Notes under the pieces: generated by a model
What the model saw: the letters and a program-made list of their open reading frames with translations, nothing else
Told to the model about the DNA's origin: nothing
Databases searched by the model: none
Part shown: piece by piece, positions 1-64,000 of the stretch
How the letters are laid out: the number at the start of each line of letters is the position of its first letter
Numbering within the stretch: the stretch's first letter is position 1
Assembly: GCA_963801355.1 (NCBI GenBank)
Contig: CAWDEM010000008.1
Location: forward strand, 2,592,001-2,656,000
DNA from: Ignavibacteriota bacterium
Lineage (GTDB): Bacteria; Bacteroidota; Ignavibacteria; UBA10030; UBA6906
Length of the DNA: 64,000 bases
Reading direction: 5' to 3'
Program-made: the position numbers and the translations under genes

Positions 1-515
1 CGAAATCTGCTGGCGCGGATGTGACACATATCCGGGAAAACCGGTTCGTCACCAAGGCGATCAACGGCGAAACCATCAAGGAATGGCCGGTCTACAAAGA
101 CTACCTCGAAGCGGACAAAGTGATCAATGTACCGATCGCCAAGCACCACAGCCTTTGCCGTGTGACTCTGGGCATGAAGAATCTCATGGGTGTGATGGGC
201 GGCAACAGAGGCGATATCCATAACGGGTTCACACGGAAAATTGTGGATATCGACAGAGCGATTCTTCCGACATTGACCATCATTGATGCGTACCGCATTC
301 TCACGGCCAACGGTCCTGTCGGCGGCAACCTCGCCCACGTGAAAACCCCCCGCACGCTGATCATGAGCCCCTGCCTGGTGACCGCCGATTACCTCGCGCT
401 TGACCTCTTCGGACTCAAAGTGGATGAAGTCGACGTGGTCGCCGATGCCTTGAAGCACGGGCTGAACAAGTTCGACGTGAAGGCCCTGAACGTCAAACGT
501 CTGCGGCTGTCGTGA
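1..515 (+). CDS. DUF362 domain-containing protein (5' truncated by window edge)
   Basis: Frame open from position 3; motifs INVPIAKHH, TLGMKNLMG, IIDA..ILTANGP typical of DUF362; family commonly adjacent to 4Fe-4S membrane proteins. Confidence 0.8.
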   Translation, partial: KSAGADVTHIRENRFVTKAINGETIKEWPVYKDYLEADKVINVPIAKHHSLCRVTLGMKNLMGVMGGNRGDIHNGFTRKIVDIDRAILPTLTIIDAYRILTANGPVGGNLAHVKTPRTLIMSPCLVTADYLALDLFGLKVDEVDVVADALKHGLNKFDVKALNVKRLRLS

Positions 516-2101
516 CCATGGAGAAGCTGCGGCGGGTTGTGCAGGTCGTATTCCTGGCGTTCTTCGTCGTTCTCTTCCTGATCGCACGGTATCCCTATTC
601 AGGAAATGTGGAGGCGGACCTCTTTCTGCGGTTCAGCCCGCTCATCCCGCTGTTCCATTTTCTCCAGGATTTCTCCGTCTCCCTGGTGCTCTGGCCGGCG
701 CTGATCATTCTCATCGCGACCCCCTTTCTCGGACGCTTCTTCTGCGGTTGGATCTGCCCATTGGGAACCACCATCGATGCGGCAAGCAGGTTGATCACAT
801 CTCCTTCGAACCGGGTCGCGGAGAGGTGGGAAAAGCTGAGGTTTCTGAAGTTCGCTCTTCTGGTTGCGTGTCTCCTTCTGGCGCTTTTCTCTGTGCATGT
901 CTGGGGGTATCTCGATCCTCTGTCGATTTTCAATCGGGCGCTGACGGTGGTATTCTATCCCCTCGGGACGCTTTTTGCGGATCAAACAATGCTTGCGGCA
1001 ACGAAGGTCGGGATTCTCGACACACCTGTGTCCTTCCTCTACGATCTGTTCAAGACACACATCATGCCGGAGATGCAGGCCCATTCGCAGCAGCTTTTCT
1101 GGATCGCGTTGTTTGTCGGCGCCATTCTCGGGGCGGAGAAGGTGTCACGGCGGTTCTGGTGCAGGAACATCTGCCCCGCCGGTGCGTGGCTCGGATTTCT
1201 CTCGCAGTTCCGGATGTTCGAACGCATCGTCGGCGAAGCATGCCCGGTCTGCAATAAATGCCAGACCGAGTGCAAGATGAATGCAATCCCCCGCGGCGAT
1301 GTGAAGCACACCAGCAAGGTCGAGTGCATCGACTGCTTCAATTGCGGTGCCGTCTGTCCGCCAAAAGTCAATGCCATCACTTATCGCTGGCGGTGGAAGC
1401 CCTATCACACATCCGTGGATTTCACGCGGCGGCAATTTGTGCGTACCACGGCGGGAAGTGCGGTCGCACTCGGACTGTTGAGCGTGGGATTGACCAACCG
1501 GGATGCGAAGGAACGACAGATCAGGCCACCAGGCGCGCTGCCGGAAGACTTGTTTGCCGACAAGTGCATCCGTTGCCAGGAGTGCGTGCGCATCTGTGCG
1601 TCCAATGGCGGGTGCCTGCAGCCGGACGGCATCCGGACAACCGTGCTCGATCTCTGGCTGCCTGCTGCTGTAATGCGGGAGGGGTACTGCGAATTCAACT
1701 GCAATCTGTGCGGTCTGGTCTGTCCGACCGATGCGATCGTGCCCATGGCGCTCGAAACAAAGCAACATACCCCGATCGGTCTGGCGCACTTCGACAAAGA
1801 TCTCTGCATACCCTACGCGCAGAACTCAGACTGCATCGTGTGTGAAGAGCACTGCCCGACAGCGGACAAAGCCATCAAATTTGAAAAGAAGCCGGTGACC
1901 CTCCGCGACGGCGGCACACGGATCGTCAAGTATCCGTATGTCATACGGGACCTGTGCATCGGTTGCGGCATCTGTGAAACAAAATGTCCGCTCCCGGGGC
2001 ACGCGGGGATTTTTGTCACCACAGAAAACCAGCGCCGCTCGGGTGCTCCTGCAACTCCTACGCCCCAGCCGGCCCCCTCCGAGACGTCACCATATGGGTG
2101 A
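512..2101 (+). CDS. Membrane 4Fe-4S polyferredoxin (NapH/MauN-like N-terminus fused to NapG/MauM-like C-terminus)
   Basis: TM helices, GRFFCGWICPLG and RFWCRNICPAG motifs, several CxxCxxCxxxCP, internal TRRQFV and IRPPGA motifs; GTGA overlap with upstream gene. Confidence 0.85.
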   Translation: MTMEKLRRVVQVVFLAFFVVLFLIARYPYSGNVEADLFLRFSPLIPLFHFLQDFSVSLVLWPALIILIATPFLGRFFCGWICPLGTTIDAASRLITSPSNRVAERWEKLRFLKFALLVACLLLALFSVHVWGYLDPLSIFNRALTVVFYPLGTLFADQTMLAATKVGILDTPVSFLYDLFKTHIMPEMQAHSQQLFWIALFVGAILGAEKVSRRFWCRNICPAGAWLGFLSQFRMFERIVGEACPVCNKCQTECKMNAIPRGDVKHTSKVECIDCFNCGAVCPPKVNAITYRWRWKPYHTSVDFTRRQFVRTTAGSAVALGLLSVGLTNRDAKERQIRPPGALPEDLFADKCIRCQECVRICASNGGCLQPDGIRTTVLDLWLPAAVMREGYCEFNCNLCGLVCPTDAIVPMALETKQHTPIGLAHFDKDLCIPYAQNSDCIVCEEHCPTADKAIKFEKKPVTLRDGGTRIVKYPYVIRDLCIGCGICETKCPLPGHAGIFVTTENQRRSGAPATPTPQPAPSETSPYG

Positions 2102-2133
2102 GCAGCGGGATTTCTGTTCCCAACCGTCAAATC

Positions 2134-3600
2134 TTACTTGTGCTTTTCCTCCCACGCCAGATTCCAGTCCCACTTGTTGAAATAGAGGTTTCCTCCCCTC
2201 CATTCCACTTCACCCCGCTGCAGGTCCACCGTCTCCGACCGAGGAAAGACCTTTGCCGGATAGAAGGGCTGCGAGAAGGCATCGTTGAATATCAACCGGT
2301 AACTGTCCATTCCGTTCACATAGAAAAACCGCATCGCATCGTTTGTTGTCTCCCGCATCCCGTACGTCACATCCATCGGTACCCAGCCATACGGTTCGAA
2401 GTAGACCATCCCCCAGTCATGCATGCTCTGGCCGGGTGGACGGAATTCCCAACCGGATTGCCACCGGGCAGGAACGCCGTTCAAACGGCAGAGCGTGACA
2501 AACAGCAATGTCTGCATCCCGCAATCCCCATGACGATTCTCGTACGCGTACATGCTGAGATTGGGCACCGTGGAATACTCGCGCGTCAACGCCCATGTAA
2601 CGCTCGTGTCCACCCACGCAAACAACTTCCGCGCAACCAGGACCGGGTTTGATTCCTCCCCCACTATCTCCTTTGACAGCTTCTTCAACTCAGGAGTGAA
2701 CACGATGTGCGGCGGCTCTTCACGGATGAAGGGCGCAAGGTCAGCGGTGACCCGCATCGCCTTCACGCGCGCCGGATCAACGGGAACGTAGACACCATGC
2801 GATGTATATTCGTATTCGACGCTGAATGTGGTCCTGGCGCTGCCCGCAGACGGTTTTTCGAAGTAGATGGTCCGCTGCAGAAACGCGTTGTTGTCGGCAA
2901 CGATGGAGCGGGGAGGATCAGTGGAAAGCACGCGTATGTCCCCCTGGCGGCCGGCAATGTCTCGCGGAAAAGGAAGCCAGCAACGGATCGTCTCTCCTTC
3001 GGGCACTTCCCCGCCATCCACGGTGATGCTCTGCTTCACGCGAAGGCGCACAGGCTTGACGTATGGTTTCCCGGATTTGACGGCGGCTTTCATGACAAGG
3101 ACTATGTGGGCATCAAGTCCGGATTCACTCGCGAGCCCCGTGTCGGCGGGATCGTTCTTGTGTTGCTCCTTCCATACCTGCCGCGCGCGTGGATCGAGCC
3201 GGAAGAGATTTCTTGCCGCACTGTTGAAGTACCACCTCTGTCCGTCGATGGTCATTGACTCCAGCGCATGTGATGCCTCGAAACGGGCATAGTCTTCCGG
3301 AGTAAGGGATGGTAAGCGGGCTCCGATATACTTTTTGACTTCCTGTTCGGTCTGGCGGAAGTCCAGCCGGATGCGGTTCATCCGTTCGGTCTCAAATTCC
3401 CACTGCAGGCGCTGCGACGGCGTCAGCGCAGTGTCCCGCTGGAGCATCTCTGCGATTGCACTCTGTGCCCTGGCAAAATCCCCCCCGGCAATCCATTGGC
3501 GAATCTGCTGTTCGCCCGGAGGAGCGCACGAAGACGCAGGAGGAATCGATACAGAGAGCGCCACGACGAGCACAAGAAGAATGCGTCTGCGGGATCGCAT
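2134..3600 (-). CDS. Secreted transglutaminase-like domain protein
   Basis: Start MRSRRRILLVL with signal peptide; catalytic-type motifs GDCGMQ, MHDW, WVPMD. Confidence 0.8.
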   Translation of the reverse strand: MRSRRRILLVLVVALSVSIPPASSCAPPGEQQIRQWIAGGDFARAQSAIAEMLQRDTALTPSQRLQWEFETERMNRIRLDFRQTEQEVKKYIGARLPSLTPEDYARFEASHALESMTIDGQRWYFNSAARNLFRLDPRARQVWKEQHKNDPADTGLASESGLDAHIVLVMKAAVKSGKPYVKPVRLRVKQSITVDGGEVPEGETIRCWLPFPRDIAGRQGDIRVLSTDPPRSIVADNNAFLQRTIYFEKPSAGSARTTFSVEYEYTSHGVYVPVDPARVKAMRVTADLAPFIREEPPHIVFTPELKKLSKEIVGEESNPVLVARKLFAWVDTSVTWALTREYSTVPNLSMYAYENRHGDCGMQTLLFVTLCRLNGVPARWQSGWEFRPPGQSMHDWGMVYFEPYGWVPMDVTYGMRETTNDAMRFFYVNGMDSYRLIFNDAFSQPFYPAKVFPRSETVDLQRGEVEWRGGNLYFNKWDWNLAWEEKHK

Positions 3601-3631
3601 GAGTTGTCCTTTGCCTGTGAAATGGTCACAT

Positions 3632-3660
3632 AATATAGAGCACTGCCGAGGAACCTGCAA
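3632..3660 (-). promoter_or_regulatory. Putative sigma70-type promoter of the transglutaminase gene
   Basis: TTGCAG-17nt-TATATT on minus strand, about 30 nt upstream of the ATG. Confidence 0.5.
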
Positions 3661-3694
3661 GCCGGGGAACGAGGCGAAATACTTTCTGCCGCCC

Positions 3695-3723
3695 TTGACA
3701 AATGTTCTCTGATTTCGTATAGT
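3695..3723 (+). promoter_or_regulatory. Sigma70-type promoter of the trp leader/trpB2
   Basis: TTGACA(3695-3700)-17nt-TATAGT(3718-3723). Confidence 0.8.
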
Positions 3724-3741
3724 AAGCAGAGAGAATCGGTC

Positions 3742-3810
3742 ATGCAATCGACACGTCATATGCAGCAGGCTTGGTGGTGGCGCCGCCCGACGGTGTCCCC
3801 GCCCTATTGA
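3742..3810 (+). CDS. trpL: Tryptophan attenuator leader peptide MQSTRHMQQAWWWRRPTVSPPY (22 aa)
   Basis: Three consecutive TGG codons in a short ORF between a consensus promoter and an intrinsic terminator upstream of trpB2; absent from the supplied ORF track. Confidence 0.85.
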   Translation: MQSTRHMQQAWWWRRPTVSPPY

Positions 3811-3829
3811 CCGTAGAGAGTATCGTCAC

Positions 3830-3866
3830 AAGGTGGGAACGCCACGCGGAGTTCCCACCTTTTTTT
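3830..3866 (+). terminator. Attenuator (intrinsic terminator) upstream of trpB2
   Basis: AGGTGGGAAC-loop-GTTCCCACCT followed by a T run; leader segment GGTGTCCCCGCC can pair with the 5' arm as an antiterminator. Confidence 0.85.
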
Positions 3867-3954
3867 GTGCCCTTCCGGACAGAAACCGTGGACTCCAGTC
3901 GCGGCTGACCCCCTCCCAAAGTCAGCATTACGTCCAACTAACTGGAGCCACTCC

Positions 3955-5319
3955 ATGCAGCAGAAAATTCTTCTCGAAGAGCGGGAGATGCCGACGGCGT
4001 ATTACAACATTGTGCCGGATCTCCCCGAACCGATGGCACCGCCGCTCCATCCGGGCACAGGCAAGCCCATCGGTCCCCAGGACCTCGCAGCCATTTTCCC
4101 GATGGAGTTGATCAAACAGGAGGTCAGTCAGGACCGCTCCATCGAGATCCCCGAGGAAGTTCAACGCATCTACAGACTTTACCGCCCCACGCCCCTGATG
4201 CGGGCATTTGCGCTCGAGAAATTGCTGGACACGCCGGCCGAAATTTACTACAAGTACGAAGGTGTGAGCCCTTCGGGCAGTCACAAACCCAACACGGCGA
4301 TCCCGCAAGCCTACTACAACAAACAGGCCGGGATCAAGCGGCTCGCCACGGAAACCGGCGCCGGCCAATGGGGAAGTTCTCTTGCCTTTGCATGCAAATT
4401 GTTCGGCCTGGAGTGCAAGGTGTACATGGTGAAAGTGAGCTATCACCAGAAACCGTACCGCCGTTCACTCATTCACGCCTGGGGTGGTGAGGTCGTGTCG
4501 AGCCCGAGCAGCGACACCGCGGCAGGCCGCGCCGTACTTGCCGCGCACCCGGACTCCCCGGGCAGTCTCGGCATCGCCATAAGCGAGGCGGTGGAAGATG
4601 CGGCAGGCCGGGAGGACACCAACTATTCACTCGGCAGCGTATTGAACCATGTGCTGCTCCATCAAACAGTGATAGGTCTCGAGGCAATGAAGCAGCTCGA
4701 GAAGGTGGACCGTTTCCCGGATATCGTCATCGGGTGTGTCGGGGGCGGTTCAAATTTCGGCGGCATTGCCCTCCCCTTCATCCGGGAGAAGATCAAGGGA
4801 AAGAGCCTTCGCGCCATCGCAGTGGAACCCGCGTCATGCCCGACTCTGACACGCGGCGAGTACCGCTACGATTTCGGCGATATCGCCAAGATGACGCCGC
4901 TTCTGCCGATGTACACGCTCGGCCATACCTTTGTCCCTCCGTCAATCCATGCGGGTGGGCTCCGGTACCACGGCATGGCGCCGATACTGAGCCGGCTGCT
5001 GAAAAGCAGTTTGATTGAAGCGCGCGCATATATGCAGAATGAAATTTTCCAGGCTGCGGTGCTCTTCACACAGAACGAAGGAATCATTCCGGCGCCGGAA
5101 TCCGCGCATGCCATCAAGGCAGCCATCGATGAAGCTCTCCTTGCCCGCAAGGAAGGAAGGAAGAAGGTGATCCTCTTCAACCTGAGCGGACACGGACACT
5201 TCGACATGGGTGCCTACGATGCCTATTTCGCAGGGCGCCTCGAAAATCATGAGATGCAGCCCGGCGATATCTCGGTGGCATTGGAGGATCTCAAAGGCCT
5301 GCCGGCACTGCCGCAATAG
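3955..5319 (+). CDS. trpB2: Tryptophan synthase beta chain, type 2 (TrpB2)
   Basis: [11 protein letters not shown] lysine, [43 protein letters not shown]; start MQQKILL. Confidence 0.95.
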
Positions 5320-5324
5320 CACTC

Positions 5325-5357
5325 GTCTCCCGGGCCGCCGCGAGCGGCCCGGGAGGC
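5325..5357 (+). terminator. GC-rich hairpin after trpB2 (terminator or stabiliser, no U tract)
   Basis: CTCCCGGGCCGC-CGCGA-GCGGCCCGGGAG. Confidence 0.45.
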
Positions 5358-5463
5358 TCTCTGCAACCCTCCGCCGTTCCTTCCGTATGCAGAATGGTGG
5401 ACCGGGAGATCCTCTCCGTCACTCTCCCCACCTCCCTTTGTCTCACGGAACTCCGGGCATTTC

Positions 5464-7017
5464 ATGACACTTGCTACAGCGATCCGCAAGTCCTGGGACG
5501 ACGGCGCAGCCGCGCCGTTCGTGATCGCAATCCTCTTCCTGGGCCTTCACTTCTACACGAATGCCTTCGCCGGCTACGGATACTTCAGGGACGAACTCTA
5601 CTATCTGGCATGCACCGAGCACCTCGATATGGGGTACGTTGACCAGCCTCCCCTCTCAATCTATGTTCTCGCCGTGAGCAGATGGGTGTTCGGCGATTCC
5701 CCGTTCGCTCTCCGCCTGATCCCGGCACTCGCCGGAGCGATGCTTATTCTCCTGGCGGGATTCATGGCCAATCAGATGGGAGGCAGCAGGACTGCCGCGC
5801 TGCTCGCAGCGATGGGGACGGCGGCTGCGCCGATCATGAACGGCATGACGGGGATCTACTCCATGAATCCCCTGGATCTCCTCGCTTGGTCGCTCGTCGC
5901 CTGTGCGACAATCCGTCTTCTGCGAACTGAATCTCCCCGTTGCTGGCTGCTTCTCGGGACGGCACTCGGGGTGGGTGCGCTCAATAAAATCGGGATCCTC
6001 TGGTGGGGAGCCGGCATCGTCGTAGGACTGCTGCTCACTCCGTCGCGAAAATGGTTCACCACACGTTGGCCGTATATCGCCGGAGGAATTGCTCTGCTGT
6101 GCTTCTTGCCCTATGCCATCTGGAACGCAACGCATGACTTTGCTCATCTTGAATTCATGCGGAATGCGCTTTCGGGAAAGTACAGCGGACTGACCCCGCT
6201 GGCATTTCTCGGTGGTCAGATCCTCTTGCAGAATCCGTTCGCGCTGCCGCTGTGGCTGACCGGCATCGCCGGGCTGATGTTCTGGGCACCGCTCCATAAA
6301 TATCGCGCACTCGGGGTTGCGTACCTGGTCGTCTTCGCAATACTCATATTCAACTGGCACAGTAAGGCGGAGTACCTCGCGGCAGCGTACCCGATGCTCT
6401 TCGCCGCGGGGGGGATCGGGCTGGAGAAGTTCTTTGTACATCCTCCCAGGCGCTGGATGGTACCGGTGTATGCGGGACTGCTGGCGGTGAGCGGGCTCGT
6501 GTTCGTTCCGTTCGCCATTCCCATTCTTCCCGTTGAGACGTATATCGCCTATGCCGAACGGATGGGCATCGGGCCGTCAACCGCCGAGACTCATCAACTC
6601 GGACCGTTGCCGCAATTCTACGCAGACATGTTCGGCTGGCCCGAGAAGGCAGCAGCGGTCGCGGCGGCATTCCACCGTCTCGCTCCGGAAGAGCAGGCAC
6701 GGTGCGCCATCTTCGCAGACAACTATGGACGATGCGGCGCTCTGGACTTCTTCGGACGCCACTACGGCCTTCCCCGGTCGATCGGCGTGCACAACTCCTA
6801 CTGGCTGTGGGGACCCGGCGAATATACCGGTGAGCTGGTACTGATCCTGGGAGGAGATCTGCAGGGAAAACAGAAGGATTTCTCTCGCGTGGAGATCGTC
6901 GGCACCGTGAGTACCAAGTATTGCATGCCGTACGAGGACAACCTGAACATCTACCTCTGCCGCGGCCTGCACACCCCCCTCAAGCAGGCCTGGAAGAAAT
7001 GCAAGAGCTTCGGATAG
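5464..7017 (+). CDS. GT-C membrane glycosyltransferase (ArnT/PMT_2, GT39/83-like)
   Basis: RDELYY...GYVDQPPL motif and multiple TM helices. Confidence 0.85.
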   Translation: MTLATAIRKSWDDGAAAPFVIAILFLGLHFYTNAFAGYGYFRDELYYLACTEHLDMGYVDQPPLSIYVLAVSRWVFGDSPFALRLIPALAGAMLILLAGFMANQMGGSRTAALLAAMGTAAAPIMNGMTGIYSMNPLDLLAWSLVACATIRLLRTESPRCWLLLGTALGVGALNKIGILWWGAGIVVGLLLTPSRKWFTTRWPYIAGGIALLCFLPYAIWNATHDFAHLEFMRNALSGKYSGLTPLAFLGGQILLQNPFALPLWLTGIAGLMFWAPLHKYRALGVAYLVVFAILIFNWHSKAEYLAAAYPMLFAAGGIGLEKFFVHPPRRWMVPVYAGLLAVSGLVFVPFAIPILPVETYIAYAERMGIGPSTAETHQLGPLPQFYADMFGWPEKAAAVAAAFHRLAPEEQARCAIFADNYGRCGALDFFGRHYGLPRSIGVHNSYWLWGPGEYTGELVLILGGDLQGKQKDFSRVEIVGTVSTKYCMPYEDNLNIYLCRGLHTPLKQAWKKCKSFG

Positions 7018-7020
7018 GGA

Positions 7021-9834
7021 TCACCGTACCCAGCGCGTGCCGCACAAGTCCACAAACGCACAGTTGGGGCAATGCCGGCGGAGGTCGGTGGTCGGAACAA
7101 ATGGTGTACCCTCAGCACCGATTTCATCAAGAAGTCCGTGGATGACTGTTTCGAGCCGGACGGACAGCTCCGCAACATTGTCGCTGTCCCCGAAGAGGGG
7201 GGCTTCCATGGTCGAGTCCACAATTTGCCTGCCAAGCATCACATACGCCGGCACGAGGTGCTCAACGCCCGTGCCGGTCGTCCGGCTGTACAACATCGCA
7301 TAAAACGGCAACTGCAGTGAGCCGATTGACGCCTTCCACCCTTCGCGATCATTGACGTCAAGCGCATCGAAACGGATGCGGTACCGGTCTCTGTCGGCCG
7401 CCGTTTTATAGTCCAGTATGAAAACTCTGTCGCCGCGCATTTCGACGTGGTCCGCCCTGCCGACAAACCGTCGTCCCCGGTTCTCGCACTGCATACGATG
7501 TTCAACATCGATAACCGTAACCGGCGACCCATCCACGAGCGGCCGGCGCCACTCCACCAGGTAACGTCTCAGCTGCCGCTCCACCTGCATCTTCATGAGA
7601 AGCCGTTGTCCGCGAGGATGCACACCGAAACGCGCGGCAAACACGCCGTCCACAACCGCAGCCATGCGCTCCGGGTCGACAAGACTGTCGCGCATCGTGG
7701 GGCCGATGAGAGTCCGGTGATACTCCGCCAGCACTTCGTGCACAAAAGTCCCGATCTCCGCACGATCGACTTCCTCCTCCACTTCCTCTCGCTCCGAGAG
7801 ACCGAGCACGTGGGCATAGTAGAATCTGAGTGGGCATGCAAGATAGGTATCAAGCATTGTTGCGCTGTACGAGAGGCGTCCCACCAGGGATCGCACTTCT
7901 CCGGTCTTTGTAACCGGTGGCGGCTCCCGGTGCGTCAATGCCACCTGCAGGTCGACCGGGCGAACATCGCCGGCATCTCCGATTCTGCGTCGCTCTTGTT
8001 CACGATCCCAGATGATGCCTTCGACGAACCGGCTTCTCTCCTTGCCTCCTCCCTCACGGTAGAAGAGATGCACCTCGTCTGCTCCGCCGAGCAGCACGGC
8101 AAACTGGTGCGCGATCACCCGTTCATGATCGCGGCGCCCGGGCAACCCGAGCGCGGCACGCACACGGGGCGGGAGGAGGGGATCCACGTCCGCTCCCCCG
8201 GGAAGGACGTCATCGGTCAGATCCAGGACACAGACTCTTTTGAACTGGAGGTTCCGCGTCTCCAGCCACCCCAGTACCTGCAGTCCCTTCAGCGGGGTTC
8301 CATGGAAAGGCACGACGCCGCCTTCCACAAGCTGCCCGAGAATAGTAGCGCTTGCCCGGGGAGTGTGCACCTGAAAGGTCCCGAGGCGGGAGTTGCGCAC
8401 CTGGTCCAGAGTGTCGATGATCTGAAGTACGAACTGACGGAACATCGTATGTGACGCGGCGGTACCCTCTTCCGCAACGTAGGTCAGCAAATCGATGCAA
8501 CATCGCGCTGCCCCGGCCAGGGTCGTGGCTTCCATCGGGAGATGCAATGCCGCGGTATGGATGCTCCGTAAGTGACGCGCCACTTCATCCACCGTGACGT
8601 CCACGTCGACGCCTCGCACAGCCGCGCGGATGCGCTCATGCAAACCTCGATGTCGCTCCAGATCCTCAAGCCGGAAGAACGTCCACCCCCTCTCACGCGC
8701 GAAGAACTCTTCAATTGTGTGAAACATGACGCGCGTCGCATCCCCCGAGCCGTTCCACCGGATGTTCTTGAGATAGGGATGCAGTACACACCCGAGATAC
8801 TCCCGGGCGTACACCTGCCCCTCCCTCATGGACGAAAGCACTTTCCAGACGCCCGCCAGGAATCCAAACACTGGCGTGCGGTCCACGGGGTACCCCAGAG
8901 AAATATTGTGCTCGCCGGCGAACGGAAGCACCCAGTGGACAAGGGGGAAGAGGGCGTTGGCCGAAGGCAACACAATCACGGTGTCTTCGTCAAGAGGGAT
9001 CCCGCGGGTTTGCATCTCCTCCACCACGCGGGCCAATCCTACAATCTGTCCGTGTGTGTCGCCGGCGCGGTAGAGGTGAATAGAGGGGCGGGTGGGATGC
9101 AGCGCCGGTGCCTCCCCACCGACGCCCAGGCTGCGCAGCATGTCCGCCACCACCGGGCCGTTCTCCAGAAGACAGTGAACCTGCGACAGACTCAGCAGAT
9201 GCCTGACAACAGCGCGCTCAGTCGCCGTCAGTGCAGCAATGCCGGCGAGTATCACCGTCGTGTAGCGCAGGAGCGAGATTGCGGATGTATGCGCGGCACA
9301 GAGTTCATGCTTGACCCCGCGCGTGACCTTTCCCTCGTCCTGGATGCGCATGTAGAACCGTTCATACAGCATGGCAAGCATGTGACCGTTGTCGAACTGC
9401 AACCCCGCACTTGCCGCCCTGACGCGATCTGGATCGGCGCGTTCGTCTTTCAACTCCTCCAATGCATCAAAGAGACGCCGGCCAAGAGGGAGAAAAGACT
9501 CGAGCGTTGCATAGCGGTCCCCGCCCAGTCGCGGTGAGGCGGCGCAATGCAGATCGAAAAGGATGCTCACCGCATCCAGAGGGCCGATTTCGTCGGCGGA
9601 ACCAAGCAACTCTTCCCTGTAGAGCGCATCCAGGAGTGTCTCAAGCGTGTACACCCGCGGGGGAAGGAACGCCCTCCCGAGCCGCCGGGCCAGCGCACGA
9701 CGCAGGAAGTGGCCCGGACGCCTCCCCTCAAAAACCACGAGAGAAGAGGAAAAATCAGACGCCCCGGGCGGAAGCAGAGCGAGCACTTCGTCGATGAGGT
9801 TGCCGCCCGTGGGCACCACCCTGACCCGGTTCAT
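7021..9834 (-). CDS. addB: AddB-like PD-(D/E)XK nuclease subunit
   Basis: GLQVLGWLETRNL, SATMLDTYLACPLRFY, GRADH..ILDYKT, C-terminal CxxCxxxxxC Fe-S staple; ATGA overlap with addA. Confidence 0.8.
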   Translation of the reverse strand: MNRVRVVPTGGNLIDEVLALLPPGASDFSSSLVVFEGRRPGHFLRRALARRLGRAFLPPRVYTLETLLDALYREELLGSADEIGPLDAVSILFDLHCAASPRLGGDRYATLESFLPLGRRLFDALEELKDERADPDRVRAASAGLQFDNGHMLAMLYERFYMRIQDEGKVTRGVKHELCAAHTSAISLLRYTTVILAGIAALTATERAVVRHLLSLSQVHCLLENGPVVADMLRSLGVGGEAPALHPTRPSIHLYRAGDTHGQIVGLARVVEEMQTRGIPLDEDTVIVLPSANALFPLVHWVLPFAGEHNISLGYPVDRTPVFGFLAGVWKVLSSMREGQVYAREYLGCVLHPYLKNIRWNGSGDATRVMFHTIEEFFARERGWTFFRLEDLERHRGLHERIRAAVRGVDVDVTVDEVARHLRSIHTAALHLPMEATTLAGAARCCIDLLTYVAEEGTAASHTMFRQFVLQIIDTLDQVRNSRLGTFQVHTPRASATILGQLVEGGVVPFHGTPLKGLQVLGWLETRNLQFKRVCVLDLTDDVLPGGADVDPLLPPRVRAALGLPGRRDHERVIAHQFAVLLGGADEVHLFYREGGGKERSRFVEGIIWDREQERRRIGDAGDVRPVDLQVALTHREPPPVTKTGEVRSLVGRLSYSATMLDTYLACPLRFYYAHVLGLSEREEVEEEVDRAEIGTFVHEVLAEYHRTLIGPTMRDSLVDPERMAAVVDGVFAARFGVHPRGQRLLMKMQVERQLRRYLVEWRRPLVDGSPVTVIDVEHRMQCENRGRRFVGRADHVEMRGDRVFILDYKTAADRDRYRIRFDALDVNDREGWKASIGSLQLPFYAMLYSRTTGTGVEHLVPAYVMLGRQIVDSTMEAPLFGDSDNVAELSVRLETVIHGLLDEIGAEGTPFVPTTDLRRHCPNCAFVDLCGTRWVR

Positions 9835-12800
9835 GACACTCTCCTGACGACCCTGCGATCCACATAGGCAATGAATCCGGATATGCTCCGGCCCGGAAAG
9901 ATATCCTGTGCAACGCTCATATAGTGCCGGATCTGGCTGCTATACTCCTCGGGGTCCTCCGTAGCCCCCGTCTTGAAATCAAGCACGGCGACCTCCGTGG
10001 GGTCGACAACAATCCTGTCGACCCGGAGAAGATTTCCTTCGCGTGCCACGACTTCGAGTTCATTGACGACTGTCCGCTCCTGCCGTTCGGTAAAGAAGGG
10101 CAAAACCTCGGGCGTGCGGAGAAAATCCACGAGGACCGGCTTGATCTCGGCCCATTCCGCGGCAGGGATGGAGCGTGCTGCCGCCTCCAGCGAGACTTCG
10201 GGATCACTGACCACTGTCAGTTGTGAAAGGATGGCATGAACCAGCTCTCCCCTCCGGGTGGCCCAGTACCCGATTTGCTTCTGTGTGGCTACGGTGACAT
10301 TGATGCGCGCTGTCGCATGAAGGGGCGTCACCCCTCGTATGTCGCTCTCCCGTCCGTGCCGTTCCGGTCGTGCCGGGGGGCGTGTGCTCCCGGTTCCTCC
10401 CGCCGGCATAAGAACACGGGTGGGAAAACGGTCCGTCTTCGATGGGTCTCCGACGGCCAGAACATAGAGTTCCTGTTCAGCGCGTGTCAGTGCCACGTAG
10501 AGCAGGTTGAAGAGGTCCGTCAACCCGTTTCGCATCTCACGGTCATAGACGGCTTTGACTGAGGGAGACCACAACGCCATCTTGCTGTTCACACGAACGA
10601 TTTCGACGCCCCCCCCGCTGTCATCGCGGGCGTTCACGGGAGCGCGCTGATGTGTGTCATGGTAGAGCACGATCACGATGGGGAACTCCATCCCCTTCGC
10701 CTTGTGGATTGTCATGAGCGTGACCGCTGTGCGTGACGGCGGATCCAGAGTCCATACCGCCTCATCCTCCCCCGTTGCCCCTGAGGCAAACGCGAGAAAC
10801 TCTTTCATGCTGTTGTGGCCGTCCTGCTCGAACCCGTTCACCGCTTCCAGCAGCTTGAGAAACGCTCCTTCTTCGTGCGGAAACAGTGTGAACACATCGA
10901 AGGTTTTGCAGGCCTCGCAGACCAGGTCGTACAGCGGGAGATGACCGATACCGGAAAAGAGCGGGGCAAAGGAGGCTTCCCACACTTCGGGGAATTGCTC
11001 CCTGAAGAGCGTGTACAATGGAGAGCCGCCTGCATCCCGCAGCCGGGCGGCGAGATCTTGAAGTGCCGCCGCCTCGATGCGGGGCCGGCGGGCATGAAGT
11101 GCGGCGGCAAACAGATCACCCAGCATGAATGTGGCAAACGACAGCGAATCCACCGGCGTATCGAGGAACCGCAGGAGCGCGAGGAATTCTCCTATCACCC
11201 GGCGTGCGCGAATATCCAGGGTGCTGTGGGACACGAACGGTATCCCCTCATGATTCAGCCAGGCGCCCACGGTGACGACATGCTCGTTGCCCGGGGTGAT
11301 GACGGCGATGTCGCCGTGGCCGTACCCGCGCTTGACGGCATCATGGATGATTTTTACAATTGCATCACGTTCTGCGGGGACATCTTCGTTGTATGAGAGG
11401 CGCAGGGTCTCGACATGGCCCCTGCCCCGGCGGCCGGGGAGCGGCGTTTGACGGCAATGCTGCAGGCCGCTCTGAGCCGCAGCTTCGGCATCGGACCCGC
11501 CGCGACCGGCGATGGATTCAAATGTCGAAGCAACGTACTCCACGATGGCTTCATCGCTCCGCCTGTTATTCGCCAGCTGGAGCTGACGGACGGGCACAGA
11601 GGGGAAGGCTTCCGTGCCTGATGCAAGCCGCTGCATGATGCGCCAGTCGGCACCCCGGAAGCCGAAAATAGATTGTTTGGTATCGCCGACAATGAACAAG
11701 CTTCCGTCCGCCGCGAGTGCGTTTTCAAGAAGCGGATGGAACGCTGCCCATTGCAGCGGAGATGTGTCCTGGAATTCGTCGATGAGGAAATGGGAGAGTG
11801 ATTCGCCGAGCATGAGGTAGATGTCCGGCACCGCGCCGGTCTGAAGATAGGTCACCAGGCGGCGGGTGATTTCCTCGAATCCAAATTGTCCGCTCACTGC
11901 CCTGGCCGTGTCCAGGTGATGGACCATGGCGGCATAGGCATCGGCGAACGGGCGCGCGTCGAAGCGCGCCGCGGTTTCTACGACACGGGACATCGCCCCG
12001 TAGAATTCCTCTACCATGGAGTGCAATGCACCTCTATGACGCGCGAGAGCCGCTTCCTGGGCGGCCTTTCCCTTCTTCGTGTAGTTGTCCTGGCGGGGGG
12101 TGCGCCGCAGCATCGCACGCCAGTCGCCTCCGGCAACCAGGGTCAGATCGTCTGCGAAGTAGCGTGTCACAGGAAGGTCATGCCGGGTGATGAATTCCTG
12201 CAGGCCCGAGGCAATCCGCTCGAGTTCCTGGACGCGGGCCTTCAGATCTTCCGCCGTCGTGGTCTGTACCAGCGGGGCGATGACCGGGGCGAGCGTCTCC
12301 CTCAGTGCTCCGACGCCCTCGCGCACCGTCCCGAACGGATCCCAGAGCACGCGTGCATCCGCACCATGGCGCACCGCGAGGTCGTCCGCAAGCCGTAGCA
12401 GTGCCGCCGTTGCGGGTTCGCCGGGACGCAACGTCGCTCCGAAGAGTTCAAAGGCATACTCGAGCACGGGGCGCGGATCCAGCTGCAGTTCGAAGTCGGG
12501 AGGAATGCCGAGGTCAAGTGAGGAGGCTTTCACCATCCGCGCGAGGAAGCTGTCAATGGTCCGGACCTGGAAATCCGAATACCGCTCCAGCACGGTCGAC
12601 ACGATCGCGCCGGCCCGCCGGCGCACCTCCTCTGCCGCAAGACCGGTCTGCGCCATCACCGCGTCCATGAGGGCGTCGTCTCCCCCTACGCACAGCGACT
12701 TCAGAAAACGCAGGATACGCTGCCGCATCTCGGCGGCGGCATTGTTGGTGAACGTGATAGCAAGTATACTGGAGAGATCCTGCGCAGGCACACCGTCGGC

Positions 12801-12965
12801 GAGAAGCAACGTGATGTAGCGAAGCGCAAGCGCGTACGTCTTCCCCGCTCCCGCCGAGGCAGAAACCAGCGTAAAATCCGGAAACGACAGCAGAGGATGC
12901 GATCGAATTGGATCGGCCCTACAGATAGATGTGGAACAGAAAATGGAATTCGTTGTTGCGCACAT
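9831..12965 (-). CDS. addA: AddA-like UvrD helicase-nuclease (start uncertain)
   Basis: ASAGAGKT, ITFTNNAA, IDEFQDTS, VGDTKQSIFGFRG, MTIHKAKG, YVALTRA, RVDR..LDFKTG. Confidence 0.9.
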   Translation of the reverse strand: MCATTNSIFCSTSICRADPIRSHPLLSFPDFTLVSASAGAGKTYALALRYITLLLADGVPAQDLSSILAITFTNNAAAEMRQRILRFLKSLCVGGDDALMDAVMAQTGLAAEEVRRRAGAIVSTVLERYSDFQVRTIDSFLARMVKASSLDLGIPPDFELQLDPRPVLEYAFELFGATLRPGEPATAALLRLADDLAVRHGADARVLWDPFGTVREGVGALRETLAPVIAPLVQTTTAEDLKARVQELERIASGLQEFITRHDLPVTRYFADDLTLVAGGDWRAMLRRTPRQDNYTKKGKAAQEAALARHRGALHSMVEEFYGAMSRVVETAARFDARPFADAYAAMVHHLDTARAVSGQFGFEEITRRLVTYLQTGAVPDIYLMLGESLSHFLIDEFQDTSPLQWAAFHPLLENALAADGSLFIVGDTKQSIFGFRGADWRIMQRLASGTEAFPSVPVRQLQLANNRRSDEAIVEYVASTFESIAGRGGSDAEAAAQSGLQHCRQTPLPGRRGRGHVETLRLSYNEDVPAERDAIVKIIHDAVKRGYGHGDIAVITPGNEHVVTVGAWLNHEGIPFVSHSTLDIRARRVIGEFLALLRFLDTPVDSLSFATFMLGDLFAAALHARRPRIEAAALQDLAARLRDAGGSPLYTLFREQFPEVWEASFAPLFSGIGHLPLYDLVCEACKTFDVFTLFPHEEGAFLKLLEAVNGFEQDGHNSMKEFLAFASGATGEDEAVWTLDPPSRTAVTLMTIHKAKGMEFPIVIVLYHDTHQRAPVNARDDSGGGVEIVRVNSKMALWSPSVKAVYDREMRNGLTDLFNLLYVALTRAEQELYVLAVGDPSKTDRFPTRVLMPAGGTGSTRPPARPERHGRESDIRGVTPLHATARINVTVATQKQIGYWATRRGELVHAILSQLTVVSDPEVSLEAAARSIPAAEWAEIKPVLVDFLRTPEVLPFFTERQERTVVNELEVVAREGNLLRVDRIVVDPTEVAVLDFKTGATEDPEEYSSQIRHYMSVAQDIFPGRSISGFIAYVDRRVVRRVS

Positions 12966-14031
12966 CGGTAGGATCTTCGGTGACGATCCTGTAGATGGGG
13001 CGCACCTCCACTCCGCTGATGGGGAAGAACTCCGCTCCGATACTGTAGCGGGATGTGGCGCCGGATTTCAGATCCCTGTCAGGATCATAGAAATCGTATG
13101 CGACTTTCAGTTGCAGTCCATCGACCACGGTGTAGTTCGCTTCAGCATACAGGACCAGACCGGTCGTCGTCCTGAACGGATTTGCATACCGCAGCAGGTC
13201 TGCTTCTCCGACAAGACTGAGGCGACCGAGACCGATCGCGCCAAAGCCTCCATAGAGGGTGGTTGAGCCGCCGGACTGCTCCCGCCGGAACACATTCGCC
13301 CCGAGTCCGAGAAACGCCCTCTCCGCAAGTTCAAACATCCCCTCGAGACGGCCGAGAAACGCCTTGTCGCTCCCGCCCGTCGCGCCAAATCCGTCGGCCG
13401 CGTTGTAGACCCCCGCACCGATCGACACCGGACCCGGCGCAACCGAAGCCTCGAGTCCCGTAACCTCCGGCCGACCCGCCGCCGGACTGAAACCCGTGTA
13501 GGTGCGGATGAATGCAGTATGATCGTCAATCCGCAATCCATAGTTGGGAACGAACTTGCCGACCTTCACATGCCCGTTCCAGGGTAGTACGTGGAGAAGG
13601 CCGTACGCTTCGAAGCCGCTATAGAGCCCTTTTTTGAAATAGAGATGAACCTTCTTTGCAATGCGGAAGTTGAAGTAGATGTCACCCTGCATCTGCCAGA
13701 ATTCATCGTTCAACGTGGAGGCCGTTCCGGTGGAATCGGGTGACTGGCGGACGATATACAGGGTCCTGAAGTCCGCACCCACCCCGAGAAAACTTGGCAA
13801 CAATTTGGAGACATCTGCAAGTTCGAAATCTTCCGACCATTTGGGAACCGGGAGTTCTTCGCGGCCGTACTGTGCCCCAAAAGCATTGCGCATCCCGCCC
13901 CCCGCAGGATTCACATGGCAGGATTGGCATTTCGACCCGGTCTGAGCCGCGAATCTCGGCAGGGCATGCGCCCCGGGAGCGGCGATCAGAAGCATGCCTG
14001 CCATGCTGCAACAGAGTACTCGTGCTCTCAT
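12919..14031 (-). CDS. Outer-membrane beta-barrel with an N-terminal monoheme c site (Cyc2-like cytochrome-porin)
   Basis: Signal peptide ending AHA, then LPRFAAQTGSKCQSCH; alternating beta-strand pattern; C-terminal FLFHIYL; RBS GGAAGG. Confidence 0.7.
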   Translation of the reverse strand: MRARVLCCSMAGMLLIAAPGAHALPRFAAQTGSKCQSCHVNPAGGGMRNAFGAQYGREELPVPKWSEDFELADVSKLLPSFLGVGADFRTLYIVRQSPDSTGTASTLNDEFWQMQGDIYFNFRIAKKVHLYFKKGLYSGFEAYGLLHVLPWNGHVKVGKFVPNYGLRIDDHTAFIRTYTGFSPAAGRPEVTGLEASVAPGPVSIGAGVYNAADGFGATGGSDKAFLGRLEGMFELAERAFLGLGANVFRREQSGGSTTLYGGFGAIGLGRLSLVGEADLLRYANPFRTTTGLVLYAEANYTVVDGLQLKVAYDFYDPDRDLKSGATSRYSIGAEFFPISGVEVRPIYRIVTEDPTDVRNNEFHFLFHIYL

Positions 14032-14065
14032 CTGATTTGTCCTTCCGGCGTAATGAATACCACGT

Positions 14066-15481
14066 TTATCGTCGCTCTGATTCCGTCGGTTCAGCGTGAA
14101 TGACAACGCGACGGAGCTGGGGAAATTTGTCGTACAGCTTCGTTTCGAGCCGTGAGACTATATGATGGACCTCTTCGAGCGTGAGATGCCGCGCGATCGT
14201 ACAGTCCACGGCCAGGTTGAGCCGTTCACCCATGCGCAGCAGGCGCACACTGGTGCATTTCACGACGTTTTTGTCGGCGATGACCAGCTTTTTGACCGCC
14301 TGTTGGAGACGGTCGTCCTCCGCTGTAATCCCGGTCACCGCTGTCTCGTCGGGCTGATCCTCCTCCATGTGAATGGTCAGATGCTCGACGGAAGGAAGCT
14401 CCCGCCGTATCTCCTGCTCGATCCGGTCGGTCACGCCATGCGCGTCAACGAAACTCTTTCCCTCTTCGTATTCAATATCAAAGGCCACATGGTACTGTCC
14501 GTTAATGAAGTGTACTTCAAGGTTGTGCGGCGGATGGAGGCCGTTCCTGCTGACAATCATTCTGACCTTATCGGCGATGGTCTCATCATTACTCTCGGCC
14601 GGCTCGGCATGGACCACGATATCAATTTCCTTGTGCCGCATGTGGACCGCCTGTTCGATCCTGTCCATGATCGCGTGCGCTTCCTGAAACGGCGTGGTCC
14701 GGCGTACGGCGATGGTTGTGTCGACGAACACCTTGGCTCCGGACGGCCGCAGCCGGATGCTCCGGACTTCCTCCACGCCATCCACCTGGCGGAGAGTCTC
14801 GAGCACCTGCTCATACAGTCCTTCGGGAACGCGATCCATCAGTGCATCAATGGTCCGCTTCCCGAGGCGATAACTCACAAAGAGCACCAGCAATGCGACC
14901 AGAATTGCGGCAACCGCATCCACCCACATGTAGCCGAGTGCTACAAACGCCAATCCGAGCAGGACGACGAGGGAGCTCCACACATCACTCGAGAAGTGGA
15001 GCGCATCGGCTTCGAGCGCCTGGCTGTTGAACTTCTTTGCAACACGCTTCAGGGCCCGGGACCTGCTGATATCGACACCGATCGCCACGACAATGACGAC
15101 AAAGCCCCAGATGTTCGCCTCCACATGGCTTGTGCGGTAGAAGAGGCGTTGAACAGCTTCATAAATTATCCATCCGCACGTAATGATCAGCAGAAGGGTC
15201 TCAGCGAATGCGGAAAGATTCTCGACCTTGCCATGGCCATAGGTGTGTTCGCGGTCGGGCGGACGGTCCGCCACTCGCACCGCAAAATAGGTCATCAGGG
15301 CGGCAAGGAAATCCAGTCCCGAATGCGCCGCCTCGGACAGCAAGCCCAGGCTGTTCGTCTGAAGGCCGACAACGAGCTTCAGCAACGTAATGAAAATGGC
15401 GGCGAGCACCGAAGTGCGCGCAATACGCCGCTTCTCGTTTTTGGGATCTCTCTGCAGGGCGGTGCCGCTATATGATGCCAT
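14066..15481 (-). CDS. Cation diffusion facilitator (FieF-like) with three tandem C-terminal domains
   Basis: EAAHSGLD, HTYGHGKVE, ADALHFSSD; three repeats ending VVHAEP, TIHMEE, VIHAEP. Confidence 0.9.
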   Translation of the reverse strand: MASYSGTALQRDPKNEKRRIARTSVLAAIFITLLKLVVGLQTNSLGLLSEAAHSGLDFLAALMTYFAVRVADRPPDREHTYGHGKVENLSAFAETLLLIITCGWIIYEAVQRLFYRTSHVEANIWGFVVIVVAIGVDISRSRALKRVAKKFNSQALEADALHFSSDVWSSLVVLLGLAFVALGYMWVDAVAAILVALLVLFVSYRLGKRTIDALMDRVPEGLYEQVLETLRQVDGVEEVRSIRLRPSGAKVFVDTTIAVRRTTPFQEAHAIMDRIEQAVHMRHKEIDIVVHAEPAESNDETIADKVRMIVSRNGLHPPHNLEVHFINGQYHVAFDIEYEEGKSFVDAHGVTDRIEQEIRRELPSVEHLTIHMEEDQPDETAVTGITAEDDRLQQAVKKLVIADKNVVKCTSVRLLRMGERLNLAVDCTIARHLTLEEVHHIVSRLETKLYDKFPQLRRVVIHAEPTESERR

Positions 15482-15504
15482 CGCGATGTTCGGATTTCGG
15501 GAAA

Positions 15505-15939
15505 TCAGGGTTCCAGGCGAAAACGGACGCGCAATGCGTTTTCTTCGAATGACCAGGATATCAGTCGAAATCGGCCGATGTCTTCTGTCGTTGCCACATG
15601 TGCACCCGCACAGGGACAGGCATCGAAGTCACCAATGCGGATAATACGCACGATCTCCCCGACCTCATCCGGCAGCCGGGAGAGATTGAACTGCTGTTCG
15701 GCTTCCCGCCGGGCAAGGAACTCTTCCCGCACGGGGAGATCGCGGCCGATCTGTTCGTTCACCAGTGCTTCCACGCGGCGCGCCTCCTCCTCGGTGAGAA
15801 GACGTGTAAAACGGTAGTCGGCTTTGGACTTTTTCTTTTCCAGATGTGTTGTAAACGGACGTCCCATGCCGAACAGCTTCGCCAGTGCGCCGGTGAGCAG
15901 GTGTTCGGCCGAATGCATCCGCGGATCAGCTTCTTTCAT
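15505..15939 (-). CDS. alaX: Free-standing alanyl-tRNA editing protein (short AlaX)
   Basis: HSAEH (HxxxH) and CAGAH (CxxxH) zinc motifs, VRIIRIGDFD; 144 aa. Confidence 0.85.
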   Translation of the reverse strand: MKEADPRMHSAEHLLTGALAKLFGMGRPFTTHLEKKKSKADYRFTRLLTEEEARRVEALVNEQIGRDLPVREEFLARREAEQQFNLSRLPDEVGEIVRIIRIGDFDACPCAGAHVATTEDIGRFRLISWSFEENALRVRFRLEP

Positions 15940-15941
15940 TT

Positions 15942-17387
15942 CTATCCTTTCATCACCGCGAGCGGCACCAGCCGCGCCACCTTGCTCGCAATCCCCGCTC
16001 CTTGTACCACATCCACAACCTTATTGACGTTCTTGTACGCATCCGGCTTTTCTTCGGTCAGGCCGCTCCGGCTCTGCCCGCGAACAAGAATGCCCCTGCG
16101 TTTCATCTCCTCCAGCAGTGCCTCGGGGGAGGTGTCCCGCTTGGCTTGCGTCCGGCTCATAGCCCTGCCCGCACCGTGACACGAGGAGCCGAACGTCTCA
16201 GCCATCGCCCGTTCGGTGCCAACCAGGATGTACGATTCCGTGCCCATACTCCCCGGGATCAGCACCGGCTGGCCGACACCGCGCAAATCATCCGGAAGCA
16301 CCGGATGTCCCTTCGGAAAAGCCCGCGTAGCCCCTTTGCGATGGACGAGCACGGTTGTGCGGCGGCCGTTGACACGGTGCTCTTCCTTCTTGGCAATATT
16401 ATGACACACGTCGTACACAACCTGGATGTCATCTGTCCCCATGACCCTCCGGAATACCTGGCGCACTCCGTGCGTCATCATTTGCCGGTTGGCAAACGCG
16501 AAGTTGGCGGCAGCTCCCATTGCCCGCAGATAACTCTCCCCTTCGTGCGATGCGATGGGCACACACGCAAGTTGACGGTCCACGACATTGATCCCATATT
16601 TCTTCATGCTGCCGTCCATCAGGTCAAGGTAATCCGTGCACACTTGATGCCCCAACCCGCGTGAACCGGTATGGATCAGCACAACGATCTGCCCTTTGCG
16701 CACGCCGAAGACACGGGCAGTCGCATCATCATAGATCTCTTTCACTTCCTGAATTTCAAGAAAGTGGTTGCCGGACCCCAGCGTCCCCAGCTGCCGCTGA
16801 CCGCGCTCCTTTGCCCGGCTGCTGACGCTTCCCGGGGCGGCGCCCGGGAGGCATCCGAACTCCTCGATCCGTGCCAGGTCGTTGTCCTCACCATATGAAC
16901 GCCGTACCGCCCAGCGCGCACCGTCTGTCAGCACCTCATCCAGCTCCTTCTCATTCAAGCCCACAGGACCCTTGGAGCCGGTTCCACAGGGAATGTCGCG
17001 GAAGAGCTGGTTCAACAGCGTCGCCAGCTTTGCGCGGATATCCTCGGGGTCTGCGTTCACCGCCAGGAGCCGTACACCACAATTAATGTCGAAACCCACG
17101 CCCCCGGCCGAGACAATCCCGCTCTCCAGATCGGCGGCAGCGACACCACCGATACAGAAGCCGTATCCCTGATGCGCATCGGGCATGGCCAGCGACATGC
17201 CGACAAGACCCGGCAGCGTCGCCACATTGGCGATTTGTTCTGGTGTCTGGTCCGATGCGATCTGTCGCAACAACTCCGCGTCGGCATACACCATGCCGTC
17301 GATCCGCATCCCCTTCTTGGAGGATGCAGGAAGCCTGTAGCGATACTCATCGACACGCTCAAACACGCGCGCACTCCGGGAAGTCAC
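15942..17387 (-). CDS. rtcB: RNA ligase RtcB (archease-associated type)
   Basis: MPDAHQGYGF, VGFDINCGVR, LGTLGSGNHF, HTGSRG, HN, VHRKGAT, PGSMG, SCHGAGR, AYK. Confidence 0.97.
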   Translation of the reverse strand: MTSRSARVFERVDEYRYRLPASSKKGMRIDGMVYADAELLRQIASDQTPEQIANVATLPGLVGMSLAMPDAHQGYGFCIGGVAAADLESGIVSAGGVGFDINCGVRLLAVNADPEDIRAKLATLLNQLFRDIPCGTGSKGPVGLNEKELDEVLTDGARWAVRRSYGEDNDLARIEEFGCLPGAAPGSVSSRAKERGQRQLGTLGSGNHFLEIQEVKEIYDDATARVFGVRKGQIVVLIHTGSRGLGHQVCTDYLDLMDGSMKKYGINVVDRQLACVPIASHEGESYLRAMGAAANFAFANRQMMTHGVRQVFRRVMGTDDIQVVYDVCHNIAKKEEHRVNGRRTTVLVHRKGATRAFPKGHPVLPDDLRGVGQPVLIPGSMGTESYILVGTERAMAETFGSSCHGAGRAMSRTQAKRDTSPEALLEEMKRRGILVRGQSRSGLTEEKPDAYKNVNKVVDVVQGAGIASKVARLVPLAVMKG

Positions 17388-17423
17388 ACCAACCTACGTA
17401 TTGTCGCGGGGATATTCAACGCC

Positions 17424-17846
17424 TCAAATATCCAGATACACCCGCGCGCCCCATCCCTCATCATCCTGCCACACGGCGAGCTGGTGATAGGTGACGGCTT
17501 TGATATCCATCCGCACATGGTGCTTCCCCGCGCGGAGCGGTTCCCCGGCGACGGTTGCCTCGAGGCGATCCGGAGTGCACAACGAAATCCGGAATTCTTT
17601 CGAAACAAATCCCTGGCCGTCATAAAGATAGAGAATCTCCGAGAGCCAGCGGACGAGCATCTGTTCTGCATCTGCTGCCTGCAGTGTTATGCTTCTCCGT
17701 TCGCTGGTCTCCACGGTGGAGGGATCAAGAATGAGAGAGACGAGTGCGCCGGCCGCACGAGTGAACGCTTCCGCACATGTTGATCCCCGGGCTTCGATGC
17801 CGATATCCGAAGGATGATCCAAGAAGCGCACGCCGGCCGGAGTCAT
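17424..17846 (-). CDS. Archease
   Basis: DHPSDIG N-terminal motif, IKAVTYH, C-terminal VYLDI; directly upstream of rtcB. Confidence 0.95.
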   Translation of the reverse strand: MTPAGVRFLDHPSDIGIEARGSTCAEAFTRAAGALVSLILDPSTVETSERRSITLQAADAEQMLVRWLSEILYLYDGQGFVSKEFRISLCTPDRLEATVAGEPLRAGKHHVRMDIKAVTYHQLAVWQDDEGWGARVYLDI

Positions 17847-17867
17847 TGGTGTCTCATGGTTTGGAGT

Positions 17868-18023
17868 CCGGGTCTGAAGCCTGGGATTTTTCTCTGGGTT
17901 TAAAGTCTGGGTTTTTCCCCAGACTTTAAGGCCTGAGTTTAAAGCCTGAGTTTTTCCCCAGACTTTAAAGCCTGAGTTTAAAGCCTGAGTTTTTCCCCAG
18001 ACTTCATTCCCTGATTTTTTCTC
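17868..18023. repeat. Degenerate 13-nt tandem array (about 12 units) with a 39-nt higher-order period
   Basis: Units CTGAGTTTAAAGC / CTGAGTTTTTCCC / CAGACTTTAAAGC repeated about three times. Confidence 0.9.
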
Positions 18024-18048
18024 TCAGTCGTCAGTTGTTGGGAGGCAG

Positions 18049-18084
18049 AAAAAAAGGGGGGCTGACGCCAATGGCATCAGCCCC
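18049..18084 (-). terminator. Intrinsic terminator upstream of archease
   Basis: Minus-strand GGGGCUGAUGCC-AUU-GGCGUCAGCCCC then CC and U7. Confidence 0.85.
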
Positions 18085-18197
18085 TGAAAATATGACGGGC
18101 TGGCAGGATCCGGGGACTTACGTCGGGGCCGGACCATCTTCAGCGTCGGGGGGAGTACGCCTGAGCACAGCCCGCCAATACCATCACAGTCGGTACA
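18049..18197 (-). ncRNA. Putative structured leader RNA or sRNA (about 150 nt), family unknown
   Basis: Bounded by a promoter and a terminator; long closing stem, three-way junction with C-rich loops and a GUAA tetraloop. Confidence 0.55.
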
Positions 18198-18202
18198 ACC
18201 GA

Positions 18203-18231
18203 AGGATAGAGAAATTGGGCTCATGATGCAA
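18203..18231 (-). promoter_or_regulatory. Sigma70-type promoter for the leader RNA/archease operon
   Basis: TTGCAT-17nt-TATCCT on minus strand. Confidence 0.6.
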
Positions 18232-18269
18232 GTCCGATTGAAAAATTAATTCTGCGACTGTTCCCTCTG

Positions 18270-20198
18270 TTAAACACGGTGATTCTCATTCGCCCAACCG
18301 GCAATCACCTCGCGGTTGTCACTGCAGCAGATGTCTTTCCCTTCTGGGGTGAATAGTCTCTGAATGCAATGGTCGTAGCTTTTGACGATTTTGCCTCTCA
18401 CTATTTTGAGCGTGCTGTTGAGGAATTGATTCTGCTCGGTAAATCCTTCGGCAAGGACCCCAACGGCCGATGGAAGCCACCGCTCGGGAAAAAGGCCGGC
18501 ATACCGCCCTCCGTGGCGATATCCGTCTATCTCACGCTGAAGCTGCTTCAGTGCGGCACACTGTCCGTCCACTGTTGAGGGATCATACCGGTGGGCCCTC
18601 ATCCACGATAGTACAACCTCCTTGCTGGGGACAATCAGAGCGACGGTGTACGGCGATTGATTGTTGTAGAGCATCACCTGGTCTATGTATTGTGACTGGC
18701 TGGCGATGGCCTCTTCAATTCCTTCCGGGCTGTACTTTTCTCCGTCGCTCGCAATCAACAGACTCTTGGTCCTGCCCAGCACGTACAGGAACCCGTCCCC
18801 GTCAAGATAACCCAGATCGCCCGTGTACAACCACCCGTTGCGAATAACTTCTTCTGTCGCCTTTTCGTTCCTCCAGTACCCCGCCATGACATTCCCGCCG
18901 CGGACGACAATCTCCCCCTGCCTGCCCGCGGGAAGCGCTGAGCCGTCCTCCGCACAGATCTTGATTTCCAGGGAAGCAACAACCTTTCCGGAAGAGCCCA
19001 ATTTGTGTCCGGCCATTACATTGGCCGAAATGACCGGTGCGGCTTCAGACAACCCGTATCCTTGCAGCATGGGAATCCCGATGGCATAGAAGAACCGCTG
19101 GAGTTCGATGTCGAGCAGTGCTCCTCCCCCGACAATGAATTCCAGCCGCCCCCCGAAGTTCTGGCGGATTTTGGAAAAGAGGATTGCGTCAAACAGTGCA
19201 ACGAGAGGCTTGAGGAACATCCGGAACCCCTTCCCCCGTCGCCAGCCGTCAGCGTTGAACAGATATCCCGTCTTCAGGCCTGCCTTGAACAACATCTGTG
19301 CGAGCTTTCCTTTCTTTAGAATTGCCCCCTCGATGCCTTTACGGAAATTCCTCGCGAGTGCCGGCACGCTCAGGAGAAATGTGGGGCGTGTCTCACGGAT
19401 ATTGAGGGGTATATTCTTCAGAGTTTCTATCGGTGTCTTGCCGACCTGCACGGACGCCATCGATGCGCCGTTTCGCATCAGCGTGTAGATCCCCGCAGTG
19501 TGGGCAAAACAGTGGTCCCAGGGAAGTATCAACAGCGAACAGTACCACTCGGGAACCGGCAGCAGACCCGAAGACTGTTCCACGTTGGTGATGTAATTCA
19601 GGTGCGTCAGCACCACGCCCTTGGGATCGGCGGTTGTTCCGGACGTGTAGGAGATTGTTGCGGGATCGTTTCCGAGTACGGAGGCAACGCGCTTCTCCAG
19701 TTGACCTTCGTGCGTGCTCAGGAACTCCCGTCCGGCACGGGTAACGTCGGCTGCTGAAACCTCGCCCGGTCCGTATTGATCCATCGGATCCAGCATGATC
19801 ACTGTCTCCAACGCGGGAAGCGACTGCCGCAGCTGCCTGACCTTCGCCGCCTGGGTCCCGGAAACGATAGCCATCCGGCATTCCGCGTGAGCGAGGCGAA
19901 ACTGCAGGTCAGCCCCCTCCTGAAGCTTCACCGACAGCGGTACATTGATCGCGGCGGCGTAGAACATACCCAGCTCCGCGATGACCCAATCATTTCTCCC
20001 CTCGGCGATCAGCGCTATGCGATCCCCCTTCCGGATGCCCAGACTGACCAGGCCTGCTCCAAATGCCCGGACGCTTTCCTTCGCCTGCGCGTAGGTCATC
20101 GCTTCGAAGCGATGCCCTCGTTTCTCCAGCAAGAAAGAATTATTGGCAAACCGTTCGACACTGGCCTCGAAGAGGGCGGGCAGCGTGGTTGGAGACAT
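18270..20198 (-). CDS. Long-chain fatty-acid--CoA ligase (AMP-forming)
   Basis: YTSGTTADPKG, GYGLSE, GWLYTGDLG, GRTK. Confidence 0.9.
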   Translation of the reverse strand: MSPTTLPALFEASVERFANNSFLLEKRGHRFEAMTYAQAKESVRAFGAGLVSLGIRKGDRIALIAEGRNDWVIAELGMFYAAAINVPLSVKLQEGADLQFRLAHAECRMAIVSGTQAAKVRQLRQSLPALETVIMLDPMDQYGPGEVSAADVTRAGREFLSTHEGQLEKRVASVLGNDPATISYTSGTTADPKGVVLTHLNYITNVEQSSGLLPVPEWYCSLLILPWDHCFAHTAGIYTLMRNGASMASVQVGKTPIETLKNIPLNIRETRPTFLLSVPALARNFRKGIEGAILKKGKLAQMLFKAGLKTGYLFNADGWRRGKGFRMFLKPLVALFDAILFSKIRQNFGGRLEFIVGGGALLDIELQRFFYAIGIPMLQGYGLSEAAPVISANVMAGHKLGSSGKVVASLEIKICAEDGSALPAGRQGEIVVRGGNVMAGYWRNEKATEEVIRNGWLYTGDLGYLDGDGFLYVLGRTKSLLIASDGEKYSPEGIEEAIASQSQYIDQVMLYNNQSPYTVALIVPSKEVVLSWMRAHRYDPSTVDGQCAALKQLQREIDGYRHGGRYAGLFPERWLPSAVGVLAEGFTEQNQFLNSTLKIVRGKIVKSYDHCIQRLFTPEGKDICCSDNREVIAGWANENHRV

Positions 20199-20282
20199 TG
20201 GGATCCGTGAGAGGCAAAGTTGGGCGGCGCGTAACTGTGATTTGCTGGTGCAAGATACGGCAGGGCAATGCGGAAAGTCAAA

Positions 20283-21053
20283 TTACGGCCGGGATGCCAT
20301 CACCACCAGGTCCTTCGATCGCGTGGCATCGTAGGGATCCATCGAAATCCCGCCGAACATCCGGATTTCATCGAAGCCCGCGGTCCGGAGCGCTTCCTCA
20401 AATTCGGTCTCCAGCAGCGGATACAGATCTGCACTTACCACATCCGGCGGGATGCGGCCGGTGATATCTTCCCGCGTGATCGTGAAACGGATGAGTTTTT
20501 GCCCGTACTCATAGCGGCGTGTGAAGCGATATCCGTCCGCCTCGGTCGTACCGATGATCTGGTCCCTGGAGACAAGTATTTTGCGGTAGTTCAGGATCTG
20601 CGCGAACATGATACCTCCCTGACGTAGCACCTGCCGGAAGCCTGTCAGCACCGAAACCAGAGCCCCGGGAGAAAGGAAATGCGCGAGCGTATTACCGAGC
20701 GTGAATACGCCATCGAACCGGGAAGCCAGACGAGCGGGGAGTTCTGCCAGGTCAGAAGCCACGGTTGTCACTTCCAGCCCCATGTCTTTTGCATGACGCG
20801 CGAGAATCTCAAGCATGCGCGGGCTGAGGTCCACCGCCGTGACCTTCACCCCGAGCTGGGCCAGCAACAACGAATGGAATCCTGTTCCTGCGCCTGCGTC
20901 CACGGCTGTGCGGATGCCGTGATTCTCCACCAGCAACTTGAAGAAGGGTCGTTCTTTTACGAATCGCCCCTCGAATCCCGTCATGGAATCGTACCCGCCG
21001 GCAAGACGGTCATAGAACCGATCGATATCTTCCGATTGCGGGTGATCAGTCAT
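20283..21053 (-). CDS. Class I SAM-dependent methyltransferase
   Basis: VDAGAGTG motif I, VDLS, LGNTLAH; start overlaps upstream stop (ATGACTGA). Confidence 0.85.
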   Translation of the reverse strand: MTDHPQSEDIDRFYDRLAGGYDSMTGFEGRFVKERPFFKLLVENHGIRTAVDAGAGTGFHSLLLAQLGVKVTAVDLSPRMLEILARHAKDMGLEVTTVASDLAELPARLASRFDGVFTLGNTLAHFLSPGALVSVLTGFRQVLRQGGIMFAQILNYRKILVSRDQIIGTTEADGYRFTRRYEYGQKLIRFTITREDITGRIPPDVVSADLYPLLETEFEEALRTAGFDEIRMFGGISMDPYDATRSKDLVVMASRP

Positions 21054-22167
21054 GCGGTCCATAGGCGGGTACCTCTCCGCGAAAATGTTGGTACAACGGC
21101 GAATGCAGCTCGTGAAACCTCCGTTGGTACTCTTCCCGTGATATACCGTTGTGCCAGAAGCCCGAGAGCATCGCCAGACCGGTAACCGCCACGAACACTC
21201 CCGCGACCAACGTGCCGTACACCCATGTGGGGATCGCTCTCGCATGCGGGCCGGCGCGAACATGAAGTGTATCCTTGACCGGACAGACCTCCACACACGC
21301 CATGCAGCTCATACATTCATCGCTCATCACGCGCGTGGTGTTGTGTACGTTGATGCCGGATGGGCACGCCCTGGTGCAGAGCTCACAGTCAACACATGTT
21401 GCTTTGTTGCGTGTGATTTTCAACGGGCTCAGAAAACTTGTGATCCCGAGCAGGGCGCCGTACGGGCAGAGATATCGACACCAGAAGTTCTTGACCACTA
21501 CAGAGAGAAGCATGAGTATAAGAATCGTGAGTAGTGCGACCCCGGAGACCTCGGTGAAGAAGAGGTACATCTTCACGTCAGCCATCTTGTTGTACGGACT
21601 GTAGATGAAACCCTTCAGCGCTTCGGCGTCCATGCCGGCGATCGACCAGACGAAGAATGCCATCAGGAAGTACTTCAGGGAACGCAACGGATAGTCCAGC
21701 CATCGCGGAACAGTCAGATTCCGGCCGAAGATCTTCTTGCCGAGCATCCAGAGGGCTTCACTCAAGGTCCCCACCGGACAGAGCCAGCTGCAAAACGCCT
21801 TCTTCAGCAGGAAGCTGACGAGTACAATTGCAAGCAAGATGAACAAGCCGGAAGGATGAATGCTGTTGACAATGCCGGTCTGGAGCCAGTAACTCAGGCT
21901 GATGAGCGCGCTGATGGGGAGAAACCCCTCGACTCCCGGGGGACGTGCTACAAAGGGGGTCTGGCCACCTGATTCGCCCCACTCCACAAAAAAGTGGAAT
22001 TCCACGCCCATCCAGATGCACAGCAGAACAAACGCGAGTTGCACGGCGGAGCGTTGATACTGCGAATCTTCCTTGAGCCGCCAGAGGGCACGCTTGAACA
22101 GGCGGGGTTCCGACCCGTACTGTATTCTCCGGCGACGCATCTCGGCCGGTATCTTCTTCACGCGCAC
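21046..22167 (-). CDS. YccM-like membrane 4Fe-4S binding protein
   Basis: PPGVEGFLPI, AFCSWLCPVG, FWCRYLCPYG, two CxxCxxCxxxCP; GTG start after AAGGAG. Confidence 0.85.
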   Translation of the reverse strand: MRVKKIPAEMRRRRIQYGSEPRLFKRALWRLKEDSQYQRSAVQLAFVLLCIWMGVEFHFFVEWGESGGQTPFVARPPGVEGFLPISALISLSYWLQTGIVNSIHPSGLFILLAIVLVSFLLKKAFCSWLCPVGTLSEALWMLGKKIFGRNLTVPRWLDYPLRSLKYFLMAFFVWSIAGMDAEALKGFIYSPYNKMADVKMYLFFTEVSGVALLTILILMLLSVVVKNFWCRYLCPYGALLGITSFLSPLKITRNKATCVDCELCTRACPSGINVHNTTRVMSDECMSCMACVEVCPVKDTLHVRAGPHARAIPTWVYGTLVAGVFVAVTGLAMLSGFWHNGISREEYQRRFHELHSPLYQHFRGEVPAYGPHD

Positions 22168-22186
22168 AGTACAATCTCTCCTTCTC

Positions 22187-22636
22187 TTATCGTCGCGCTC
22201 CGGTAGCGCTACGGTATCCCGGTTTATGCATGCCGCGGGCCATCTCTTCGATACTTTCGGTGACGAGCATCGCATAGATGCCGTTCCGCAGAACCTCCCA
22301 CTGCGCGTGTACTGCGCAGGGATGTTTGCCCGAGCATTCCGGAAAACCCATGACACACGTACGCGTGAAATCCGCCCCGTCGATTGCGTCCACTATGTGA
22401 AAGAGCGTGATCTCTGAGGCCGGCATGGCAAGAGCAAACCCGCCGTGCGGCCCCTTCACCGAAACCAGCAGTCCCTTTCGTGTGAGCTCCTGCATGATCT
22501 TTCCCAGAAAATGATAGGGAATCCCCAATTCTCTGGTCATGTCTTTGATCGACACCCGCACGCCACCCTTTTTCTGTGCCAGGTACAGCACAGCCTGAAG
22601 GGCATATTCGCATTGTCTGGAAAACAGGAGGCTCAT
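22187..22636 (-). CDS. Rrf2 family Fe-S transcriptional regulator
   Basis: EYALQA, SVKGPHGGF wHTH, C-x6-C-x5-C (CVMGFPECSGKHPC); start MSLLFSRQ. Confidence 0.92.
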   Translation of the reverse strand: MSLLFSRQCEYALQAVLYLAQKKGGVRVSIKDMTRELGIPYHFLGKIMQELTRKGLLVSVKGPHGGFALAMPASEITLFHIVDAIDGADFTRTCVMGFPECSGKHPCAVHAQWEVLRNGIYAMLVTESIEEMARGMHKPGYRSATGARR

Positions 22637-22638
22637 TT

Positions 22639-22689
22639 TATATTCAGAGTATTTAGTCTGAATATACAGCACAGGAGACTCAAAGTCAA
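22639..22689 (-). promoter_or_regulatory. Rrf2 operon promoter with overlapping palindromic operator
   Basis: TTGACT-17nt-TATATT; perfect inverted repeat TATATTCAGA-N8-TCTGAATATA at 22639-22666. Confidence 0.8.
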
Positions 22690-22695
22690 CAAGAA

Positions 22696-22732
22696 TTCGC
22701 AGGACCGCCCGGTTCGCAGGACCGCCCGGTTC
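22696..22732. repeat. 17-nt perfect tandem duplication
   Basis: TTCGCAGGACCGCCCGG twice, plus TTC. Confidence 0.8.
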
Positions 22733-22943
22733 CGGAGGCAAAAAGGCAAGGCCACGCATGCACTCCCCACCTTCGTGCACCGTGGCCCCGCATTGCAGGC
22801 CGTCGCGTTGCGCCGCTCGGCCGCCGCTCTTTACCCCAGGGTTTCTGTCATCGACGCCGCCGTTCCGCCGGCACGCCGAGCACCGCCCGGTTTGTGCTGT
22901 ACCATGTGACCATCACAAGGGTTCTTCTGAACAAGAGGATGCG

Positions 22944-22983
22944 ACTGACTGTTTTCCTGTTTCACTGACTGCTTTCCTGTCTC
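22944..22983. repeat. 20-nt imperfect tandem duplication
   Basis: ACTGACTGTTTTCCTGTTTC / ACTGACTGCTTTCCTGTCTC. Confidence 0.7.
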
Positions 22984-23139
22984 ATGGTGGGAACAATATA
23001 TACCATCACTATGTCCGGAGAGGATCATCAGGTGATCCTAATCCACGTTGGAATTCGTCGATTTTCAGAGTATCTTGCAGTATCCGTATCCCGTTCGCCA
23101 CCCCGCGGTTTTCCCTTCACACTTCTTTGGAACCGCAAT

Positions 23140-26100
23140 ATGAATACCCGGAATTCGTGCCGGCTCCTGCTTGTGGCTGCGGCCACGCTCGTGATCTCCA
23201 TCCAGGCTCTTGCACAGCCCGGACTTGTTTCCCGGCGCGCTGTTGCACCCGGCGTAGTCCACAAACAATTCCTCCTGGCGGGACCCAATACCCTGGACGT
23301 GCTCGAAGTCACGCTTGCCGACCCCTTCATTACACTGGAATCGTACCGCCCCGACGGTCTCGTGAGAACGACGGCACAGGCGTCTGCTATCGATCGTCTC
23401 GGACATCGTGTGATCGGCTCCGTCAATGCCGACTTCTTCTCCTTCGAGACAGGCTGGCCGGTCGGTAACCAGGTTGTGAACGGTGTTATAGCACTCGGCG
23501 TAAGTTCATCACGTTCACATCTTGCCATCGGTGCGGACAGACAGCCGTATATCGACCGTCTGGCATTCCGGGGCACCGTCTGGTCACGGGGTGGCACATC
23601 GTACACGATATCGCAGGTGAACAACGATCGTGCGGCATCAACCCTTGCATTCTTCACAACCTTCCGTGGCGCCACCACACGCACCGATGCCTCCGGTACT
23701 GAATGTGCCGTCGAGTTCCTTGATCCGCCGCGTGCCGGTGACACGCTCCGGGCACGCATCATCGCCCTCGGCACAGGCAACATGGTAATCCCACCTTCGG
23801 GTGGAATCCTCTCGGCAGGTTCCGGTGCGCCCGCCGAATTCATCTCCGCGAATTTGCAGATCGGTGACACGGTCCACATCTTCCTGGGATTCAACCGGCC
23901 GTTGCACTCGATTGTCCAGACACTCGGAGGGGCCGGCCGGTTTCTGGCAGGCGGACGGAACGTCACGGACAGCATGTCAACTCTCGAAGGTATCGGCACG
24001 AGTTTTACGGGTGCGCGGCATCCCCGGACCTTTGTGGGGTTCAACGCGGACACATCACTCCTCTACCTCTGCACGGTCGACGGCCGCCAGACATCAAGTA
24101 TCGGCATGACCTTTGCCGAGATGGCGAGCTTCATGGTCTCCATCGGTGCATCCGAGGCATTCAATTTCGACGGCGGCGGGTCCACCACGATGGCCGTCCG
24201 CGGTGAGATCGTCAACTCACCTTCCGATCCCGCCGGTGAGCGCAGCGTCGCCAATTCACTCCACGTGATATGCACCGCGCCTCTCGGGACACTCCATGCC
24301 CTTTCCGTGCTTCCCGGACGTTCAGAGGTCTTCCAGGGAGGTACGCTGCAGTTCACAGCCACCGGCACCGATGAGTTCTATAACCCCATCGACATCCCGG
24401 CCGATGCCGTCTGGGAGGCGGATCCTGTCATTGGGACCATCACGTCTTCAGGCCTCTTTACCGCATCGAAAACCAACGACAGCGGCTGGGTGAAATTGCG
24501 TTGGCAGGGAGTAGCCGATTCCGTCCGCGTGGTCGTTCATCTGCTCAAGTTCATAACGGTCTACCCGTCCGCTCTCGTCATGGTGCCCGGTGAACGGGTG
24601 ACCCTGCTCGTGCGGGCAGAAGACAGTGCCGGCCGGAAGGTGACTCTTGACAATCACCAGGTGACGTTCGCGTCGCCAGCGGCGGCGATCAATGCGGATG
24701 CGCTGGGTCTCGTGACCGCGCGCGATTTTGGATCGGGTGCGCTTGGGGTGTCACTGGATACCATGCGCGCAGACGTGCCATTCAACTTCAGCGGCAACGA
24801 CACTGCGATCGTGGCGGACCCCATGCGATCGCTGTTCAACTGGGACACGACTCTTGTCAACCTCTCCGCAACCGGCGTGCAGGTTGAACTCACGTCCGAC
24901 CCTGTAGTGACGGCCCCTCCGGCACTCCGCATCGCCTATGCGATTCCCGACGTGCATGGGGAACTTCATTTGAAATGCAACATCCCCCTCTCCGGCCGCA
25001 TCGACAGCCTGTTCATCCGGGCCAACGGCAGCGGGAACGGCGATACGATACGATTCGTTGTCAGAGACAAAGACGGCGACCTCTTCCTCCTCACGACCGG
25101 GGGTGCGGTGACATGGTCCAACGAATGGCGTACGCCGGGTGTCACAACATCAAAGGCTGTTCCTTTCGGTGCACCGGCGATGGACTATCCCCTGAGCATC
25201 ACGCAAATTCGCATCGGCTTCGGACGGGCGTCCCTCGCCGGGGGTATGATCACGGGCACGCTGGTGCTTGATGATCTCGGTGCGCACTATCCCCTGCGGA
25301 CCGTGGCACCTCAGGTGCTGTTTGACTTCGAAAGCGGCATCTCCGGCTGGTACACACCCCTTCAGGCAAATGCAGCCCAGGAAGTCGGCATTGATCGTAA
25401 CGCGTCGACACTCGTTGCTTCCGCCGAACAGGCGTATCAGGGGAGCTACTCGGGGAAGTGGACTTTCGTCGATGATGCCGCCAGCACGGCGGATTGGGAT
25501 GTGCGGATCACACGAAATACCACCGGCGACCTCGGGAACATGCTCCGCGGCAGTTATATCGGCGCATGGGTCTATGCCAGCGGTGAGACCTCCACGGAAC
25601 TCCAGACGGTCGTGCGCGGCGGAAACGGCCAGATCTGTGCGGGCCCGCGCTTCCCTGTCCACCACCATGGATGGAAACTGATCGGCACGAAGCTGGACGA
25701 GGGGCTCTTCTCTCCCTACCTCACATCTGGAGTGATCACCGACGCAGGCAACAAGTTCAACGGATTCCGCTTGTGCGGACCGAACAGCGTTCTGTCGGGA
25801 CAGACCCGTGTCTATTATATCGACAAACTTGTCACCAGCGCACTGACGGTCCCCACCGGATTCACGGGGTTCTCTGTGGAGTGGTCGGACCCGTTGGCAC
25901 GGTTGCACTGGACGGTGAATTCGGAAATCAGCATCGACCGGTACGCCATTGAACGCGGTGCAGGCGGAGTGTTTGTTGAGATCGGCTCGATGCAGGGAGG
26001 AGGCAACGTGGACACGACGGTGGAATATGAATACGTGGACACTCCCCCGGCGAACGCAAGCGTGGAGTACAGAATCCGACAAATTACCAACGACGGCGGC

Positions 26101-26451
26101 CAGGAGCTGTCCCGGTCAATCATCGTGAACACCGGAACCAGCTCGGTTGGCCCGGAGGGTGCAGTGCCAGTGCAATTTGAGCTGCTTCAGAATTTTCCAA
26201 ACCCCTTCAACCCGTCGACAACAATACCCTACGCCCTGCCGCGAGAAAGCCGGGTAACGCTGACGCTCTTCAATACCCTGGGCCAACGCGTCGGTGAGAT
26301 TGTGAACGGGATTCAGTCCGCCGGGTACCATAACACCGTGTGGCAACCGGCACTTGCTTCAGGTGTGTACTTCTATCGTCTGGAGGCGGCGGCGGTCGCG
26401 CAACCCGGCGACCGGTTTTCGCAGACCCGATCGCTCGTGCTGATCCGGTAG
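23140..26451 (+). CDS. Secreted phosphodiester glycosidase (NAGPA-family) multidomain protein with T9SS-type C-terminal domain
   Basis: Signal peptide; VNADFF, HPRTFVG, VDGRQ, NFDGGGST, ERSVAN; C-terminal LLQNFPNPFNPSTTI...ASGVYFYRL. Confidence 0.88.
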   Translation: MNTRNSCRLLLVAAATLVISIQALAQPGLVSRRAVAPGVVHKQFLLAGPNTLDVLEVTLADPFITLESYRPDGLVRTTAQASAIDRLGHRVIGSVNADFFSFETGWPVGNQVVNGVIALGVSSSRSHLAIGADRQPYIDRLAFRGTVWSRGGTSYTISQVNNDRAASTLAFFTTFRGATTRTDASGTECAVEFLDPPRAGDTLRARIIALGTGNMVIPPSGGILSAGSGAPAEFISANLQIGDTVHIFLGFNRPLHSIVQTLGGAGRFLAGGRNVTDSMSTLEGIGTSFTGARHPRTFVGFNADTSLLYLCTVDGRQTSSIGMTFAEMASFMVSIGASEAFNFDGGGSTTMAVRGEIVNSPSDPAGERSVANSLHVICTAPLGTLHALSVLPGRSEVFQGGTLQFTATGTDEFYNPIDIPADAVWEADPVIGTITSSGLFTASKTNDSGWVKLRWQGVADSVRVVVHLLKFITVYPSALVMVPGERVTLLVRAEDSAGRKVTLDNHQVTFASPAAAINADALGLVTARDFGSGALGVSLDTMRADVPFNFSGNDTAIVADPMRSLFNWDTTLVNLSATGVQVELTSDPVVTAPPALRIAYAIPDVHGELHLKCNIPLSGRIDSLFIRANGSGNGDTIRFVVRDKDGDLFLLTTGGAVTWSNEWRTPGVTTSKAVPFGAPAMDYPLSITQIRIGFGRASLAGGMITGTLVLDDLGAHYPLRTVAPQVLFDFESGISGWYTPLQANAAQEVGIDRNASTLVASAEQAYQGSYSGKWTFVDDAASTADWDVRITRNTTGDLGNMLRGSYIGAWVYASGETSTELQTVVRGGNGQICAGPRFPVHHHGWKLIGTKLDEGLFSPYLTSGVITDAGNKFNGFRLCGPNSVLSGQTRVYYIDKLVTSALTVPTGFTGFSVEWSDPLARLHWTVNSEISIDRYAIERGAGGVFVEIGSMQGGGNVDTTVEYEYVDTPPANASVEYRIRQITNDGGQELSRSIIVNTGTSSVGPEGAVPVQFELLQNFPNPFNPSTTIPYALPRESRVTLTLFNTLGQRVGEIVNGIQSAGYHNTVWQPALASGVYFYRLEAAAVAQPGDRFSQTRSLVLIR

Positions 26452-26496
26452 AAACAGAGGGGTGCGGTGACGCACCCACCTGGATACGCTTCCCGG

Positions 26497-28948
26497 CTAC
26501 GCACTCACCCGGATACGCCTTCTGATTGCATTCAACGGCAGGGCCGTGCGGAAGCGCACCCTGCGCACATCCCCCGCATCGCAATCAAAGTAGTTGTCTT
26601 CAAAATCCACATCTGCGCCGCGGACCTCCAGCACGACAGCCTTCGCGAACCGGCGGGCGGTTACAACCGCACTGTAGGTGCCGTCAGGCTCGGTGACCAC
26701 GCGGACCCGCAGCCCGGGGTCCGGCAACTTCATGTGTTTGGGTTCAGCAAAGAAAAGCCGGTTTTCTGCAACGAACGCCCCGTCGATCTCCAGGCGCCCG
26801 TACAGGTAGTGCGTCTGTGCCTCCAATCGTGTCAACCCGGAAATCGCAAGCACGGAAACCAGGCGGGAGGCATTTGCCGGAACCTGCACATGTTCCTGGA
26901 TGAGGGGATGGATGGATCCATGGAGATCCCGGAGTTGCACAATGAGTGTTCCGCCGACAGGCTCCGCTGTATCGTTCGTGAGCCAGGCCTCCACCCCGCC
27001 GCCGTTGTTTCTATATGACAGCAGCACCGGGGCGAAGAAGCGACGTGCCGCAAAGTATGCGGGTTTGGGGCGCAACCCGCTATCAATAACGGACCAGCTG
27101 GAGACGGGCCAGCAGTCGTTGAGCTGCCAGAAAAGCGCCCCTGCGGTATGGAACTTGCGTCTGCGCCAGTGCTCGACCGCACACTTCAACGCATCCGCCT
27201 GAACAAGCTGGCATCGCCGGATCCATTCCGCGAACGTTGCGGGCACGGGATAGTGGGCGGTGACAAAACGCATCAAGCGTTCCTGACCTTCCACCTGCTT
27301 GTTGTGGTGCTCTACCGCCGGATGCGACGGGGTGCATTCCGAGGGATGCAACGCCTCATGCCACGTGCGGAGCGTGGCCGGAGCCTGGAAGCCAAATTCG
27401 GTGACAAAGCGCGCCTGGTCGTGGCGGTATTCCGGATAGTCCTTCCAGCCGGCCCAGACTTCCCACTGGTGATGATTCCCGCTCCGTTGATCGTTCGGAA
27501 AGCCCTTGCCGAACGGGGAACTGCGCCAGTATGGACGCGTCCCATCCTCCCTGTGCACGACATCCGCAAGCAACGTCCGGAATATCGACGCGCCGTGCAT
27601 GTCGTCGGCTGTCTTTGTGGGATTCGCCGAGCAGAACTGCCACTCACACTCGTTGTTGCCGCACCAGAGGACGATGCAGGGATGATTTCGCAGGCGACGC
27701 ACCGCCTTTGTCGCCTCGTCCCGGACGCTCCGGAGAAACCAGCCCTGGTGGGGATACTCGCCGCAGGCAAACATGAAATCCTGCCAGACCATCAAACCCA
27801 GACGATCACATGTTGCATAGAACCTTTCATCTTCGTACACACCGCCCCCCCACACCCTGAGCATATTCATGTGAGCGTCCCGGGCCATCGTCAGAAGGCG
27901 CTCGTAAGTTTCTTCAGGGACACGCGGGAGGAAATTGTCGGAGGGGATCCAATCCGCACCCTTGCAGAAGATCTTCCTTCCGTTGATCTCCACGATGAAC
28001 GACTCTCCCTCCTGGTCGCGCCTTTGAACCAGCCTGACGTTCCGGATGCCAAACTGCACTTCCCGTTCATCCAGAACCTCTCCAGCGGGATTCAAGAGCG
28101 TAAACACCGCACTATAGAGCGGCTGCTCACCCTGTCCGTTAGGCCACCAGAGATGCGGGGATGGAACGAGGACGTGCAGGGTTGTGGAGGAACCACGGAC
28201 AGTGACTTCCCGTTCCACCTGCCAGCCATGACCGCCGACGAAGAGCCGGAGGAGAATATGGTGAGCGGTCGGCACGCACGAGCGATGTTGTGATTTCCAG
28301 CATCGCATCCCGGGCGGCGATGCTCTCCGTCCGGACCACGGGATTGTCAAGGCGGGCACCGCTCCATGCTTCGAGGCGGATGCCGCGCCAGATACCGGAT
28401 GTGGTCAGCTTCGGCCCCCAATCCCAGCCAAACGAGTATTGTGCTTTGCGTGCATAGACTCTGTGGGACTCAAGGGCCACATGTAACGCTCCGTGGCGCT
28501 GCTCCAGCGCGCGGGAACGGTCCACGGGCGAATCGAAGATGATCTCCAGCGTGTTCTTCCCCGGCTTCAGTACATGCTTGATGGGCAACCGGTGTTCGAC
28601 GAACATGTTCTCTGTTTTGCCGATAGTCTTGCCGTTGCAGCGGATCTCTGCATACGTGTCCAGACCCTCTGCAACCAGCTCCACGCTCCGTTCTTTCAGC
28701 AGCTGGCCGGGGACGGAGAACGTGCGCCGATAGACCCATTGCTGATTCTCAACCCACTGTACATCGGATTCCGCCATGCCCGTCGAGGGATCCGGGATGA
28801 GTCCGGCCGCAAGAAGATCCGTATGCACGGTGCCGGGGACGGATGCGGGCATCCATCGCAGGACCCGGCGGTGCGCGGCCGGGAGCCTCCGGTCTGCATC
28901 AAGTGCCCGAAGCGTCCAGACTCCGTTCAGATCCACCGTGTTCTTCAT
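26497..28948 (-). pseudogene. GH2 beta-mannosidase split by a +1 frameshift near 28255-28290 (pseudogene or assembly error)
   Basis: 5' ORF has VPGTVHTDL, GLDTYA, RKAQYSFGWDWGP; 3' ORF has KGADWIP, RVWGGG, WCGNNE, TEFGFQ, WQLNDCWP. Confidence 0.85.
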
Positions 28949-28987
28949 CGGTCACCTACGGAAATTATGGAATTGGTCATGTGCGAT

Positions 28988-29770
28988 TCACCCTTCTCCG
29001 TTTCTCACCGCAATCATCTGGGCCACAATGCTCACAGCAATCTCTTCGGGTGTATGCGAACCGATTGGGAATCCCACCGGGGCGTGCACCGCGGCCAACC
29101 GGGCATCGGAGACCCCCTCGTGCCGCAATTCCTCAAAGAGACCGTGGATCTTCTTCGCGCTGCCAAGCAGGCCGATGTACTTGAAAGGCTGATCGAGCAA
29201 CTGCCGAATGACGGTACCGTCATGCTGGTGACCATGGGTCATAATGACGGCATATGCCTGTGCGGGGAATGTAAGATGGGAAAGGATCTCTTCGTACGGA
29301 CCGCAGACCGTCCGGCCCGCACGGGGATGTTTCTCGGATGAGGCCCACTCCGGCCGGTTGTCGTACACGGTGACATTGAACTCAACCCACGATGCAAGCC
29401 AGGAGAGTGCAACACCGCAATGGCCACCGCCGAATATGATGAGCGGGACTCCACCGTGCAGCGGCTCGACCAGAATTTCCTCCACGCCACCACACACCAT
29501 GGCCGTCGCGAATTCCGCCCCGGTCCTGCTCCCCAGGTCAAACCCCCACTTCACCTCCGACACCGGACGTTCGGCCATCACCTTGTCAATCACGAGCTTT
29601 TCCAGCTCTCCCCCGCCGATTGTCCCGCGGATCGAGCCTTCGGCAAGGACAATCATCTTCATCCCCAGCCGCGCGGGAGTGGAGCCCGTCGTTGTGACGA
29701 CGGTGGTCAGCCAGGAGGGTTGATGTCCCCGTGCCGCGTCGGCCATCATGTCATAGAAGTCCCGCATCAT
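28988..29770 (-). CDS. XdhC/CoxI family molybdoenzyme maturation factor
   Basis: GSTP..GMKM, GTIGGG, CGG, FGGGH, MTHGH, YIGLLGS, PVGFPIGSHTPEEIAVSI. Confidence 0.92.
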   Translation of the reverse strand: MMRDFYDMMADAARGHQPSWLTTVVTTTGSTPARLGMKMIVLAEGSIRGTIGGGELEKLVIDKVMAERPVSEVKWGFDLGSRTGAEFATAMVCGGVEEILVEPLHGGVPLIIFGGGHCGVALSWLASWVEFNVTVYDNRPEWASSEKHPRAGRTVCGPYEEILSHLTFPAQAYAVIMTHGHQHDGTVIRQLLDQPFKYIGLLGSAKKIHGLFEELRHEGVSDARLAAVHAPVGFPIGSHTPEEIAVSIVAQMIAVRNGEG

Positions 29771-29773
29771 TCT

Positions 29774-30367
29774 TCACATCTCCGTTTGTGGTAGTGCGGA
29801 GAAATCCCCCGGCGTGTTGATGTTCCGCAACACACCCGGATCGTCGACCGCAAGACGTGTCACCGGTACTCCCGATGCCGCAATAATCGCGCGCAATGTG
29901 TCGCCATCTCCGGATGCGCGCACGCGGGCAAAAAGGGCCCGCGGAATAAGCACCGGGTGCCCTGCGCGACCCTGGAATGATGGTTTGATGACCGCATCGC
30001 CTTCGCAACGACCCGCTGCGACGAGTCTCCTGACGGTTTCCGCCTGCACACACGGATGATCCACCGGCAGTATCACCACGCTTTTACACGAGGAAACCAG
30101 GTCCATGCCCAACCTCACGGACGAGAGCATATCTCCGGCATCGGACGGATTACTCACAAATGGCGTCCCGGGAACCTCGGCGACCGCCCATGCTCGCTCT
30201 TCCGGCGATACCACACCTGCCACTACATCGGCACCTGCTGCACGGAGCATACGAACACACCGGTACAGAAAAGTCTCTCCGCCGGTCGAAAGCCGCAACT
30301 TCGCCGTGCCGATTCTCCTCCCCTTCCCTGCCGCCAGTACGAGGGCGCCGATGACGCCGGCCGTCAT
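29774..30367 (-). CDS. mocA: Molybdenum cofactor cytidylyltransferase (MocA-like)
   Basis: LAAGKGRRIG, LPVDHP, GHPV, NINTP; Mo-hydroxylase context. Confidence 0.8.
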   Translation of the reverse strand: MTAGVIGALVLAAGKGRRIGTAKLRLSTGGETFLYRCVRMLRAAGADVVAGVVSPEERAWAVAEVPGTPFVSNPSDAGDMLSSVRLGMDLVSSCKSVVILPVDHPCVQAETVRRLVAAGRCEGDAVIKPSFQGRAGHPVLIPRALFARVRASGDGDTLRAIIAASGVPVTRLAVDDPGVLRNINTPGDFSALPQTEM

Positions 30368-31821
30368 GCCTGCAGACCGACTTCGGTGTTGAACCTGGCG
30401 ATCAATTGGTCGAACTCCTTGACTTCTTCCTCAAACCGCTCGGTCCAGTAGGCCGGATCCCATTGCGCATTGAGTTCTTCCGTTGTCTTGCCTTGCTGCT
30501 CGACCCAGGTATAATACTTCAGATTGTGAATCGCTTTGCGATCGATATACGTGAGTTCCTTGAAGAAGTCTGTCCGTTGGTGCAGCAACGGACCTTCCAG
30601 GTCGCGGTGTCCCTGAACCGTCGAATATGCGCCGCGCTCCCCGCGCAGTTCTTCGAGCCGTGAGTGATACATCTCCGCGGAATCAGTGAAGACGGTGAAG
30701 ATAACGTCCTTCTCCGAGAGATCGTAGTACCGCGCTGTCTTGATAGCAGCCAGAAGATTGCAGATCGAGGAGATGCCAAGCAATGGCAACGCATCGAGAG
30801 TGGTTTCAGGGGCACCCGACGCACGCAAGACGGTTCTCCCGGGTTCTTCGTTGAAGAGGCGCAGAATGCGCATGCAGTCTTCGTCGTCAACCGCCGCCAC
30901 GCAATCCGTGGAACGGACATTGTGCACCCAGGGCACATGCTTGTCACCTATCCCTTCGATGCGGTGCCCACCAAAGCCGTTCATCAGGAGGGTCGGGCAT
31001 TGCAGCGCTTCGGTGGCGACGACTTTCACACCGGGATAGACTTTCTTGAGATAGTCGCCCGTGGCAATTGTGCCTGCGGATCCGGTCGCAGAGATGTATG
31101 CTGCGGGGCGCGCGCCCGGACAGACAGTCCGGTGGACTTCTTCCACCGCCGGTCCGGTGACGTTGTAGTGGAAGATCGGATTGCCGAATTCGTCGAACTG
31201 ATTGAAAATCACATTCACAGGATCTTCACGGAGTTCCCAGCACTTGTCGTAGATTTCTTTCACGTTTGATTCGCATCCGGGAGTGGCAATCACCTGCGCC
31301 CCGATTTGCTGCAGCCAGGTGAAACGTTCGCGGGACATTTCTTCCGGAAGGATCGCCACTGCAGTGCAGCCGAGCAACGCACAGTCGAATGCCCCGCCGC
31401 GGCAATAGTTGCCTGTGGAAGGCCACACTGCGCGATCCCGCTCCGGATCGAACTCCCCGCTGACCAGCCGCGGCACCAGACAGCCGAATGCAGCCCCCAC
31501 TTTGTGTGCTCCGGTCGGAAAGAACTTGCCGGTCAGACCTATCACACGCGCGCGCACGCCCGTAATCTCCCCGGGTATTTCGATCCAGTTGACTCCGCCG
31601 AATCCGCCCGTCTTTACATCGTTTTTCCACGTAATGCGAAACAGGTTCAGCGGATTCACATCCCAGAGCCCGACTCCGGCAAGCCGCCGCGTGATCGCGG
31701 GGGGAATGGTCTCCGGATCGCGCAGCTGGCTGAATGTCGGGATGACAATCTGCCTGTCGCGGCACCGCCGCGCGGTTTTCCTGATGACATCCGGATGCAT
31801 GGTCTTGATGATGGTTGACAT
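30364..31821 (-). CDS. PLP-dependent fold-type II enzyme of unknown specificity
   Basis: FPTGAHKVGA PLP lysine, PSTGNY, GSAGT, HRIEGIG. Confidence 0.8.
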   Translation of the reverse strand: MSTIIKTMHPDVIRKTARRCRDRQIVIPTFSQLRDPETIPPAITRRLAGVGLWDVNPLNLFRITWKNDVKTGGFGGVNWIEIPGEITGVRARVIGLTGKFFPTGAHKVGAAFGCLVPRLVSGEFDPERDRAVWPSTGNYCRGGAFDCALLGCTAVAILPEEMSRERFTWLQQIGAQVIATPGCESNVKEIYDKCWELREDPVNVIFNQFDEFGNPIFHYNVTGPAVEEVHRTVCPGARPAAYISATGSAGTIATGDYLKKVYPGVKVVATEALQCPTLLMNGFGGHRIEGIGDKHVPWVHNVRSTDCVAAVDDEDCMRILRLFNEEPGRTVLRASGAPETTLDALPLLGISSICNLLAAIKTARYYDLSEKDVIFTVFTDSAEMYHSRLEELRGERGAYSTVQGHRDLEGPLLHQRTDFFKELTYIDRKAIHNLKYYTWVEQQGKTTEELNAQWDPAYWTERFEEEVKEFDQLIARFNTEVGLQA

Positions 31822-31856
31822 GGGTATCCTGGTTCTCTACGTCGTGTATGGAGGAT

Positions 31857-33047
31857 TCACATCCCCTTCTCCAGAGTCCGCGCGGTGCCGCGACGGACGA
31901 GTGACTCCATCGCTTGCACCGGGTCACTCATGCGCGTCAGAAAAATGAGTGCCGCAATGACGAATGGTTTGAAACTCGCCTGCCGGTAGGTGGCGATGCG
32001 GTAGCGCTCGAAAACTCTTGCGGCCACCTCACCCTCTGTGCAGCCAACCCCGGAGATGTCGGCGGGCAGACAATGCATGTACAGCGCCTTCCCCTCCCTT
32101 GTCGACGCCATTTTCTTTTCATCGCATTCCCATGACCGATGGCGGGCGTTTTCCGCAAGGCACCGGCCCTCCAGTGCTGCAAGTCCCGTGCGGTCTCCTT
32201 TCTGCAGCAAGCCTGTGCGCTCCTGCATCACGTGGAATGAGGCCCAGGATTTCGGATACACTACATCCGCGCCGGCAAAGGCTTCTTCCATGGAGTGGCT
32301 GACCGTCAACGATCCCCCACTCGCCTTTGCCTGCCTGCGGGCGCGCTCCACGACGTCGGGAATCAACTCGTATCCTTCGGGATACGCGAGCGACACATCC
32401 ATGCCGAACCGCGTCAGGAGGCCGATGATCCCCTGCGGCACCGAGAGCGGCTTGCCGTAACTCGGCGAGTACGCCCAGGTCATCGCGATCTTTTTGCCGC
32501 GCAGCGACTCCAGCGATCCAAAGCAGGTCTTCAACTGCATCAGATCCGCCAGCGTCTGCGTCGGATGGTCAATATCGCACTGCAGGTTGATGATACTCGG
32601 CCGTTGATGCAGCACGCCCTGCGCATACCCTTCTTCCACAGCAGCACCGACCTCGCGCATATACCTGTTTCCCTCTCCGAGATACATGTCATCCCGGATG
32701 CCGATGACTTCAGCCAGAAACGAAATCATATTTGCGGTCTCACGCACAGTTTCCCCATGTGCGATCTGCGACTTCACTTCGTCGAGTTCTGCAAGACCCA
32801 GCCCGAGAGCATTTGCCGCCGAAGCGAAGCTGAACCGCGTCCGCGTGGAGTTGTCCCGGAATATGGAAATTGCGAGACCGGTATCGAACACCCGGCAGGA
32901 TTTTCCCTGCCGGTGGAGTTCTTTCAAGCAGTCGGCAACGGTGATGACCGCCCGCAACTCGTCGTCCGTGTGATCCCACGTGAGCAGGAAATCCTTGTGA
33001 AAAAGGGCGGGGTGAACGGATGCAAGTTCGGCGATGTAGTCAGGCAT
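31857..33047 (-). CDS. ygeW: Knotted carbamoyltransferase YgeW
   Basis: FRDNSTRTRFSF, QCDIDHPTQ, WAYSPSYGKPLSVPQG, YMHCLPAD; start MPDYIAE. Confidence 0.95.
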   Translation of the reverse strand: MPDYIAELASVHPALFHKDFLLTWDHTDDELRAVITVADCLKELHRQGKSCRVFDTGLAISIFRDNSTRTRFSFASAANALGLGLAELDEVKSQIAHGETVRETANMISFLAEVIGIRDDMYLGEGNRYMREVGAAVEEGYAQGVLHQRPSIINLQCDIDHPTQTLADLMQLKTCFGSLESLRGKKIAMTWAYSPSYGKPLSVPQGIIGLLTRFGMDVSLAYPEGYELIPDVVERARRQAKASGGSLTVSHSMEEAFAGADVVYPKSWASFHVMQERTGLLQKGDRTGLAALEGRCLAENARHRSWECDEKKMASTREGKALYMHCLPADISGVGCTEGEVAARVFERYRIATYRQASFKPFVIAALIFLTRMSDPVQAMESLVRRGTARTLEKGM

Positions 33048-33081
33048 GAGTTGTTCCTGATGATGAGGCATGGGTCTGCAT

Positions 33082-33573
33082 TCAGGGTTGAGGGTGAAGG
33101 GTCCGGGGAGCGGCCTCATAGAAAACGGCAGCGGCTTCGATCGCATCCACGATTTGCTGGTAGCCGGTACACCGGCAGAGGTTGGAGTAGATTGCCCGGC
33201 GGATCTCCCCCCGCGAAGGACGCGGATTGTGCAGGAGGAATGCGTGGGCGGTCAATACCATTCCCGGCGTGCAGAAGCCGCACTGGATCGCCCCGGCGTC
33301 GATAAATGCCTGCTGCAGCGGATGGAGTCCGCCGTCGATGCCCTTCAGCCCTTCAATGGTCAGCACCCGATGTCCGGCGATATCCTGTACCTGTTTGGTG
33401 CAGATACGCATGGGCTGCTCATCAACCAGCAGCGTGCATGCGCCGCAGGCACCGATGTCGCAGGCATTCTTGACTCCCGTCAAATCAAGATCCTCGCGGA
33501 GGAATTCAATAAGACGCTTTGTGCGCTGATGCTCGCTGACGGGATACTCGGTGCCGTTGACGGTGATGGTCAT
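33082..33573 (-). CDS. Mo-hydroxylase 2Fe-2S subunit (CoxS/XdhC-type)
   Basis: CDIGACGACT, QCGFCTPG, NLCRCTGY; start MTITVNG. Confidence 0.92.
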   Translation of the reverse strand: MTITVNGTEYPVSEHQRTKRLIEFLREDLDLTGVKNACDIGACGACTLLVDEQPMRICTKQVQDIAGHRVLTIEGLKGIDGGLHPLQQAFIDAGAIQCGFCTPGMVLTAHAFLLHNPRPSRGEIRRAIYSNLCRCTGYQQIVDAIEAAAVFYEAAPRTLHPQP

Positions 33574-33574
33574 G

Positions 33575-35866
33575 CTATCCTCCGACACTCGTGGATGCCG
33601 GTGCATGCGCGGATGACCCAGCGGGACGGATGGGCAGGCGGTGATAACGGACGCCGGTGGCGTTAAAAATCGCATTTGCCACCGCGGGCGCCATGAGCTC
33701 GTTTGTCGGTTCGCCGATGCTCTTTGCCCCCGAAGGGGAATTGGGATCGGGGTTCTCCACGATGATGGCGCGCATTTCGGGCATGTCCAGCGAGCGGGGA
33801 ATGCGGTAGGTATTGAGATTGGTATTGACAATCTTTCCGCCATCCAGGATGAGTTCTTCGTGCAGGGCATAGCCGATGCCCATTGCCATGCCGCCGAAGA
33901 ACTGCCCTTCAATCATCTCGCGATTTACCGCCCGACCGACATCATGGGCCGCAATGGCATTCAACAACCTCACCTTCCCGGATGTGCGATTGACCGTCAG
34001 CTCCACCGCCTGGCATCCGTACACCCATGTGAAATACGCTTTCCCCTGACCGTGCTCTTCATCCCATGAAACAGCAGGTGCCTGGAAGACGCCGAACGCG
34101 TGCGGAAATTGCTGCCTGCGGAACATTTCGGTCACGGTTTCATCAAAGGTCACCGACCGCCCGTTTCCTTCGACCGTCAAGCGCTCCTCGCGGAACTCGA
34201 TGTGTTCGGGACTGCATTGCAGCATCAACGCTGCCACGCCCGCCATTCTCCGGTGGAGGTCCCGGGCCGCAAGGGTCACAGCGCCACCTCCCATGATCGT
34301 CCCGCGTGAGGCAACAGTCGTCCCGCTGTCCGGGATAACCGAGGTGGAGGAACGTCGGTAGTGAATGCGCTCCCTGCGGATGCCGAGCTCCTTCGCGGCC
34401 AGCAGCACCATGGCGCTCTCCGCACCCTGCCCGTTTTCATGGACCCCGGTTTCCACGAGAACGGACCCGTCGGCCTGCACATTGATCATCGCGGCACAGA
34501 AATCCACTCCTTCCGCACCCAGGCTCACACCGCGGTAGCTCATGGCAAGTCCGACGCCGTACTGCTCTTCCTCATCTGCCTTGCCGTATGTGCAGCGTGC
34601 CAGCTTGGCTTCATAGTCGAATTCCTTTACGACGGTGTCAAGCACCTGCCTCATCGCCACCGTGTGATCATCCAGCTCCTGTCCCGTGATGGTCACGCTT
34701 CCCTGTTTCACCATGTTTTTCCGGCGGACATCAAGCGCGGGCATGTGCAGCCGGTCGGCAGCGATTTCAATCAAGGAATCCACCGCGAAATTTATCTGGG
34801 GAGATCCAAATCCCCGCATTGCGCCGGTGACGACGTTGTTGGTGTACACAGCGGTCGTGTCGCACTGTACATTGGGAACAACGTAGGGACCACAGCATTG
34901 GACCGTGGATCTCCAGGTCACCCACGGTGTCACCGAGCAGTATGCACCGGCATCTGCAACGATCCGGCAGCGCACCGCATTGATCATGCCGTCACGCGTC
35001 AGGCCCATGGTGTACGATATCCGGTAGGGATGCCGCTTATAGCTCTCCCGGATTGACCAATCACGCCGGTACATCAGCTTGACCGGAACACCGGTGATAC
35101 TTGCCGCAAGCGCCGCACGGGCGCAGACGATGGCCGCAGTATCATCCTTCCCTCCGAACCCTCCACCCATGGGGGTGCCGATCACCTCCACGCGCGCAAG
35201 CGGCATCCCCAGCAGTGCCGACACAACACGGCGCGTGCTGAAGGGGTGTTGCATGCTTCCATACACCTCCATTACACCGTCATCGCGCTGCCGGCACACC
35301 GCCACTTCGGGTTCCATATATGCGTGTTCGACACACTGGGTCTCAAAATGCTCCTCGAGCACGAGATCGGAACAGCGGAGCCCCTCGTCGACATCGCCCC
35401 GGCGGACCCGGTGGGTATTCACGACGTTTGTCCCGTGTGCCTCGTGGACCAGCGGAGAACCATCACGCAGAGCGTCCTCAGGATCGAGAACAGCCGGCAA
35501 CGGTTCGGCCTCAACGCGCACCAGGCCGGCCGCCTTGATCGCCTCGTCACGGGTTCGTGCAACGACGAGCGCCACAACATCTCCATGATAGCGGATCTTG
35601 TCGTCGGCGAACACCCGGAAGTCGTGGACAATCTGGCCGACCCTGTTGGACCCGGGGACATCCCGCGCGGTCAGAACGCGGACAACGCCCGCGGCACGCT
35701 CGGCTGCATCCGTATGCACTGCGATCAGCCGGGCATGGACAAAGTCTGTATACACCGGCGCTGCATGCAGCATATTGACGAACTTCAGGTCGTCAGTGTA
35801 CTTCGTCCGTCCTGTGACCTTGGCAATGGCATCATTCCGCCATGCACGCCGGTCTACGTCGGCCAT
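33575..35866 (-). CDS. Xanthine dehydrogenase-family molybdopterin-binding subunit
   Basis: KVTG..YTDD, GGGFGGK, AMRGFGSPQ, GQG, ASRGT, KSIGEP. Confidence 0.93.
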   Translation of the reverse strand: MADVDRRAWRNDAIAKVTGRTKYTDDLKFVNMLHAAPVYTDFVHARLIAVHTDAAERAAGVVRVLTARDVPGSNRVGQIVHDFRVFADDKIRYHGDVVALVVARTRDEAIKAAGLVRVEAEPLPAVLDPEDALRDGSPLVHEAHGTNVVNTHRVRRGDVDEGLRCSDLVLEEHFETQCVEHAYMEPEVAVCRQRDDGVMEVYGSMQHPFSTRRVVSALLGMPLARVEVIGTPMGGGFGGKDDTAAIVCARAALAASITGVPVKLMYRRDWSIRESYKRHPYRISYTMGLTRDGMINAVRCRIVADAGAYCSVTPWVTWRSTVQCCGPYVVPNVQCDTTAVYTNNVVTGAMRGFGSPQINFAVDSLIEIAADRLHMPALDVRRKNMVKQGSVTITGQELDDHTVAMRQVLDTVVKEFDYEAKLARCTYGKADEEEQYGVGLAMSYRGVSLGAEGVDFCAAMINVQADGSVLVETGVHENGQGAESAMVLLAAKELGIRRERIHYRRSSTSVIPDSGTTVASRGTIMGGGAVTLAARDLHRRMAGVAALMLQCSPEHIEFREERLTVEGNGRSVTFDETVTEMFRRQQFPHAFGVFQAPAVSWDEEHGQGKAYFTWVYGCQAVELTVNRTSGKVRLLNAIAAHDVGRAVNREMIEGQFFGGMAMGIGYALHEELILDGGKIVNTNLNTYRIPRSLDMPEMRAIIVENPDPNSPSGAKSIGEPTNELMAPAVANAIFNATGVRYHRLPIRPAGSSAHAPASTSVGG

Positions 35867-37203
35867 AAGGTCCTCCCTCTCCGCTCGCCGGGATTGCGAA
35901 GCGTTCCCTGCCCCGCAACCTCCTGACCGCGAAGAAACACATGTTCGAAACGCAACCGGGAAGACATACCGGGGAACGTTTCATGCACGTCAGCCAGTGA
36001 TGACCGCACGGGTTGTGCGGTCGCCGAGATTCTGCAGATGGCAAGGTCCGCATCTGCACCGGGTTGAATGACACCCTTGCGTGGATACACCCCCAGAAGT
36101 CGCGCAGGATTCGCCGAGACCCGGCGTGCCACTTCCAGCATCGGATCATGGCCGCTTTCCGCAAAAAGGGCGAACACCAAGTGAGGCAACGCTCCGATTC
36201 CGGCGAGGCCCTGGGGAACTTCACGCATCGACGCCGGGTGCCCGTCCTTGTCGCTCCGCACAAATGCGCAATGATCCGTCGCAAAGAGATCGATTGCCCC
36301 CTGTATTGCCAACGCTGCCATGTCTGCCCGCATCTGCGGACTCCTGAGCGGCGGTGAGCAAATCCACCTGTGCCCATCCTGGCGTTCCAGCCATGTCTCG
36401 TCAAGGAACACATAGTGAGGAGCGGTCTCGCAGCTCACGCGCACGGACGCCCGCGCGTCCTGGATCAACGCAACGCCTTCCGGAGTCGAGACATGCACGA
36501 TGTGGACCGCCGCCTGCTGGCGTCCAGCGCGCTGCAGCACTTCCTGGATCGCAAGACATTCCGCCTGTGGCGGCCGCGATCGCGCATGGGCGATCGGATG
36601 CCGCCACTCCTCAACCGGGAGCCGGATGGCCGCAAGCGCTGCATCGTCTTCGCAGTGAATGAGAAATTGCACTCCCCGGCCCCCCAGTCTCGCGAAAATC
36701 CGCTCGAGCTGATCATAGTCGGAAAAAATGCCTGCGCCTTTGTATGTCGTGTAGAATTTGAACAGACGGAACCCCTGTTCGATCAGCCGATCGATGGCAT
36801 TCCACCCCTCACGGTCGAACCGTGTGGGCGTGAGGTGCCACCAATAATCCGCATAACTCTCACCACGTGCCTTCTGTTGGGCTATGGCGACCGCCGACTC
36901 CAGCCGCACTCCGGCCGACTCAGTTACAAACGTCGCAATGGTGGTGATGCCGTTTTCCACCGCCACGCGTGTCCCCGAACGGTAATCATCGGCCAGCGCG
37001 CGGCCTCCGATGACATCCGCAATGTGCGTGTGCACGTCAATCAAACCGGGCAATACGTATGCACCCTCCGCCTCAACGATGTGATCCGCATCGGCGGCGA
37101 GCGCGTCGGCGACGTCGGCGATGCGAGCATCGCGCAGGAGGAGATCCGCACGCTGGATGCGGTCTTCGAAACAGACCAGGCCGTTGCGAATCAGTGTGCT
37201 CAT
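35854..37203 (-). CDS. Dihydropyrimidinase/hydantoinase (HyuA/HydA-like)
   Basis: PGLIDVHTH, FKFY, HCE, HVST, ETAPHY, SPPLR, ATDH, GADAD. Confidence 0.88.
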   Translation of the reverse strand: MSTLIRNGLVCFEDRIQRADLLLRDARIADVADALAADADHIVEAEGAYVLPGLIDVHTHIADVIGGRALADDYRSGTRVAVENGITTIATFVTESAGVRLESAVAIAQQKARGESYADYWWHLTPTRFDREGWNAIDRLIEQGFRLFKFYTTYKGAGIFSDYDQLERIFARLGGRGVQFLIHCEDDAALAAIRLPVEEWRHPIAHARSRPPQAECLAIQEVLQRAGRQQAAVHIVHVSTPEGVALIQDARASVRVSCETAPHYVFLDETWLERQDGHRWICSPPLRSPQMRADMAALAIQGAIDLFATDHCAFVRSDKDGHPASMREVPQGLAGIGALPHLVFALFAESGHDPMLEVARRVSANPARLLGVYPRKGVIQPGADADLAICRISATAQPVRSSLADVHETFPGMSSRLRFEHVFLRGQEVAGQGTLRNPGERRGRTLWPT

Positions 37204-38432
37204 GAATGCAGATCCCGGAGAAATTTTCGAGCGGACTCGAGATCAGGCGGCACAGGAGCCGGTACGACGACGCCCCGCATTGCGGCGTCCACATCTTTCA
37301 GACCGTGTCCCGTGACGAGTAACACAATGGATGCATCCGGATCCACATGCTTGTCGGCAAGCTCCTTGCGCAGGCCCGCAACAGGTGCTGCAGCCGCCGG
37401 TTCGGCAAACACTCCTGTCGTTGATGCCAGGAGGCGCTGGGCGGTGAGTATTTCTTCATCGGTCACGGTCACCGTTCCGCCGCCGGATTCAAGAATGGCC
37501 TTGCGTGCAAGGTACGCGTTGCTCGGCGTGCGAACGGCTATGGAATCGGCAATGGTGGATGGTGATGGCGCATCGCTGTACGACCCGGTCTGCACAAACC
37601 TGTGGATAGCATCGGAGTGTTCCGCCTGGACCCCGAGCAGGCGCGGCAGCCGCTCGATGATGCCGGCCGCACGGAGATCAAGAAACGCCTTGTGGATGCC
37701 GGCGATGATGACCCCGTCACCGACGGGCACCACGATCAGATCCGGCACGGCGTTGCGGTTCTGTCTGAAGATCTCGAGCCCCGCGGTCTTCTTCCCCTCG
37801 ATGGTCAGCGGGTGATACGCCGTATTGCGATTGAGGCCGCCTTCCTCTGCCGAATACTCGAGTGAGAGTGCGAATGCGTCATCGTAGGACCCTTCCACCG
37901 GGACTACGGTCGCCCCGTACAGGATCATTTGTACCAGTTTCGGCCGGGGTGCGGACGCAGGTACGAAAATGACGGCCCGGAGTCCTGCAGATGCACAGAC
38001 CGCTGCAAGCGCGCTGGCGGCATTTCCCGTGGATGCAGTGACGATCTTCTTTTCACCGAGACGGCATGCCTCGGCCGCCACGAGAAATGATGCCCGGTCT
38101 TTCAACGATCCGCTCGGATTTACTGCATCGTTCTTGACATGCAGGTGAGCACACCGCAACGCTTCCGCAAGCCGCGGTACGGCAAGGAACGGCGTCTGGC
38201 CGACCGCCAGAGGGGGGAAATACTGGCGCTCAACCGGCAGGAACAGATCATCATCGGGCACCCGACTGTTTGCCGCCTCACAGAGCTCAACGGCATCAAA
38301 AACTACTTCGAGCACGCCCTGCAGTGGTATTCCTCTCCTGGACGCACGACCGCATGCGGGACAGAGGTAACGCACCTCATCACGCGCAAACGTCATGCCG
38401 CACAATGTGCAACGGTAGCGGAAGGGAATCAA
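37200..38432 (-). CDS. Threonine synthase-like PLP enzyme
   Basis: N-terminal CxxC..CxxC, NPSGSLKDR, ASTGNA, EGKKT, PVGDG, TGHGLKD. Confidence 0.85.
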   Translation of the reverse strand: MIPFRYRCTLCGMTFARDEVRYLCPACGRASRRGIPLQGVLEVVFDAVELCEAANSRVPDDDLFLPVERQYFPPLAVGQTPFLAVPRLAEALRCAHLHVKNDAVNPSGSLKDRASFLVAAEACRLGEKKIVTASTGNAASALAAVCASAGLRAVIFVPASAPRPKLVQMILYGATVVPVEGSYDDAFALSLEYSAEEGGLNRNTAYHPLTIEGKKTAGLEIFRQNRNAVPDLIVVPVGDGVIIAGIHKAFLDLRAAGIIERLPRLLGVQAEHSDAIHRFVQTGSYSDAPSPSTIADSIAVRTPSNAYLARKAILESGGGTVTVTDEEILTAQRLLASTTGVFAEPAAAAPVAGLRKELADKHVDPDASIVLLVTGHGLKDVDAAMRGVVVPAPVPPDLESARKFLRDLHS

Positions 38433-39634
38433 CGCAGTTCTCCTGACAATGTACCCACCAGGCCGGCGTAGAATGCCGCGGCCCGGGTCAGGTCGTCAAC
38501 AGGTGTTGCTTCGTTCGGCGCATGCGCGTACACTTCATTGCCCGGCCCCAACCCCAGACAGGGGATCCCGCAGATGCCGGCGATTGCCACACCGTTCGTG
38601 CTAAACGTCCACTTATCCACCACGGCCTCCCGCCCGAAGAGCTTCCTGTACGCCTGCGTGGCGGCCTCCAGGTGCGGTGAATTTCCGGGCATTGTCCATG
38701 TGGGATAGTATTTCTCCATCGGGTATACTTTCCCCGTGTACGCCGCCTCATGGTATGTCAGGAGCGAGACAACGGCATCCGCGACGCCGGCGGTGGCGGC
38801 GGCCGCCTGCACTTCCGCCACTGCGCTCTCTCTGGTTTCCCCTGCAGTCAACCGCCTGTCGAGATGAAGGCGTGCACCATCGGCGACGGCACACAACGAA
38901 GGCGACGAGGATACCACCTCGGTGACGGTCACTGTTCCCTTTCCCAGAAACGGGTCGGTGCGGAGCCTCTCATTGAGCCGCTCGATTTCCAGGGCAATCC
39001 GCGAAGCCTTGTAGATCGCATTGACGCCCCGCTCGGGCGCCGATCCATGGCAGCTGACACCATCGACGGACACATGCATCTCCATCCGTCCGCGATGTCC
39101 CCGGTAAATATTCATGTTTGTCGGCTCGGTAATCACCACGAGCTCGGGCCGGATGTTCTCCTCCCGGATCAAGTGAAGCCAGCACAGACCATCGCAGTCC
39201 TCCTCCATCACGGTGCCGGTACAGAGCACCGTCAGCTCCTTGCCGAGACCGAGTTCTTTGATCAACCGGGCGGCGGTGAGCATGCTGGCCATCCCCCCCT
39301 TCTGATCAACCGTACCCCGTCCCCACACTTTACCGCCCTCAACCTTTGGTGCGAAAGGATCGGTATGCCATTGATGCACATCGCCCGGATATACGGTGTC
39401 GACGTGCGCATCGAAGGCGATCACGCGCGGACCGTTGCCGATCCTGCCGATAATGCTGCCCAGGCCGTCGACGTCAATACTGTCGAAGCCGATCGACACC
39501 ATCATCTGTCTGATGACCTGGATGACGTCCTTCTCCTTTGACGAGAAGGAAGGTGTACGGACGAGGTCGCACAGCATGCGGACGGTCTCGTGTTCGTGGG
39601 CGCGTGCATGGTCAAGAATTGACAGGTAGGTCAT
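38429..39634 (-). CDS. ygeY: M20 family metallo-amidohydrolase YgeY
   Basis: DAHVDTV, GRGTVDQKGG, MEEDCDG, GHRGR, FSTNGV, AHAPNE. Confidence 0.92.
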   Translation of the reverse strand: MTYLSILDHARAHEHETVRMLCDLVRTPSFSSKEKDVIQVIRQMMVSIGFDSIDVDGLGSIIGRIGNGPRVIAFDAHVDTVYPGDVHQWHTDPFAPKVEGGKVWGRGTVDQKGGMASMLTAARLIKELGLGKELTVLCTGTVMEEDCDGLCWLHLIREENIRPELVVITEPTNMNIYRGHRGRMEMHVSVDGVSCHGSAPERGVNAIYKASRIALEIERLNERLRTDPFLGKGTVTVTEVVSSSPSLCAVADGARLHLDRRLTAGETRESAVAEVQAAAATAGVADAVVSLLTYHEAAYTGKVYPMEKYYPTWTMPGNSPHLEAATQAYRKLFGREAVVDKWTFSTNGVAIAGICGIPCLGLGPGNEVYAHAPNEATPVDDLTRAAAFYAGLVGTLSGELR

Positions 39635-39640
39635 GGGAGC

Positions 39641-39720
39641 GTATGAACGTGTATGAAAGTGTAATAAGGTGTATTAAGGGTTACTAAAGTGTATGAAAGT
39701 GTATTCAGGCGTATGAAGTT
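39641..39720. repeat. Eight degenerate 10-nt tandem repeats (consensus GTATGAAAGT) between ssnA and ygeY
   Basis: gtatgaacgt gtatgaaagt gtaataaggt gtattaaggg ttactaaagt gtatgaaagt gtattcaggc gtatgaagtt. Confidence 0.9.
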
Positions 39721-39737
39721 GAACTGGTCGAGATCGC

Positions 39738-41081
39738 TCAGGTTAACTGTGTGAACCGGTCCCAGACGCGACGGGCGGATTCCCGTGCGTGGGCCATAAC
39801 TTCCTCTTCATCGATATCCATCATGAGTGCACCGTCTTTCATCAGTATTTCTCCACCGACAATGGTCGTCACGACTCGTCCTCCCATCATGCCGAAGACG
39901 AGGTGACCCGGCAACGATTCATCCGTCAAAGGCGTTGGCGGAGCATACTCAACAATTGCGATGTCTGCCAGAGCCCCTTCCCGGAGTGTGCCGAGATCCA
40001 TACCCCAGAGGCGGCTGACAATAGCGGGATTCCCCGACCAGAGAGCTGAAGTCAGTTCCGGAAATCCCACGGAAGGGTTGCCCTGTTTGTGCCGCTGCGA
40101 CCATATCCCGGCACGGAGTTCTTCGCGCATGTCGGCCGTCATCGCGTCAGTGCCGAGGCCGACCGTAATGCCCTGCTTCTGGCATGCTCCGACATCGGCG
40201 ATGCCGACGGCATTGTTGAGATTGGACTGTGGATTGTGCACCACCATCGTACCGGTGGAAGCAAGCAGGTCGCGTTCGGCATCGGACAGATGCACGCAGT
40301 GTGCGGCCACGCTCCCGGTGCCGAGCAGCCCGAACCGGTGAAGGCGTTCCACCACCCGGACACCGTGACGCTCACGCGTGATGCGCTGGTCGGCTTCTGA
40401 CTCCGCGACGTGCATGTGCACACCGCTCTGCGTCTCCTTCGCGGTGGCACCCGCAGCCTCGAGGGTCGATCCGGAAAGCGTGAAGGAAGCATGCAGGCCG
40501 AATAACCCGCGAACGCGATCGTGCGGCGTCTCCCGGCAGCGGCGCAGAAAGTCGCGGTTCTCCTCGATCCCTTGCCGCGCGGCTTCAATGCCGTCGCGGT
40601 CGGATACTTCGTAGCAGAGGCATGCACGCAGTCCCGTCGACAGAACCGCACGGCTGATGATCTCCAGCGAGCCACGAATCGCACAGGGGCTGGCATGATG
40701 GTCAATCAGCGTCGTTGTGCCGCTGCGGATCGCTGCAAGCAATGCAGGAAGCGCACTGTGATAACAGTCCTCAAGCGTCAAAGACTTGTCCAGCCGCCAC
40801 CAGAGGTTCTGGAGAATTCCCAGGAAATCCGCGGCAGGCCCCGCGGGCGTCAGGCCGCAGGCAAATGTGCTGTACAGATGTGTATGAGCGTTGATGAATC
40901 CCGGCAGGACGAGTTTTCCGGCAAGATCCATCGTGGGCACACCGTTCGCCGGAAACGAGAGGCGGGGCGCGATTCTGGCGATGCGCCCATCCTGTATGAG
41001 CAGGGCGTGCTCCGTGAGAACACGCGGCGGCTTGGCGGGATCGGCCAGGAGGCCGTTCACCAGAAGAAGTGATGATGGCAT
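39738..41081 (-). CDS. ssnA: Aminohydrolase SsnA
   Basis: NAHTHLYS, LWWRLD, IDHHASP, YEVSDRDG, GLHASFT, HVAE, HNPQSN, GTD; start MPSSLL. Confidence 0.9.
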   Translation of the reverse strand: MPSSLLLVNGLLADPAKPPRVLTEHALLIQDGRIARIAPRLSFPANGVPTMDLAGKLVLPGFINAHTHLYSTFACGLTPAGPAADFLGILQNLWWRLDKSLTLEDCYHSALPALLAAIRSGTTTLIDHHASPCAIRGSLEIISRAVLSTGLRACLCYEVSDRDGIEAARQGIEENRDFLRRCRETPHDRVRGLFGLHASFTLSGSTLEAAGATAKETQSGVHMHVAESEADQRITRERHGVRVVERLHRFGLLGTGSVAAHCVHLSDAERDLLASTGTMVVHNPQSNLNNAVGIADVGACQKQGITVGLGTDAMTADMREELRAGIWSQRHKQGNPSVGFPELTSALWSGNPAIVSRLWGMDLGTLREGALADIAIVEYAPPTPLTDESLPGHLVFGMMGGRVVTTIVGGEILMKDGALMMDIDEEEVMAHARESARRVWDRFTQLT

Positions 41082-41083
41082 GG

Positions 41084-43582
41084 TTAGATTTCCTGCATCA
41101 TCGCGCGTTCGGCGGCGGTGCGCTGGCGCATGTGCAACGCGCCGGTAAAACACTTTTGTACACAGAGGGAACACCCGACACACTCTGCCGGATCGATCAC
41201 CGGATACCGTCGCGTATCCATCGTTATCGCAAGATACGGACAGCGTGCACAATTGCCACATTGTGTACAGAGAGATTCAACCAGCTCTGGGACAGTCGTC
41301 GAAACCGGAAGATCATCGAAAGCCGTGATCGGCTCCGGCAACGCCGAACCGATCAGCGCGGCGACGGATGCCATGCCGCGGTCGGCGAGCAGGTAGCTCA
41401 GCCCGGAATGCAACTCTTCGACAATCCTCAATCCGTATTTCATCACGACAGTGCAGAACTGTACGGTGGAAGCACCAAGGGCGAGAAAGTTGGCCGCCGC
41501 CCGGTAGTCCATCGGACCACCATTTCCCGAAATGGTTACCCCCAGGCCCGCGGCCCTGGCCAGCGTGAGATTGCTGATGGGAAGCACCCCTTCGCCGGAC
41601 ATCCCCATGATAATGCCCTCGTCCCAGCGCCTGGCGGGGGATCTCCGGAAGGCCAGTGTCGGGAAGCTGTTGGCAAGTGTCACCCCGGCCTTCTTGTGCG
41701 GATAGCGTTGCAATACATCCCTCACCTGGATCATGATCGATCGGATGGACGTGACGGCGCCGGTGAGTTTGAAGAGCTTGGGAACGGCGGGATCCCCTGC
41801 CTCCATCACCCAATCGACGATCTTCGCCGTCAGCCCGGCATCCTGCGACACCAGATCACCCCGGGTGCCATCGCCGCCTTGCGGGCAGGAAAGACTATAC
41901 TCGATACCCATCGCACCGGCGTCTTCCAGCAAGCGCGTATTTGCCTGCCACACCGCACGATCGGCCGGGTCATCACCGGTCACCGGCCCACCCGTAGATG
42001 CCATCGTGAGCCGGTCGGGATACTCGCGCACGAGCCGGCCGACTTCGCCGGCAACGCGACGGAGGTCGTGGGCCGATACATTGTCACAGTTGCCGTACGT
42101 GGAAGCGCCGTACACCACCATGTACTCGCCCGGAATATGTACAGGCACACCGGCAAACGCGGTTTTCATGATGCCGCCGGACCACCCTGCATCATAGGCC
42201 TTCTTCATCTGTGCGTACCCATCGGTATGCGGTGCGGCCGAAAGGAGGAACGGAGTCTGGAGAGTACGGCCGAAGAAGTCGCACGTCAGCGGCACGGGCA
42301 GCAGGGTTTGTCCTGCCAGCATCACACGGCTTTTCACGAAGCGCTCCCGTGCCGGCCGCGTGCCGCCGTTCAGGTACGCATCAATTTCGGCGGCCGCATT
42401 CTTGCCGGATGCCACCGCCTCCACCACGGTCGCCGCCCCGTGCACCATATCGCCCGCAAAGAATACCCCTTTCCGCTTGCGCGGCACGATGCTCGACCTG
42501 CTGCCGATCGCAGCAACGACCAGATCACATGCGCGGAACGCCGGCTTCTCCGTGCGGTGCGGCACAAAATTGCGCGGATCAGGTTTCTTTCCCCTTCCAA
42601 GGTACTGTCTGACCGTCATCACTCCCCGTACCCGGCCCTTTGCACTGACAATTTCCGTCACCCGGGTACACGGAGTGACGTCTACGCCATGTTCAAGCAG
42701 GAGTGTCCGTTCATACGCGGTGAGCGGCATATGCTCCGCTTTGCGCCGGTAGATGATTTCCACGTGTGCGGCACCGCAGCGTGCCGCAGTCGTGGCGCAA
42801 TCAACTGCAATCGCCCCACCACCGATGATCATCACACGCTTATTCTTCAGAGGGATTCTTGTGTGATCTTCGAGATACTTCTGCCATGGGACCGCGTGCA
42901 GTCCACCCGGCATGTCCGGCGCAACCGGTGTATCCTGCCCGATCGTCACGAGGACAGCCGCATATTCCCCGCTCCTGATGAGCACATTCGGCGAGAATAT
43001 CGCCGTCTCCGGAATCAGATGAATATCACCGAGGCCGAGAACAAAATCGATGTCGCGTGTGAGAACCTTCCGATCGAGTCGCCATCCTGGAATGAGATGG
43101 CACATTCCTCCCGCCCGCGTGCTCAGATCGAAAATATCAACGGTATACCCGAGCTGCCCGAGAACCGCGGCCCCACCCAAACCGGCAGGCCCTCCGCCAA
43201 CCACAGCAATTTTTATCCCATTGCCGGACCGCACGGGAAAATCGGGCATCCCCGCGCCAAAGGCTTTTTCGATGATTGTGGATTGGACGGCCGGGATGTT
43301 CACCGCATGGTCAAACGTACGGCGAACGCATGCCCGCATACAGAGGTAGTCTGGGCACAATGCACCGCATGTACCACCGAGGGGATTGCTGCCCATGATG
43401 ATGGCAGCAGCACGGCGAAAATCGGAGGGTGCTCCGACACGGCTCGCCATGATGAAATCAGCCGGGGAGCAATCAGCTGGGCATGCTTCCTTGCATGGCT
43501 TTTCCTCACACGACTCACAGCGCTGCAGTTCGTCGCGAAGTTGGGCGTCTGTCAACATCCCCGTCGGCCTCTTGTGCCCCAT
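41084..43582 (-). CDS. Single-chain dihydropyrimidine dehydrogenase-like flavoprotein (PreT-PreA fusion)
   Basis: GltD/PreT-like N-half (RCESCEEKPC..CP, GGGPAG, GGGAIA); PreA-like barrel (AGWSG..KT, LSCP, KLT, GNGG); C-terminal 2x4Fe-4S. Confidence 0.88.
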   Translation of the reverse strand: MGHKRPTGMLTDAQLRDELQRCESCEEKPCKEACPADCSPADFIMASRVGAPSDFRRAAAIIMGSNPLGGTCGALCPDYLCMRACVRRTFDHAVNIPAVQSTIIEKAFGAGMPDFPVRSGNGIKIAVVGGGPAGLGGAAVLGQLGYTVDIFDLSTRAGGMCHLIPGWRLDRKVLTRDIDFVLGLGDIHLIPETAIFSPNVLIRSGEYAAVLVTIGQDTPVAPDMPGGLHAVPWQKYLEDHTRIPLKNKRVMIIGGGAIAVDCATTAARCGAAHVEIIYRRKAEHMPLTAYERTLLLEHGVDVTPCTRVTEIVSAKGRVRGVMTVRQYLGRGKKPDPRNFVPHRTEKPAFRACDLVVAAIGSRSSIVPRKRKGVFFAGDMVHGAATVVEAVASGKNAAAEIDAYLNGGTRPARERFVKSRVMLAGQTLLPVPLTCDFFGRTLQTPFLLSAAPHTDGYAQMKKAYDAGWSGGIMKTAFAGVPVHIPGEYMVVYGASTYGNCDNVSAHDLRRVAGEVGRLVREYPDRLTMASTGGPVTGDDPADRAVWQANTRLLEDAGAMGIEYSLSCPQGGDGTRGDLVSQDAGLTAKIVDWVMEAGDPAVPKLFKLTGAVTSIRSIMIQVRDVLQRYPHKKAGVTLANSFPTLAFRRSPARRWDEGIIMGMSGEGVLPISNLTLARAAGLGVTISGNGGPMDYRAAANFLALGASTVQFCTVVMKYGLRIVEELHSGLSYLLADRGMASVAALIGSALPEPITAFDDLPVSTTVPELVESLCTQCGNCARCPYLAITMDTRRYPVIDPAECVGCSLCVQKCFTGALHMRQRTAAERAMMQEI

Positions 43583-43598
43583 AGCAGTACCCGGTAGT

Positions 43599-43638
43599 GT
43601 ATGCTGTAAAACATACCATTTGCGTACTGCAGAATCAA
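43599..43638 (-). promoter_or_regulatory. Putative promoter of the purine-catabolism cluster with an overlapping inverted repeat
   Basis: TTGATT-17nt-TATGTT; GTATG-N8-CATAC at 43599-43616. Confidence 0.5.
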
Positions 43639-43732
43639 TAGAGTTGCACGCACACCCCGGCCCGCACATACCGCAACGGCACTTGCTTGGCGGAAAAAAG
43701 TTGCGTAGAGTGGATGCAACCTCCCGGAGGCG

Positions 43733-46201
43733 TTGCACAAGTTGAGTTCACCGTATCCGACACTCCCCATCGATGCCGCGGTTCCGGACATACTCCGCAC
43801 GCTGACGGAGGCTCCCGTCACCATACTCACCGCCGCACCGGGAGCCGGGAAGACCACGCGAGTCCCACTGGTTCTGCTGCAACATGCCCTCGCGGCTCAG
43901 CGACAGATTCTGATGCTCGAACCACGCCGTCTTGCCGCACAGCGGGCCGCCGGATACATGGCTTCGCTGCTCGATGAAGAGCCCGGGAAAACCATCGGAT
44001 ACCGCATCCGGGGAACAACCGTTGTCTCCGGGTCAACGCGCGTGGAAGTGTTGACCGAGGGAATTCTGACCCGGATGCTGCAAGACATGCCAGATCTGCC
44101 CCGCATCGGGATTCTGATCTTTGACGAATTCCATGAGCGAAGTATCCATGCGGATATCGGCCTTGCCCTGGCGCTGGATGTACAGGCACATCTCCGGCCG
44201 GATCTCCGTATCCTGATCATGTCCGCAACACTCGACGGCGCCGGAGTGCATCGCGTTCTGCCTGATGCACCGCGTATCGATATTCCGGGTAGGCAGTATC
44301 CGGTCGAGACCGTGTACTCCGCTTTCACCCCGGAGGGCCCGCTGGAGAAGACGGTCTCCCGTTCCGTTGTGAGAGCGCTGGCGGAAACGGAAGGAGACAT
44401 ACTGGTATTTCTTCCCGGCCGGCGGGAGCTTCGACGCACCCGCGAAATGCTGCTCGATACAAAACTCCCTCCAGACGTGCATGTCCATCTCCTGCACGGC
44501 GACGCAGATCCAGCCGCGCAACGCGCAGCCCTGGCGGTGCCGCGTCCGGGCGAGCGGAAGGTTATCCTCGCGACGAGCGTCGCAGAAACCAGCGTCACGA
44601 TCGACGGCGTCCGCGTGGTGATTGATGCCGGGCTGGCACGGGTGCCGCGATTTGACCCGCGAAGGGGCATGAGCGGCCTCGAGACCGTCCCGGTATCCGT
44701 GGCAACCGCGGATCAACGCCGCGGGCGCGCGGGGAGACAGGCAGCAGGGGTATGCTACCGTCTGTGGACGGAAGCCGATCATCGCAAGTTGCAGCCGCAG
44801 CCTGTGCCTGAGATCCTTTCGGCCGATCTTGCACCGCTGGCCCTCGACCTGGCGCGGTGGGGTTCACCGGATGCCGCCGGATTGCGGATGATTGATGCGC
44901 CTCCCCCGCATCATCTTACCCAGGCACAGGACCTCCTCCAGTCCCTGGGCGCACTCGACAGTGACGGACGCCCTACTCCGCACGGTCGTGCAATGGCTGA
45001 TCTTCCTCTTCACCCGCGACTCTCGCACATGGTGCTTCGCGCGCTGGATTTCGATCTCGGATCCGATGCTTGCAATGTTGCAGCGCTTCTTGACGGCCCC
45101 TATCTCTCCTCCGGCGTTGACATCGATCTTACGACGATCATCCATGCGCTCCAGGATCAACACACGGTTGAACGGGAGGCCCGGTTGCATATCCGTTCGG
45201 AAGCCGCGCGACTCCGGCGGCTCCTGGGAATCCCGGATGCACCGGCTATCGATCAATCACACGGACTCCTCCTCGCACTGGCGTATCCCGACCGCATCGC
45301 CCGGCGCCGCAGCGAGAGCAGCAACCGCTATCTGCTTGCCAACGGGACGGGTGTAATACTTCCCGGATGGAGCCTTCTGTCGCGATCGGAATTCCTTGCT
45401 GTCGGCGAAGTCGACAATGCCGGCGTCGATGCAAAGATTTTGCTGGCAGCTCCGCTGGGCATCGGCGATATTCGACGGATGGCAGAACACCAGATGGAAA
45501 CCCTGGATGAAATCCGCTGGGATTCCCGTGCGGGGGCGGTCGTCGCACGGCGGGTACTCCGGCTGGGTGCCATCGTTCTGGAAGAACAACCGTCCTCGCC
45601 CGATGGGGAGGGCGTTGTCCGGGCGATGATCGATGGCATCCGGAATCTCGGCCTCGATGCCCTCCCGTGGAACCCTGCCTCTGTGTCGCTGCGCTCCCGG
45701 AGCGAATGGGTGCGGATCAATGGTCTCGTGAAAGATGGGTGGCCGGATTTGAGTGCCGCCGCGCTCGAGAGTTCGATCGCACACTGGCTCGGCCCCTTCC
45801 TCTCCGGCATGACCCGCAAGGAGCATCTGTCGACACTGGACCTCCACCGGATACTGAGCTCGCTGTTCTCTCATCCCCAACGAGTCCTCCTGGAAAGGCT
45901 CGCTCCTGCTTCGCTGAGCACACCCTCAGGAAGAAGAGTAGTGCTCCTGTATGGCAACGAGCGTCAGCCCGTCATGCGTGCACGACTCCAGGAAATGTTC
46001 GGGCAGACAGAAAGCCCGACTGTCGGAGCAGGAAGCATTCCTGTTGTCATGCACCTTCTTTCACCAGCCGGCCGGCCGCTGGCTGTGACATCGGACCTCA
46101 GGAGCTTCTGGGCAAACGCATACACGGACGTCAGGAAACAGATGCGTGGCCGCTACCCGAAGCACCGGTGGCCGGAGGACCCTTTGCGTGCAACCCCGTG
46201 A
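43733..46201 (+). CDS. hrpB: ATP-dependent RNA helicase HrpB
   Basis: APGAGKTT, EPRRLAA, DEFHERS, MSAT, QRRGRAGR, RLQEMFG, LLSPAGRP, GRYPKH.WP. Confidence 0.95.
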   Translation: MHKLSSPYPTLPIDAAVPDILRTLTEAPVTILTAAPGAGKTTRVPLVLLQHALAAQRQILMLEPRRLAAQRAAGYMASLLDEEPGKTIGYRIRGTTVVSGSTRVEVLTEGILTRMLQDMPDLPRIGILIFDEFHERSIHADIGLALALDVQAHLRPDLRILIMSATLDGAGVHRVLPDAPRIDIPGRQYPVETVYSAFTPEGPLEKTVSRSVVRALAETEGDILVFLPGRRELRRTREMLLDTKLPPDVHVHLLHGDADPAAQRAALAVPRPGERKVILATSVAETSVTIDGVRVVIDAGLARVPRFDPRRGMSGLETVPVSVATADQRRGRAGRQAAGVCYRLWTEADHRKLQPQPVPEILSADLAPLALDLARWGSPDAAGLRMIDAPPPHHLTQAQDLLQSLGALDSDGRPTPHGRAMADLPLHPRLSHMVLRALDFDLGSDACNVAALLDGPYLSSGVDIDLTTIIHALQDQHTVEREARLHIRSEAARLRRLLGIPDAPAIDQSHGLLLALAYPDRIARRRSESSNRYLLANGTGVILPGWSLLSRSEFLAVGEVDNAGVDAKILLAAPLGIGDIRRMAEHQMETLDEIRWDSRAGAVVARRVLRLGAIVLEEQPSSPDGEGVVRAMIDGIRNLGLDALPWNPASVSLRSRSEWVRINGLVKDGWPDLSAAALESSIAHWLGPFLSGMTRKEHLSTLDLHRILSSLFSHPQRVLLERLAPASLSTPSGRRVVLLYGNERQPVMRARLQEMFGQTESPTVGAGSIPVVMHLLSPAGRPLAVTSDLRSFWANAYTDVRKQMRGRYPKHRWPEDPLRATP

Positions 46202-46222
46202 ATTCACCATGGCGGAGGAATT

Positions 46223-48877
46223 ATGAACATCCAATCGGTTGTGTACCGCACCCTGCTCTGCGGCTGTGCTCTCGTGCTGAGCCTCCATACCCACTGTGCG
46301 GCGCAAGTCGTCACCGACAGGCCCCGGTATCTCAATCCCGGTGCCCCTCTTGAGGACCGTGTCACCGATCTCCTCACACGCATGACTCTCGAAGAAAAAG
46401 TCGCCCAGCTCCAGTGCACGTTCCGGAAGATTGAATGGGGAAAGAATCTTACGATCAACGGACTCGGCGGTGTCGGACCCGTTCTGCGGACATTGCTTCC
46501 TGTGGATGCTGCACTCCAGGGCAACCAGATCCAGAAGCTGGCACTTGACAGCACCCGTTTGCACATCCCAGTCCTCTTCCACGACGAAGCACTCCACGGG
46601 CTCGTTGCAAACAGAGCGACCAGCTTCCCCCAGGCGATCGGTCTTGCAGCGGCATGGGATCCGGCGCTCATCGACGCGATCGGCGGAGTGATCGGAAAGG
46701 AGACACGAAGTCGTGGTATTCGCCAGGTGCTGTCACCAACCATCAACATTGCGCGCGACGTGCGATGGGGTCGCGTGGGAGAGACCTATGGCGAAGATCC
46801 GTACCTGCAGTCACAGATTGCTGCCGCGTTCTGCCGGAGCATAGAACGCGAAGGAGTAATCACCACGCCAAAGCACTTCATCGCGAATTATGGTGACGGA
46901 GGGCGGGACAGCTATCCTGTCAGCCTCTCAGAGCGTGAGCTGCGTGAAGTCTATTTCCCTCCGTTCAAAGCCTGTTTCCACGAGGGCGGGGCCGGTTCGG
47001 TCATGGCATCGTATAACTCCATGAACGGAGTCCCCTGCTCTGCAGATCCCTGGCTGCTCACGGACCTGCTCCGCACGGAGTGGGGCTTCTCCGGTTTTGT
47101 GGTCTCCGACTACGGCTCCGTTGGGGGAATCAAGGGGATGCATTCCGTCGCTGCGACCGAGCGCGAAACGGCTTCTCTGGCGTTGCGCGCCGGACTCGAT
47201 ATGGAGCTGCCGGAAATCTATTACTACGGCGCGCCACTGCTGGAAGAGGCCCGGGCGAACCCGGACCTGGTCCGGGCGGTTGATGCCGCCGCGCGCAACA
47301 TCCTTCGCGCCAAATTCCGTCTCGGTCTCTTCGAAAAGCCGTATGTTGATCCGGCTCTGGCCGAGGCGGCGAATGACAAGACAGAGAGCAGGGCATTGGC
47401 CCGCCAGGCAGCCCGTGAGGCCCTGGTTCTCCTGCGGAATGAGCGCAAGACGCTCCCCCTCCAGCTGCCCCTCAAGTCCATCGCTGTCATCGGACCGTGT
47501 GCCGACTCCGCGTTGTTGGGAGACTACAGCGGATTCGGGATGAAGGTCGTTACCCTCCTCCAGGGAATCAGGAACGCAGTCCCGGCAAGTACAACAGTGT
47601 CATATGAAAAGGGGTGTGAAGTCGGGTTCGCCTCACTCCCACCCGTTCCGGCCGTCTTCCTGAAGCCGCCGGGGGCACGACAGGGCGACCACGGACTGAA
47701 GGGGGAGTACTTTGACAACCTGTCCTTCTCAGGCAAACCCGTCCTGGTGCGCAATGATCCTGTGATCAATTTCACATGGGCGACGGGATCTCCGGATTCC
47801 GTGATTCCCGACGATCGCTTCTCCGTCAGATGGACCGGCACGATCACTCCTGCCGTCACAGGAACTTACCGTCTTGGGGCAAGCACGGACGACGGAGTGC
47901 GGCTCTGGCTCGACGGAAAGCTCCTGATCGAAAGCTGGTTCGATCGCGGCGCGACTCTCGATGCAGTGACGTTAACCCTCGAAGGGGGACGGGAGTACGA
48001 CGTGCGAATGGAGTATTACGAAAACACGGGGTGGAGCTATGCCGCCCTCGTCTGGCAACCCGTTGCTGACGCCGAACCTCTCCTGGAGGGGGCAGTGAAA
48101 GCGGCGAGGGGCGCCGACGTGGCTCTGATCGCTGTGGGGATTGCGGAAGGCGAAGGTCGTGACCGCGCGCACCTTGAGCTGCCCGGAACCCAGGAGCAAC
48201 TCATCAAAGCGGTTGCAGCAACGGGCACACCGACTGTGGTCGTCCTGTACAACGGCAGCGCGGTCACCATGAGCAACTGGATCGACAACGCTGCGGCAGT
48301 CCTGGAAGCCTGGTATCCGGGAGAGGAAGGCGGCAATGCCATCGCCGATGTTCTCTTCGGCGCATTCTCGCCGGGCGGGAAGCTTCCGATCACGTTCCCG
48401 CAATTCGTGGGACAGGTGCCGCTCTATTATAACCACCTGCCGACCGGGCGCGGGAACGACTACTGCGACATAAGCGGTGATCCTCTCTATCCTTTCGGCT
48501 ATGGCCTGAGCTACACCACGTTTGACTACAGCGATCTGCGTATCATCCCGCAAGCGATTCGACCGGACGGCAACGTGCGTGTGAGCATTGACGTCAGGAA
48601 TAGCGGGGCGCGCCCCGGAGACGAAGTGGTACAGCTCTACACACGCGATTCGGTCGCATCGGTGACCCGGCCCGTGATGGAGTTGAAAGGCTTCCGACGC
48701 ATCACACTCAAACCGGGCGAAAAGACCACCGTGGTGTTCCACCTTACGTCGAAGGAGCTTTCATTTCTCAACCGCCGGTTGAAGCCCGTTGTTGAACCCG
48801 GGAACATCGGCATCATGCTGGGAAGTTCATCAAAGGATATTCGGGCAAAAGGGGCACTGGAGGTGGTCCGACAATGA
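46223..48877 (+). CDS. Secreted GH3 beta-glycosidase with PA14 and Fn3-like domains
   Basis: MTLEEKV, EALHG, WGR..ETYGEDP, KHF, VVSDY nucleophile, PA14 insert, PFGYGLSYT. Confidence 0.93.
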   Translation: MNIQSVVYRTLLCGCALVLSLHTHCAAQVVTDRPRYLNPGAPLEDRVTDLLTRMTLEEKVAQLQCTFRKIEWGKNLTINGLGGVGPVLRTLLPVDAALQGNQIQKLALDSTRLHIPVLFHDEALHGLVANRATSFPQAIGLAAAWDPALIDAIGGVIGKETRSRGIRQVLSPTINIARDVRWGRVGETYGEDPYLQSQIAAAFCRSIEREGVITTPKHFIANYGDGGRDSYPVSLSERELREVYFPPFKACFHEGGAGSVMASYNSMNGVPCSADPWLLTDLLRTEWGFSGFVVSDYGSVGGIKGMHSVAATERETASLALRAGLDMELPEIYYYGAPLLEEARANPDLVRAVDAAARNILRAKFRLGLFEKPYVDPALAEAANDKTESRALARQAAREALVLLRNERKTLPLQLPLKSIAVIGPCADSALLGDYSGFGMKVVTLLQGIRNAVPASTTVSYEKGCEVGFASLPPVPAVFLKPPGARQGDHGLKGEYFDNLSFSGKPVLVRNDPVINFTWATGSPDSVIPDDRFSVRWTGTITPAVTGTYRLGASTDDGVRLWLDGKLLIESWFDRGATLDAVTLTLEGGREYDVRMEYYENTGWSYAALVWQPVADAEPLLEGAVKAARGADVALIAVGIAEGEGRDRAHLELPGTQEQLIKAVAATGTPTVVVLYNGSAVTMSNWIDNAAAVLEAWYPGEEGGNAIADVLFGAFSPGGKLPITFPQFVGQVPLYYNHLPTGRGNDYCDISGDPLYPFGYGLSYTTFDYSDLRIIPQAIRPDGNVRVSIDVRNSGARPGDEVVQLYTRDSVASVTRPVMELKGFRRITLKPGEKTTVVFHLTSKELSFLNRRLKPVVEPGNIGIMLGSSSKDIRAKGALEVVRQ

Positions 48878-49890
48878 CCCCGCGTGATCGCATACGCAAC
48901 ATCGTCGCCCGCCGGTCTGCAGACCGCTGCGGATTCTGGCTCGGGAACCCTCATCCGGATACGCTCCCGATCTACCATGCGTACTTTGGCACCACAACCC
49001 TTGAAGATCTCCATCAGAAACTGGGGAGTGACTTTCGCTGGATCTCCCCGCAACTTCTGGAATCGACGTACCGGGATCCTGAAGGAAACGGATTGTTCGA
49101 CTGCCGGAAGTACAAGCACTCTCTCGGCGAAGCGGGTCCGCTGGCTGCGTATGAGTCGGTGCGGGAGGTGGAACGTTATCCCTGGCCCGAGCTCCGCTAT
49201 CTCCATATCGGAGAGTGCATCGGCATCCTCAGAGGGACCGGAGATTTCTACCGTGCGAGCGGCTACTGGGCACCTTTCTTCCACGATGTTATGGATCTCT
49301 TCGGCGTGGAGGAATTCATGATCAAGATGCACACAACACCCGCCGTGGTTGAGGCAGCACTGGAGCAGGTGTGCAATTTCTACCTTGAGGCCAACGTGCT
49401 CCTGTTCCGGGAGGCGGGAGACCTGATCGACGGGTTTTTCTTCGGCAACGATTTCGGAACACAACGGGAATTGATGATCAGCCCTGGAGATTTTGACCGG
49501 TTCATTCTTCCGTGGATCAGGCGGTTTGCAGCGCAGGCACGGTCGTATAACTATCAGGTCCTCCTGCATTCATGCGGTTCGGTGCACCGGGTTGTGGACA
49601 GGCTCATTGATGCTGGAGTCGACTGTCTGCACCCGCTCCAGGCTCTTGCGCACAATATGGAAGCGAGTGTTCTTGCGAGGGATTTCGGAGGGAGGATCGC
49701 CTTCCTTGGCGGCATCGATACGCAGGACCTCCTGGTGAACGGGTCACCTCAGGCGATACGGGATGAGGTGCGGCGTATAGCCGACATACTCGGTCCACAC
49801 CTTATCGTCAGTCCCAGTCATGAGGCGTTGCTGCCAAACGTGCCCCCCGCCAACGTCGCAGCCATGGCCGAAGCCGCGTCATTGCTCTAG
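48874..49890 (+). CDS. Uroporphyrinogen decarboxylase/MtbA-like family protein
   Basis: GNDFGTQ..LMISP, HSCG, LHPLQ, FLGGID, VPPAN; ATGA overlap with the GH3 gene. Confidence 0.8.
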   Translation: MTPRDRIRNIVARRSADRCGFWLGNPHPDTLPIYHAYFGTTTLEDLHQKLGSDFRWISPQLLESTYRDPEGNGLFDCRKYKHSLGEAGPLAAYESVREVERYPWPELRYLHIGECIGILRGTGDFYRASGYWAPFFHDVMDLFGVEEFMIKMHTTPAVVEAALEQVCNFYLEANVLLFREAGDLIDGFFFGNDFGTQRELMISPGDFDRFILPWIRRFAAQARSYNYQVLLHSCGSVHRVVDRLIDAGVDCLHPLQALAHNMEASVLARDFGGRIAFLGGIDTQDLLVNGSPQAIRDEVRRIADILGPHLIVSPSHEALLPNVPPANVAAMAEAASLL

Positions 49891-49936
49891 AAGACTGCCT
49901 TGCAGTCACTCTCGGGCCGGCATGCATTCCAGTCGA

Positions 49937-52750
49937 TCACGGACGGGCATCCTTCACACAACGGAAGCCTACGGTCGCACATCTGTCAAACCCCGGCGAG
50001 ACCTGTAAGAGGATCTGCGGGTTATCGACGGGCTGCGGCCCTCCCTGGACATACCACCAGCTGGAATTCGGTCTATAGTAGGAACCGCCGCGGAGCATCC
50101 CGAAGTAGAATGTTCCGTTGTCATACTGGTCATTCATCATCTGCCAGACATTACCGACAAGGTCCATGACGCCGAACGGACTTTGTCCTTGCGGGAACGC
50201 ATCAACCGGAGTCGTCACGCCTGATCCGTTGTTGCATCTGGTGGAATCAAAAGTGTCTCCCCAGGGGTACTTGCGCCCATCGGTGCCCTGTGCTGCGTAC
50301 TGCCACTCCGCCTCAACGGGGAGCCGCTTCCCTGCCCAACGGGCGTAAGCCCGGGCATCCGTCCGATCTACGTACACCACCGGATGCTTCTCCTTTCCCT
50401 CAGGAGGTTTGCCGTTCACCCAGTGCTTCAAGAAATTCGACGTGTCCGCCGGCCGGTACCCCGAGCCCTGCAGGAACTCCAGAAACTGCCCGTTGGTCAC
50501 TGGATACCTGTCCATGTAGAATGCGGAGAGCTGCAGAGTCGACTTTCTGGATCCCGGATAAGGGATCACTTCATTGGGACTCAGAAAGCTGCGCGTCGGG
50601 GCATACGTGAACGTTCCGCCGGGGATGAGTACCATCCCTGCAGGTGTGGTTGCAGTGAGGGGTGTGGACTCGCGACGTGTGATCAGCCGGGGAATGGCAA
50701 GAGGAACGTTCACCACCCTTTCATCCAGCAGACCTGTCGAATCAAACAGCTGAATCACAAACTTCTCCTCGTGACGTCCCAACGAGGCAAGCAACGAGAG
50801 GGCAATCTTGCCGGCGGCAAACCGGACTGACCTGCAGGAATACGACGGCATTCCTGCCCAGACAACCAGGGAATCCCCGCTTCGCGCATTCATGAAGAGT
50901 GAATCCCCGTCGAGGTCAACATCCAGCAACCGCGGGAATTGTGCAATGCAGTCCACATTCCCCTCCCTCCGCGTCCCGAGCCATGACCTGCTGAATCCTT
51001 CCGCACTTGCCGGGATGTAGAACTTCCCGCGGACAGGCACTGCAGAAATCTCCTCGTGATGCCAGATATCGACGTAGTGCGAATCCAGCGGTGTGCGGAC
51101 TTCGAACAGCAGGCCCTCAACGCCTTCCGGTTTCAGGCTGTATACCGTATACAGAGTCTTATTCGGTGCAGGCCATCTGTTCACCCAGACACTGTCGACG
51201 GTCGTGGGCACCAGAGGCACCCAGTCCCGGCTCAGGAACGCCGTGGAGTTCTCCCGCAGGATTTTAGTAGTCCTTCCCAGGTAGGCAAGTTCTTCGTCAA
51301 TCCAGTCGGGCCTTCCCGGCCGCATGATATTCAATTCTGTTCCGTATCCATTGAAGAACGCAACGGCTATTTCCCGGTGGATTCTCCCTTCGGCAAGTTG
51401 TATCACACGGAAAATCGCGAACTCCGGTTTGATAAGTTTGTTCAGATTCAGGGGGGGCGGCATGAAGATGGCATCGTGCACGCGTCCGGCAACGATCCCA
51501 GGCATATCCCTGGGGATTGCCATACCTTCGCTGTACATCACAATGCCCGGCTTGACCCTGTCGGCTGCAGCCTGGAATTCCCTGGTGGATTGACCCCACG
51601 TGTCCAGCACGACACCGTCAGCATCCAGCGCACGCAGCATCTCTTCCATGCCGGCCAGGTGATCCTCCCGACGTGTGCTTTCGTCCCACGGGTTGTAGGC
51701 AATGAAGTACTTCGTCCCCCTGGCATGGGCGTACTCCGCCTGCCGGCGGAGCTCGCGGATACCGCCGGGGAGATCGCGGTACATATCCCACTGGTTCCGC
51801 TGATCCAGCCCCAGTCGGGGCCATGTCGGCCAGAGCATGTATGCCTCGTATCCCCCGAGAACGGTATTGCGGGCTGTAAGAAATGCATCAAACCGGCTCT
51901 GCCCGCTCACGGCATCAAGATACTCATGATCCCAGGCGAATTGCAGAATGAGAAGGTAGCTCTTGCGGATCCAGGAGAGATCCTGACGTGCGAAAAGGGA
52001 GTTGTCGAACTCTTCGAGATCATACAGCCAGCGATCCCGGAACATCATCCGCATCCCATCGCTCCAGTCTCCTGCGTGGGCATCGGCAAAGATCTCATAC
52101 TGGACCCACCCGCCGGGAGGCACCAGAGCCCGAAAACGGCGCAGGTCGGCATGGGCCGGGTCGCGCCGGCGTGCGATGGCAGCAAGCCCGTTTCCTTCTC
52201 CCGCTTGGATATTGCCGAACCCCATTTCCCAGGCGTTGTCGGGGAGTACGACACCAATCGGTCCGGCTCCGGGACGAAAGAGCGCCGATCTGCTCAAACG
52301 GTGTTGATATGTCTTTGGGCCTGCGGCACGGATGTAGACATGGCCGGGGGCTTCCCCCAGCGGCACAATATTCGCAAGTTCCAACGTGTCCCGGGTCCGG
52401 TTGCGAAATGTGAGAACACCCTTCCAACCGCGCGTGAACCCGGATTCGATTTTGAGAGATCCACCGAACCCCGAAGCATCCGACCAGCGGATGCTGTCGC
52501 CTTCCCTGGAAGCCGTGCAGAGAAGAGAACTCGAGAGCTTCTCATTCACGGTGAACGTGAACAACGGCACCCGGGGTGACACAGAAATCTGTTTCCCGCT
52601 GGAATTCGTGTATCCCACGATCCCCAGGCCGGCTGATGTCGCTATCTTTAACGTCTGCAGATTCTGGGCGTTGCTGAGGGAGGCGAGCGCGGCCAGGACA
52701 ACAACAATGACTGACCGCGAAGTTGTACACATCAATGCAGGGGTGGACAT
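49937..52750 (-). CDS. Secreted protein with a large uncharacterised N-terminus and a C-terminal FGE/SUMF1-fold domain
   Basis: Signal peptide; PVTN, HPVV, KRLP.EAEWQYAA, YPWG, DLVGNVW, RGGS, GFRC. Confidence 0.8.
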   Translation of the reverse strand: MSTPALMCTTSRSVIVVVLAALASLSNAQNLQTLKIATSAGLGIVGYTNSSGKQISVSPRVPLFTFTVNEKLSSSLLCTASREGDSIRWSDASGFGGSLKIESGFTRGWKGVLTFRNRTRDTLELANIVPLGEAPGHVYIRAAGPKTYQHRLSRSALFRPGAGPIGVVLPDNAWEMGFGNIQAGEGNGLAAIARRRDPAHADLRRFRALVPPGGWVQYEIFADAHAGDWSDGMRMMFRDRWLYDLEEFDNSLFARQDLSWIRKSYLLILQFAWDHEYLDAVSGQSRFDAFLTARNTVLGGYEAYMLWPTWPRLGLDQRNQWDMYRDLPGGIRELRRQAEYAHARGTKYFIAYNPWDESTRREDHLAGMEEMLRALDADGVVLDTWGQSTREFQAAADRVKPGIVMYSEGMAIPRDMPGIVAGRVHDAIFMPPPLNLNKLIKPEFAIFRVIQLAEGRIHREIAVAFFNGYGTELNIMRPGRPDWIDEELAYLGRTTKILRENSTAFLSRDWVPLVPTTVDSVWVNRWPAPNKTLYTVYSLKPEGVEGLLFEVRTPLDSHYVDIWHHEEISAVPVRGKFYIPASAEGFSRSWLGTRREGNVDCIAQFPRLLDVDLDGDSLFMNARSGDSLVVWAGMPSYSCRSVRFAAGKIALSLLASLGRHEEKFVIQLFDSTGLLDERVVNVPLAIPRLITRRESTPLTATTPAGMVLIPGGTFTYAPTRSFLSPNEVIPYPGSRKSTLQLSAFYMDRYPVTNGQFLEFLQGSGYRPADTSNFLKHWVNGKPPEGKEKHPVVYVDRTDARAYARWAGKRLPVEAEWQYAAQGTDGRKYPWGDTFDSTRCNNGSGVTTPVDAFPQGQSPFGVMDLVGNVWQMMNDQYDNGTFYFGMLRGGSYYRPNSSWWYVQGGPQPVDNPQILLQVSPGFDRCATVGFRCVKDARP

Positions 52751-52754
52751 GCCG

Positions 52755-54035
52755 CTATTGATTCCAGAGTGTGCACGTGCCGATATTGCGGATTCTCAGG
52801 GTGGTGACGGACTTCTCGCCAAAGACGTGCTGCATCATGCCGATGTAGTCAGGCACGACAGCACTCGGAAGTACCGCAAGAATCGTTCCGGCAAAACCGC
52901 CGCCGTGCACGCGACACGCGCCTTTGCCGGCGGTATGAATGAATCGTTCCGAAAGTGCGAGACCGAGCAGGAGTCCCTGCTCGCGGGTGGAGTGGGGGGT
53001 CGAACAATTTTGCAGCCACCGGCACGAAGAACTTCCGGACTCGTTCATAATCCGGAGGAAGGAGTCCATGTCATCCTGCTCGAGAGCCTTGACCTGGTCG
53101 ACGACCCGCTCGGTGTCGGCAAAGAAATGGAGTGCCCGAAGAATTGCCCTGTCGCCCAGTTCTGCACGCACCTGCGGAATTGCCTGGAACAGTTGTGCGC
53201 TTGGCACATTCCGGAGACTCGTCTGTCCGAAATACCGGGCGACTTCTTTCATTTCAAAAGGCACTGCAGCATAGTCGGCTGTCAGATCCGCGTGGCTCCC
53301 GCCGGTATGGACGACCAGCAAGCTGAGAGCGTGTTCTTCAAACCCCGAGCGCATGGTCCGGGTGACAGGCATACGTGGATCAGCAAAATCGATGATCACA
53401 ATGCCGCCGAGTGCACAGGTAAGCTGGTCCATGAGCCCGCAGGGTTTACGGAAATACGTATTCTCTGCGTATTGTCCGATCTGTGCAAGTTCCGTCGGAT
53501 TGATGCCGCCGTGGTTGAACAACGAATTGAGAATGGTGCCAAGAAGGACTTCGATCGACGCCGATGAGCTGAGGCCCGAGCCGGGCAGGACATCGCTGCT
53601 CACGACCGCGTTGAAACCTTTCACGGCAAAGTTCAGCTGCTTGAAACGTGCGGCGATGCCGCGGATCATCGCTGTTGTTGTTCCGGCTTCCTCCGGAATT
53701 ACTTCCAGGCGCCCGAGGTCAACGCGGAAGGGGGCATCGAAACCTATCGACCGGACGGTAACGACGTTGTCGCCGGATGGCGCAGCGGCGGCAATGGAGT
53801 CAAGATGAACCGAGGCGGCGAGAACCCGGCCATTGTTGTGGTCCGTGTGATTCCCGCACAGTTCCACCCGACCGGGCGTGCTGGCCAGGATCGCCGGTGT
53901 TCCGCCGAATGTCTCCCGAAAGAGCCGGGAGAGTTCCCGAAACCGGTCCTGCGCATTGCGGATATCATCCGGCTTATCGCCGTAGACGTTTGTCAGATTG
54001 CGCTGGAATTCCGGCTCTGTGAGGTAGGTATCCAT
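52755..54035 (-). CDS. galK: Galactokinase (GHMP kinase)
   Basis: PGRVELCGNHTDHN, PGSGLSSSAS, PCGLMDQ, RVHGGGFAG. Confidence 0.88.
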   Translation of the reverse strand: MDTYLTEPEFQRNLTNVYGDKPDDIRNAQDRFRELSRLFRETFGGTPAILASTPGRVELCGNHTDHNNGRVLAASVHLDSIAAAAPSGDNVVTVRSIGFDAPFRVDLGRLEVIPEEAGTTTAMIRGIAARFKQLNFAVKGFNAVVSSDVLPGSGLSSSASIEVLLGTILNSLFNHGGINPTELAQIGQYAENTYFRKPCGLMDQLTCALGGIVIIDFADPRMPVTRTMRSGFEEHALSLLVVHTGGSHADLTADYAAVPFEMKEVARYFGQTSLRNVPSAQLFQAIPQVRAELGDRAILRALHFFADTERVVDQVKALEQDDMDSFLRIMNESGSSSCRWLQNCSTPHSTREQGLLLGLALSERFIHTAGKGACRVHGGGFAGTILAVLPSAVVPDYIGMMQHVFGEKSVTTLRIRNIGTCTLWNQ

Positions 54036-54086
54036 TGTGTGCCCGCGGGTCTACAAAATCGAACCGCGATAGTCAACAAAACGAAT

Positions 54087-54119
54087 CATCATGGGCTACT
54101 ACATCATGAGCTACTACAT
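54087..54119. repeat. 15-nt tandem duplication spanning the pepF stop
   Basis: CATCATGGGCTACTA / CATCATGAGCTACTA / CAT. Confidence 0.65.
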
Positions 54120-56034
54120 TTTCCCGTCTTTCTTTAGTCTCGCCACCAGCTGCTCCATCTCTCCTACCAGCGTGTCAAACCGCCGCAGCGCCGCCTTGCC
54201 CGGCTCCGCCGAAGTCATATCCACCCCGGCACTCTTCAGAAGCTTGAGTGGCGAATCGCTTCCCCCGGCCTTCAGCATGCCCAGATAGCGATCCACATCG
54301 GCCTGCGTCCCTTTGAGTGCCTTGTCGCTCAATGCGAGTGACGCAATCATGCCGGTGCTGTACTGAAAGACATAGAAATTGAGATAGAAGTGCGGAATGA
54401 TGCTCCATTCGTTGCCGATATACTCGTCAACGCGCATGACTCCTTTGTCATGACCGTAGTATGCACGCGTGAGCGCGAGATACTGCTCCGTCAGCCAGTC
54501 CGGCGTCAGCGTCTGGCCCTCCTCGACGCGCCTGTGCATAGCCAGTTCGAATTCTGCGAAGAGAGTCTGTCGGAATATCGTTCCCCGCACACCGTCCAGA
54601 TAGGCATCCAGCACCTTGAGTTTCACGAGATCGTCGGACTCATGCTTCAACATATACTCCATGAGCAGGTGTTCGTTGAACGTCGAAGCAATTTCCGCGA
54701 GAAATGTGGGATAGTCGGCATTTCCATACGCCTGGCTCTTGTCGGCAAAATACGAGTGCATCGCATGACCCAGTTCATGCGCAAGAGTCGAGACGGCATC
54801 ATAGTGCCCATTAAAGTTCATCTTGATGAAGGGGTGCACGCCGTAGACGCCCCCGGAGTATGCGCCGAGCTGTTTGTTCTTGTTGGGATAGATATCAATC
54901 CACCGCTTGTCGAACGCCGCACCCAGGACCGTGCCGTAGTCGGCACCCAGGGGCTTTAACGACCCCGTAATGAGTGCACGTGCTTCTTCAAACGTATAGA
55001 GGCGGTCAACCGATCGGACCGCCGATGCGTAGATATCATCATAGCGCAACGTATCAAGACCCAGCATCTCCTTACGGAGTTTCAGATAGCGGTGCAGGGG
55101 TGCAAGGTTCTGACGAACGGTGGCAATCAGCTGGTGATACACGGTAGTATCAATGTTATCGCCAAACAGGCGCGCGTACAGACAGCTGGGGTATTTCTGC
55201 GCACGTGCTGCGAAGAGGTCGTTCTTGATCCCGCCGTCCAGCAGACCCGCAAGGGAATTTTCGAACTTCTTCCGTTCAGCCCAGAATGAGCGCATGACAA
55301 GAGACCGGTCCGCATTGTTCTTTGTTCCGCGATATCGCATGTACCCCGCGACATTCAGGGTCAACGGCGTGCCGTCGGAGAGCGTGATTTCCTGGGCGGG
55401 CATTTCCACGTTGTTCAGTATGTCGGCGACCTGCGCACTCGTCCCGGAAAACAACCCCGTCATCGAAAAAATCTTTTGTTGGTCTTTTGGCAGAACATGC
55501 GCTCTCGCCCTGAGCACTTCTTCGACACGGAAGCGGTACTGCGCCAGCCGCGGTTCTTTGGCAAAGTATTCACGCACGGTGCTTTCCTTCATCGCGAGGA
55601 TATCGTCGTTCCGGAACGCCAGCTTCGCCCCGTAGTCGGCCACGATGCCCTGCAATTCGCCCTGCATGCTCCGGAACGTTGTGTTGCTCAGATCCATGTT
55701 CCCCTGGTTTCCCGCATACGCGTAGAGACGCTGTATGAGAAGGCCGATGGAGTCCGTCAATTGATACAGTGATAGGAATTTCCGTGGAGAGGTGGTCCAA
55801 CTCTTTCGCCCGGGCATCGATGCGTGCAATCATGGCATGCAGTCCGTCGCGGTCACGTTTCCAGGAATCGATGTCCGGGTAGAGGTCCTCAATGCGCCAC
55901 GTATACGCCACGGGGACTTCGGACCGGGCAACCATCGAGAAGTCCGGAATTTTCGATTCCTGCGGCTGCCCGGAAAGCGGAACGCTGATACAAACCAGGG
56001 CAAGCAGTACGCTCAGCAGTCTAATCCGTACCAT
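54114..56034 (-). pseudogene. pepF: Signal-peptide-bearing oligoendopeptidase F (M3B) split by a +1 frameshift near 55805
   Basis: 5' ORF has a signal peptide and YTWRIEDLY; 3' ORF has HELGH, AEIAS, RQTLFAEFE, IPHFY; removing one A from GCGAAAGAG joins the frames. Confidence 0.88.
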
Positions 56035-56189
56035 AGTAATCTCCCGAATCATTGTGATCTCCAGACAGAAGAGAGTGATTGGACGCATGGGGACATACTC
56101 CTCCCTTGCATGTACAGTAACGCGAAAACAAGCCGGATGTTCAAGGGGTCAGCGACGAAATGCAGCCCAGGACGATCAACGCCGCCGGC

Positions 56190-59100
56190 TCAGTTGCTGG
56201 ACCAGCGGACGCTGCTCCCGGTCCTCCCTTTCACAACTTCAAGCCGCACAGGGACGCGCGTTTTCAACTCTTCCACGTGTGAAATAATGGCCACAAGCCG
56301 TCCGTCGGCCTGCAGATCCATGAGCGCACCGATGGCCACGTCGAGTGTCTCATTGTCGAGTGACCCAAAACCCTCGTCGATGAACAAAGCATCCATCCGG
56401 ACGCCGCCGGTATGCTGTTGGGCGGCATCCGCGACACCCAGCGCCAGCGAGAGCGCGGCGTAGAATTGTTCGCCGCCGGACAGTGTCTGCACCTGCCGCT
56501 GTTCACCGGTATAATTGTCAAAAACGTCAAGGTCCAGTCCCACCCGCCTCCTGCGGTCGTCACTCTCTGTCCGCCTGATCAGTGCATAGCGATCATGCGA
56601 GATCACGCGCAGCCGTGTATTGGCAAAAGTAACGATCTCATCAAGAAACACCGAGAGGACATAGCTCGAGAGAGTGATGCCCATATCGTTTCTTCCTGCA
56701 ACGGCATCGGAGAGTTCCTGCATCGTCCCCGCCTCCGACCGCAACACCTCGAGCTGGTTCGCGAGGGTTTGCAGTTGCTGACCCGCGCCCGCGAGCCTGC
56801 TGACGATTGTCTGTGCCTCCGTTGCACGCTGCTGCGCATCCTCAAAGGCCTTCCGCCCGCGCTCTTCCGCCAGCAGGAGCGGCGCAAGATCGGGCTCGGC
56901 TCTGCCGCCGACAACCCGCTTGCGTTCGTCCACGGTGTTCCGCAACGCCAGGAGCTGTTCGTCCCACTCCTGCACGAGGCCGTTGAGCCGGTGCCGTTCG
57001 CCCTCCGGGAGAAGTGCCGTGCGGATCTCCTCGACGGATGAAAAACCCACTTTCGCAAAGCTCTCTGCGAGATCTGCGCGCCTTCTCATGATGAATGCGC
57101 GTTCCTCACCGAGCACCTTTAACTCCCCGTCCAAACCAGCCTGCAGGCGTATGACTTCTCCCGCAAGCGCCGTGAAGCTGTTCTGCGCTTCCTCATTCTG
57201 CCGCGTGAGCGCTGTGATCCGTGTCGACACATCGGACTGTTTCCTGTTCAGTGTCGCGAGGTCGGTGACATCGTCACCGATCATTTTCAGGGCATTCTCT
57301 ATCCTGACCGCCACTGTTGTCCGCTCCTGTGCGCATGCGTTCTTGCGTTCCTGAAACGCATCGATATCGCGCTGGAGTTTTTGGAGACGATCCGTGACTT
57401 CTCCCCGTGTCCTGTGCAGTAGGGTGAGAGAACCAGCCGCCTTCTGTGCACGTTGCAGTTCAGACTCCTGTTGACCGAGCTGGTGGGCAAACGTTGCCTT
57501 GTCCGTATCGACAAATGAGCCGAGAATGGTCTCATGACTCATCAGCGCCGCAGCGTTCTGCGCAAGAGCGTTCCTGGCGGCGTGGAACCGGGTCATTGCG
57601 GTCTCCCGCTCACCGTCCATGCGCTCTCTCGCGGTCCGCGCCGACGCCAGTTCCACATCCGTGACGACGGATGTCACGGCGTGAGCCGGGCGCGGATGAT
57701 CGACAGACCCGCATACAGGGCATGGCTGACCCTGCACGAGCGCCGCAGAAAGCCTCGAGGACTGACCTTCCACCCAGCGTGCTTCCACGGACCGGAGCGC
57801 ATCCTCGGCTGCCCTGGATGCCCGCGTGGCCCGGTCGAGCAGGTCTTCCGCTCCGGCGACGTCCGTCTGCAGCGCGACCTGATTGAGGCGGAGTTCCTGC
57901 AACTCCCTGAACGGCTGCTGTAATTCCCTGGTACGGCGCACGGATGCCTCAAGGCCCGAGCATGTCAGGGCCGTAGCCTCGAGAGCCGGTATGTCACTGT
58001 CGATTTGTGAGAGCTCCAGCGTCGAAGCGTTTTTCTGTTCGGCGCATTCGCGCAACTTCTCGACGAGTTGTCGAGAGTCCTCATCAAGCCGTGTGAGCGC
58101 TTTGCGGTCCTCCTCGAGCCGGATGAGGTGCGGCCGTGCGGCATCAAGCCGGTGCATTTCGATTTGCAGACGCAGAACCTCGCCATTACGTTCGGCGGCA
58201 CGGTCGGCTTCATGACGTGCGACCTCCTGTCGCCCCCGTGTCTCAGCCACGTCGGTCTGCAATTTCGCGATCGCTTTCCCGCGCATCACCATCGCCTCCT
58301 CACGCTCCTCGATCTCCTCCAGACGCGGGCGGAATGGCTCGGCGCGAAGGGCGGCGACATATGTTCCGCGCAACTCTTCGATCTGATCCTGCCGGCCAAG
58401 ATGCCGTTGCATTTCCTCCTGCGCCTTTCGCAGATCATTGTGGTGCTCCACAACCCTCCGGGCTTCATCGCATGCAGTCTGCGCCTGCCCCCAGGCAAGG
58501 CGGAGATCGGGCAATCCGACTGACGCCGCGTGCAGCGACTCTTCGGCCTCCTTCTGCCTGGCAGAAAGAGCCGTGGCATCTTCAACACCGTGCGACTCCA
58601 GGAAACCCGCAATCCTGCTCTTGAGATCTTTGCATGAAGCGTTCTTCTCCTGGGTCATCGAGGAAAGGATATCGGAGATCCTCGAATACAGTGATGCCCG
58701 GAAGAGTCTCTCCAGAATCGCCTGCTTCGACTTGGTGTCGGCAAGAAGGAGTTTTTGAAATTCATTCTGGGGCAGCATGACGATCTGACGAAATTGCTTC
58801 TCGTCCAGACCGAGCAGGTGCTCCACCGCACTCCGGATCTCGCTCCTCTTCACAAGAGGCGGACGCACCTGTACTCCGGCGCGGTCGAAGAACTCCAGCA
58901 CGGCTTTGGGTTCGACCGAATCCGTCCTCCGCCTGGGTTTGAATTCCCGCGTAATCCGGTAGCGCCCTGATGGGAGCGAGAACTCGTACATCACTCTGGT
59001 GGATGTTCCCTGCGCACAATGGTCCGACCGCATCTGGTCCGGCGTCCGTGCACCCGAGGAAATGCCATAGAGTGCAAAACAAATTGCATCGAAAATCGTC

Positions 59101-59225
59101 GTTTTTCCGGCCCCGGTAGGTCCGTGAATCAAGAGAAGTGTGCTTCCGTCCAGGCCCGTCAGATCTATCTCCGCCTTTTCGGCAAAAGCGCCAAAACCCT
59201 GCATGTGGAGCCGCATCGGCCTCAT
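56190..59225 (-). CDS. sbcC: SbcC/Rad50 ATPase
   Basis: GPTGAGKT, LPQNEF, zinc hook CPVCG, LSGGE, FIDEGFGSLD, IISH. Confidence 0.95.
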   Translation of the reverse strand: MRPMRLHMQGFGAFAEKAEIDLTGLDGSTLLLIHGPTGAGKTTIFDAICFALYGISSGARTPDQMRSDHCAQGTSTRVMYEFSLPSGRYRITREFKPRRRTDSVEPKAVLEFFDRAGVQVRPPLVKRSEIRSAVEHLLGLDEKQFRQIVMLPQNEFQKLLLADTKSKQAILERLFRASLYSRISDILSSMTQEKNASCKDLKSRIAGFLESHGVEDATALSARQKEAEESLHAASVGLPDLRLAWGQAQTACDEARRVVEHHNDLRKAQEEMQRHLGRQDQIEELRGTYVAALRAEPFRPRLEEIEEREEAMVMRGKAIAKLQTDVAETRGRQEVARHEADRAAERNGEVLRLQIEMHRLDAARPHLIRLEEDRKALTRLDEDSRQLVEKLRECAEQKNASTLELSQIDSDIPALEATALTCSGLEASVRRTRELQQPFRELQELRLNQVALQTDVAGAEDLLDRATRASRAAEDALRSVEARWVEGQSSRLSAALVQGQPCPVCGSVDHPRPAHAVTSVVTDVELASARTARERMDGERETAMTRFHAARNALAQNAAALMSHETILGSFVDTDKATFAHQLGQQESELQRAQKAAGSLTLLHRTRGEVTDRLQKLQRDIDAFQERKNACAQERTTVAVRIENALKMIGDDVTDLATLNRKQSDVSTRITALTRQNEEAQNSFTALAGEVIRLQAGLDGELKVLGEERAFIMRRRADLAESFAKVGFSSVEEIRTALLPEGERHRLNGLVQEWDEQLLALRNTVDERKRVVGGRAEPDLAPLLLAEERGRKAFEDAQQRATEAQTIVSRLAGAGQQLQTLANQLEVLRSEAGTMQELSDAVAGRNDMGITLSSYVLSVFLDEIVTFANTRLRVISHDRYALIRRTESDDRRRRVGLDLDVFDNYTGEQRQVQTLSGGEQFYAALSLALGVADAAQQHTGGVRMDALFIDEGFGSLDNETLDVAIGALMDLQADGRLVAIISHVEELKTRVPVRLEVVKGRTGSSVRWSSN

Positions 59226-60373
59226 GATCCGGTCTCCCTCTCTGCAGTTTCGAGGGCCCCGCGGCCGAGAGCCAGCTGGACTTCGGTCATTTCCTTCCCC
59301 GTTACGGTACGGAAGAAATCCTGGAGATGGTCGAGCGGTGTCTTTCGCCGCATTTGTTCGAGGGTCATCCCGGCGGCGGCAGCGTAGATGCGTGCCCGAT
59401 CCCATTTCAGACTCAGTGCGTTGGGAAAATGGGCCTGAACAATGGACATGGCGTCGGCAACAGGCTCGTCGTTCCTCAGCGTGACTTCAAGGAAATCCTC
59501 CGGTCCGGGGAGCATTCCCTCCGGATCGATCTCGAACCTTCCTCGCACTATCCGCCCGTTCACACGCCGCATTGCCCTGCGTGGAATGATCGGTATGCGC
59601 CGGACATCGCTGGCGCCGTCGCTGCCGATCTCGCCGAGCTCTATGGATTTCTGTTGGCCTGATTCATCGAACGCATGGGCGAGCAATGACCCCGGATACC
59701 GGACTTTCCCTTTCAGCAGCAGTTGCGGCCTGTGGAGATGACCCATTGCGACATAGACAAAAGGAGCGAACAGATCTGCAGACACCGCTTCCGAACCTCC
59801 GACCGAAAGCTGGCGTTCGCTTCCGGATGACTCGCCGCCTTCAAGAAATGCGTGACCCACGAAAACCGCGCGCTCGCCCGGTGCAATCGTGACAGTCCGC
59901 AATACCGCCTCGTAGGCCTGCTGCTGTGTCCTGACAGATTCATCGTTCAACAGAAACCGTGCGAGTTGGGGTTCCAGGTACGGCAACACGAAGAAGCGGA
60001 CGGGGCCGAAGACGTCTTTGAGTGCCAGGGAGGGTACAGGAATGCGCGGCGTGCCGAAGAGATGGAGACCGCGGAGCTGCAGAAGGTTGCTGAAACAACT
60101 GATCCGCTCGCCGCTGTCGTGATTCCCGGCGATCAGGATCACGCGCCTGCCGAGATCAAGCACGAGGCAGCTGATTGCCCAGTCCAGTAGAGCAACTGCG
60201 TCCGGTGAAGGTGCAGCACGGTCAAACACATCACCCGCTATGATGACAACGTCCGGCCGCTCTTCCTCCGCCACCTTGATGATCTGCTCAAGGGCATAAC
60301 GTTGATCCGCAATGAGGGAAATACCGGGGAGCGATTGCCCGAGATGCCAGTCGGCCGTGTGAAGAATGCGCAT
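59222..60373 (-). CDS. sbcD: SbcD/Mre11 nuclease
   Basis: HTADWHLG, AGDVFD, GNHD, GHLH, YPGS. Confidence 0.95.
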   Translation of the reverse strand: MRILHTADWHLGQSLPGISLIADQRYALEQIIKVAEEERPDVVIIAGDVFDRAAPSPDAVALLDWAISCLVLDLGRRVILIAGNHDSGERISCFSNLLQLRGLHLFGTPRIPVPSLALKDVFGPVRFFVLPYLEPQLARFLLNDESVRTQQQAYEAVLRTVTIAPGERAVFVGHAFLEGGESSGSERQLSVGGSEAVSADLFAPFVYVAMGHLHRPQLLLKGKVRYPGSLLAHAFDESGQQKSIELGEIGSDGASDVRRIPIIPRRAMRRVNGRIVRGRFEIDPEGMLPGPEDFLEVTLRNDEPVADAMSIVQAHFPNALSLKWDRARIYAAAAGMTLEQMRRKTPLDHLQDFFRTVTGKEMTEVQLALGRGALETAERETGS

Positions 60374-60500
60374 GAGGTTTGTTCGCTGCGTTACTCAACT
60401 AATGTCAGACTCCCGGTGTCGAAAAGCAAGCGCCCGAGATGTTCGGTGCACCCCATTCCCCATGCCCTGTGCCCGGCTCACCGGCGGCGGGACCCGCCGT

Positions 60501-61415
60501 TCAGCTGAACAATCCCTCAATCGAGAGATAGCGCTCGCCGGTATCATAGTTGAACGTCAACACCCTGCTCCCTCCCGGCAACTCCGGGAGTTTTTTTGCC
60601 ACTGCCGCCAGCGAGGCGCCGGTAGAGATGCCTACAAAGATCCCCTCTTCTTTCGCAGCCCGCGTGGCATATGCGAACGCCTCTTCCTTGGTCACCTGAA
60701 TCACGCCGCTGAGGAGGCTGGTATCCATGATGGCGGGCACAAACCCTGCACCAATGCCCTGGAGGGGATGCGGACCGGGAGTACCACCGCTCAGAACCGG
60801 CGAGAGTGCCGGCTCCACCGCAAATGTCAGGAGCTTGGGGAATTTCGCTTTCAGGACCTGGGCCACACCGGTGATGTGGCCGCCTGTTCCCACACCGGTG
60901 ATTAGTGCATCGAAGCCTTCCGGAAAGTCATCAAGGATTTCCTGGGCCGTCGTGCGCCTGTGCACATCGGTGTTCGCCTGGTTTTCAAATTGCTGGGGAA
61001 TCCACGAGTTGGGAATCGACGACGCAAGCTGCCCCGCACGCTCGATCGCACCCTTCATCCCCTTCTCCCGGGGAGTGAGGTCACACTCAGCCCCGTATGC
61101 GGATATCAACCGCCTGCGCTCGATGGACATCGATTCGGGCATCACCAGTATCAACCGGTAACCCTTGACTGCCGCCACCATCGCCAATCCGATGCCTGTG
61201 TTCCCGGAAGTCGGCTCAATGATCACGCTTCCCTTCTTGAGAATCCCCCGCTTTTCTGCATCGTCTATCATCGAAAGAGCAATGCGATCCTTGATACTCC
61301 CGCCCGGATTCGCCCGCTCCAGCTTCATCCACACTTCCGATCCATTCGGGTAGAGACGGTTGATCCTGACGGTGGGAGTGTGGCCGATGGTCTGAAGGAT
61401 ATTGGTGGCTCTCAT
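60501..61415 (-). CDS. cysK: Cysteine synthase A
   Basis: [38 protein letters not shown]. Confidence 0.95.
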
Positions 61416-61618
61416 GCTTACTTCCTCATTTTGCGTGGATGAATTCCATAATATCAACAGCACCGCTCCCGAATCCGTTCCCCCCGCGGGCGGGACTGTA
61501 GCATCTGTCAGGAATCCTTCTAGATTGGGGACATACCCTGTGGAACGGCGTTCCACCTGTGGCGCGCAGCTTCCCCATGCGTTCATCTATGTTCAACCCC
61601 TCGCAAGGACACCTGACC

Positions 61619-63688
61619 ATGCGCTCTTTACTTCTGGCCTTTCTGATACTGCTGACATCCGTATCCGGCATATTTCCCGCCTCCGCCCAAACCCATGTGG
61701 ATTTGACCGGAATATGGGAGCTCCTGCCCGCGCAGAGCTCCGACATCGATCATTTCAGAACACTTACGGTCACCATCCGCGCAAAAGGTGAGCAGCTTAC
61801 CATTATCCACCGCTGGCAGTCACGCCTTGCCGTGGTTGACTCCGTCAGCATCACGCCCGGCGCCCCGCCTGCGAGTATTCCAGCGGCACACTGGGTGTTC
61901 GGCAGCAACATCTTCATGGGGCGGCGATATCCGGAAGGGAGTGCCCGTCAGTACAGTGCCTCGTGGGAGGACGGCGGAAAAGCTCTCGTGGTCCGCGAGA
62001 AATCCCGGCTGCGGGGTTCGCAGGGAGAAGGCGATGTGACCACCGTGCACCGGTACGAATTCGCGGAGGCGAAGGATGTCCTGGCGTACCGCGTCTCGAG
62101 ATCAACAAGAACAACAGGGCCCGAGGTGAAGTACATCCTGAAACGCCAGGGTGCCCGCCATGCATTTGTCGCTCGATTGAGTGACGACTGGACCATTCAG
62201 GGTGGGCTTCCGTCCAATGCGATGATGATCAGTTTGCAGGGACTCGCAAACAAAAAAGACCCTCTTGTCTACCTGCTCTACTCAGCCGACTGGCCTTTTA
62301 CGTATGTGGATTCGGTGCTGGGCTTCTACAAGACCAAACGCTTCTACACATTCACCGAGCTGCGGACCCCTGCCGATGCCGTCAAGCAGCTGGCGCACTA
62401 TGCCAGGGCATATGTTGTCTGGGATACGTCGGTACGCACCTCACTGATCGTGGCGTTCACCGTGGCAGGACTTGAGGATGCCGTGGTTGTCAGCGAAGCG
62501 GAGATCCCGCTGGTCAGAGGAGCCGGTCTCCAGCCGGTGGAGGATTTCAGGGGAAAGTTCACAGGGATGAACGATGCGCAGATCTACACCTGGGCATATC
62601 AACAATACTGGAAACGCTGCAGCAAAGAATACATCATCTGGTTGGGCGGGGAACACGGCAATGTCATGAAACCGGCAGTGGCTGACTATGGCATCGGGAA
62701 GAAAGTGTTTTTCAACGACCTCTCCACGCGCCGGACGGACACCCTGGAGTATGCCCTCTCGCGCACGGTACTTTCAGAAATGAAGCCGATGTCCATGGTG
62801 ATGGGGTGGCACTCGTACAAGAAGGATCTTGAAGAAGAGCATGTGGGCCTGACTTCACAGTTCGGGCACCGCGTGGAAGGACTCAACTCCCTCCCGAACC
62901 TCAGCTTCAGCTCACAGATTCCGGTTTCACCCGGCTTTGTGTTCAAGAACAACCATCATGTCAAGCCCGGCGAAAAGATTCAGCCCAAGGACAAAGTGTA
63001 TATCAGCTGCATCCAGACCGACGGCATGGGACTCGGTGCCTGGGAGAAGCCCGGACGCGGCGAAATCCCCTACGCATGGGAATGCCTGATGAACTACACC
63101 TGGATGGCGCCCGGGATGGCGGAGTACTTCTATTCTACCGCAACACCGAATGATTACCTCATCGGGTGTCTCTCAGGCCCCGGTTACCTGTATCCGAAGG
63201 CCGTGCCGAAAAAATACCTCACTCAGCTGATCGCAATGGCGTGGGACCAGATGAAAGAACTCGACCTGCGGGTGTTCGAGACGATGGACTGGTCGGACGG
63301 CGATGAGGTATCGGGCAACACCGATCTGCCCAAGGACATCATCGACCTCTATTATGACGGCATGCCCGGGGCAATCGGGTTCGTAAACGGATACGGGCCC
63401 GGTTATACGTTCACCGTGCGCGACGGACGGCCGTTTGTCTCGTTTGACTATTATCTCTCGCCAAGGCGTCCGGAAGCGGATGCCGTCGCTGACCTGGAGG
63501 AATTGGCCACGCACAATCCAAAGCGGCCCTACTTTCTCCTGATGCACATCCGGGAATACAGCGATGTCAAGAGAGTGAAGGGAATCCTTGACAGGTTGGG
63601 TCCTGAATTCGAAGTGGTACCACTGGATGTATTTTTGACGATGGCAGGGGCACAACCGACATTCGAGGAACGGACGCTGCAGCGCTGA
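61619..63688 (+). CDS. Secreted GxGYxYP putative glycoside hydrolase with an extra N-terminal beta domain
   Basis: Signal peptide; SLQGLAN, VMGW, NLSF, SGPGYLYP. Confidence 0.8.
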   Translation: MRSLLLAFLILLTSVSGIFPASAQTHVDLTGIWELLPAQSSDIDHFRTLTVTIRAKGEQLTIIHRWQSRLAVVDSVSITPGAPPASIPAAHWVFGSNIFMGRRYPEGSARQYSASWEDGGKALVVREKSRLRGSQGEGDVTTVHRYEFAEAKDVLAYRVSRSTRTTGPEVKYILKRQGARHAFVARLSDDWTIQGGLPSNAMMISLQGLANKKDPLVYLLYSADWPFTYVDSVLGFYKTKRFYTFTELRTPADAVKQLAHYARAYVVWDTSVRTSLIVAFTVAGLEDAVVVSEAEIPLVRGAGLQPVEDFRGKFTGMNDAQIYTWAYQQYWKRCSKEYIIWLGGEHGNVMKPAVADYGIGKKVFFNDLSTRRTDTLEYALSRTVLSEMKPMSMVMGWHSYKKDLEEEHVGLTSQFGHRVEGLNSLPNLSFSSQIPVSPGFVFKNNHHVKPGEKIQPKDKVYISCIQTDGMGLGAWEKPGRGEIPYAWECLMNYTWMAPGMAEYFYSTATPNDYLIGCLSGPGYLYPKAVPKKYLTQLIAMAWDQMKELDLRVFETMDWSDGDEVSGNTDLPKDIIDLYYDGMPGAIGFVNGYGPGYTFTVRDGRPFVSFDYYLSPRRPEADAVADLEELATHNPKRPYFLLMHIREYSDVKRVKGILDRLGPEFEVVPLDVFLTMAGAQPTFEERTLQR

Positions 63689-63718
63689 TCACAACCGGCG
63701 CAGGAAATTGAAGAGCCC

Positions 63719-64000
63719 TCAGTCCTGAGAGGAACGTTCGTGTGAGCGCCCGTACCTGTTGTGTGCGCACATTGCGACAACTTCCTTGCGCACCTTGGGA
63801 CGGAGCGGATATCCTTCGGCCGGATAGCCAAGTGTGATCAGCAGACCGACCCTGGTACCCCGGGGGATATCCAGCAACTGCTTGATCACCTTTTCATTGA
63901 ACCAACCGATCATGCAGGTCCCCAGCCCGAGGTCGGCAGCCTGCAGGCAGAAGTGTTCCGCGGCAATGCCGATATCGATAAGCGGGAATTCGCGCTCCTT
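63719..64000 (-). CDS. Nitroreductase family protein (5' end outside window)
   Basis: Reads DIGIAAEHFCLQAADLGLGTCMIGWF...LGYP. Confidence 0.85.
   Translation of the reverse strand, partial: KEREFPLIDIGIAAEHFCLQAADLGLGTCMIGWFNEKVIKQLLDIPRGTRVGLLITLGYPAEGYPLRPKVRKEVVAMCAHNRYGRSHERSSQD

Follow-up and report, generated by a model that had tools for sequence, protein, structure and literature searches.

A near-invariant structured RNA upstream of an archease–rtcB operon in Ignavibacteriota, a candidate termination-based leader

The window, the 64,000-nucleotide stretch of an Ignavibacteriota contig analysed here, carries on its minus strand an operon that joins RNA repair to tRNA editing and metal efflux. 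It encodes archease (17424..17846; Pfam PF01951, E 2.1e-39), the RNA ligase RtcB (15942..17387; PF01139, E 1.6e-171), for which the genome has no second match, an AlaX-like tRNA-editing domain protein (tRNA_SAD; 15505..15939; PF07973, E 4.5e-10; partial matches below cut-off to the NCBIfam AlaXM and alaS models) and a FieF/MntE-like cation-efflux transporter of the CDF type (14066..15481; PF01545 and PF16916; TIGR01297 at 280 bits). On the same strand and 5' of these genes lies an acyl-CoA ligase-like gene (AMP-binding; 18270..20198; PF00501, E 2.3e-68). The stretch between ligase and archease was singled out in a preliminary description as a possible riboswitch-like leader. Does it encode an RNA that controls the operon and, if so, how might it act?

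Architecture of the RNA, its terminator and its promoter-like elements

Read on the minus strand, positions 18231-18049 comprise a promoter-like pair of hexamers, an RNA that folds as a three-way junction (18187-18085) and an intrinsic terminator (18084-18049). The minimum free energy (MFE) is -68.6 kcal/mol (z = -3.59), none of 200 shuffled sequences folds equally well, and the predicted helices are reproduced. The core (18085..18187) is supported by the fold, the consensus fold and the covariance-model matches. The long closing stem that had been proposed is present in the MFE fold, where P1 pairs UGGCGGGCUG (18177-18168) with CAGCCCGUCA (18102-18093). The consensus fold agrees, and with an extension that pairs GC (18166-18165) with GC (18104-18103) P1 runs overall from 18177-18165 with 18104-18093. 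Beyond it, the 5' flank GUGAUGGUAU (18178..18190) pairs with the linker that follows P1 to form helix P0, which is found in the MFE folds of nine out of nine homologues in differing registers.

Both inner arms are found in the fold and in the consensus fold. P2 pairs UCAG-G-CGU (18164-18157) with ACG-CUGA (18146-18140) and closes the loop L2, ACUCCCCCCG (18156-18147). After the joining strand J2/3 (18139-18136), P3 pairs GGUCCGG (18135-18129) with CCGGAUC (18113-18107), and it contains an internal loop CCCC (18128-18125) and an inner GAC/GUC helix capped by GUAA (GAC-GUAA-GUC, 18124-18115; cap 18121-18118). P2 and P3 thus recover the GCGU/ACGC hairpin and the GUCCGG arm of the preliminary description. 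The inner CAGG/CCUG helix described with them is not recovered: the folds instead pair UCAG with CUGA inside P2, and CCUG becomes CCCG in two of 11 sequences with no compensation. L2 contains the run CCCCCC, and the second C-run is the CCCC internal loop of P3, which is missing in G088, the one sister-genus genome that has the RNA. The word CCCCGACG does occur twice, at 18151-18144 and 18128-18121; the whole window has four matches to it where about five are expected, and the two here are 23 nt apart.

Two further readings of this segment were discarded. An alternative 'fold B', in which the C-run of L2 pairs with the G-run of P1 and the outer helix is shifted, is the MFE structure in four of nine full-length leaders. 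Checked by hand, it is broken by substitutions in G003, L098 and L146 and is therefore not a conserved switch. A leader-peptide frame of 14-15 codons starting with AUG or GUG is present in most members (by reading), and it is shifted by insertions of one nucleotide in L126 and two in L079; G088 has no such frame.

The intrinsic terminator that had been described was found by the terminator scan (18049..18084), with its stem-loop at 18084-18058. It has 12 base pairs, nine of them G-C, and a loop AUU, followed by CC and U7, and its hairpin is worth -24.0 kcal/mol. All 11 genus-type sequences have it, with a single compensatory A-U/G-C pair and the lower nine pairs invariant; the copy in L003 has the same hairpin and U-run form as that of the window, and the run is U7-U9 in several members. 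The terminator is formed in the MFE structure of all nine full-length leaders (-20 to -24 kcal/mol, next to -38 to -42 kcal/mol for the aptamer domain), such that the default fold is terminator-on.

Upstream, the proposed promoter is made up of a -35-like hexamer TTGCAT (18226..18231) and, after a 17-nt spacer, a -10-like hexamer TATCCT (18203..18208), from which transcription would start near 18196. An A/T-rich tract 5' of the -35 hexamer (18241..18250) may act like an UP element. TTGC[AT]T stands at the identical position in ten out of ten relatives, as does TAT[CT][CG]T with the 17-nt spacer, and the ten relatives that have upstream sequence all show a T- or A-run in place of the tract. The position of the promoter is thus kept, but a consensus scan does not call it because TTGCAT matches TTGACA at only three of six positions. 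The sigma-70 scan returned no promoter in L003 and none 3' of the RNA in L012, and comparison of ten relatives revealed no positionally conserved promoter-like site between terminator and archease. Three sets of metatranscriptome contigs yielded no placement here, which weighs neither for nor against transcription.

Distribution and conservation

Thirteen related loci were gathered, and in each the RNA is co-oriented with archease or its remnant and immediately precedes it. It occurs in all five genomes of the genus, in one of six genomes of the sister genus (G088) and on eight metagenome contigs among those listed. The pattern scans gave real matches in four of 36 genome-contig stretches and in eight of the 80 metagenome loci listed (89 stretches reported); the remaining stretches have only the hairpin word in common. 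In ten relatives 29-90 nt separate the terminator stem from the ATG of archease, and full-length relatives reach covariance-model scores of 117-130 bits.

The core hardly varies. Across nine sequences 71 of 76 core columns (93%) are invariant, while for the adjacent archease gene the same comparison leaves 66 of 150 columns invariant and two of 50 third codon positions (4%). This pattern points to strong purifying constraint on the core. Such near-total invariance is unusual in itself and suggests that almost every nucleotide is read by some partner. The tetraloop of P3 is GAAA, GUAA or GCAA, a GNRA loop that varies at N only, which is the pattern expected for an RNA with a tertiary fold.

Pairing is maintained in 98% of cells over 11 sequences, but covariation within the genus is almost nil: one compensatory pair out of 41, located in the terminator, with the 17 pairs of P2 and P3 never varying. 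When G088 is added, five pairs change on both sides, all of them from that single sequence as aligned by the model itself.

Beyond these loci, covariance-model searches of the family (68 genomes), the order (151) and the class (151), with G000 counted in each set, gave no credible further match, and with filters switched off a search of 16 archease loci without the RNA matched G088 alone. The weak matches that did appear are best discarded. The one in G027 overlaps the apparent start of a lipoprotein-like open reading frame on the minus strand (by reading), and that in G283 falls within an 894-residue frame on the opposite strand. In G023 the match, which agrees with the P2 hairpin at 22 of 23 nt, is antisense to a long SecA-like frame (by reading) and is considered a coincidence since the genome of the window has no such site within three mismatches. 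Weak matches also occurred in G005 (E 0.39) and G230 (E 0.77). Four relatives that lack the RNA have the same four-gene operon, which therefore does not need it.

Two outlying cases constrain the function. In G088 the RNA core is preceded, at a distance of about 85 nt, by a near-consensus promoter (TTGACA-17-TATATT, 11 of 12 positions), whose blocks CCCTTGACACT and TATATTCG are common to the archease-operon promoter of two sister species without the RNA. The RNA thus lies between operon promoter and archease, inside the 5' leader of the operon. Its P1 stem followed by U7 is the only terminator-like feature there, with no separate terminator hairpin, and the L2 hairpin is the part common to both genera. 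The second case is G003 and contig L098, where rtcB and most of archease have been lost and the RNA is kept unchanged, now followed by the AlaX-like and CDF genes. The 85 core nucleotides show no difference between the two, while the decayed region alongside differs. The proposed tie to archease–rtcB therefore stands as far as position goes (13 of 13 loci upstream of archease or its remnant), but the RNA outlives rtcB in this lineage and is consequently not specific to RtcB.

A candidate transcriptional gate and its alternatives

We tentatively read the RNA as a cis-acting, termination-based leader, attenuator- or riboswitch-like, of the archease–rtcB–AlaX-like–CDF operon, and we would give this a little less than an even chance. 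A cis-acting, default-off leader is favoured because there is no conserved downstream promoter and because the RNA of G088 lies between promoter and archease. In such a scheme transcription would begin at the conserved TTGCAT-17-TATCCT, and the nascent RNA would fold into a stable three-way junction of P0/P1, P2 with its invariant loop and P3 with its GNRA cap. The terminator hairpin would form by default and release an RNA of about 150 nt, leaving the operon to be expressed through read-through only, at a rate set by an effector that recognises the invariant loop or the junction. We infer both the regulation of termination and the kind of effector. We lean towards a macromolecule, protein or RNA, over a small metabolite, since a helix as long and stable as P1 should need no ligand to form and since hardly any nucleotide varies, even in the stems. 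The unusual length and G+C content of P1/P0 for a ligand-gated helix also count against the leader model itself, as do the lack of a conserved antiterminator, the near absence of covariation and the very narrow distribution.

A more specific form of this reading is doubtful but would carry the most consequence. Here the RNA would be a sensor, either a new riboswitch class or a switch responsive to RNA or protein, whose invariant C-rich loop and junction read an RNA-damage or a cofactor/metal signal and gate an operon for repair, editing and efflux; such signals may include Mn2+, GTP, 2',3'-cyclic nucleotides or broken tRNA. If true, it would give RtcB operons their first regulator made of RNA, a counterpart of the protein RtcR. 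Conservation of this degree in a leader suggests that RNA repair, tRNA quality control and metal efflux in this uncultured lineage respond to a regulatory signal that has so far escaped notice.

The serious rival is a stand-alone trans-acting sRNA of about 150 nt, whose exposed C-rich loop CUCCCCCC would pair with G-rich sites in mRNAs or bind a protein, its position being incidental or put to dual use. We consider this possible, if on balance unlikely. Several features fit it well: the RNA has conserved promoter-like elements of its own (ten of ten relatives), a strong terminator with U7-U9 in several members and a long helix that closes its 5' and 3' ends; the L2 hairpin is shared by both genera; and the RNA is unchanged in the G003/L098 lineage that has lost rtcB and archease. 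C-rich-loop sRNAs are moreover an established kind, for example 6C (excerpts of PMC6486639), with which our RNA shares a C-rich loop (six consecutive C in L2), a short terminator-ended form and high conservation. It is unlike 6C in belonging to a different phylum, in folding as a three-way junction where 6C has two simple hairpins, in its fixed operon-leader position, in giving no Rfam match at E<=10 and in having only one C-rich loop common to both genera. The host range of 6C, which we take to be RF01066 in Rfam, is Actinobacteria. What weighs against a free sRNA is that strand and location are constant, archease following after 29-90 nt and no conserved promoter lying in between, that the G088 copy is downstream of the operon promoter and that invariance extends over the whole core, stems included, and not over a seed only as in base-pairing sRNAs. 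In a crude target count GGGGGGAG shows no enrichment ahead of start codons (25 of 195, compared with 19-36 of 124-238 for six scrambled motifs), which also speaks against an anti-Shine–Dalgarno target set, and no complementarity longer than 15 nt, as expected of long antisense targets, exists elsewhere in the genome.

A riboswitch for a small molecule or ion, gating rtcB by metal, nucleotide or 2',3'-cyclic nucleotide as first suggested, is improbable. It would use the 5' segment GAUGGUAUUGGC as an antiterminator by pairing it with the 5' arm of the terminator, GCUGAUGCCAUU. All 12 positions of this pairing are indeed available in the window and in G002, and promoter, aptamer-like junction, terminator and operon have a riboswitch-like layout; RtcB is Mn/GTP-dependent, and the operon also has a CDF metal exporter. 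The pairing, however, falls to 6-9 of 12 positions in eight other sequences, and a G-to-A change in L146 retains P1 as A-U while turning the antiterminator pair into A-C. The sole invariant alternative, six base pairs between the 3' strand of P1 and the 5' arm of the terminator, never varies and is for that reason uninformative. G088 has no separate terminator hairpin for such a switch to act on, the RNA persists without rtcB, and neither the NiCo and Mn models nor any other riboswitch model matches.

Even less probable is a constitutive element, in which the hairpins would do no more than terminate transcription from the upstream gene or insulate the operon, with the junction as a stabilising 3' structure. 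The ligase stop codon (18270) is 38 nt ahead of the -35 hexamer on the same strand as the RNA, and since no terminator intervenes, upstream transcripts would end at 18049-18084; the terminator-on default of all nine leaders is also in keeping with it. On the other side, the ligase gene is absent 5' of the RNA in G088, a plain terminator needs no 100-nt junction with 71 of 76 columns invariant, and the conserved promoter-like elements belong to the RNA itself.

A self-cleaving ribozyme, whose products with 2',3'-cyclic phosphate and 5'-OH ends would be RtcB substrates, is very improbable: a compact, invariant, GNRA-capped junction does adjoin rtcB, and CUGAAGA at 18143-18137 resembles the hammerhead box CUGANGA, but that form is found in the window only (CUGAAAA or CUGAAAC in ten of 11 sequences), junction strands of 0, 4 and 2 nt do not suit a hammerhead core, no hammerhead, twister, twister-sister, pistol, hatchet, HDV or hairpin model matches at E<=10, and the RNA survives the loss of rtcB.

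Relation to known RNAs and to regulators of rtcB

As far as sequence comparison goes, the RNA is best classed as a new family of a known kind with a narrow distribution, one genus and one further species. The expectation of novelty held up against Rfam 15 (4227 models), for which no match reaches the gathering score in the whole window. At E<=10 no row between 17600 and 18500 overlaps the folded core, and the only one that touches the element is a suhB/mmgR row at 18041-18082, on the terminator, which scores 13.1 bits (gathering score 41) at E 9.6. At E<=1 no match lies on the RNA in L012, L107 or L005. Full-text literature searches turned up neither a riboswitch nor another RNA leader ahead of rtcB or archease, and no riboswitches of this kind in Ignavibacteria.

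The known kind is that of terminator-type riboswitches and attenuators, 'orphan' riboswitch candidates among them, with which the RNA shares a promoter, a GNRA-capped multi-helix junction, an intrinsic terminator and a co-oriented operon; in G088 the closing helix even doubles as terminator stem. It differs from known leaders of this type in that it belongs to no Rfam family, has no conserved antiterminator, has a far longer and more stable P1/P0, and has stems that are near-invariant rather than covarying. Despite the CDF exporter in the operon, the metal riboswitches (NiCo/czcD, yybP-ykoY Mn) give no match at E<=10.

Published accounts of bacterial rtcB operons name the protein RtcR as regulator or Y RNAs as companions, YrlA and YrlB being encoded in the rsr-rtcBA RNA-repair operon (excerpts of PMC7790460 and PMC4201824). 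Like the Y RNAs described there, ours is a non-coding RNA beside rtcB whose 5' end pairs with its 3' end over a long stem; unlike them, it is retained in a genome without rtcB. A Y RNA can be set aside: Ro60/TROVE (PF05731) has no match in the own genome, which is 100% complete, while the control matches in Deinococcus and Bacteroides, and the tRNA-like module of the YrlA type is missing, with no such gene called by ARAGORN across the window and no match in Rfam. RtcR is a CARF-domain, sigma-54 enhancer-binding activator of rtcBA that answers damaged tRNAs (PMC7790460, in the portion consulted). Our RNA would resemble it as a dedicated regulator heading an rtcB operon, and would be its functional counterpart if it senses RNA damage, but it is an RNA and not a protein, and for it a damage signal is conjectural.

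The remaining known classes fit no better. Rfam has no T-box match, and the best complementarity to 47 tRNAs (10.5) lies within the range of 30 shuffles (9.5-13.5) and is at chance level. The genome has its SRP RNA elsewhere and gives no match to the 6S model, nor is the fold 6S-like.

The other 11 Rfam rows at E<=10 between 17600 and 18500 fall in a 39-nt tandem repeat, which the repeat scan placed at 17894..18018 (minus strand, about 3.2 copies) in the interval between terminator and archease. This array is present in this genome only and absent from ten other genus-type sequences. Partial copies of the repeat occur at six other places in the genome.

Anatomy and predicted fold of the element

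The flagged region covers 183 bases of the minus strand and contains four elements in series. An A/T-rich tract and a promoter-like pair (−35-like TTGCAT at 18231–18226, a 17 nt spacer and −10-like TATCCT at 18208–18203) are followed by a core RNA of 103 nt (18187–18085) and a G+C-rich terminator hairpin of 12 bp (18084–18058), which runs into CC and seven U. The intrinsic terminator proposed in the preliminary description was called by the terminator scan and is included in the full-length MFE fold of all nine genus leaders. The proposed promoter was not called by a sigma-70 scan of the window, since TTGCAT agrees with TTGACA at 3 of 6 positions, but it holds up in position: TTGC[AT]T-17-TAT[CT][CG]T lies at a constant distance from the core, preceded by a T/A run, in all ten sequences with upstream DNA.

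The segment 18200–18040 folds at −68.6 kcal/mol in ViennaRNA (z = −3.59), a value that none of 200 shuffles equalled; the observation is real and well above chance. The predicted fold is a three-way junction. Helix P1 consists of UGGCGGGCUG/CAGCCCGUCA, extended by GC/GC beyond a bulged U, P2 of UCAG-G-CGU/ACG-CUGA with a C-rich 10 nt loop, L2 (ACUCCCCCCG), and P3 of GGUCCGG/CCGGAUC with a CCCC internal loop, an inner GAC/GUC helix and a GUAA cap. The octamer CCCCGACG occurs twice in the element with a spacing of 23 nt. Predicted energies among the genus leaders are −38 to −42 kcal/mol for the aptamer domain and −20 to −24 kcal/mol for the terminator; in all nine MFE folds the 5′ flank forms pairs with the linker that follows P1.

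The surrounding genes lie on the minus strand, as does the element. A 4Fe–4S protein, a methyltransferase and an AMP-binding acyl-CoA ligase (18270–20198) are encoded upstream of the element. Downstream follow archease (17846–17424), RtcB (17387–15942), an AlaX-like tRNA_SAD protein of 144 aa (15939–15505) and a CDF exporter of 471 aa that resembles FieF/MntE (15481–14066). A 39 nt tandem repeat of about 3.2 copies (17894–18018, minus strand) separates the terminator from archease, in the source genome only among 11 genus-type sequences. Partial copies at six further places in the genome suggest a small family of dispersed repeats; the last copy of the array can form an 11 bp hairpin, and the repeat yields a weak Rfam Termite-leu match (22.7 bits versus a gathering score of 51).

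Distribution and conservation

The element is single-copy in the source genome. BLAST recovered it from all four other genomes of the genus (84–94% identity) and from none of the 56 further relatives. Over all 68 family genomes, a covariance model of five genus sequences scored the genus at 120–130 bits and G088, a species of a sister genus, at 30.3 bits (E = 3e-4 per genome). The G088 match lies about 60 nt upstream of an archease–rtcB pair and has the same neighbours, in the order Fer4, methyltransferase, RNA, archease, rtcB, AlaX-like, CDF; it is credible because this synteny is independent of the model. Archease occurs in 20 of the 68 family genomes and is preceded by the RNA only in the genus and G088. 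With G088 included, a second model was run over 151 class and 151 order genomes, the source genome being counted in each, and added no credible member. The P2 hairpin, used as an exact pattern against one genome per prokaryote species, gave 36 stretches, of which just four are the full element by covariance model (two labelled Ignavibacteriae, one Bacteroidota and one Bacteroidetes). Metagenomes contain at least eight (8 of the 80 loci listed, with 89 stretches reported), one of which is truncated at the 5′ end. The leader RNA of the preliminary description has homologues upstream of archease or its remnant in the genus, in G088 and in metagenomes. It represents a new family of structured RNAs whose range is narrow, comprising one Ignavibacteria genus and one further species.

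The pattern scan also returned a tandem unit of about 27 nt with a CGGCGTCCTCCCCCCGACGCCGGGATT-like hairpin word on a Pirellulales MAG contig (L055 5653–5725), which is unrelated by covariance model (E = 0.47). In the relative G023, a long, apparently SecA-like ORF carries on its antisense strand a sequence that matches the P2 hairpin at 22 of 23 nt (L168 1501–1569); we judge this a coincidence, as the source genome has no such site within three mismatches.

In nine sequences having both the core and the archease start, 71 of 76 core columns are invariant (mean pairwise identity 0.98), compared with 66 of 150 columns in the adjacent 150 nt of archease (0.73) and 2 of 50 third codon positions. 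Neutral sites are therefore saturated and the RNA is nearly frozen, in loops and stems both. The few changes fit the predicted fold. Three P1 pairs change on one side with pairing kept (G-U to G-C or A-U; C-G to U-G; U-G to U-A), a single compensatory A-U/G-C pair occurs in the terminator and the tetraloop is GAAA, GUAA or GCAA, a GNRA pattern; the 17 pairs of P2, P3 and the inner helix show zero variation. Adding G088 gives five pairs that change on both sides, which is weak support since all come from this one sequence, aligned by the model itself. The structure is neither proven nor contradicted by covariation. Both genera share the 5′ flank (UGAU.GUUU.G), P1, the entire P2 hairpin with its loop (NCUCCCCCCG), the P3 base and a GAAA cap. 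The likeness does not extend to the C-rich internal loop within P3. The G088 leader carries a second, L2-like C-run, UCCCCCCGUGC, about 50 nt upstream of the core (L012 1444–1454), reminiscent of the two CCCCGACG octamers in genus members.

Known RNA families and candidate functions

In agreement with the novelty put forward in the preliminary description, Rfam 15 has zero matches at gathering score in the whole window. No Rfam row at E ≤ 10 overlaps the folded core, and the sole row on the element is suhB/mmgR at the terminator (13.1 bits versus a gathering score of 41, E = 9.6). ARAGORN found zero tRNAs in the window, and none of the known ribozyme and riboswitch models matches the element. 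A Y RNA is disfavoured because the genome lacks a Ro60/TROVE gene; SRP RNA is found elsewhere in the genome, the 6S model has no match in it, and small coding frames in the element are disrupted by indels among relatives. Among known systems the nearest are terminator-type riboswitch leaders, whose mode of action the element would share although tests placed it in no known class; C-rich-loop sRNAs, for example 6C; and the Y RNAs and RtcR found with rtcB operons elsewhere. Full-text literature searches gave no paper joining a riboswitch with rtcB and archease, and nothing relevant on an rtcB leader, terminator or attenuation, on noncoding RNA upstream of archease or on Ignavibacteria riboswitches; in one preprint RtcB appears only as a ligation reagent.

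We tentatively favour, at a little under even odds, a default-off transcription-terminating leader of the archease–rtcB–AlaX-like–CDF operon. The leader would terminate by default and the operon would be transcribed via read-through. The terminator stem lies 29, 33, 44, 44, 54, 73, 73, 89, 90 and 90 nt from the archease ATG in relatives, and about 211 nt from it in the window only because of the repeat insertion. This interval has no promoter-like site at a conserved position in genus-type sequences; the best isolated matches are TTGGCA-18-TATCTT in the congener G002 and ACGACA-17-TATTGT in the element-carrying stretch L146, with none in the congener G003. In G088 a near-consensus promoter (TTGACA-17-TATATT, 11/12) precedes the core by about 85 nt, and the stretch from the RNA to archease holds nothing resembling a promoter. 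The flanks of the G088 promoter, CCCTTGACACT and TATATTCG, recur unchanged in two sister species that have an archease operon without the RNA; in G088 the RNA was therefore placed inside the operon leader. The 10 bp P1 of G088 runs straight into CUUUUUUU, so that the junction itself is the terminator hairpin. Leader anatomy and MFE folds argue that termination is the default state, and expression of the operon appears to require read-through. As P1 is unusually stable and the stems are invariant, a macromolecular partner seems a more plausible effector than a small ligand. Just before the archease start, the genus-member stretches L003, L004, L146, L079, L126 and L082 carry AATTCTGAATTCTGA ... 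GAATTGATC[TG]TGAGG, with hairpin potential; it is absent in the window, G002 and the G003 lineage.

A stand-alone sRNA working through the C-rich loop is a less probable but serious possibility. Complementarity to the genome's 47 tRNAs is at chance level, the L2 complement is not enriched before start codons, and the source genome contains no long antisense site for the RNA.

The riboswitch of the preliminary description, with a 12-position antiterminator (18185–18174 with 18081–18070), is unlikely, since the pairing is complete only in the window and G002. Eight other 5′-flanked sequences keep 9, 9, 9, 9, 8, 7, 7 and 6 of 12, and a G-to-A change in L146 retains P1 (A-U) and puts A-C into the antiterminator. 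No conserved antiterminator was found among the genus leaders. In all 11 sequences a 6 bp pairing (C[A/G]GCCC with GGGCUG) is possible between the 3′ strand of P1 and the 5′ arm of the terminator, both partners being invariant. Another global fold, which joins the L2 C-run to the P1 G-run, is the MFE in four of nine leaders; on checking by hand, it is broken by substitutions in G003, L098 and L146. A plain constitutive terminator structure is more doubtful still, and a self-cleaving ribozyme is highly improbable given that no known ribozyme model matches.

Persistence of the RNA after loss of rtcB

In G003 just the opening ∼17 codons of archease stand after the terminator; the rest of that gene and the whole of rtcB are absent, the AlaX-like and CDF genes come next, and the genome (94% complete) has no RtcB anywhere. 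In L098, a metagenome contig from a close relative of G003, archease has decayed differently, into an N-terminal piece and a frame-shifted C-terminal piece, and the same AlaX-like gene follows with no rtcB. These stretches (L047 3560–4300, from G003, and L098 1100–1596) are two decay stages of one lineage, with the RNA, AlaX-like and CDF intact. The two cores show no difference in 85 columns and the neighbouring decayed stretch is full of substitutions and indels; the RNA is thus under selection without archease or RtcB, and in this lineage it either controls the AlaX-like and CDF genes that are left or acts alone. The same four-gene operon is present in 4 of 12 RNA-less relatives examined, so it can do without the RNA. 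By these sequence comparisons, the RNA is not tied to RtcB alone.

Some genes of these operons were matched by tblastn in pieces, with possible frameshifts or assembly errors: the G088 CDF gene in two adjacent pieces (L074 6142–7537) and rtcB of another relative, G087, in four (L184 402–1816). G088 also has a second RtcB-family match, in two pieces, on another contig (G088:C15:71932-73069; L175, L178).

Follow-up and report, generated by a model that had tools for sequence, protein, structure and literature searches.

Gene clusters for the reductive degradation of uric acid have been described in gut bacteria. In the preprints of Li et al. (10.1101/2025.05.19.654654) and Liu et al. (10.1101/2025.04.24.650524), the cluster of E. 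coli K-12 is arranged as ygeW-ygeX-ygeY-hyuA-yqeA ... mocA-ygfK-ssnA-ygfM-xdhD. Clusters of the C. difficile and C. sporogenes type comprise UacX, UacY, a selenium-dependent XdhAC acting as DOPDH and YgfK acting as DOPOR. They are a precedent for reductase and ureido-cleaving steps swapped between lineages and for a molybdenum enzyme that may lack a FAD subunit. Other clusters are reported by Li et al. with YgfK exchanged for PydA-type or F420-type reductases. By analogy with these clusters, and with a probability of roughly 0.7, the operon described here encodes a modified form of the reductive (2,8-dioxopurine) pathway and breaks down uric acid anaerobically. It would depart from the gut-bacterial pathway solved in 2025 in its reductase, in its molybdenum enzyme and in two uncharacterised PLP enzymes that would replace the usual last enzyme.

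Organization of the operon

The window (the whole 64,000-nucleotide stretch of DNA analysed) contains one operon at 28988-43582 of the minus strand, depicted in Table 1. The eleven co-oriented, mostly abutting genes listed in an initial annotation were all found. Gene starts were set by ortholog alignment and start-codon inspection, the reductase start coinciding with the end coordinate given in the initial annotation, and the intergenic gaps or overlaps measure 1 to 35 nt with the sole exception of the ssnA-ygeY spacer (103 nt). The tandem repeat located in this spacer was absent from the 9 ssnA-ygeY spacers inspected, taken from 11 related loci. The window also holds a weak match to a T9SS sorting domain, under the Pfam cut-off. 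This match and the nearest cluster, found in a MAG labelled Ignavibacteriae, fit the non-enteric, non-clostridial lineage that had been suggested.

Table 1. Features of the operon, with positions in the window
Feature	Position	Strand	Remarks
DPD (PydA)-type fused reductase	41084..43582	-	832 aa; start 43582 from ortholog alignment
SsnA aminohydrolase	39738..41081	-	447 aa
Tandem repeat, 10-nt period, 6.4 copies	39641..39704	none	TRF score 58; inside ssnA-ygeY spacer
YgeY M20 hydrolase (ureido-group amidase)	38429..39634	-	401 aa
ThrC-like fold-type II PLP enzyme, N-terminal 4-Cys zinc ribbon	37200..38432	-	410 aa
Hydantoinase/dihydropyrimidinase-family amidohydrolase (HyuA-like)	35854..37203	-	449 aa
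Molybdenum-hydroxylase large subunit, XdhA-like	33575..35866	-	763 aa
2Fe-2S subunit of molybdenum hydroxylase	33082..33573	-	163 aa; start by start-codon inspection
YgeW knotted carbamoyltransferase	31857..33071	-	start 33071 or 33047
CysK/CBS-fold PLP enzyme (PLP485)	30364..31821	-	485 aa
MocA-like molybdenum-cofactor cytidylyltransferase	29774..30367	-	197 aa
XdhC-family molybdenum-cofactor maturation factor	28988..29770	-	260 aa

Recurrence in other genomes

A co-occurrence survey, proposed together with the initial annotation, recovered the syntenic cluster in MAGs whose labels span many environmental phyla. The order reductase-ssnA-ygeY-thrC-like-(hyuA)-Mo-FeS-ygeW-PLP485 is repeated among the 80 best loci and, being found in dozens of unrelated MAGs, is far beyond chance. 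With matches counted at E<1e-10 and coverage >60%, and with many loci interrupted by contig ends, the neighbours identified in these 80 loci were ygeY (63), the Mo subunit (62), ssnA (53), ygeW (50), hyuA and PLP485 (44 each) and the reductase (35). The thrC-like gene lies immediately downstream of ygeY in 52 of the 73 loci with room for it, and ygeW immediately upstream of PLP485 in 37 of 42. Full-length canonical YgfK is combined with the same module in 17 of the 80 best loci, carbamate kinase is linked in 19, and a bona fide DpaL accompanies the PLP pair in a single one (L031).

The sample of the own phylum comprises 151 genomes, 13 of them with ssnA at E<=1e-60. The thrC-like gene was identified in 12 of these 13 (8 at E<=1e-80 and 4 at E 1e-74 to 1e-79), PLP485 in 11, and DpaL above cut-off in two (G145 and G101). 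Neither PLP enzyme was present at E<=1e-80 in any of 10 ssnA-negative relatives. Both PLP enzymes track ssnA within this sample.

SsnA, YgeY, YgeW and the hydantoinase

By their model scores SsnA, YgeY and YgeW are equivalog-level members of families of the reductive urate pathway. SsnA reached 494.8 bits with NF005540 (cut-off 444) and 463 bits with TIGR03314 (cut-off 455.5), shares 34% full-length identity with E. coli SsnA and is the single copy above cut-off in the genome. YgeY (NF009555, 519.5 bits, cut-off 321) and YgeW (NF005538, 652 bits, cut-off 453) are 51% and 65% identical to their E. coli counterparts. The hydantoinase belongs to the expected family. Among NCBIfam models it scores best with dihydropyrimidinase TIGR02033, under equivalog level (274 bits, cut-off 393.25), and along its full length it shares 31% identity with E. 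coli HyuA. No match to it was identified inside the examined stretch of 9 of 10 loci labelled Opitutae or Opitutaceae.

Molybdenum hydroxylase

The large subunit contains the Pfam domains Ald_Xan_dh_C, MoCoBD_1 and MoCoBD_2, and its best NCBIfam match is XdhA_XDHase (506.5 bits, cut-off 780). It is 30.5% identical to E. coli XdhA and 26.5% to E. coli XdhD. The 2Fe-2S subunit (Fer2_2 and Fer2) is 41% identical to the XdhC iron-sulfur subunit of E. coli. Neither a FAD subunit nor a gene for an electron donor to a FAD-less molybdenum enzyme was identified within the operon. The MocA-like protein contains NTP_transf_3 and scored 104.7 bits with TIGR03310 (cut-off 186.45); the XdhC-family protein contains XdhC_CoxI and XdhC_C and is 32% identical to E. 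coli YqeB in the N-terminal half only. The Mo/2Fe-2S pair is proposed, by analogy, to be a urate 6-dehydroxylase analogous to 2,8-dioxopurine dehydrogenase.

Orthology of the large subunit with XdhD or with the selenium-dependent XdhAC was considered and rejected. The scores are far under both cut-offs (TIGR03313, 225.9 bits against 1101.9; Se_dep_XDH TIGR03311, 424.3 bits against 830.45), and Glu606 of XdhD is located within an XdhD-only insertion that has no counterpart in the operon subunit. That the molybdenum enzyme is likewise non-orthologous is a point missing from the initial annotation.

DPD-type reductase

The reductase comprises, from N to C terminus, a 4Fe-4S domain, GltD/PreT-like FAD/NAD(P)H domains, a PreA/DHOD-like FMN barrel and a 2x[4Fe-4S] domain, with Pfam matches to Fer4_20, Pyr_redox_2 and Fer4. 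It is under equivalog level with the NCBIfam PreA model (NF006183, 189.7 bits, cut-off 335) and scored 141.7 bits with the YgfK model (TIGR03315, cut-off 835.3). Residues 67-874 are collinear with residues 73-1008 of pig DPD 1gt8 (E 1.1e-45, three alignment pieces), where SLSCPQ lies opposite NLSCPH and the motif Cys is retained. The uracil-binding Asn668 of pig DPD is Ser at the aligned position.

These likenesses bear on another reading, that pyrimidines or some other N-heterocycle, and not urate, are broken down by the cluster through a true DPD, a dihydropyrimidinase and YgeY as M20 ureido-acid amidase. Among solved structures mammalian DPD is closest to the reductase, the hydantoinase has the dihydropyrimidinase match mentioned above, and the molybdenum enzyme falls outside all characterised urate-reducing clades. 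The reading is nevertheless unlikely, since the reductive pyrimidine route dispenses with the Mo hydroxylase, SsnA and YgeW, all three conserved in the cluster, and canonical YgfK belongs to the same module in the loci counted above; the low PreA score and the Ser replacing Asn668 also argue against it. In the urate pathway, the DPD-type fusion is proposed as the 2,8-dioxopurine reductase, occupying YgfK's place.

Presence and absence in the whole genome

Absence searches covered the 4.8-Mb genome, which is 100% complete. The best genome-wide YgfK match reached 269.6 bits (cut-off 835.3), the DpaL model had no match at E<=0.001 and tblastn with E. coli YgeX found nothing at E<1e-5, which confirms the claim that ygfK and ygeX/dpaL are missing. 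Carbamate kinase had also been claimed absent; this stands for the window, and fails for the genome, where the gene (358 bits, contig C8 2250823-2251746) lies about 340 kb away beside ornithine carbamoyltransferase. The suggestion that another family replaced carbamate kinase was mistaken, as the enzyme is only unlinked here and is linked in part of the related loci.

Bona fide XdhA and XdhB were identified elsewhere in the genome, above their cut-offs (529.4 against 467 and 998 against 849.5). Neither uricase nor OHCU decarboxylase was found genome-wide, so that no alternative urate route was found in the genome. Homologs of E. coli XanQ, UacT and GhxQ were absent at E<1e-5, and searches for purine and Moco riboswitches were negative.

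A search for yqeB, yqeC and selD had been recommended as well. YqeB and YqeC, markers of the selenium cofactor, had no match genome-wide; the genome does encode SelD, with a TGA in frame. Every urate-cluster strain in the library of Liu et al. carried YqeBC and SelD, and given this pattern the absence of YqeB and YqeC counts against the urate reading. So do the non-orthologous Mo subunit, the low model score of the hydantoinase and its absence from the Opitutae or Opitutaceae stretches, the lack of an electron-donor gene in the operon, and the negative transporter and riboswitch searches.

ThrC-like enzyme and PLP485

The ThrC-like enzyme matches PALP (257 bits) and TIGR00260 (193.5 bits, above the cut-off of 167.1), and scored 227.5 bits with NF006050 (cut-off 303). 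It shares fold-type II, the PLP lysine (Lys111) and STGN with the solved threonine synthases 2zsj, 2d1f, 6cgq and 1uim (E 1e-49 to 1e-54). In contrast to them it has an extra 4-Cys zinc ribbon, is a second genome copy and carries GDGVI for GNAGN, STGNA for STGNT and HPLTIEGKK at the site of NPxR[IL]EGQK, the latter present in all four. In ThrC itself, the arginine serves as the binding residue for the phosphate of the substrate. The HPLT and GDGVI residues are invariant across the 20 family sequences aligned.

PLP485 belongs to an uncharacterised family with a CysK/CBS fold plus helical extensions at both termini, strongly conserved across 22 orthologs (mean column identity 75%). It matches PALP (63 bits), its best NCBIfam match is cysK TIGR01139 (104.1 bits, cut-off 350.95) and its Lys107 aligns with the CysK lysine. 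The AF2 model (pLDDT 85.3) has S. aureus CysK 8sru as best Foldseek match (E 3.7e-16).

That both are ordinary threonine and cysteine synthases merely located in the operon is highly implausible, even though the ThrC-like enzyme passes the TIGR00260 cut-off and public sources name its relatives threonine synthase. A better thrC is encoded elsewhere in the genome (274.9 bits, contig C8 107815-108780), HPLT takes the place of NPxR throughout the family, PLP485 is far under the cysK cut-off and ssnA is accompanied by both genes across genomes. The ThrC-like gene product is not the housekeeping threonine synthase. The term "threonine synthase" does not occur in the available text of either 2025 preprint (Li et al. 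and Liu et al.), and none of the papers searched combines it with ssnA and ygeY.

The two enzymes occupy YgeX's place in the operon, and their function as a pair is inferred by analogy. DpaL coexists with them in L031 and in genomes G145 and G101, so the pair may not simply stand in for YgeX and the replacement idea is weakened. The pair could instead extend the urate pathway by a branch or end it differently, for example with D-diaminopropionate handled by a racemase and an L-specific lyase, with a beta-elimination of urea from 3-ureido-alanine, or with a beta-replacement that salvages the C3 unit in the form of serine or cysteine, chemistry to which a CysK-fold enzyme is suited. Also in its favour, two conserved enzymes exceed the needs of one lyase step, the pair occurs without the remaining cluster in two Myxococcota-labelled loci, and only ygeY and the thrC-like gene were identified (by tblastn) in five loci: L026, where the scanned ORFs did not include the M20 gene, L033, L072, whose annotated gene context is unrelated to purines, L073 and L094. 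This alternative is possible, though rather doubtful: the cluster has no conserved extra gene for a different product, and DpaL is missing in 79 of the 80 loci and in 11 of the 13 ssnA-positive genomes, where another enzyme must therefore remove diaminopropionate.

Proposed pathway

The family assignments were computed; substrates and step order are modelled on the pathway of Li et al. and Liu et al. Urate would be made by the unlinked XdhAB and dehydroxylated to 2,8-dioxopurine by the FAD-less Mo/2Fe-2S pair, for which the operon MocA and XdhC would act as maturation factors, probably without the YqeB/YqeC selenium cofactor. The DPD-type reductase would use NAD(P)H to dearomatise the ring, and SsnA and the hydantoinase would open the two rings to yield 2,3-diureidopropionate. 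One ureido group would be converted by YgeW to carbamoyl phosphate, from which the unlinked carbamate kinase could yield ATP, and the other would be hydrolysed by YgeY. The ThrC-like and CysK-fold enzymes may then consume 2,3-diaminopropionate or its mono-ureido precursor, pyruvate and ammonia being the simplest products. The central idea of the initial annotation, an alternative reductive urate pathway with non-orthologous replacements, appears to hold: in place of YgfK and DpaL there are a reductase of DPD type and a pair of ThrC-like and CysK-fold PLP enzymes, conserved across many phyla.

Comparison with known systems

Clostridial-type proteins were compared by description. Unlike those clusters, the operon has YgeW instead of UacY and the YqeB/YqeC markers are missing; its reductase retains the FAD/NAD(P)H half that UacX lacks according to Li et al. 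Dihydropyrimidine dehydrogenase (pig DPD, PDB 1gt8/1h7w; bacterial PreT-PreA) has the five-domain order of the reductase, and the pig enzyme aligns with it end to end. Unlike DPD, the operon reductase always adjoins ssnA, the two genes being separated by 2 nt in the window. DpaL/YgeX has the PLP fold type and the pathway position after YgeY in common with the PLP pair, but the likeness is at superfamily level only (22.6% over 164 residues for the ThrC-like enzyme and 46 residues for PLP485).

The E. coli K-12 cluster shares SsnA, YgeY, YgeW, a hydantoinase-family enzyme, a Mo hydroxylase, a flavin/Fe-S reductase and MocA with the operon. YgfK, YgeX, the YgfM FAD subunit, YqeB and YqeC are absent from the operon and carbamate kinase is unlinked; the reductase aligns with E. 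coli YgfK in the GltD-like part only (26%). In contrast to the fused XdhD of E. coli, the operon encodes separate XdhA-like and 2Fe-2S subunits, and it contains two additional PLP enzymes.

Gene organization and flanking regions

The operon is real and well conserved. Its genes are, in order, those for the reductase, ssnA, ygeY, thrC-like, hydantoinase, Mo subunit, 2Fe-2S subunit, ygeW, PLP485 (a 485-aa CysK-fold PLP enzyme), mocA and xdhC. Several gene starts were refined by ortholog alignment and start-codon inspection, and the ATG placed in this way for the reductase coincides with the end coordinate that the initial annotation had assigned to the cluster. The ssnA gene starts 2 nt past the reductase stop and the 2Fe-2S gene 1 nt past the Mo-subunit stop, and the genes for the ThrC-like protein, the hydantoinase and the Mo subunit each overlap the gene upstream. 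The sole sizeable gap, of 103 nt, lies between ssnA and ygeY and is mostly filled by a tandem repeat. This repeat was not seen in nine ssnA-ygeY spacers from 11 related loci and is not counted as a component of the system.

Coordinates of the cluster and of other features in the window, its genome and related loci
Feature	Sequence	Position	Strand	Remark
Cluster	window	28988-43582	minus	eleven genes, single direction
Reductase start (ATG)	window	43582	minus	conservation sets in here in the ortholog alignment
Tandem repeat	window	39641-39704		10-nt unit, 6.4 copies
GH2 beta-mannosidase-like gene	window	26497-28948	minus	seems split
GH2 N-terminal domain ORF	window	28139-28948		
GH2 remainder	window	26497-28359		
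1155-aa protein	window	22984-26451	plus	phosphodiester glycosidase domain
SelD gene	contig C4, same genome	1340952-1341872		one in-frame TGA
Xanthine dehydrogenase	contig C8, same genome	~149-153 kb		bona fide XdhA and XdhB
XdhA/XdhB and two following genes	contig C8, same genome	~149203-154886		5203-10887 of L101, a stretch of this genome
thrC-like and PLP485 genes	L038, Myxococcota-labelled MAG	~8241-12105		back to back, beside XdhC-family gene
thrC-like and PLP485 genes	L078, Myxococcota-labelled MAG	~8421-12161		back to back, beside XdhC-family gene

The flanks of the cluster are unrelated and comprise glycoside hydrolases and an HrpB helicase. A foreign origin by composition was rejected, the G+C content of the cluster (0.59-0.62) being like that of the flanks. 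Rfam searches, at gathering score over the whole window and at E<=1 between 28500 and 44200, identified neither a riboswitch nor any other family, and the promoter-like and terminator-like sites from consensus scans were no more frequent than in shuffled sequences. The two pieces of the GH2 gene overlap in different frames, which points to either a frameshift or a sequencing error. The 1155-aa protein also presented a match to a T9SS C-terminal sorting domain below the Pfam cut-off (E 8.4e-4, 20 bits vs 27); taken with the surrounding glycosidases, this agrees weakly with a polysaccharide-degrading bacterium of the FCB group.

Family assignments and the reductase

Three proteins scored over their NCBIfam equivalog cut-offs: SsnA (494.8 vs 444), YgeY (519.5 vs 321) and YgeW (652 vs 453). 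The hydantoinase (274 vs 393.25), MocA and XdhC were each under their own. Identity to the E. coli K-12 counterparts, translated from the annotated record, was 65% for YgeW, 51% for YgeY, 34% for SsnA and 31% for HyuA. The alignment of E. coli YgfK, the canonical reductase, to the cluster was confined to its GltD-like part (26%), and E. coli YgeX shared 22.6% identity with the ThrC-like protein across 164 residues.

The closest solved relative of the cluster reductase is pig dihydropyrimidine dehydrogenase (DPD; E 1.1e-45). Residues 67-874 are alignable in order with residues 73-1008 of pig DPD, and the reductase is thus a fusion of the PreT-PreA type that includes an FAD/NAD(P)H half. Its SLSCPQ motif stands opposite NLSCPH of pig DPD, whose cysteine we take to be the catalytic Cys671; two of the PDB sequences differ in this motif solely by Cys to Ala at the aligned position, as would fit that assignment.

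Mo enzyme and genome-wide gene content

The large subunit and the 2Fe-2S subunit of the Mo enzyme are separate, and the operon encodes no FAD subunit for it. FAD_binding_5 was identified in a single gene genome-wide, part of XdhAB. The best NCBIfam match of the Mo subunit was XdhA_XDHase, under the cut-off (506.5 vs 780), and it failed both the XdhD model and the selenium-dependent-enzyme model; identity was 30.5% to E. coli XdhA and 26.5% to E. coli XdhD. The XdhD residue Glu606, highlighted in the text of Li et al. (bioRxiv 10.1101/2025.05.19.654654), sits in an XdhD-specific insertion that is missing from the Mo subunit and from XdhA. On the basis of gene context, the enzyme is proposed as a putative urate 6-dehydroxylase.

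The assembly comprises 8 contigs and 4.8 Mb and is 100% complete. As the initial annotation had noted for the cluster, canonical YgfK and DpaL are absent, and this holds genome-wide: no YgfK match was over the cut-off in a model search, no DpaL was identified by TIGR01747 or NF006058, and E. coli YgeX gave no tblastn hit at E<1e-5. The carbamate kinase, likewise described as absent, is missing from the cluster but present in the genome, about 340 kb away beside ornithine carbamoyltransferase. The selenium-cofactor markers YqeB and YqeC gave no match in model searches of the genome; SelD is present and, judging from its reading frame, probably contains selenocysteine. Directly downstream of the bona fide xanthine dehydrogenase (XdhA 529.4 vs 467, XdhB 998 vs 849.5) lie an RnfC/PduS-like gene and a gene for a PduT-like microcompartment shell protein. 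Uricase and OHCU decarboxylase were not found in the genome, nor were homologs of the E. coli purine/urate permeases at E<1e-5.

The two PLP enzymes

The place of YgeX/DpaL is occupied by a pair formed by the ThrC-like protein and PLP485. The former passes TIGR00260 (193.5 vs 167.1), and a public source gives its relatives the name threonine synthase; the genome has a second, better-scoring thrC (274.9 bits). Four of four solved ThrCs carry NPxR[IL]EGQK, whereas the ThrC-like protein carries HPLTIEGKK, the His-Pro-Leu-Thr of which does not vary among the 20 aligned members of its family, and GNAGN of ThrC is replaced by GDGVI. If the arginine of NPxR binds the phosphate of O-phosphohomoserine, as we assume, the ThrC-like protein cannot be a threonine synthase. 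An N-terminal four-cysteine knuckle is also invariant.

PLP485 retains the CysK lysine and the STGN loop. Its predicted fold is confident (pLDDT 85.3, pTM 0.89) and the best matches of the model are CysK and CBS structures (8sru, E 3.7e-16, TM 0.81 on the target); the protein bears a conserved helical extension at either end. Its conservation is unusually high: 21 orthologs from variously labelled phyla are 55-75% identical to the window protein. No curated NCBIfam family was found for it, and the Protein Atlas names are generic only.

Distribution

A ThrC-like profile searched against one-genome-per-species contigs gave at least 585 relatives, the best 80 loci of which were kept. Their record titles carry MAG labels of Ignavibacteriae, Bacteroidota, Verrucomicrobiota (including Opitutae and Limisphaerales), Acidobacteriota (including Holophagaceae and Aminicenantes), Cloacimonadota, KSB1, Fidelibacterota, Planctomycetota, Myxococcota, Spirochaetota and others. 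The same gene order was repeatedly identified in these loci by tblastn of the eleven window proteins. The closest of the 80, an Ignavibacteriae-labelled MAG (L020), presented eight genes in the same order at 71-86% identity. Under stricter criteria thrC-like was immediately preceded by ygeY in 52 of the 73 loci with room for it, and ygeW immediately followed by PLP485 in 37/42.

Among these best 80 loci, a DPD-type reductase (>=45% identity) was identified in 37 and full-length YgfK in 17; no reductase was seen in 26, many of them truncated. Carbamate kinase was linked in 19/80 and an XdhB-like FAD subunit in 15/80, and YqeC in none. A DpaL-like gene (coverage >=0.6) was present in one, L031, where it was confirmed (312.2 vs 276) and adjoins both PLP genes. 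In many Verrucomicrobiota-labelled loci (L025, L054, L065, L079, L083, L085, L087, L091, L093 and others) the stretch from thrC-like to the Mo subunit showed no hydantoinase, and carbamate kinase is frequently linked. The isolated ygeY/thrC-like and thrC-like/PLP485 pairs had unrelated genes in their annotated contexts, which gave no clue to the substrate. In the two Myxococcota-labelled loci of the table, the other pathway genes were not found within the stretches examined.

In the phylum of the window, ssnA was identified at E<=1e-60 in 13 of 151 genomes, the window's own included. Twelve of the 13 have thrC-like, eight at E<=1e-80 and the other four between 1e-74 and 1e-79; in three of those four it lies near ssnA on the same contig. 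PLP485 was identified in 11/13. Ten ssnA-negative relatives of the same order presented neither gene at E<=1e-80. DpaL was over the cut-off in 2/13 ssnA-positive genomes, on contigs other than those with the ssnA and thrC-like matches, and in 1/10 ssnA-negative ones. These counts are descriptive, the genomes being kin and not independent. In most relatives of the same family, thrC-like shares only 41-44% identity with that of the window, less than in distant phyla among the best 80 loci (up to 60-67%), which hints that the cluster type may have spread laterally.

Comparison with known reductive urate pathways

The analysis shows family assignments and distribution; these are most simply explained by the known reductive urate (2,8-dioxopurine) pathway, with substrates that we infer and four changes. 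A DPD-type reductase would take the place of YgfK; an XdhA-like, FAD-less Mo enzyme matured by XdhC/MocA would replace XdhD/YgfM or the selenium-dependent XdhAC; carbamate kinase is unlinked; and the ThrC-like/CysK-fold pair stands at the YgeX position. According to Liu et al., ygeX mutants of E. coli or C. sporogenes build up diaminopropionate. The PLP pair may do something other than plain diaminopropionate deamination, given that DpaL coexists with it in a few genomes, that two conserved enzymes stand where E. coli has a single step, and that two Myxococcota-labelled loci carry the pair but not the cluster. A joint reading, to which a probability of roughly one in four is given, combines a terminal chemistry of this pair unlike that of YgeX with a 2,8-dioxopurine pathway without the selenium cofactor, its FAD-less Mo enzyme using a further electron partner. 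The pair could then be a two-enzyme, stereospecific system for D-2,3-diaminopropionate or for 3-ureido-alanine, the C3 unit possibly being kept as an amino acid and not as pyruvate, and the iron-sulfur-rich DPD-type reductase is possibly the electron partner.

The anaerobic urate pathway was not worked out until 2025, and then in gut Enterobacteria and Clostridia only (Li et al., bioRxiv 10.1101/2025.05.19.654654; Liu et al., bioRxiv 10.1101/2025.04.24.650524). The text of neither preprint contains 'threonine synthase', 'Verrucomicrobi-', 'Acidobacteri-' or 'Bacteroidota' ('Bacteroid' in Liu et al.), and that of Li et al. does not contain 'cysteine synthase'. The latter authors colour 'YgeX' by PF00291, as their text has it, a domain that would also take in the ThrC-like protein and PLP485, and clusters of this kind may already appear under that label in Figures 1b and 3 or the supplements of that preprint. 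No paper uniting ssnA, ygeY and 'threonine synthase' was found in the library searched, a Prevotella copri uricolysis preprint mentions none of these genes, and such a variant is not apparent in the titles and abstract openings of 15 of the 17 papers from 2025 on naming 8-dioxopurine.

This version of the cluster seems widespread among MAGs whose labels denote soil, peat, sediment and freshwater phyla, and would widen the ecological range of the pathway. It draws attention to two highly conserved PLP enzymes, named threonine synthase and cysteine synthase by automatic annotation, and it suggests that the YqeB/YqeC selenium cofactor may be dispensable for the pathway. With the substrates of the two 2025 papers, direct tests are possible for each of the PLP enzymes, for the Mo enzyme and for the DPD-type reductase. 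A reductase swap has precedent in the text of Li et al., where YgfK is replaced in C. difficile by a PydA homolog without the FAD domain and in Chloroflexota by a putative F420 enzyme (bioRxiv 10.1101/2025.05.19.654654); the fused DPD-type reductase described here lies outside the three reductase forms named there.
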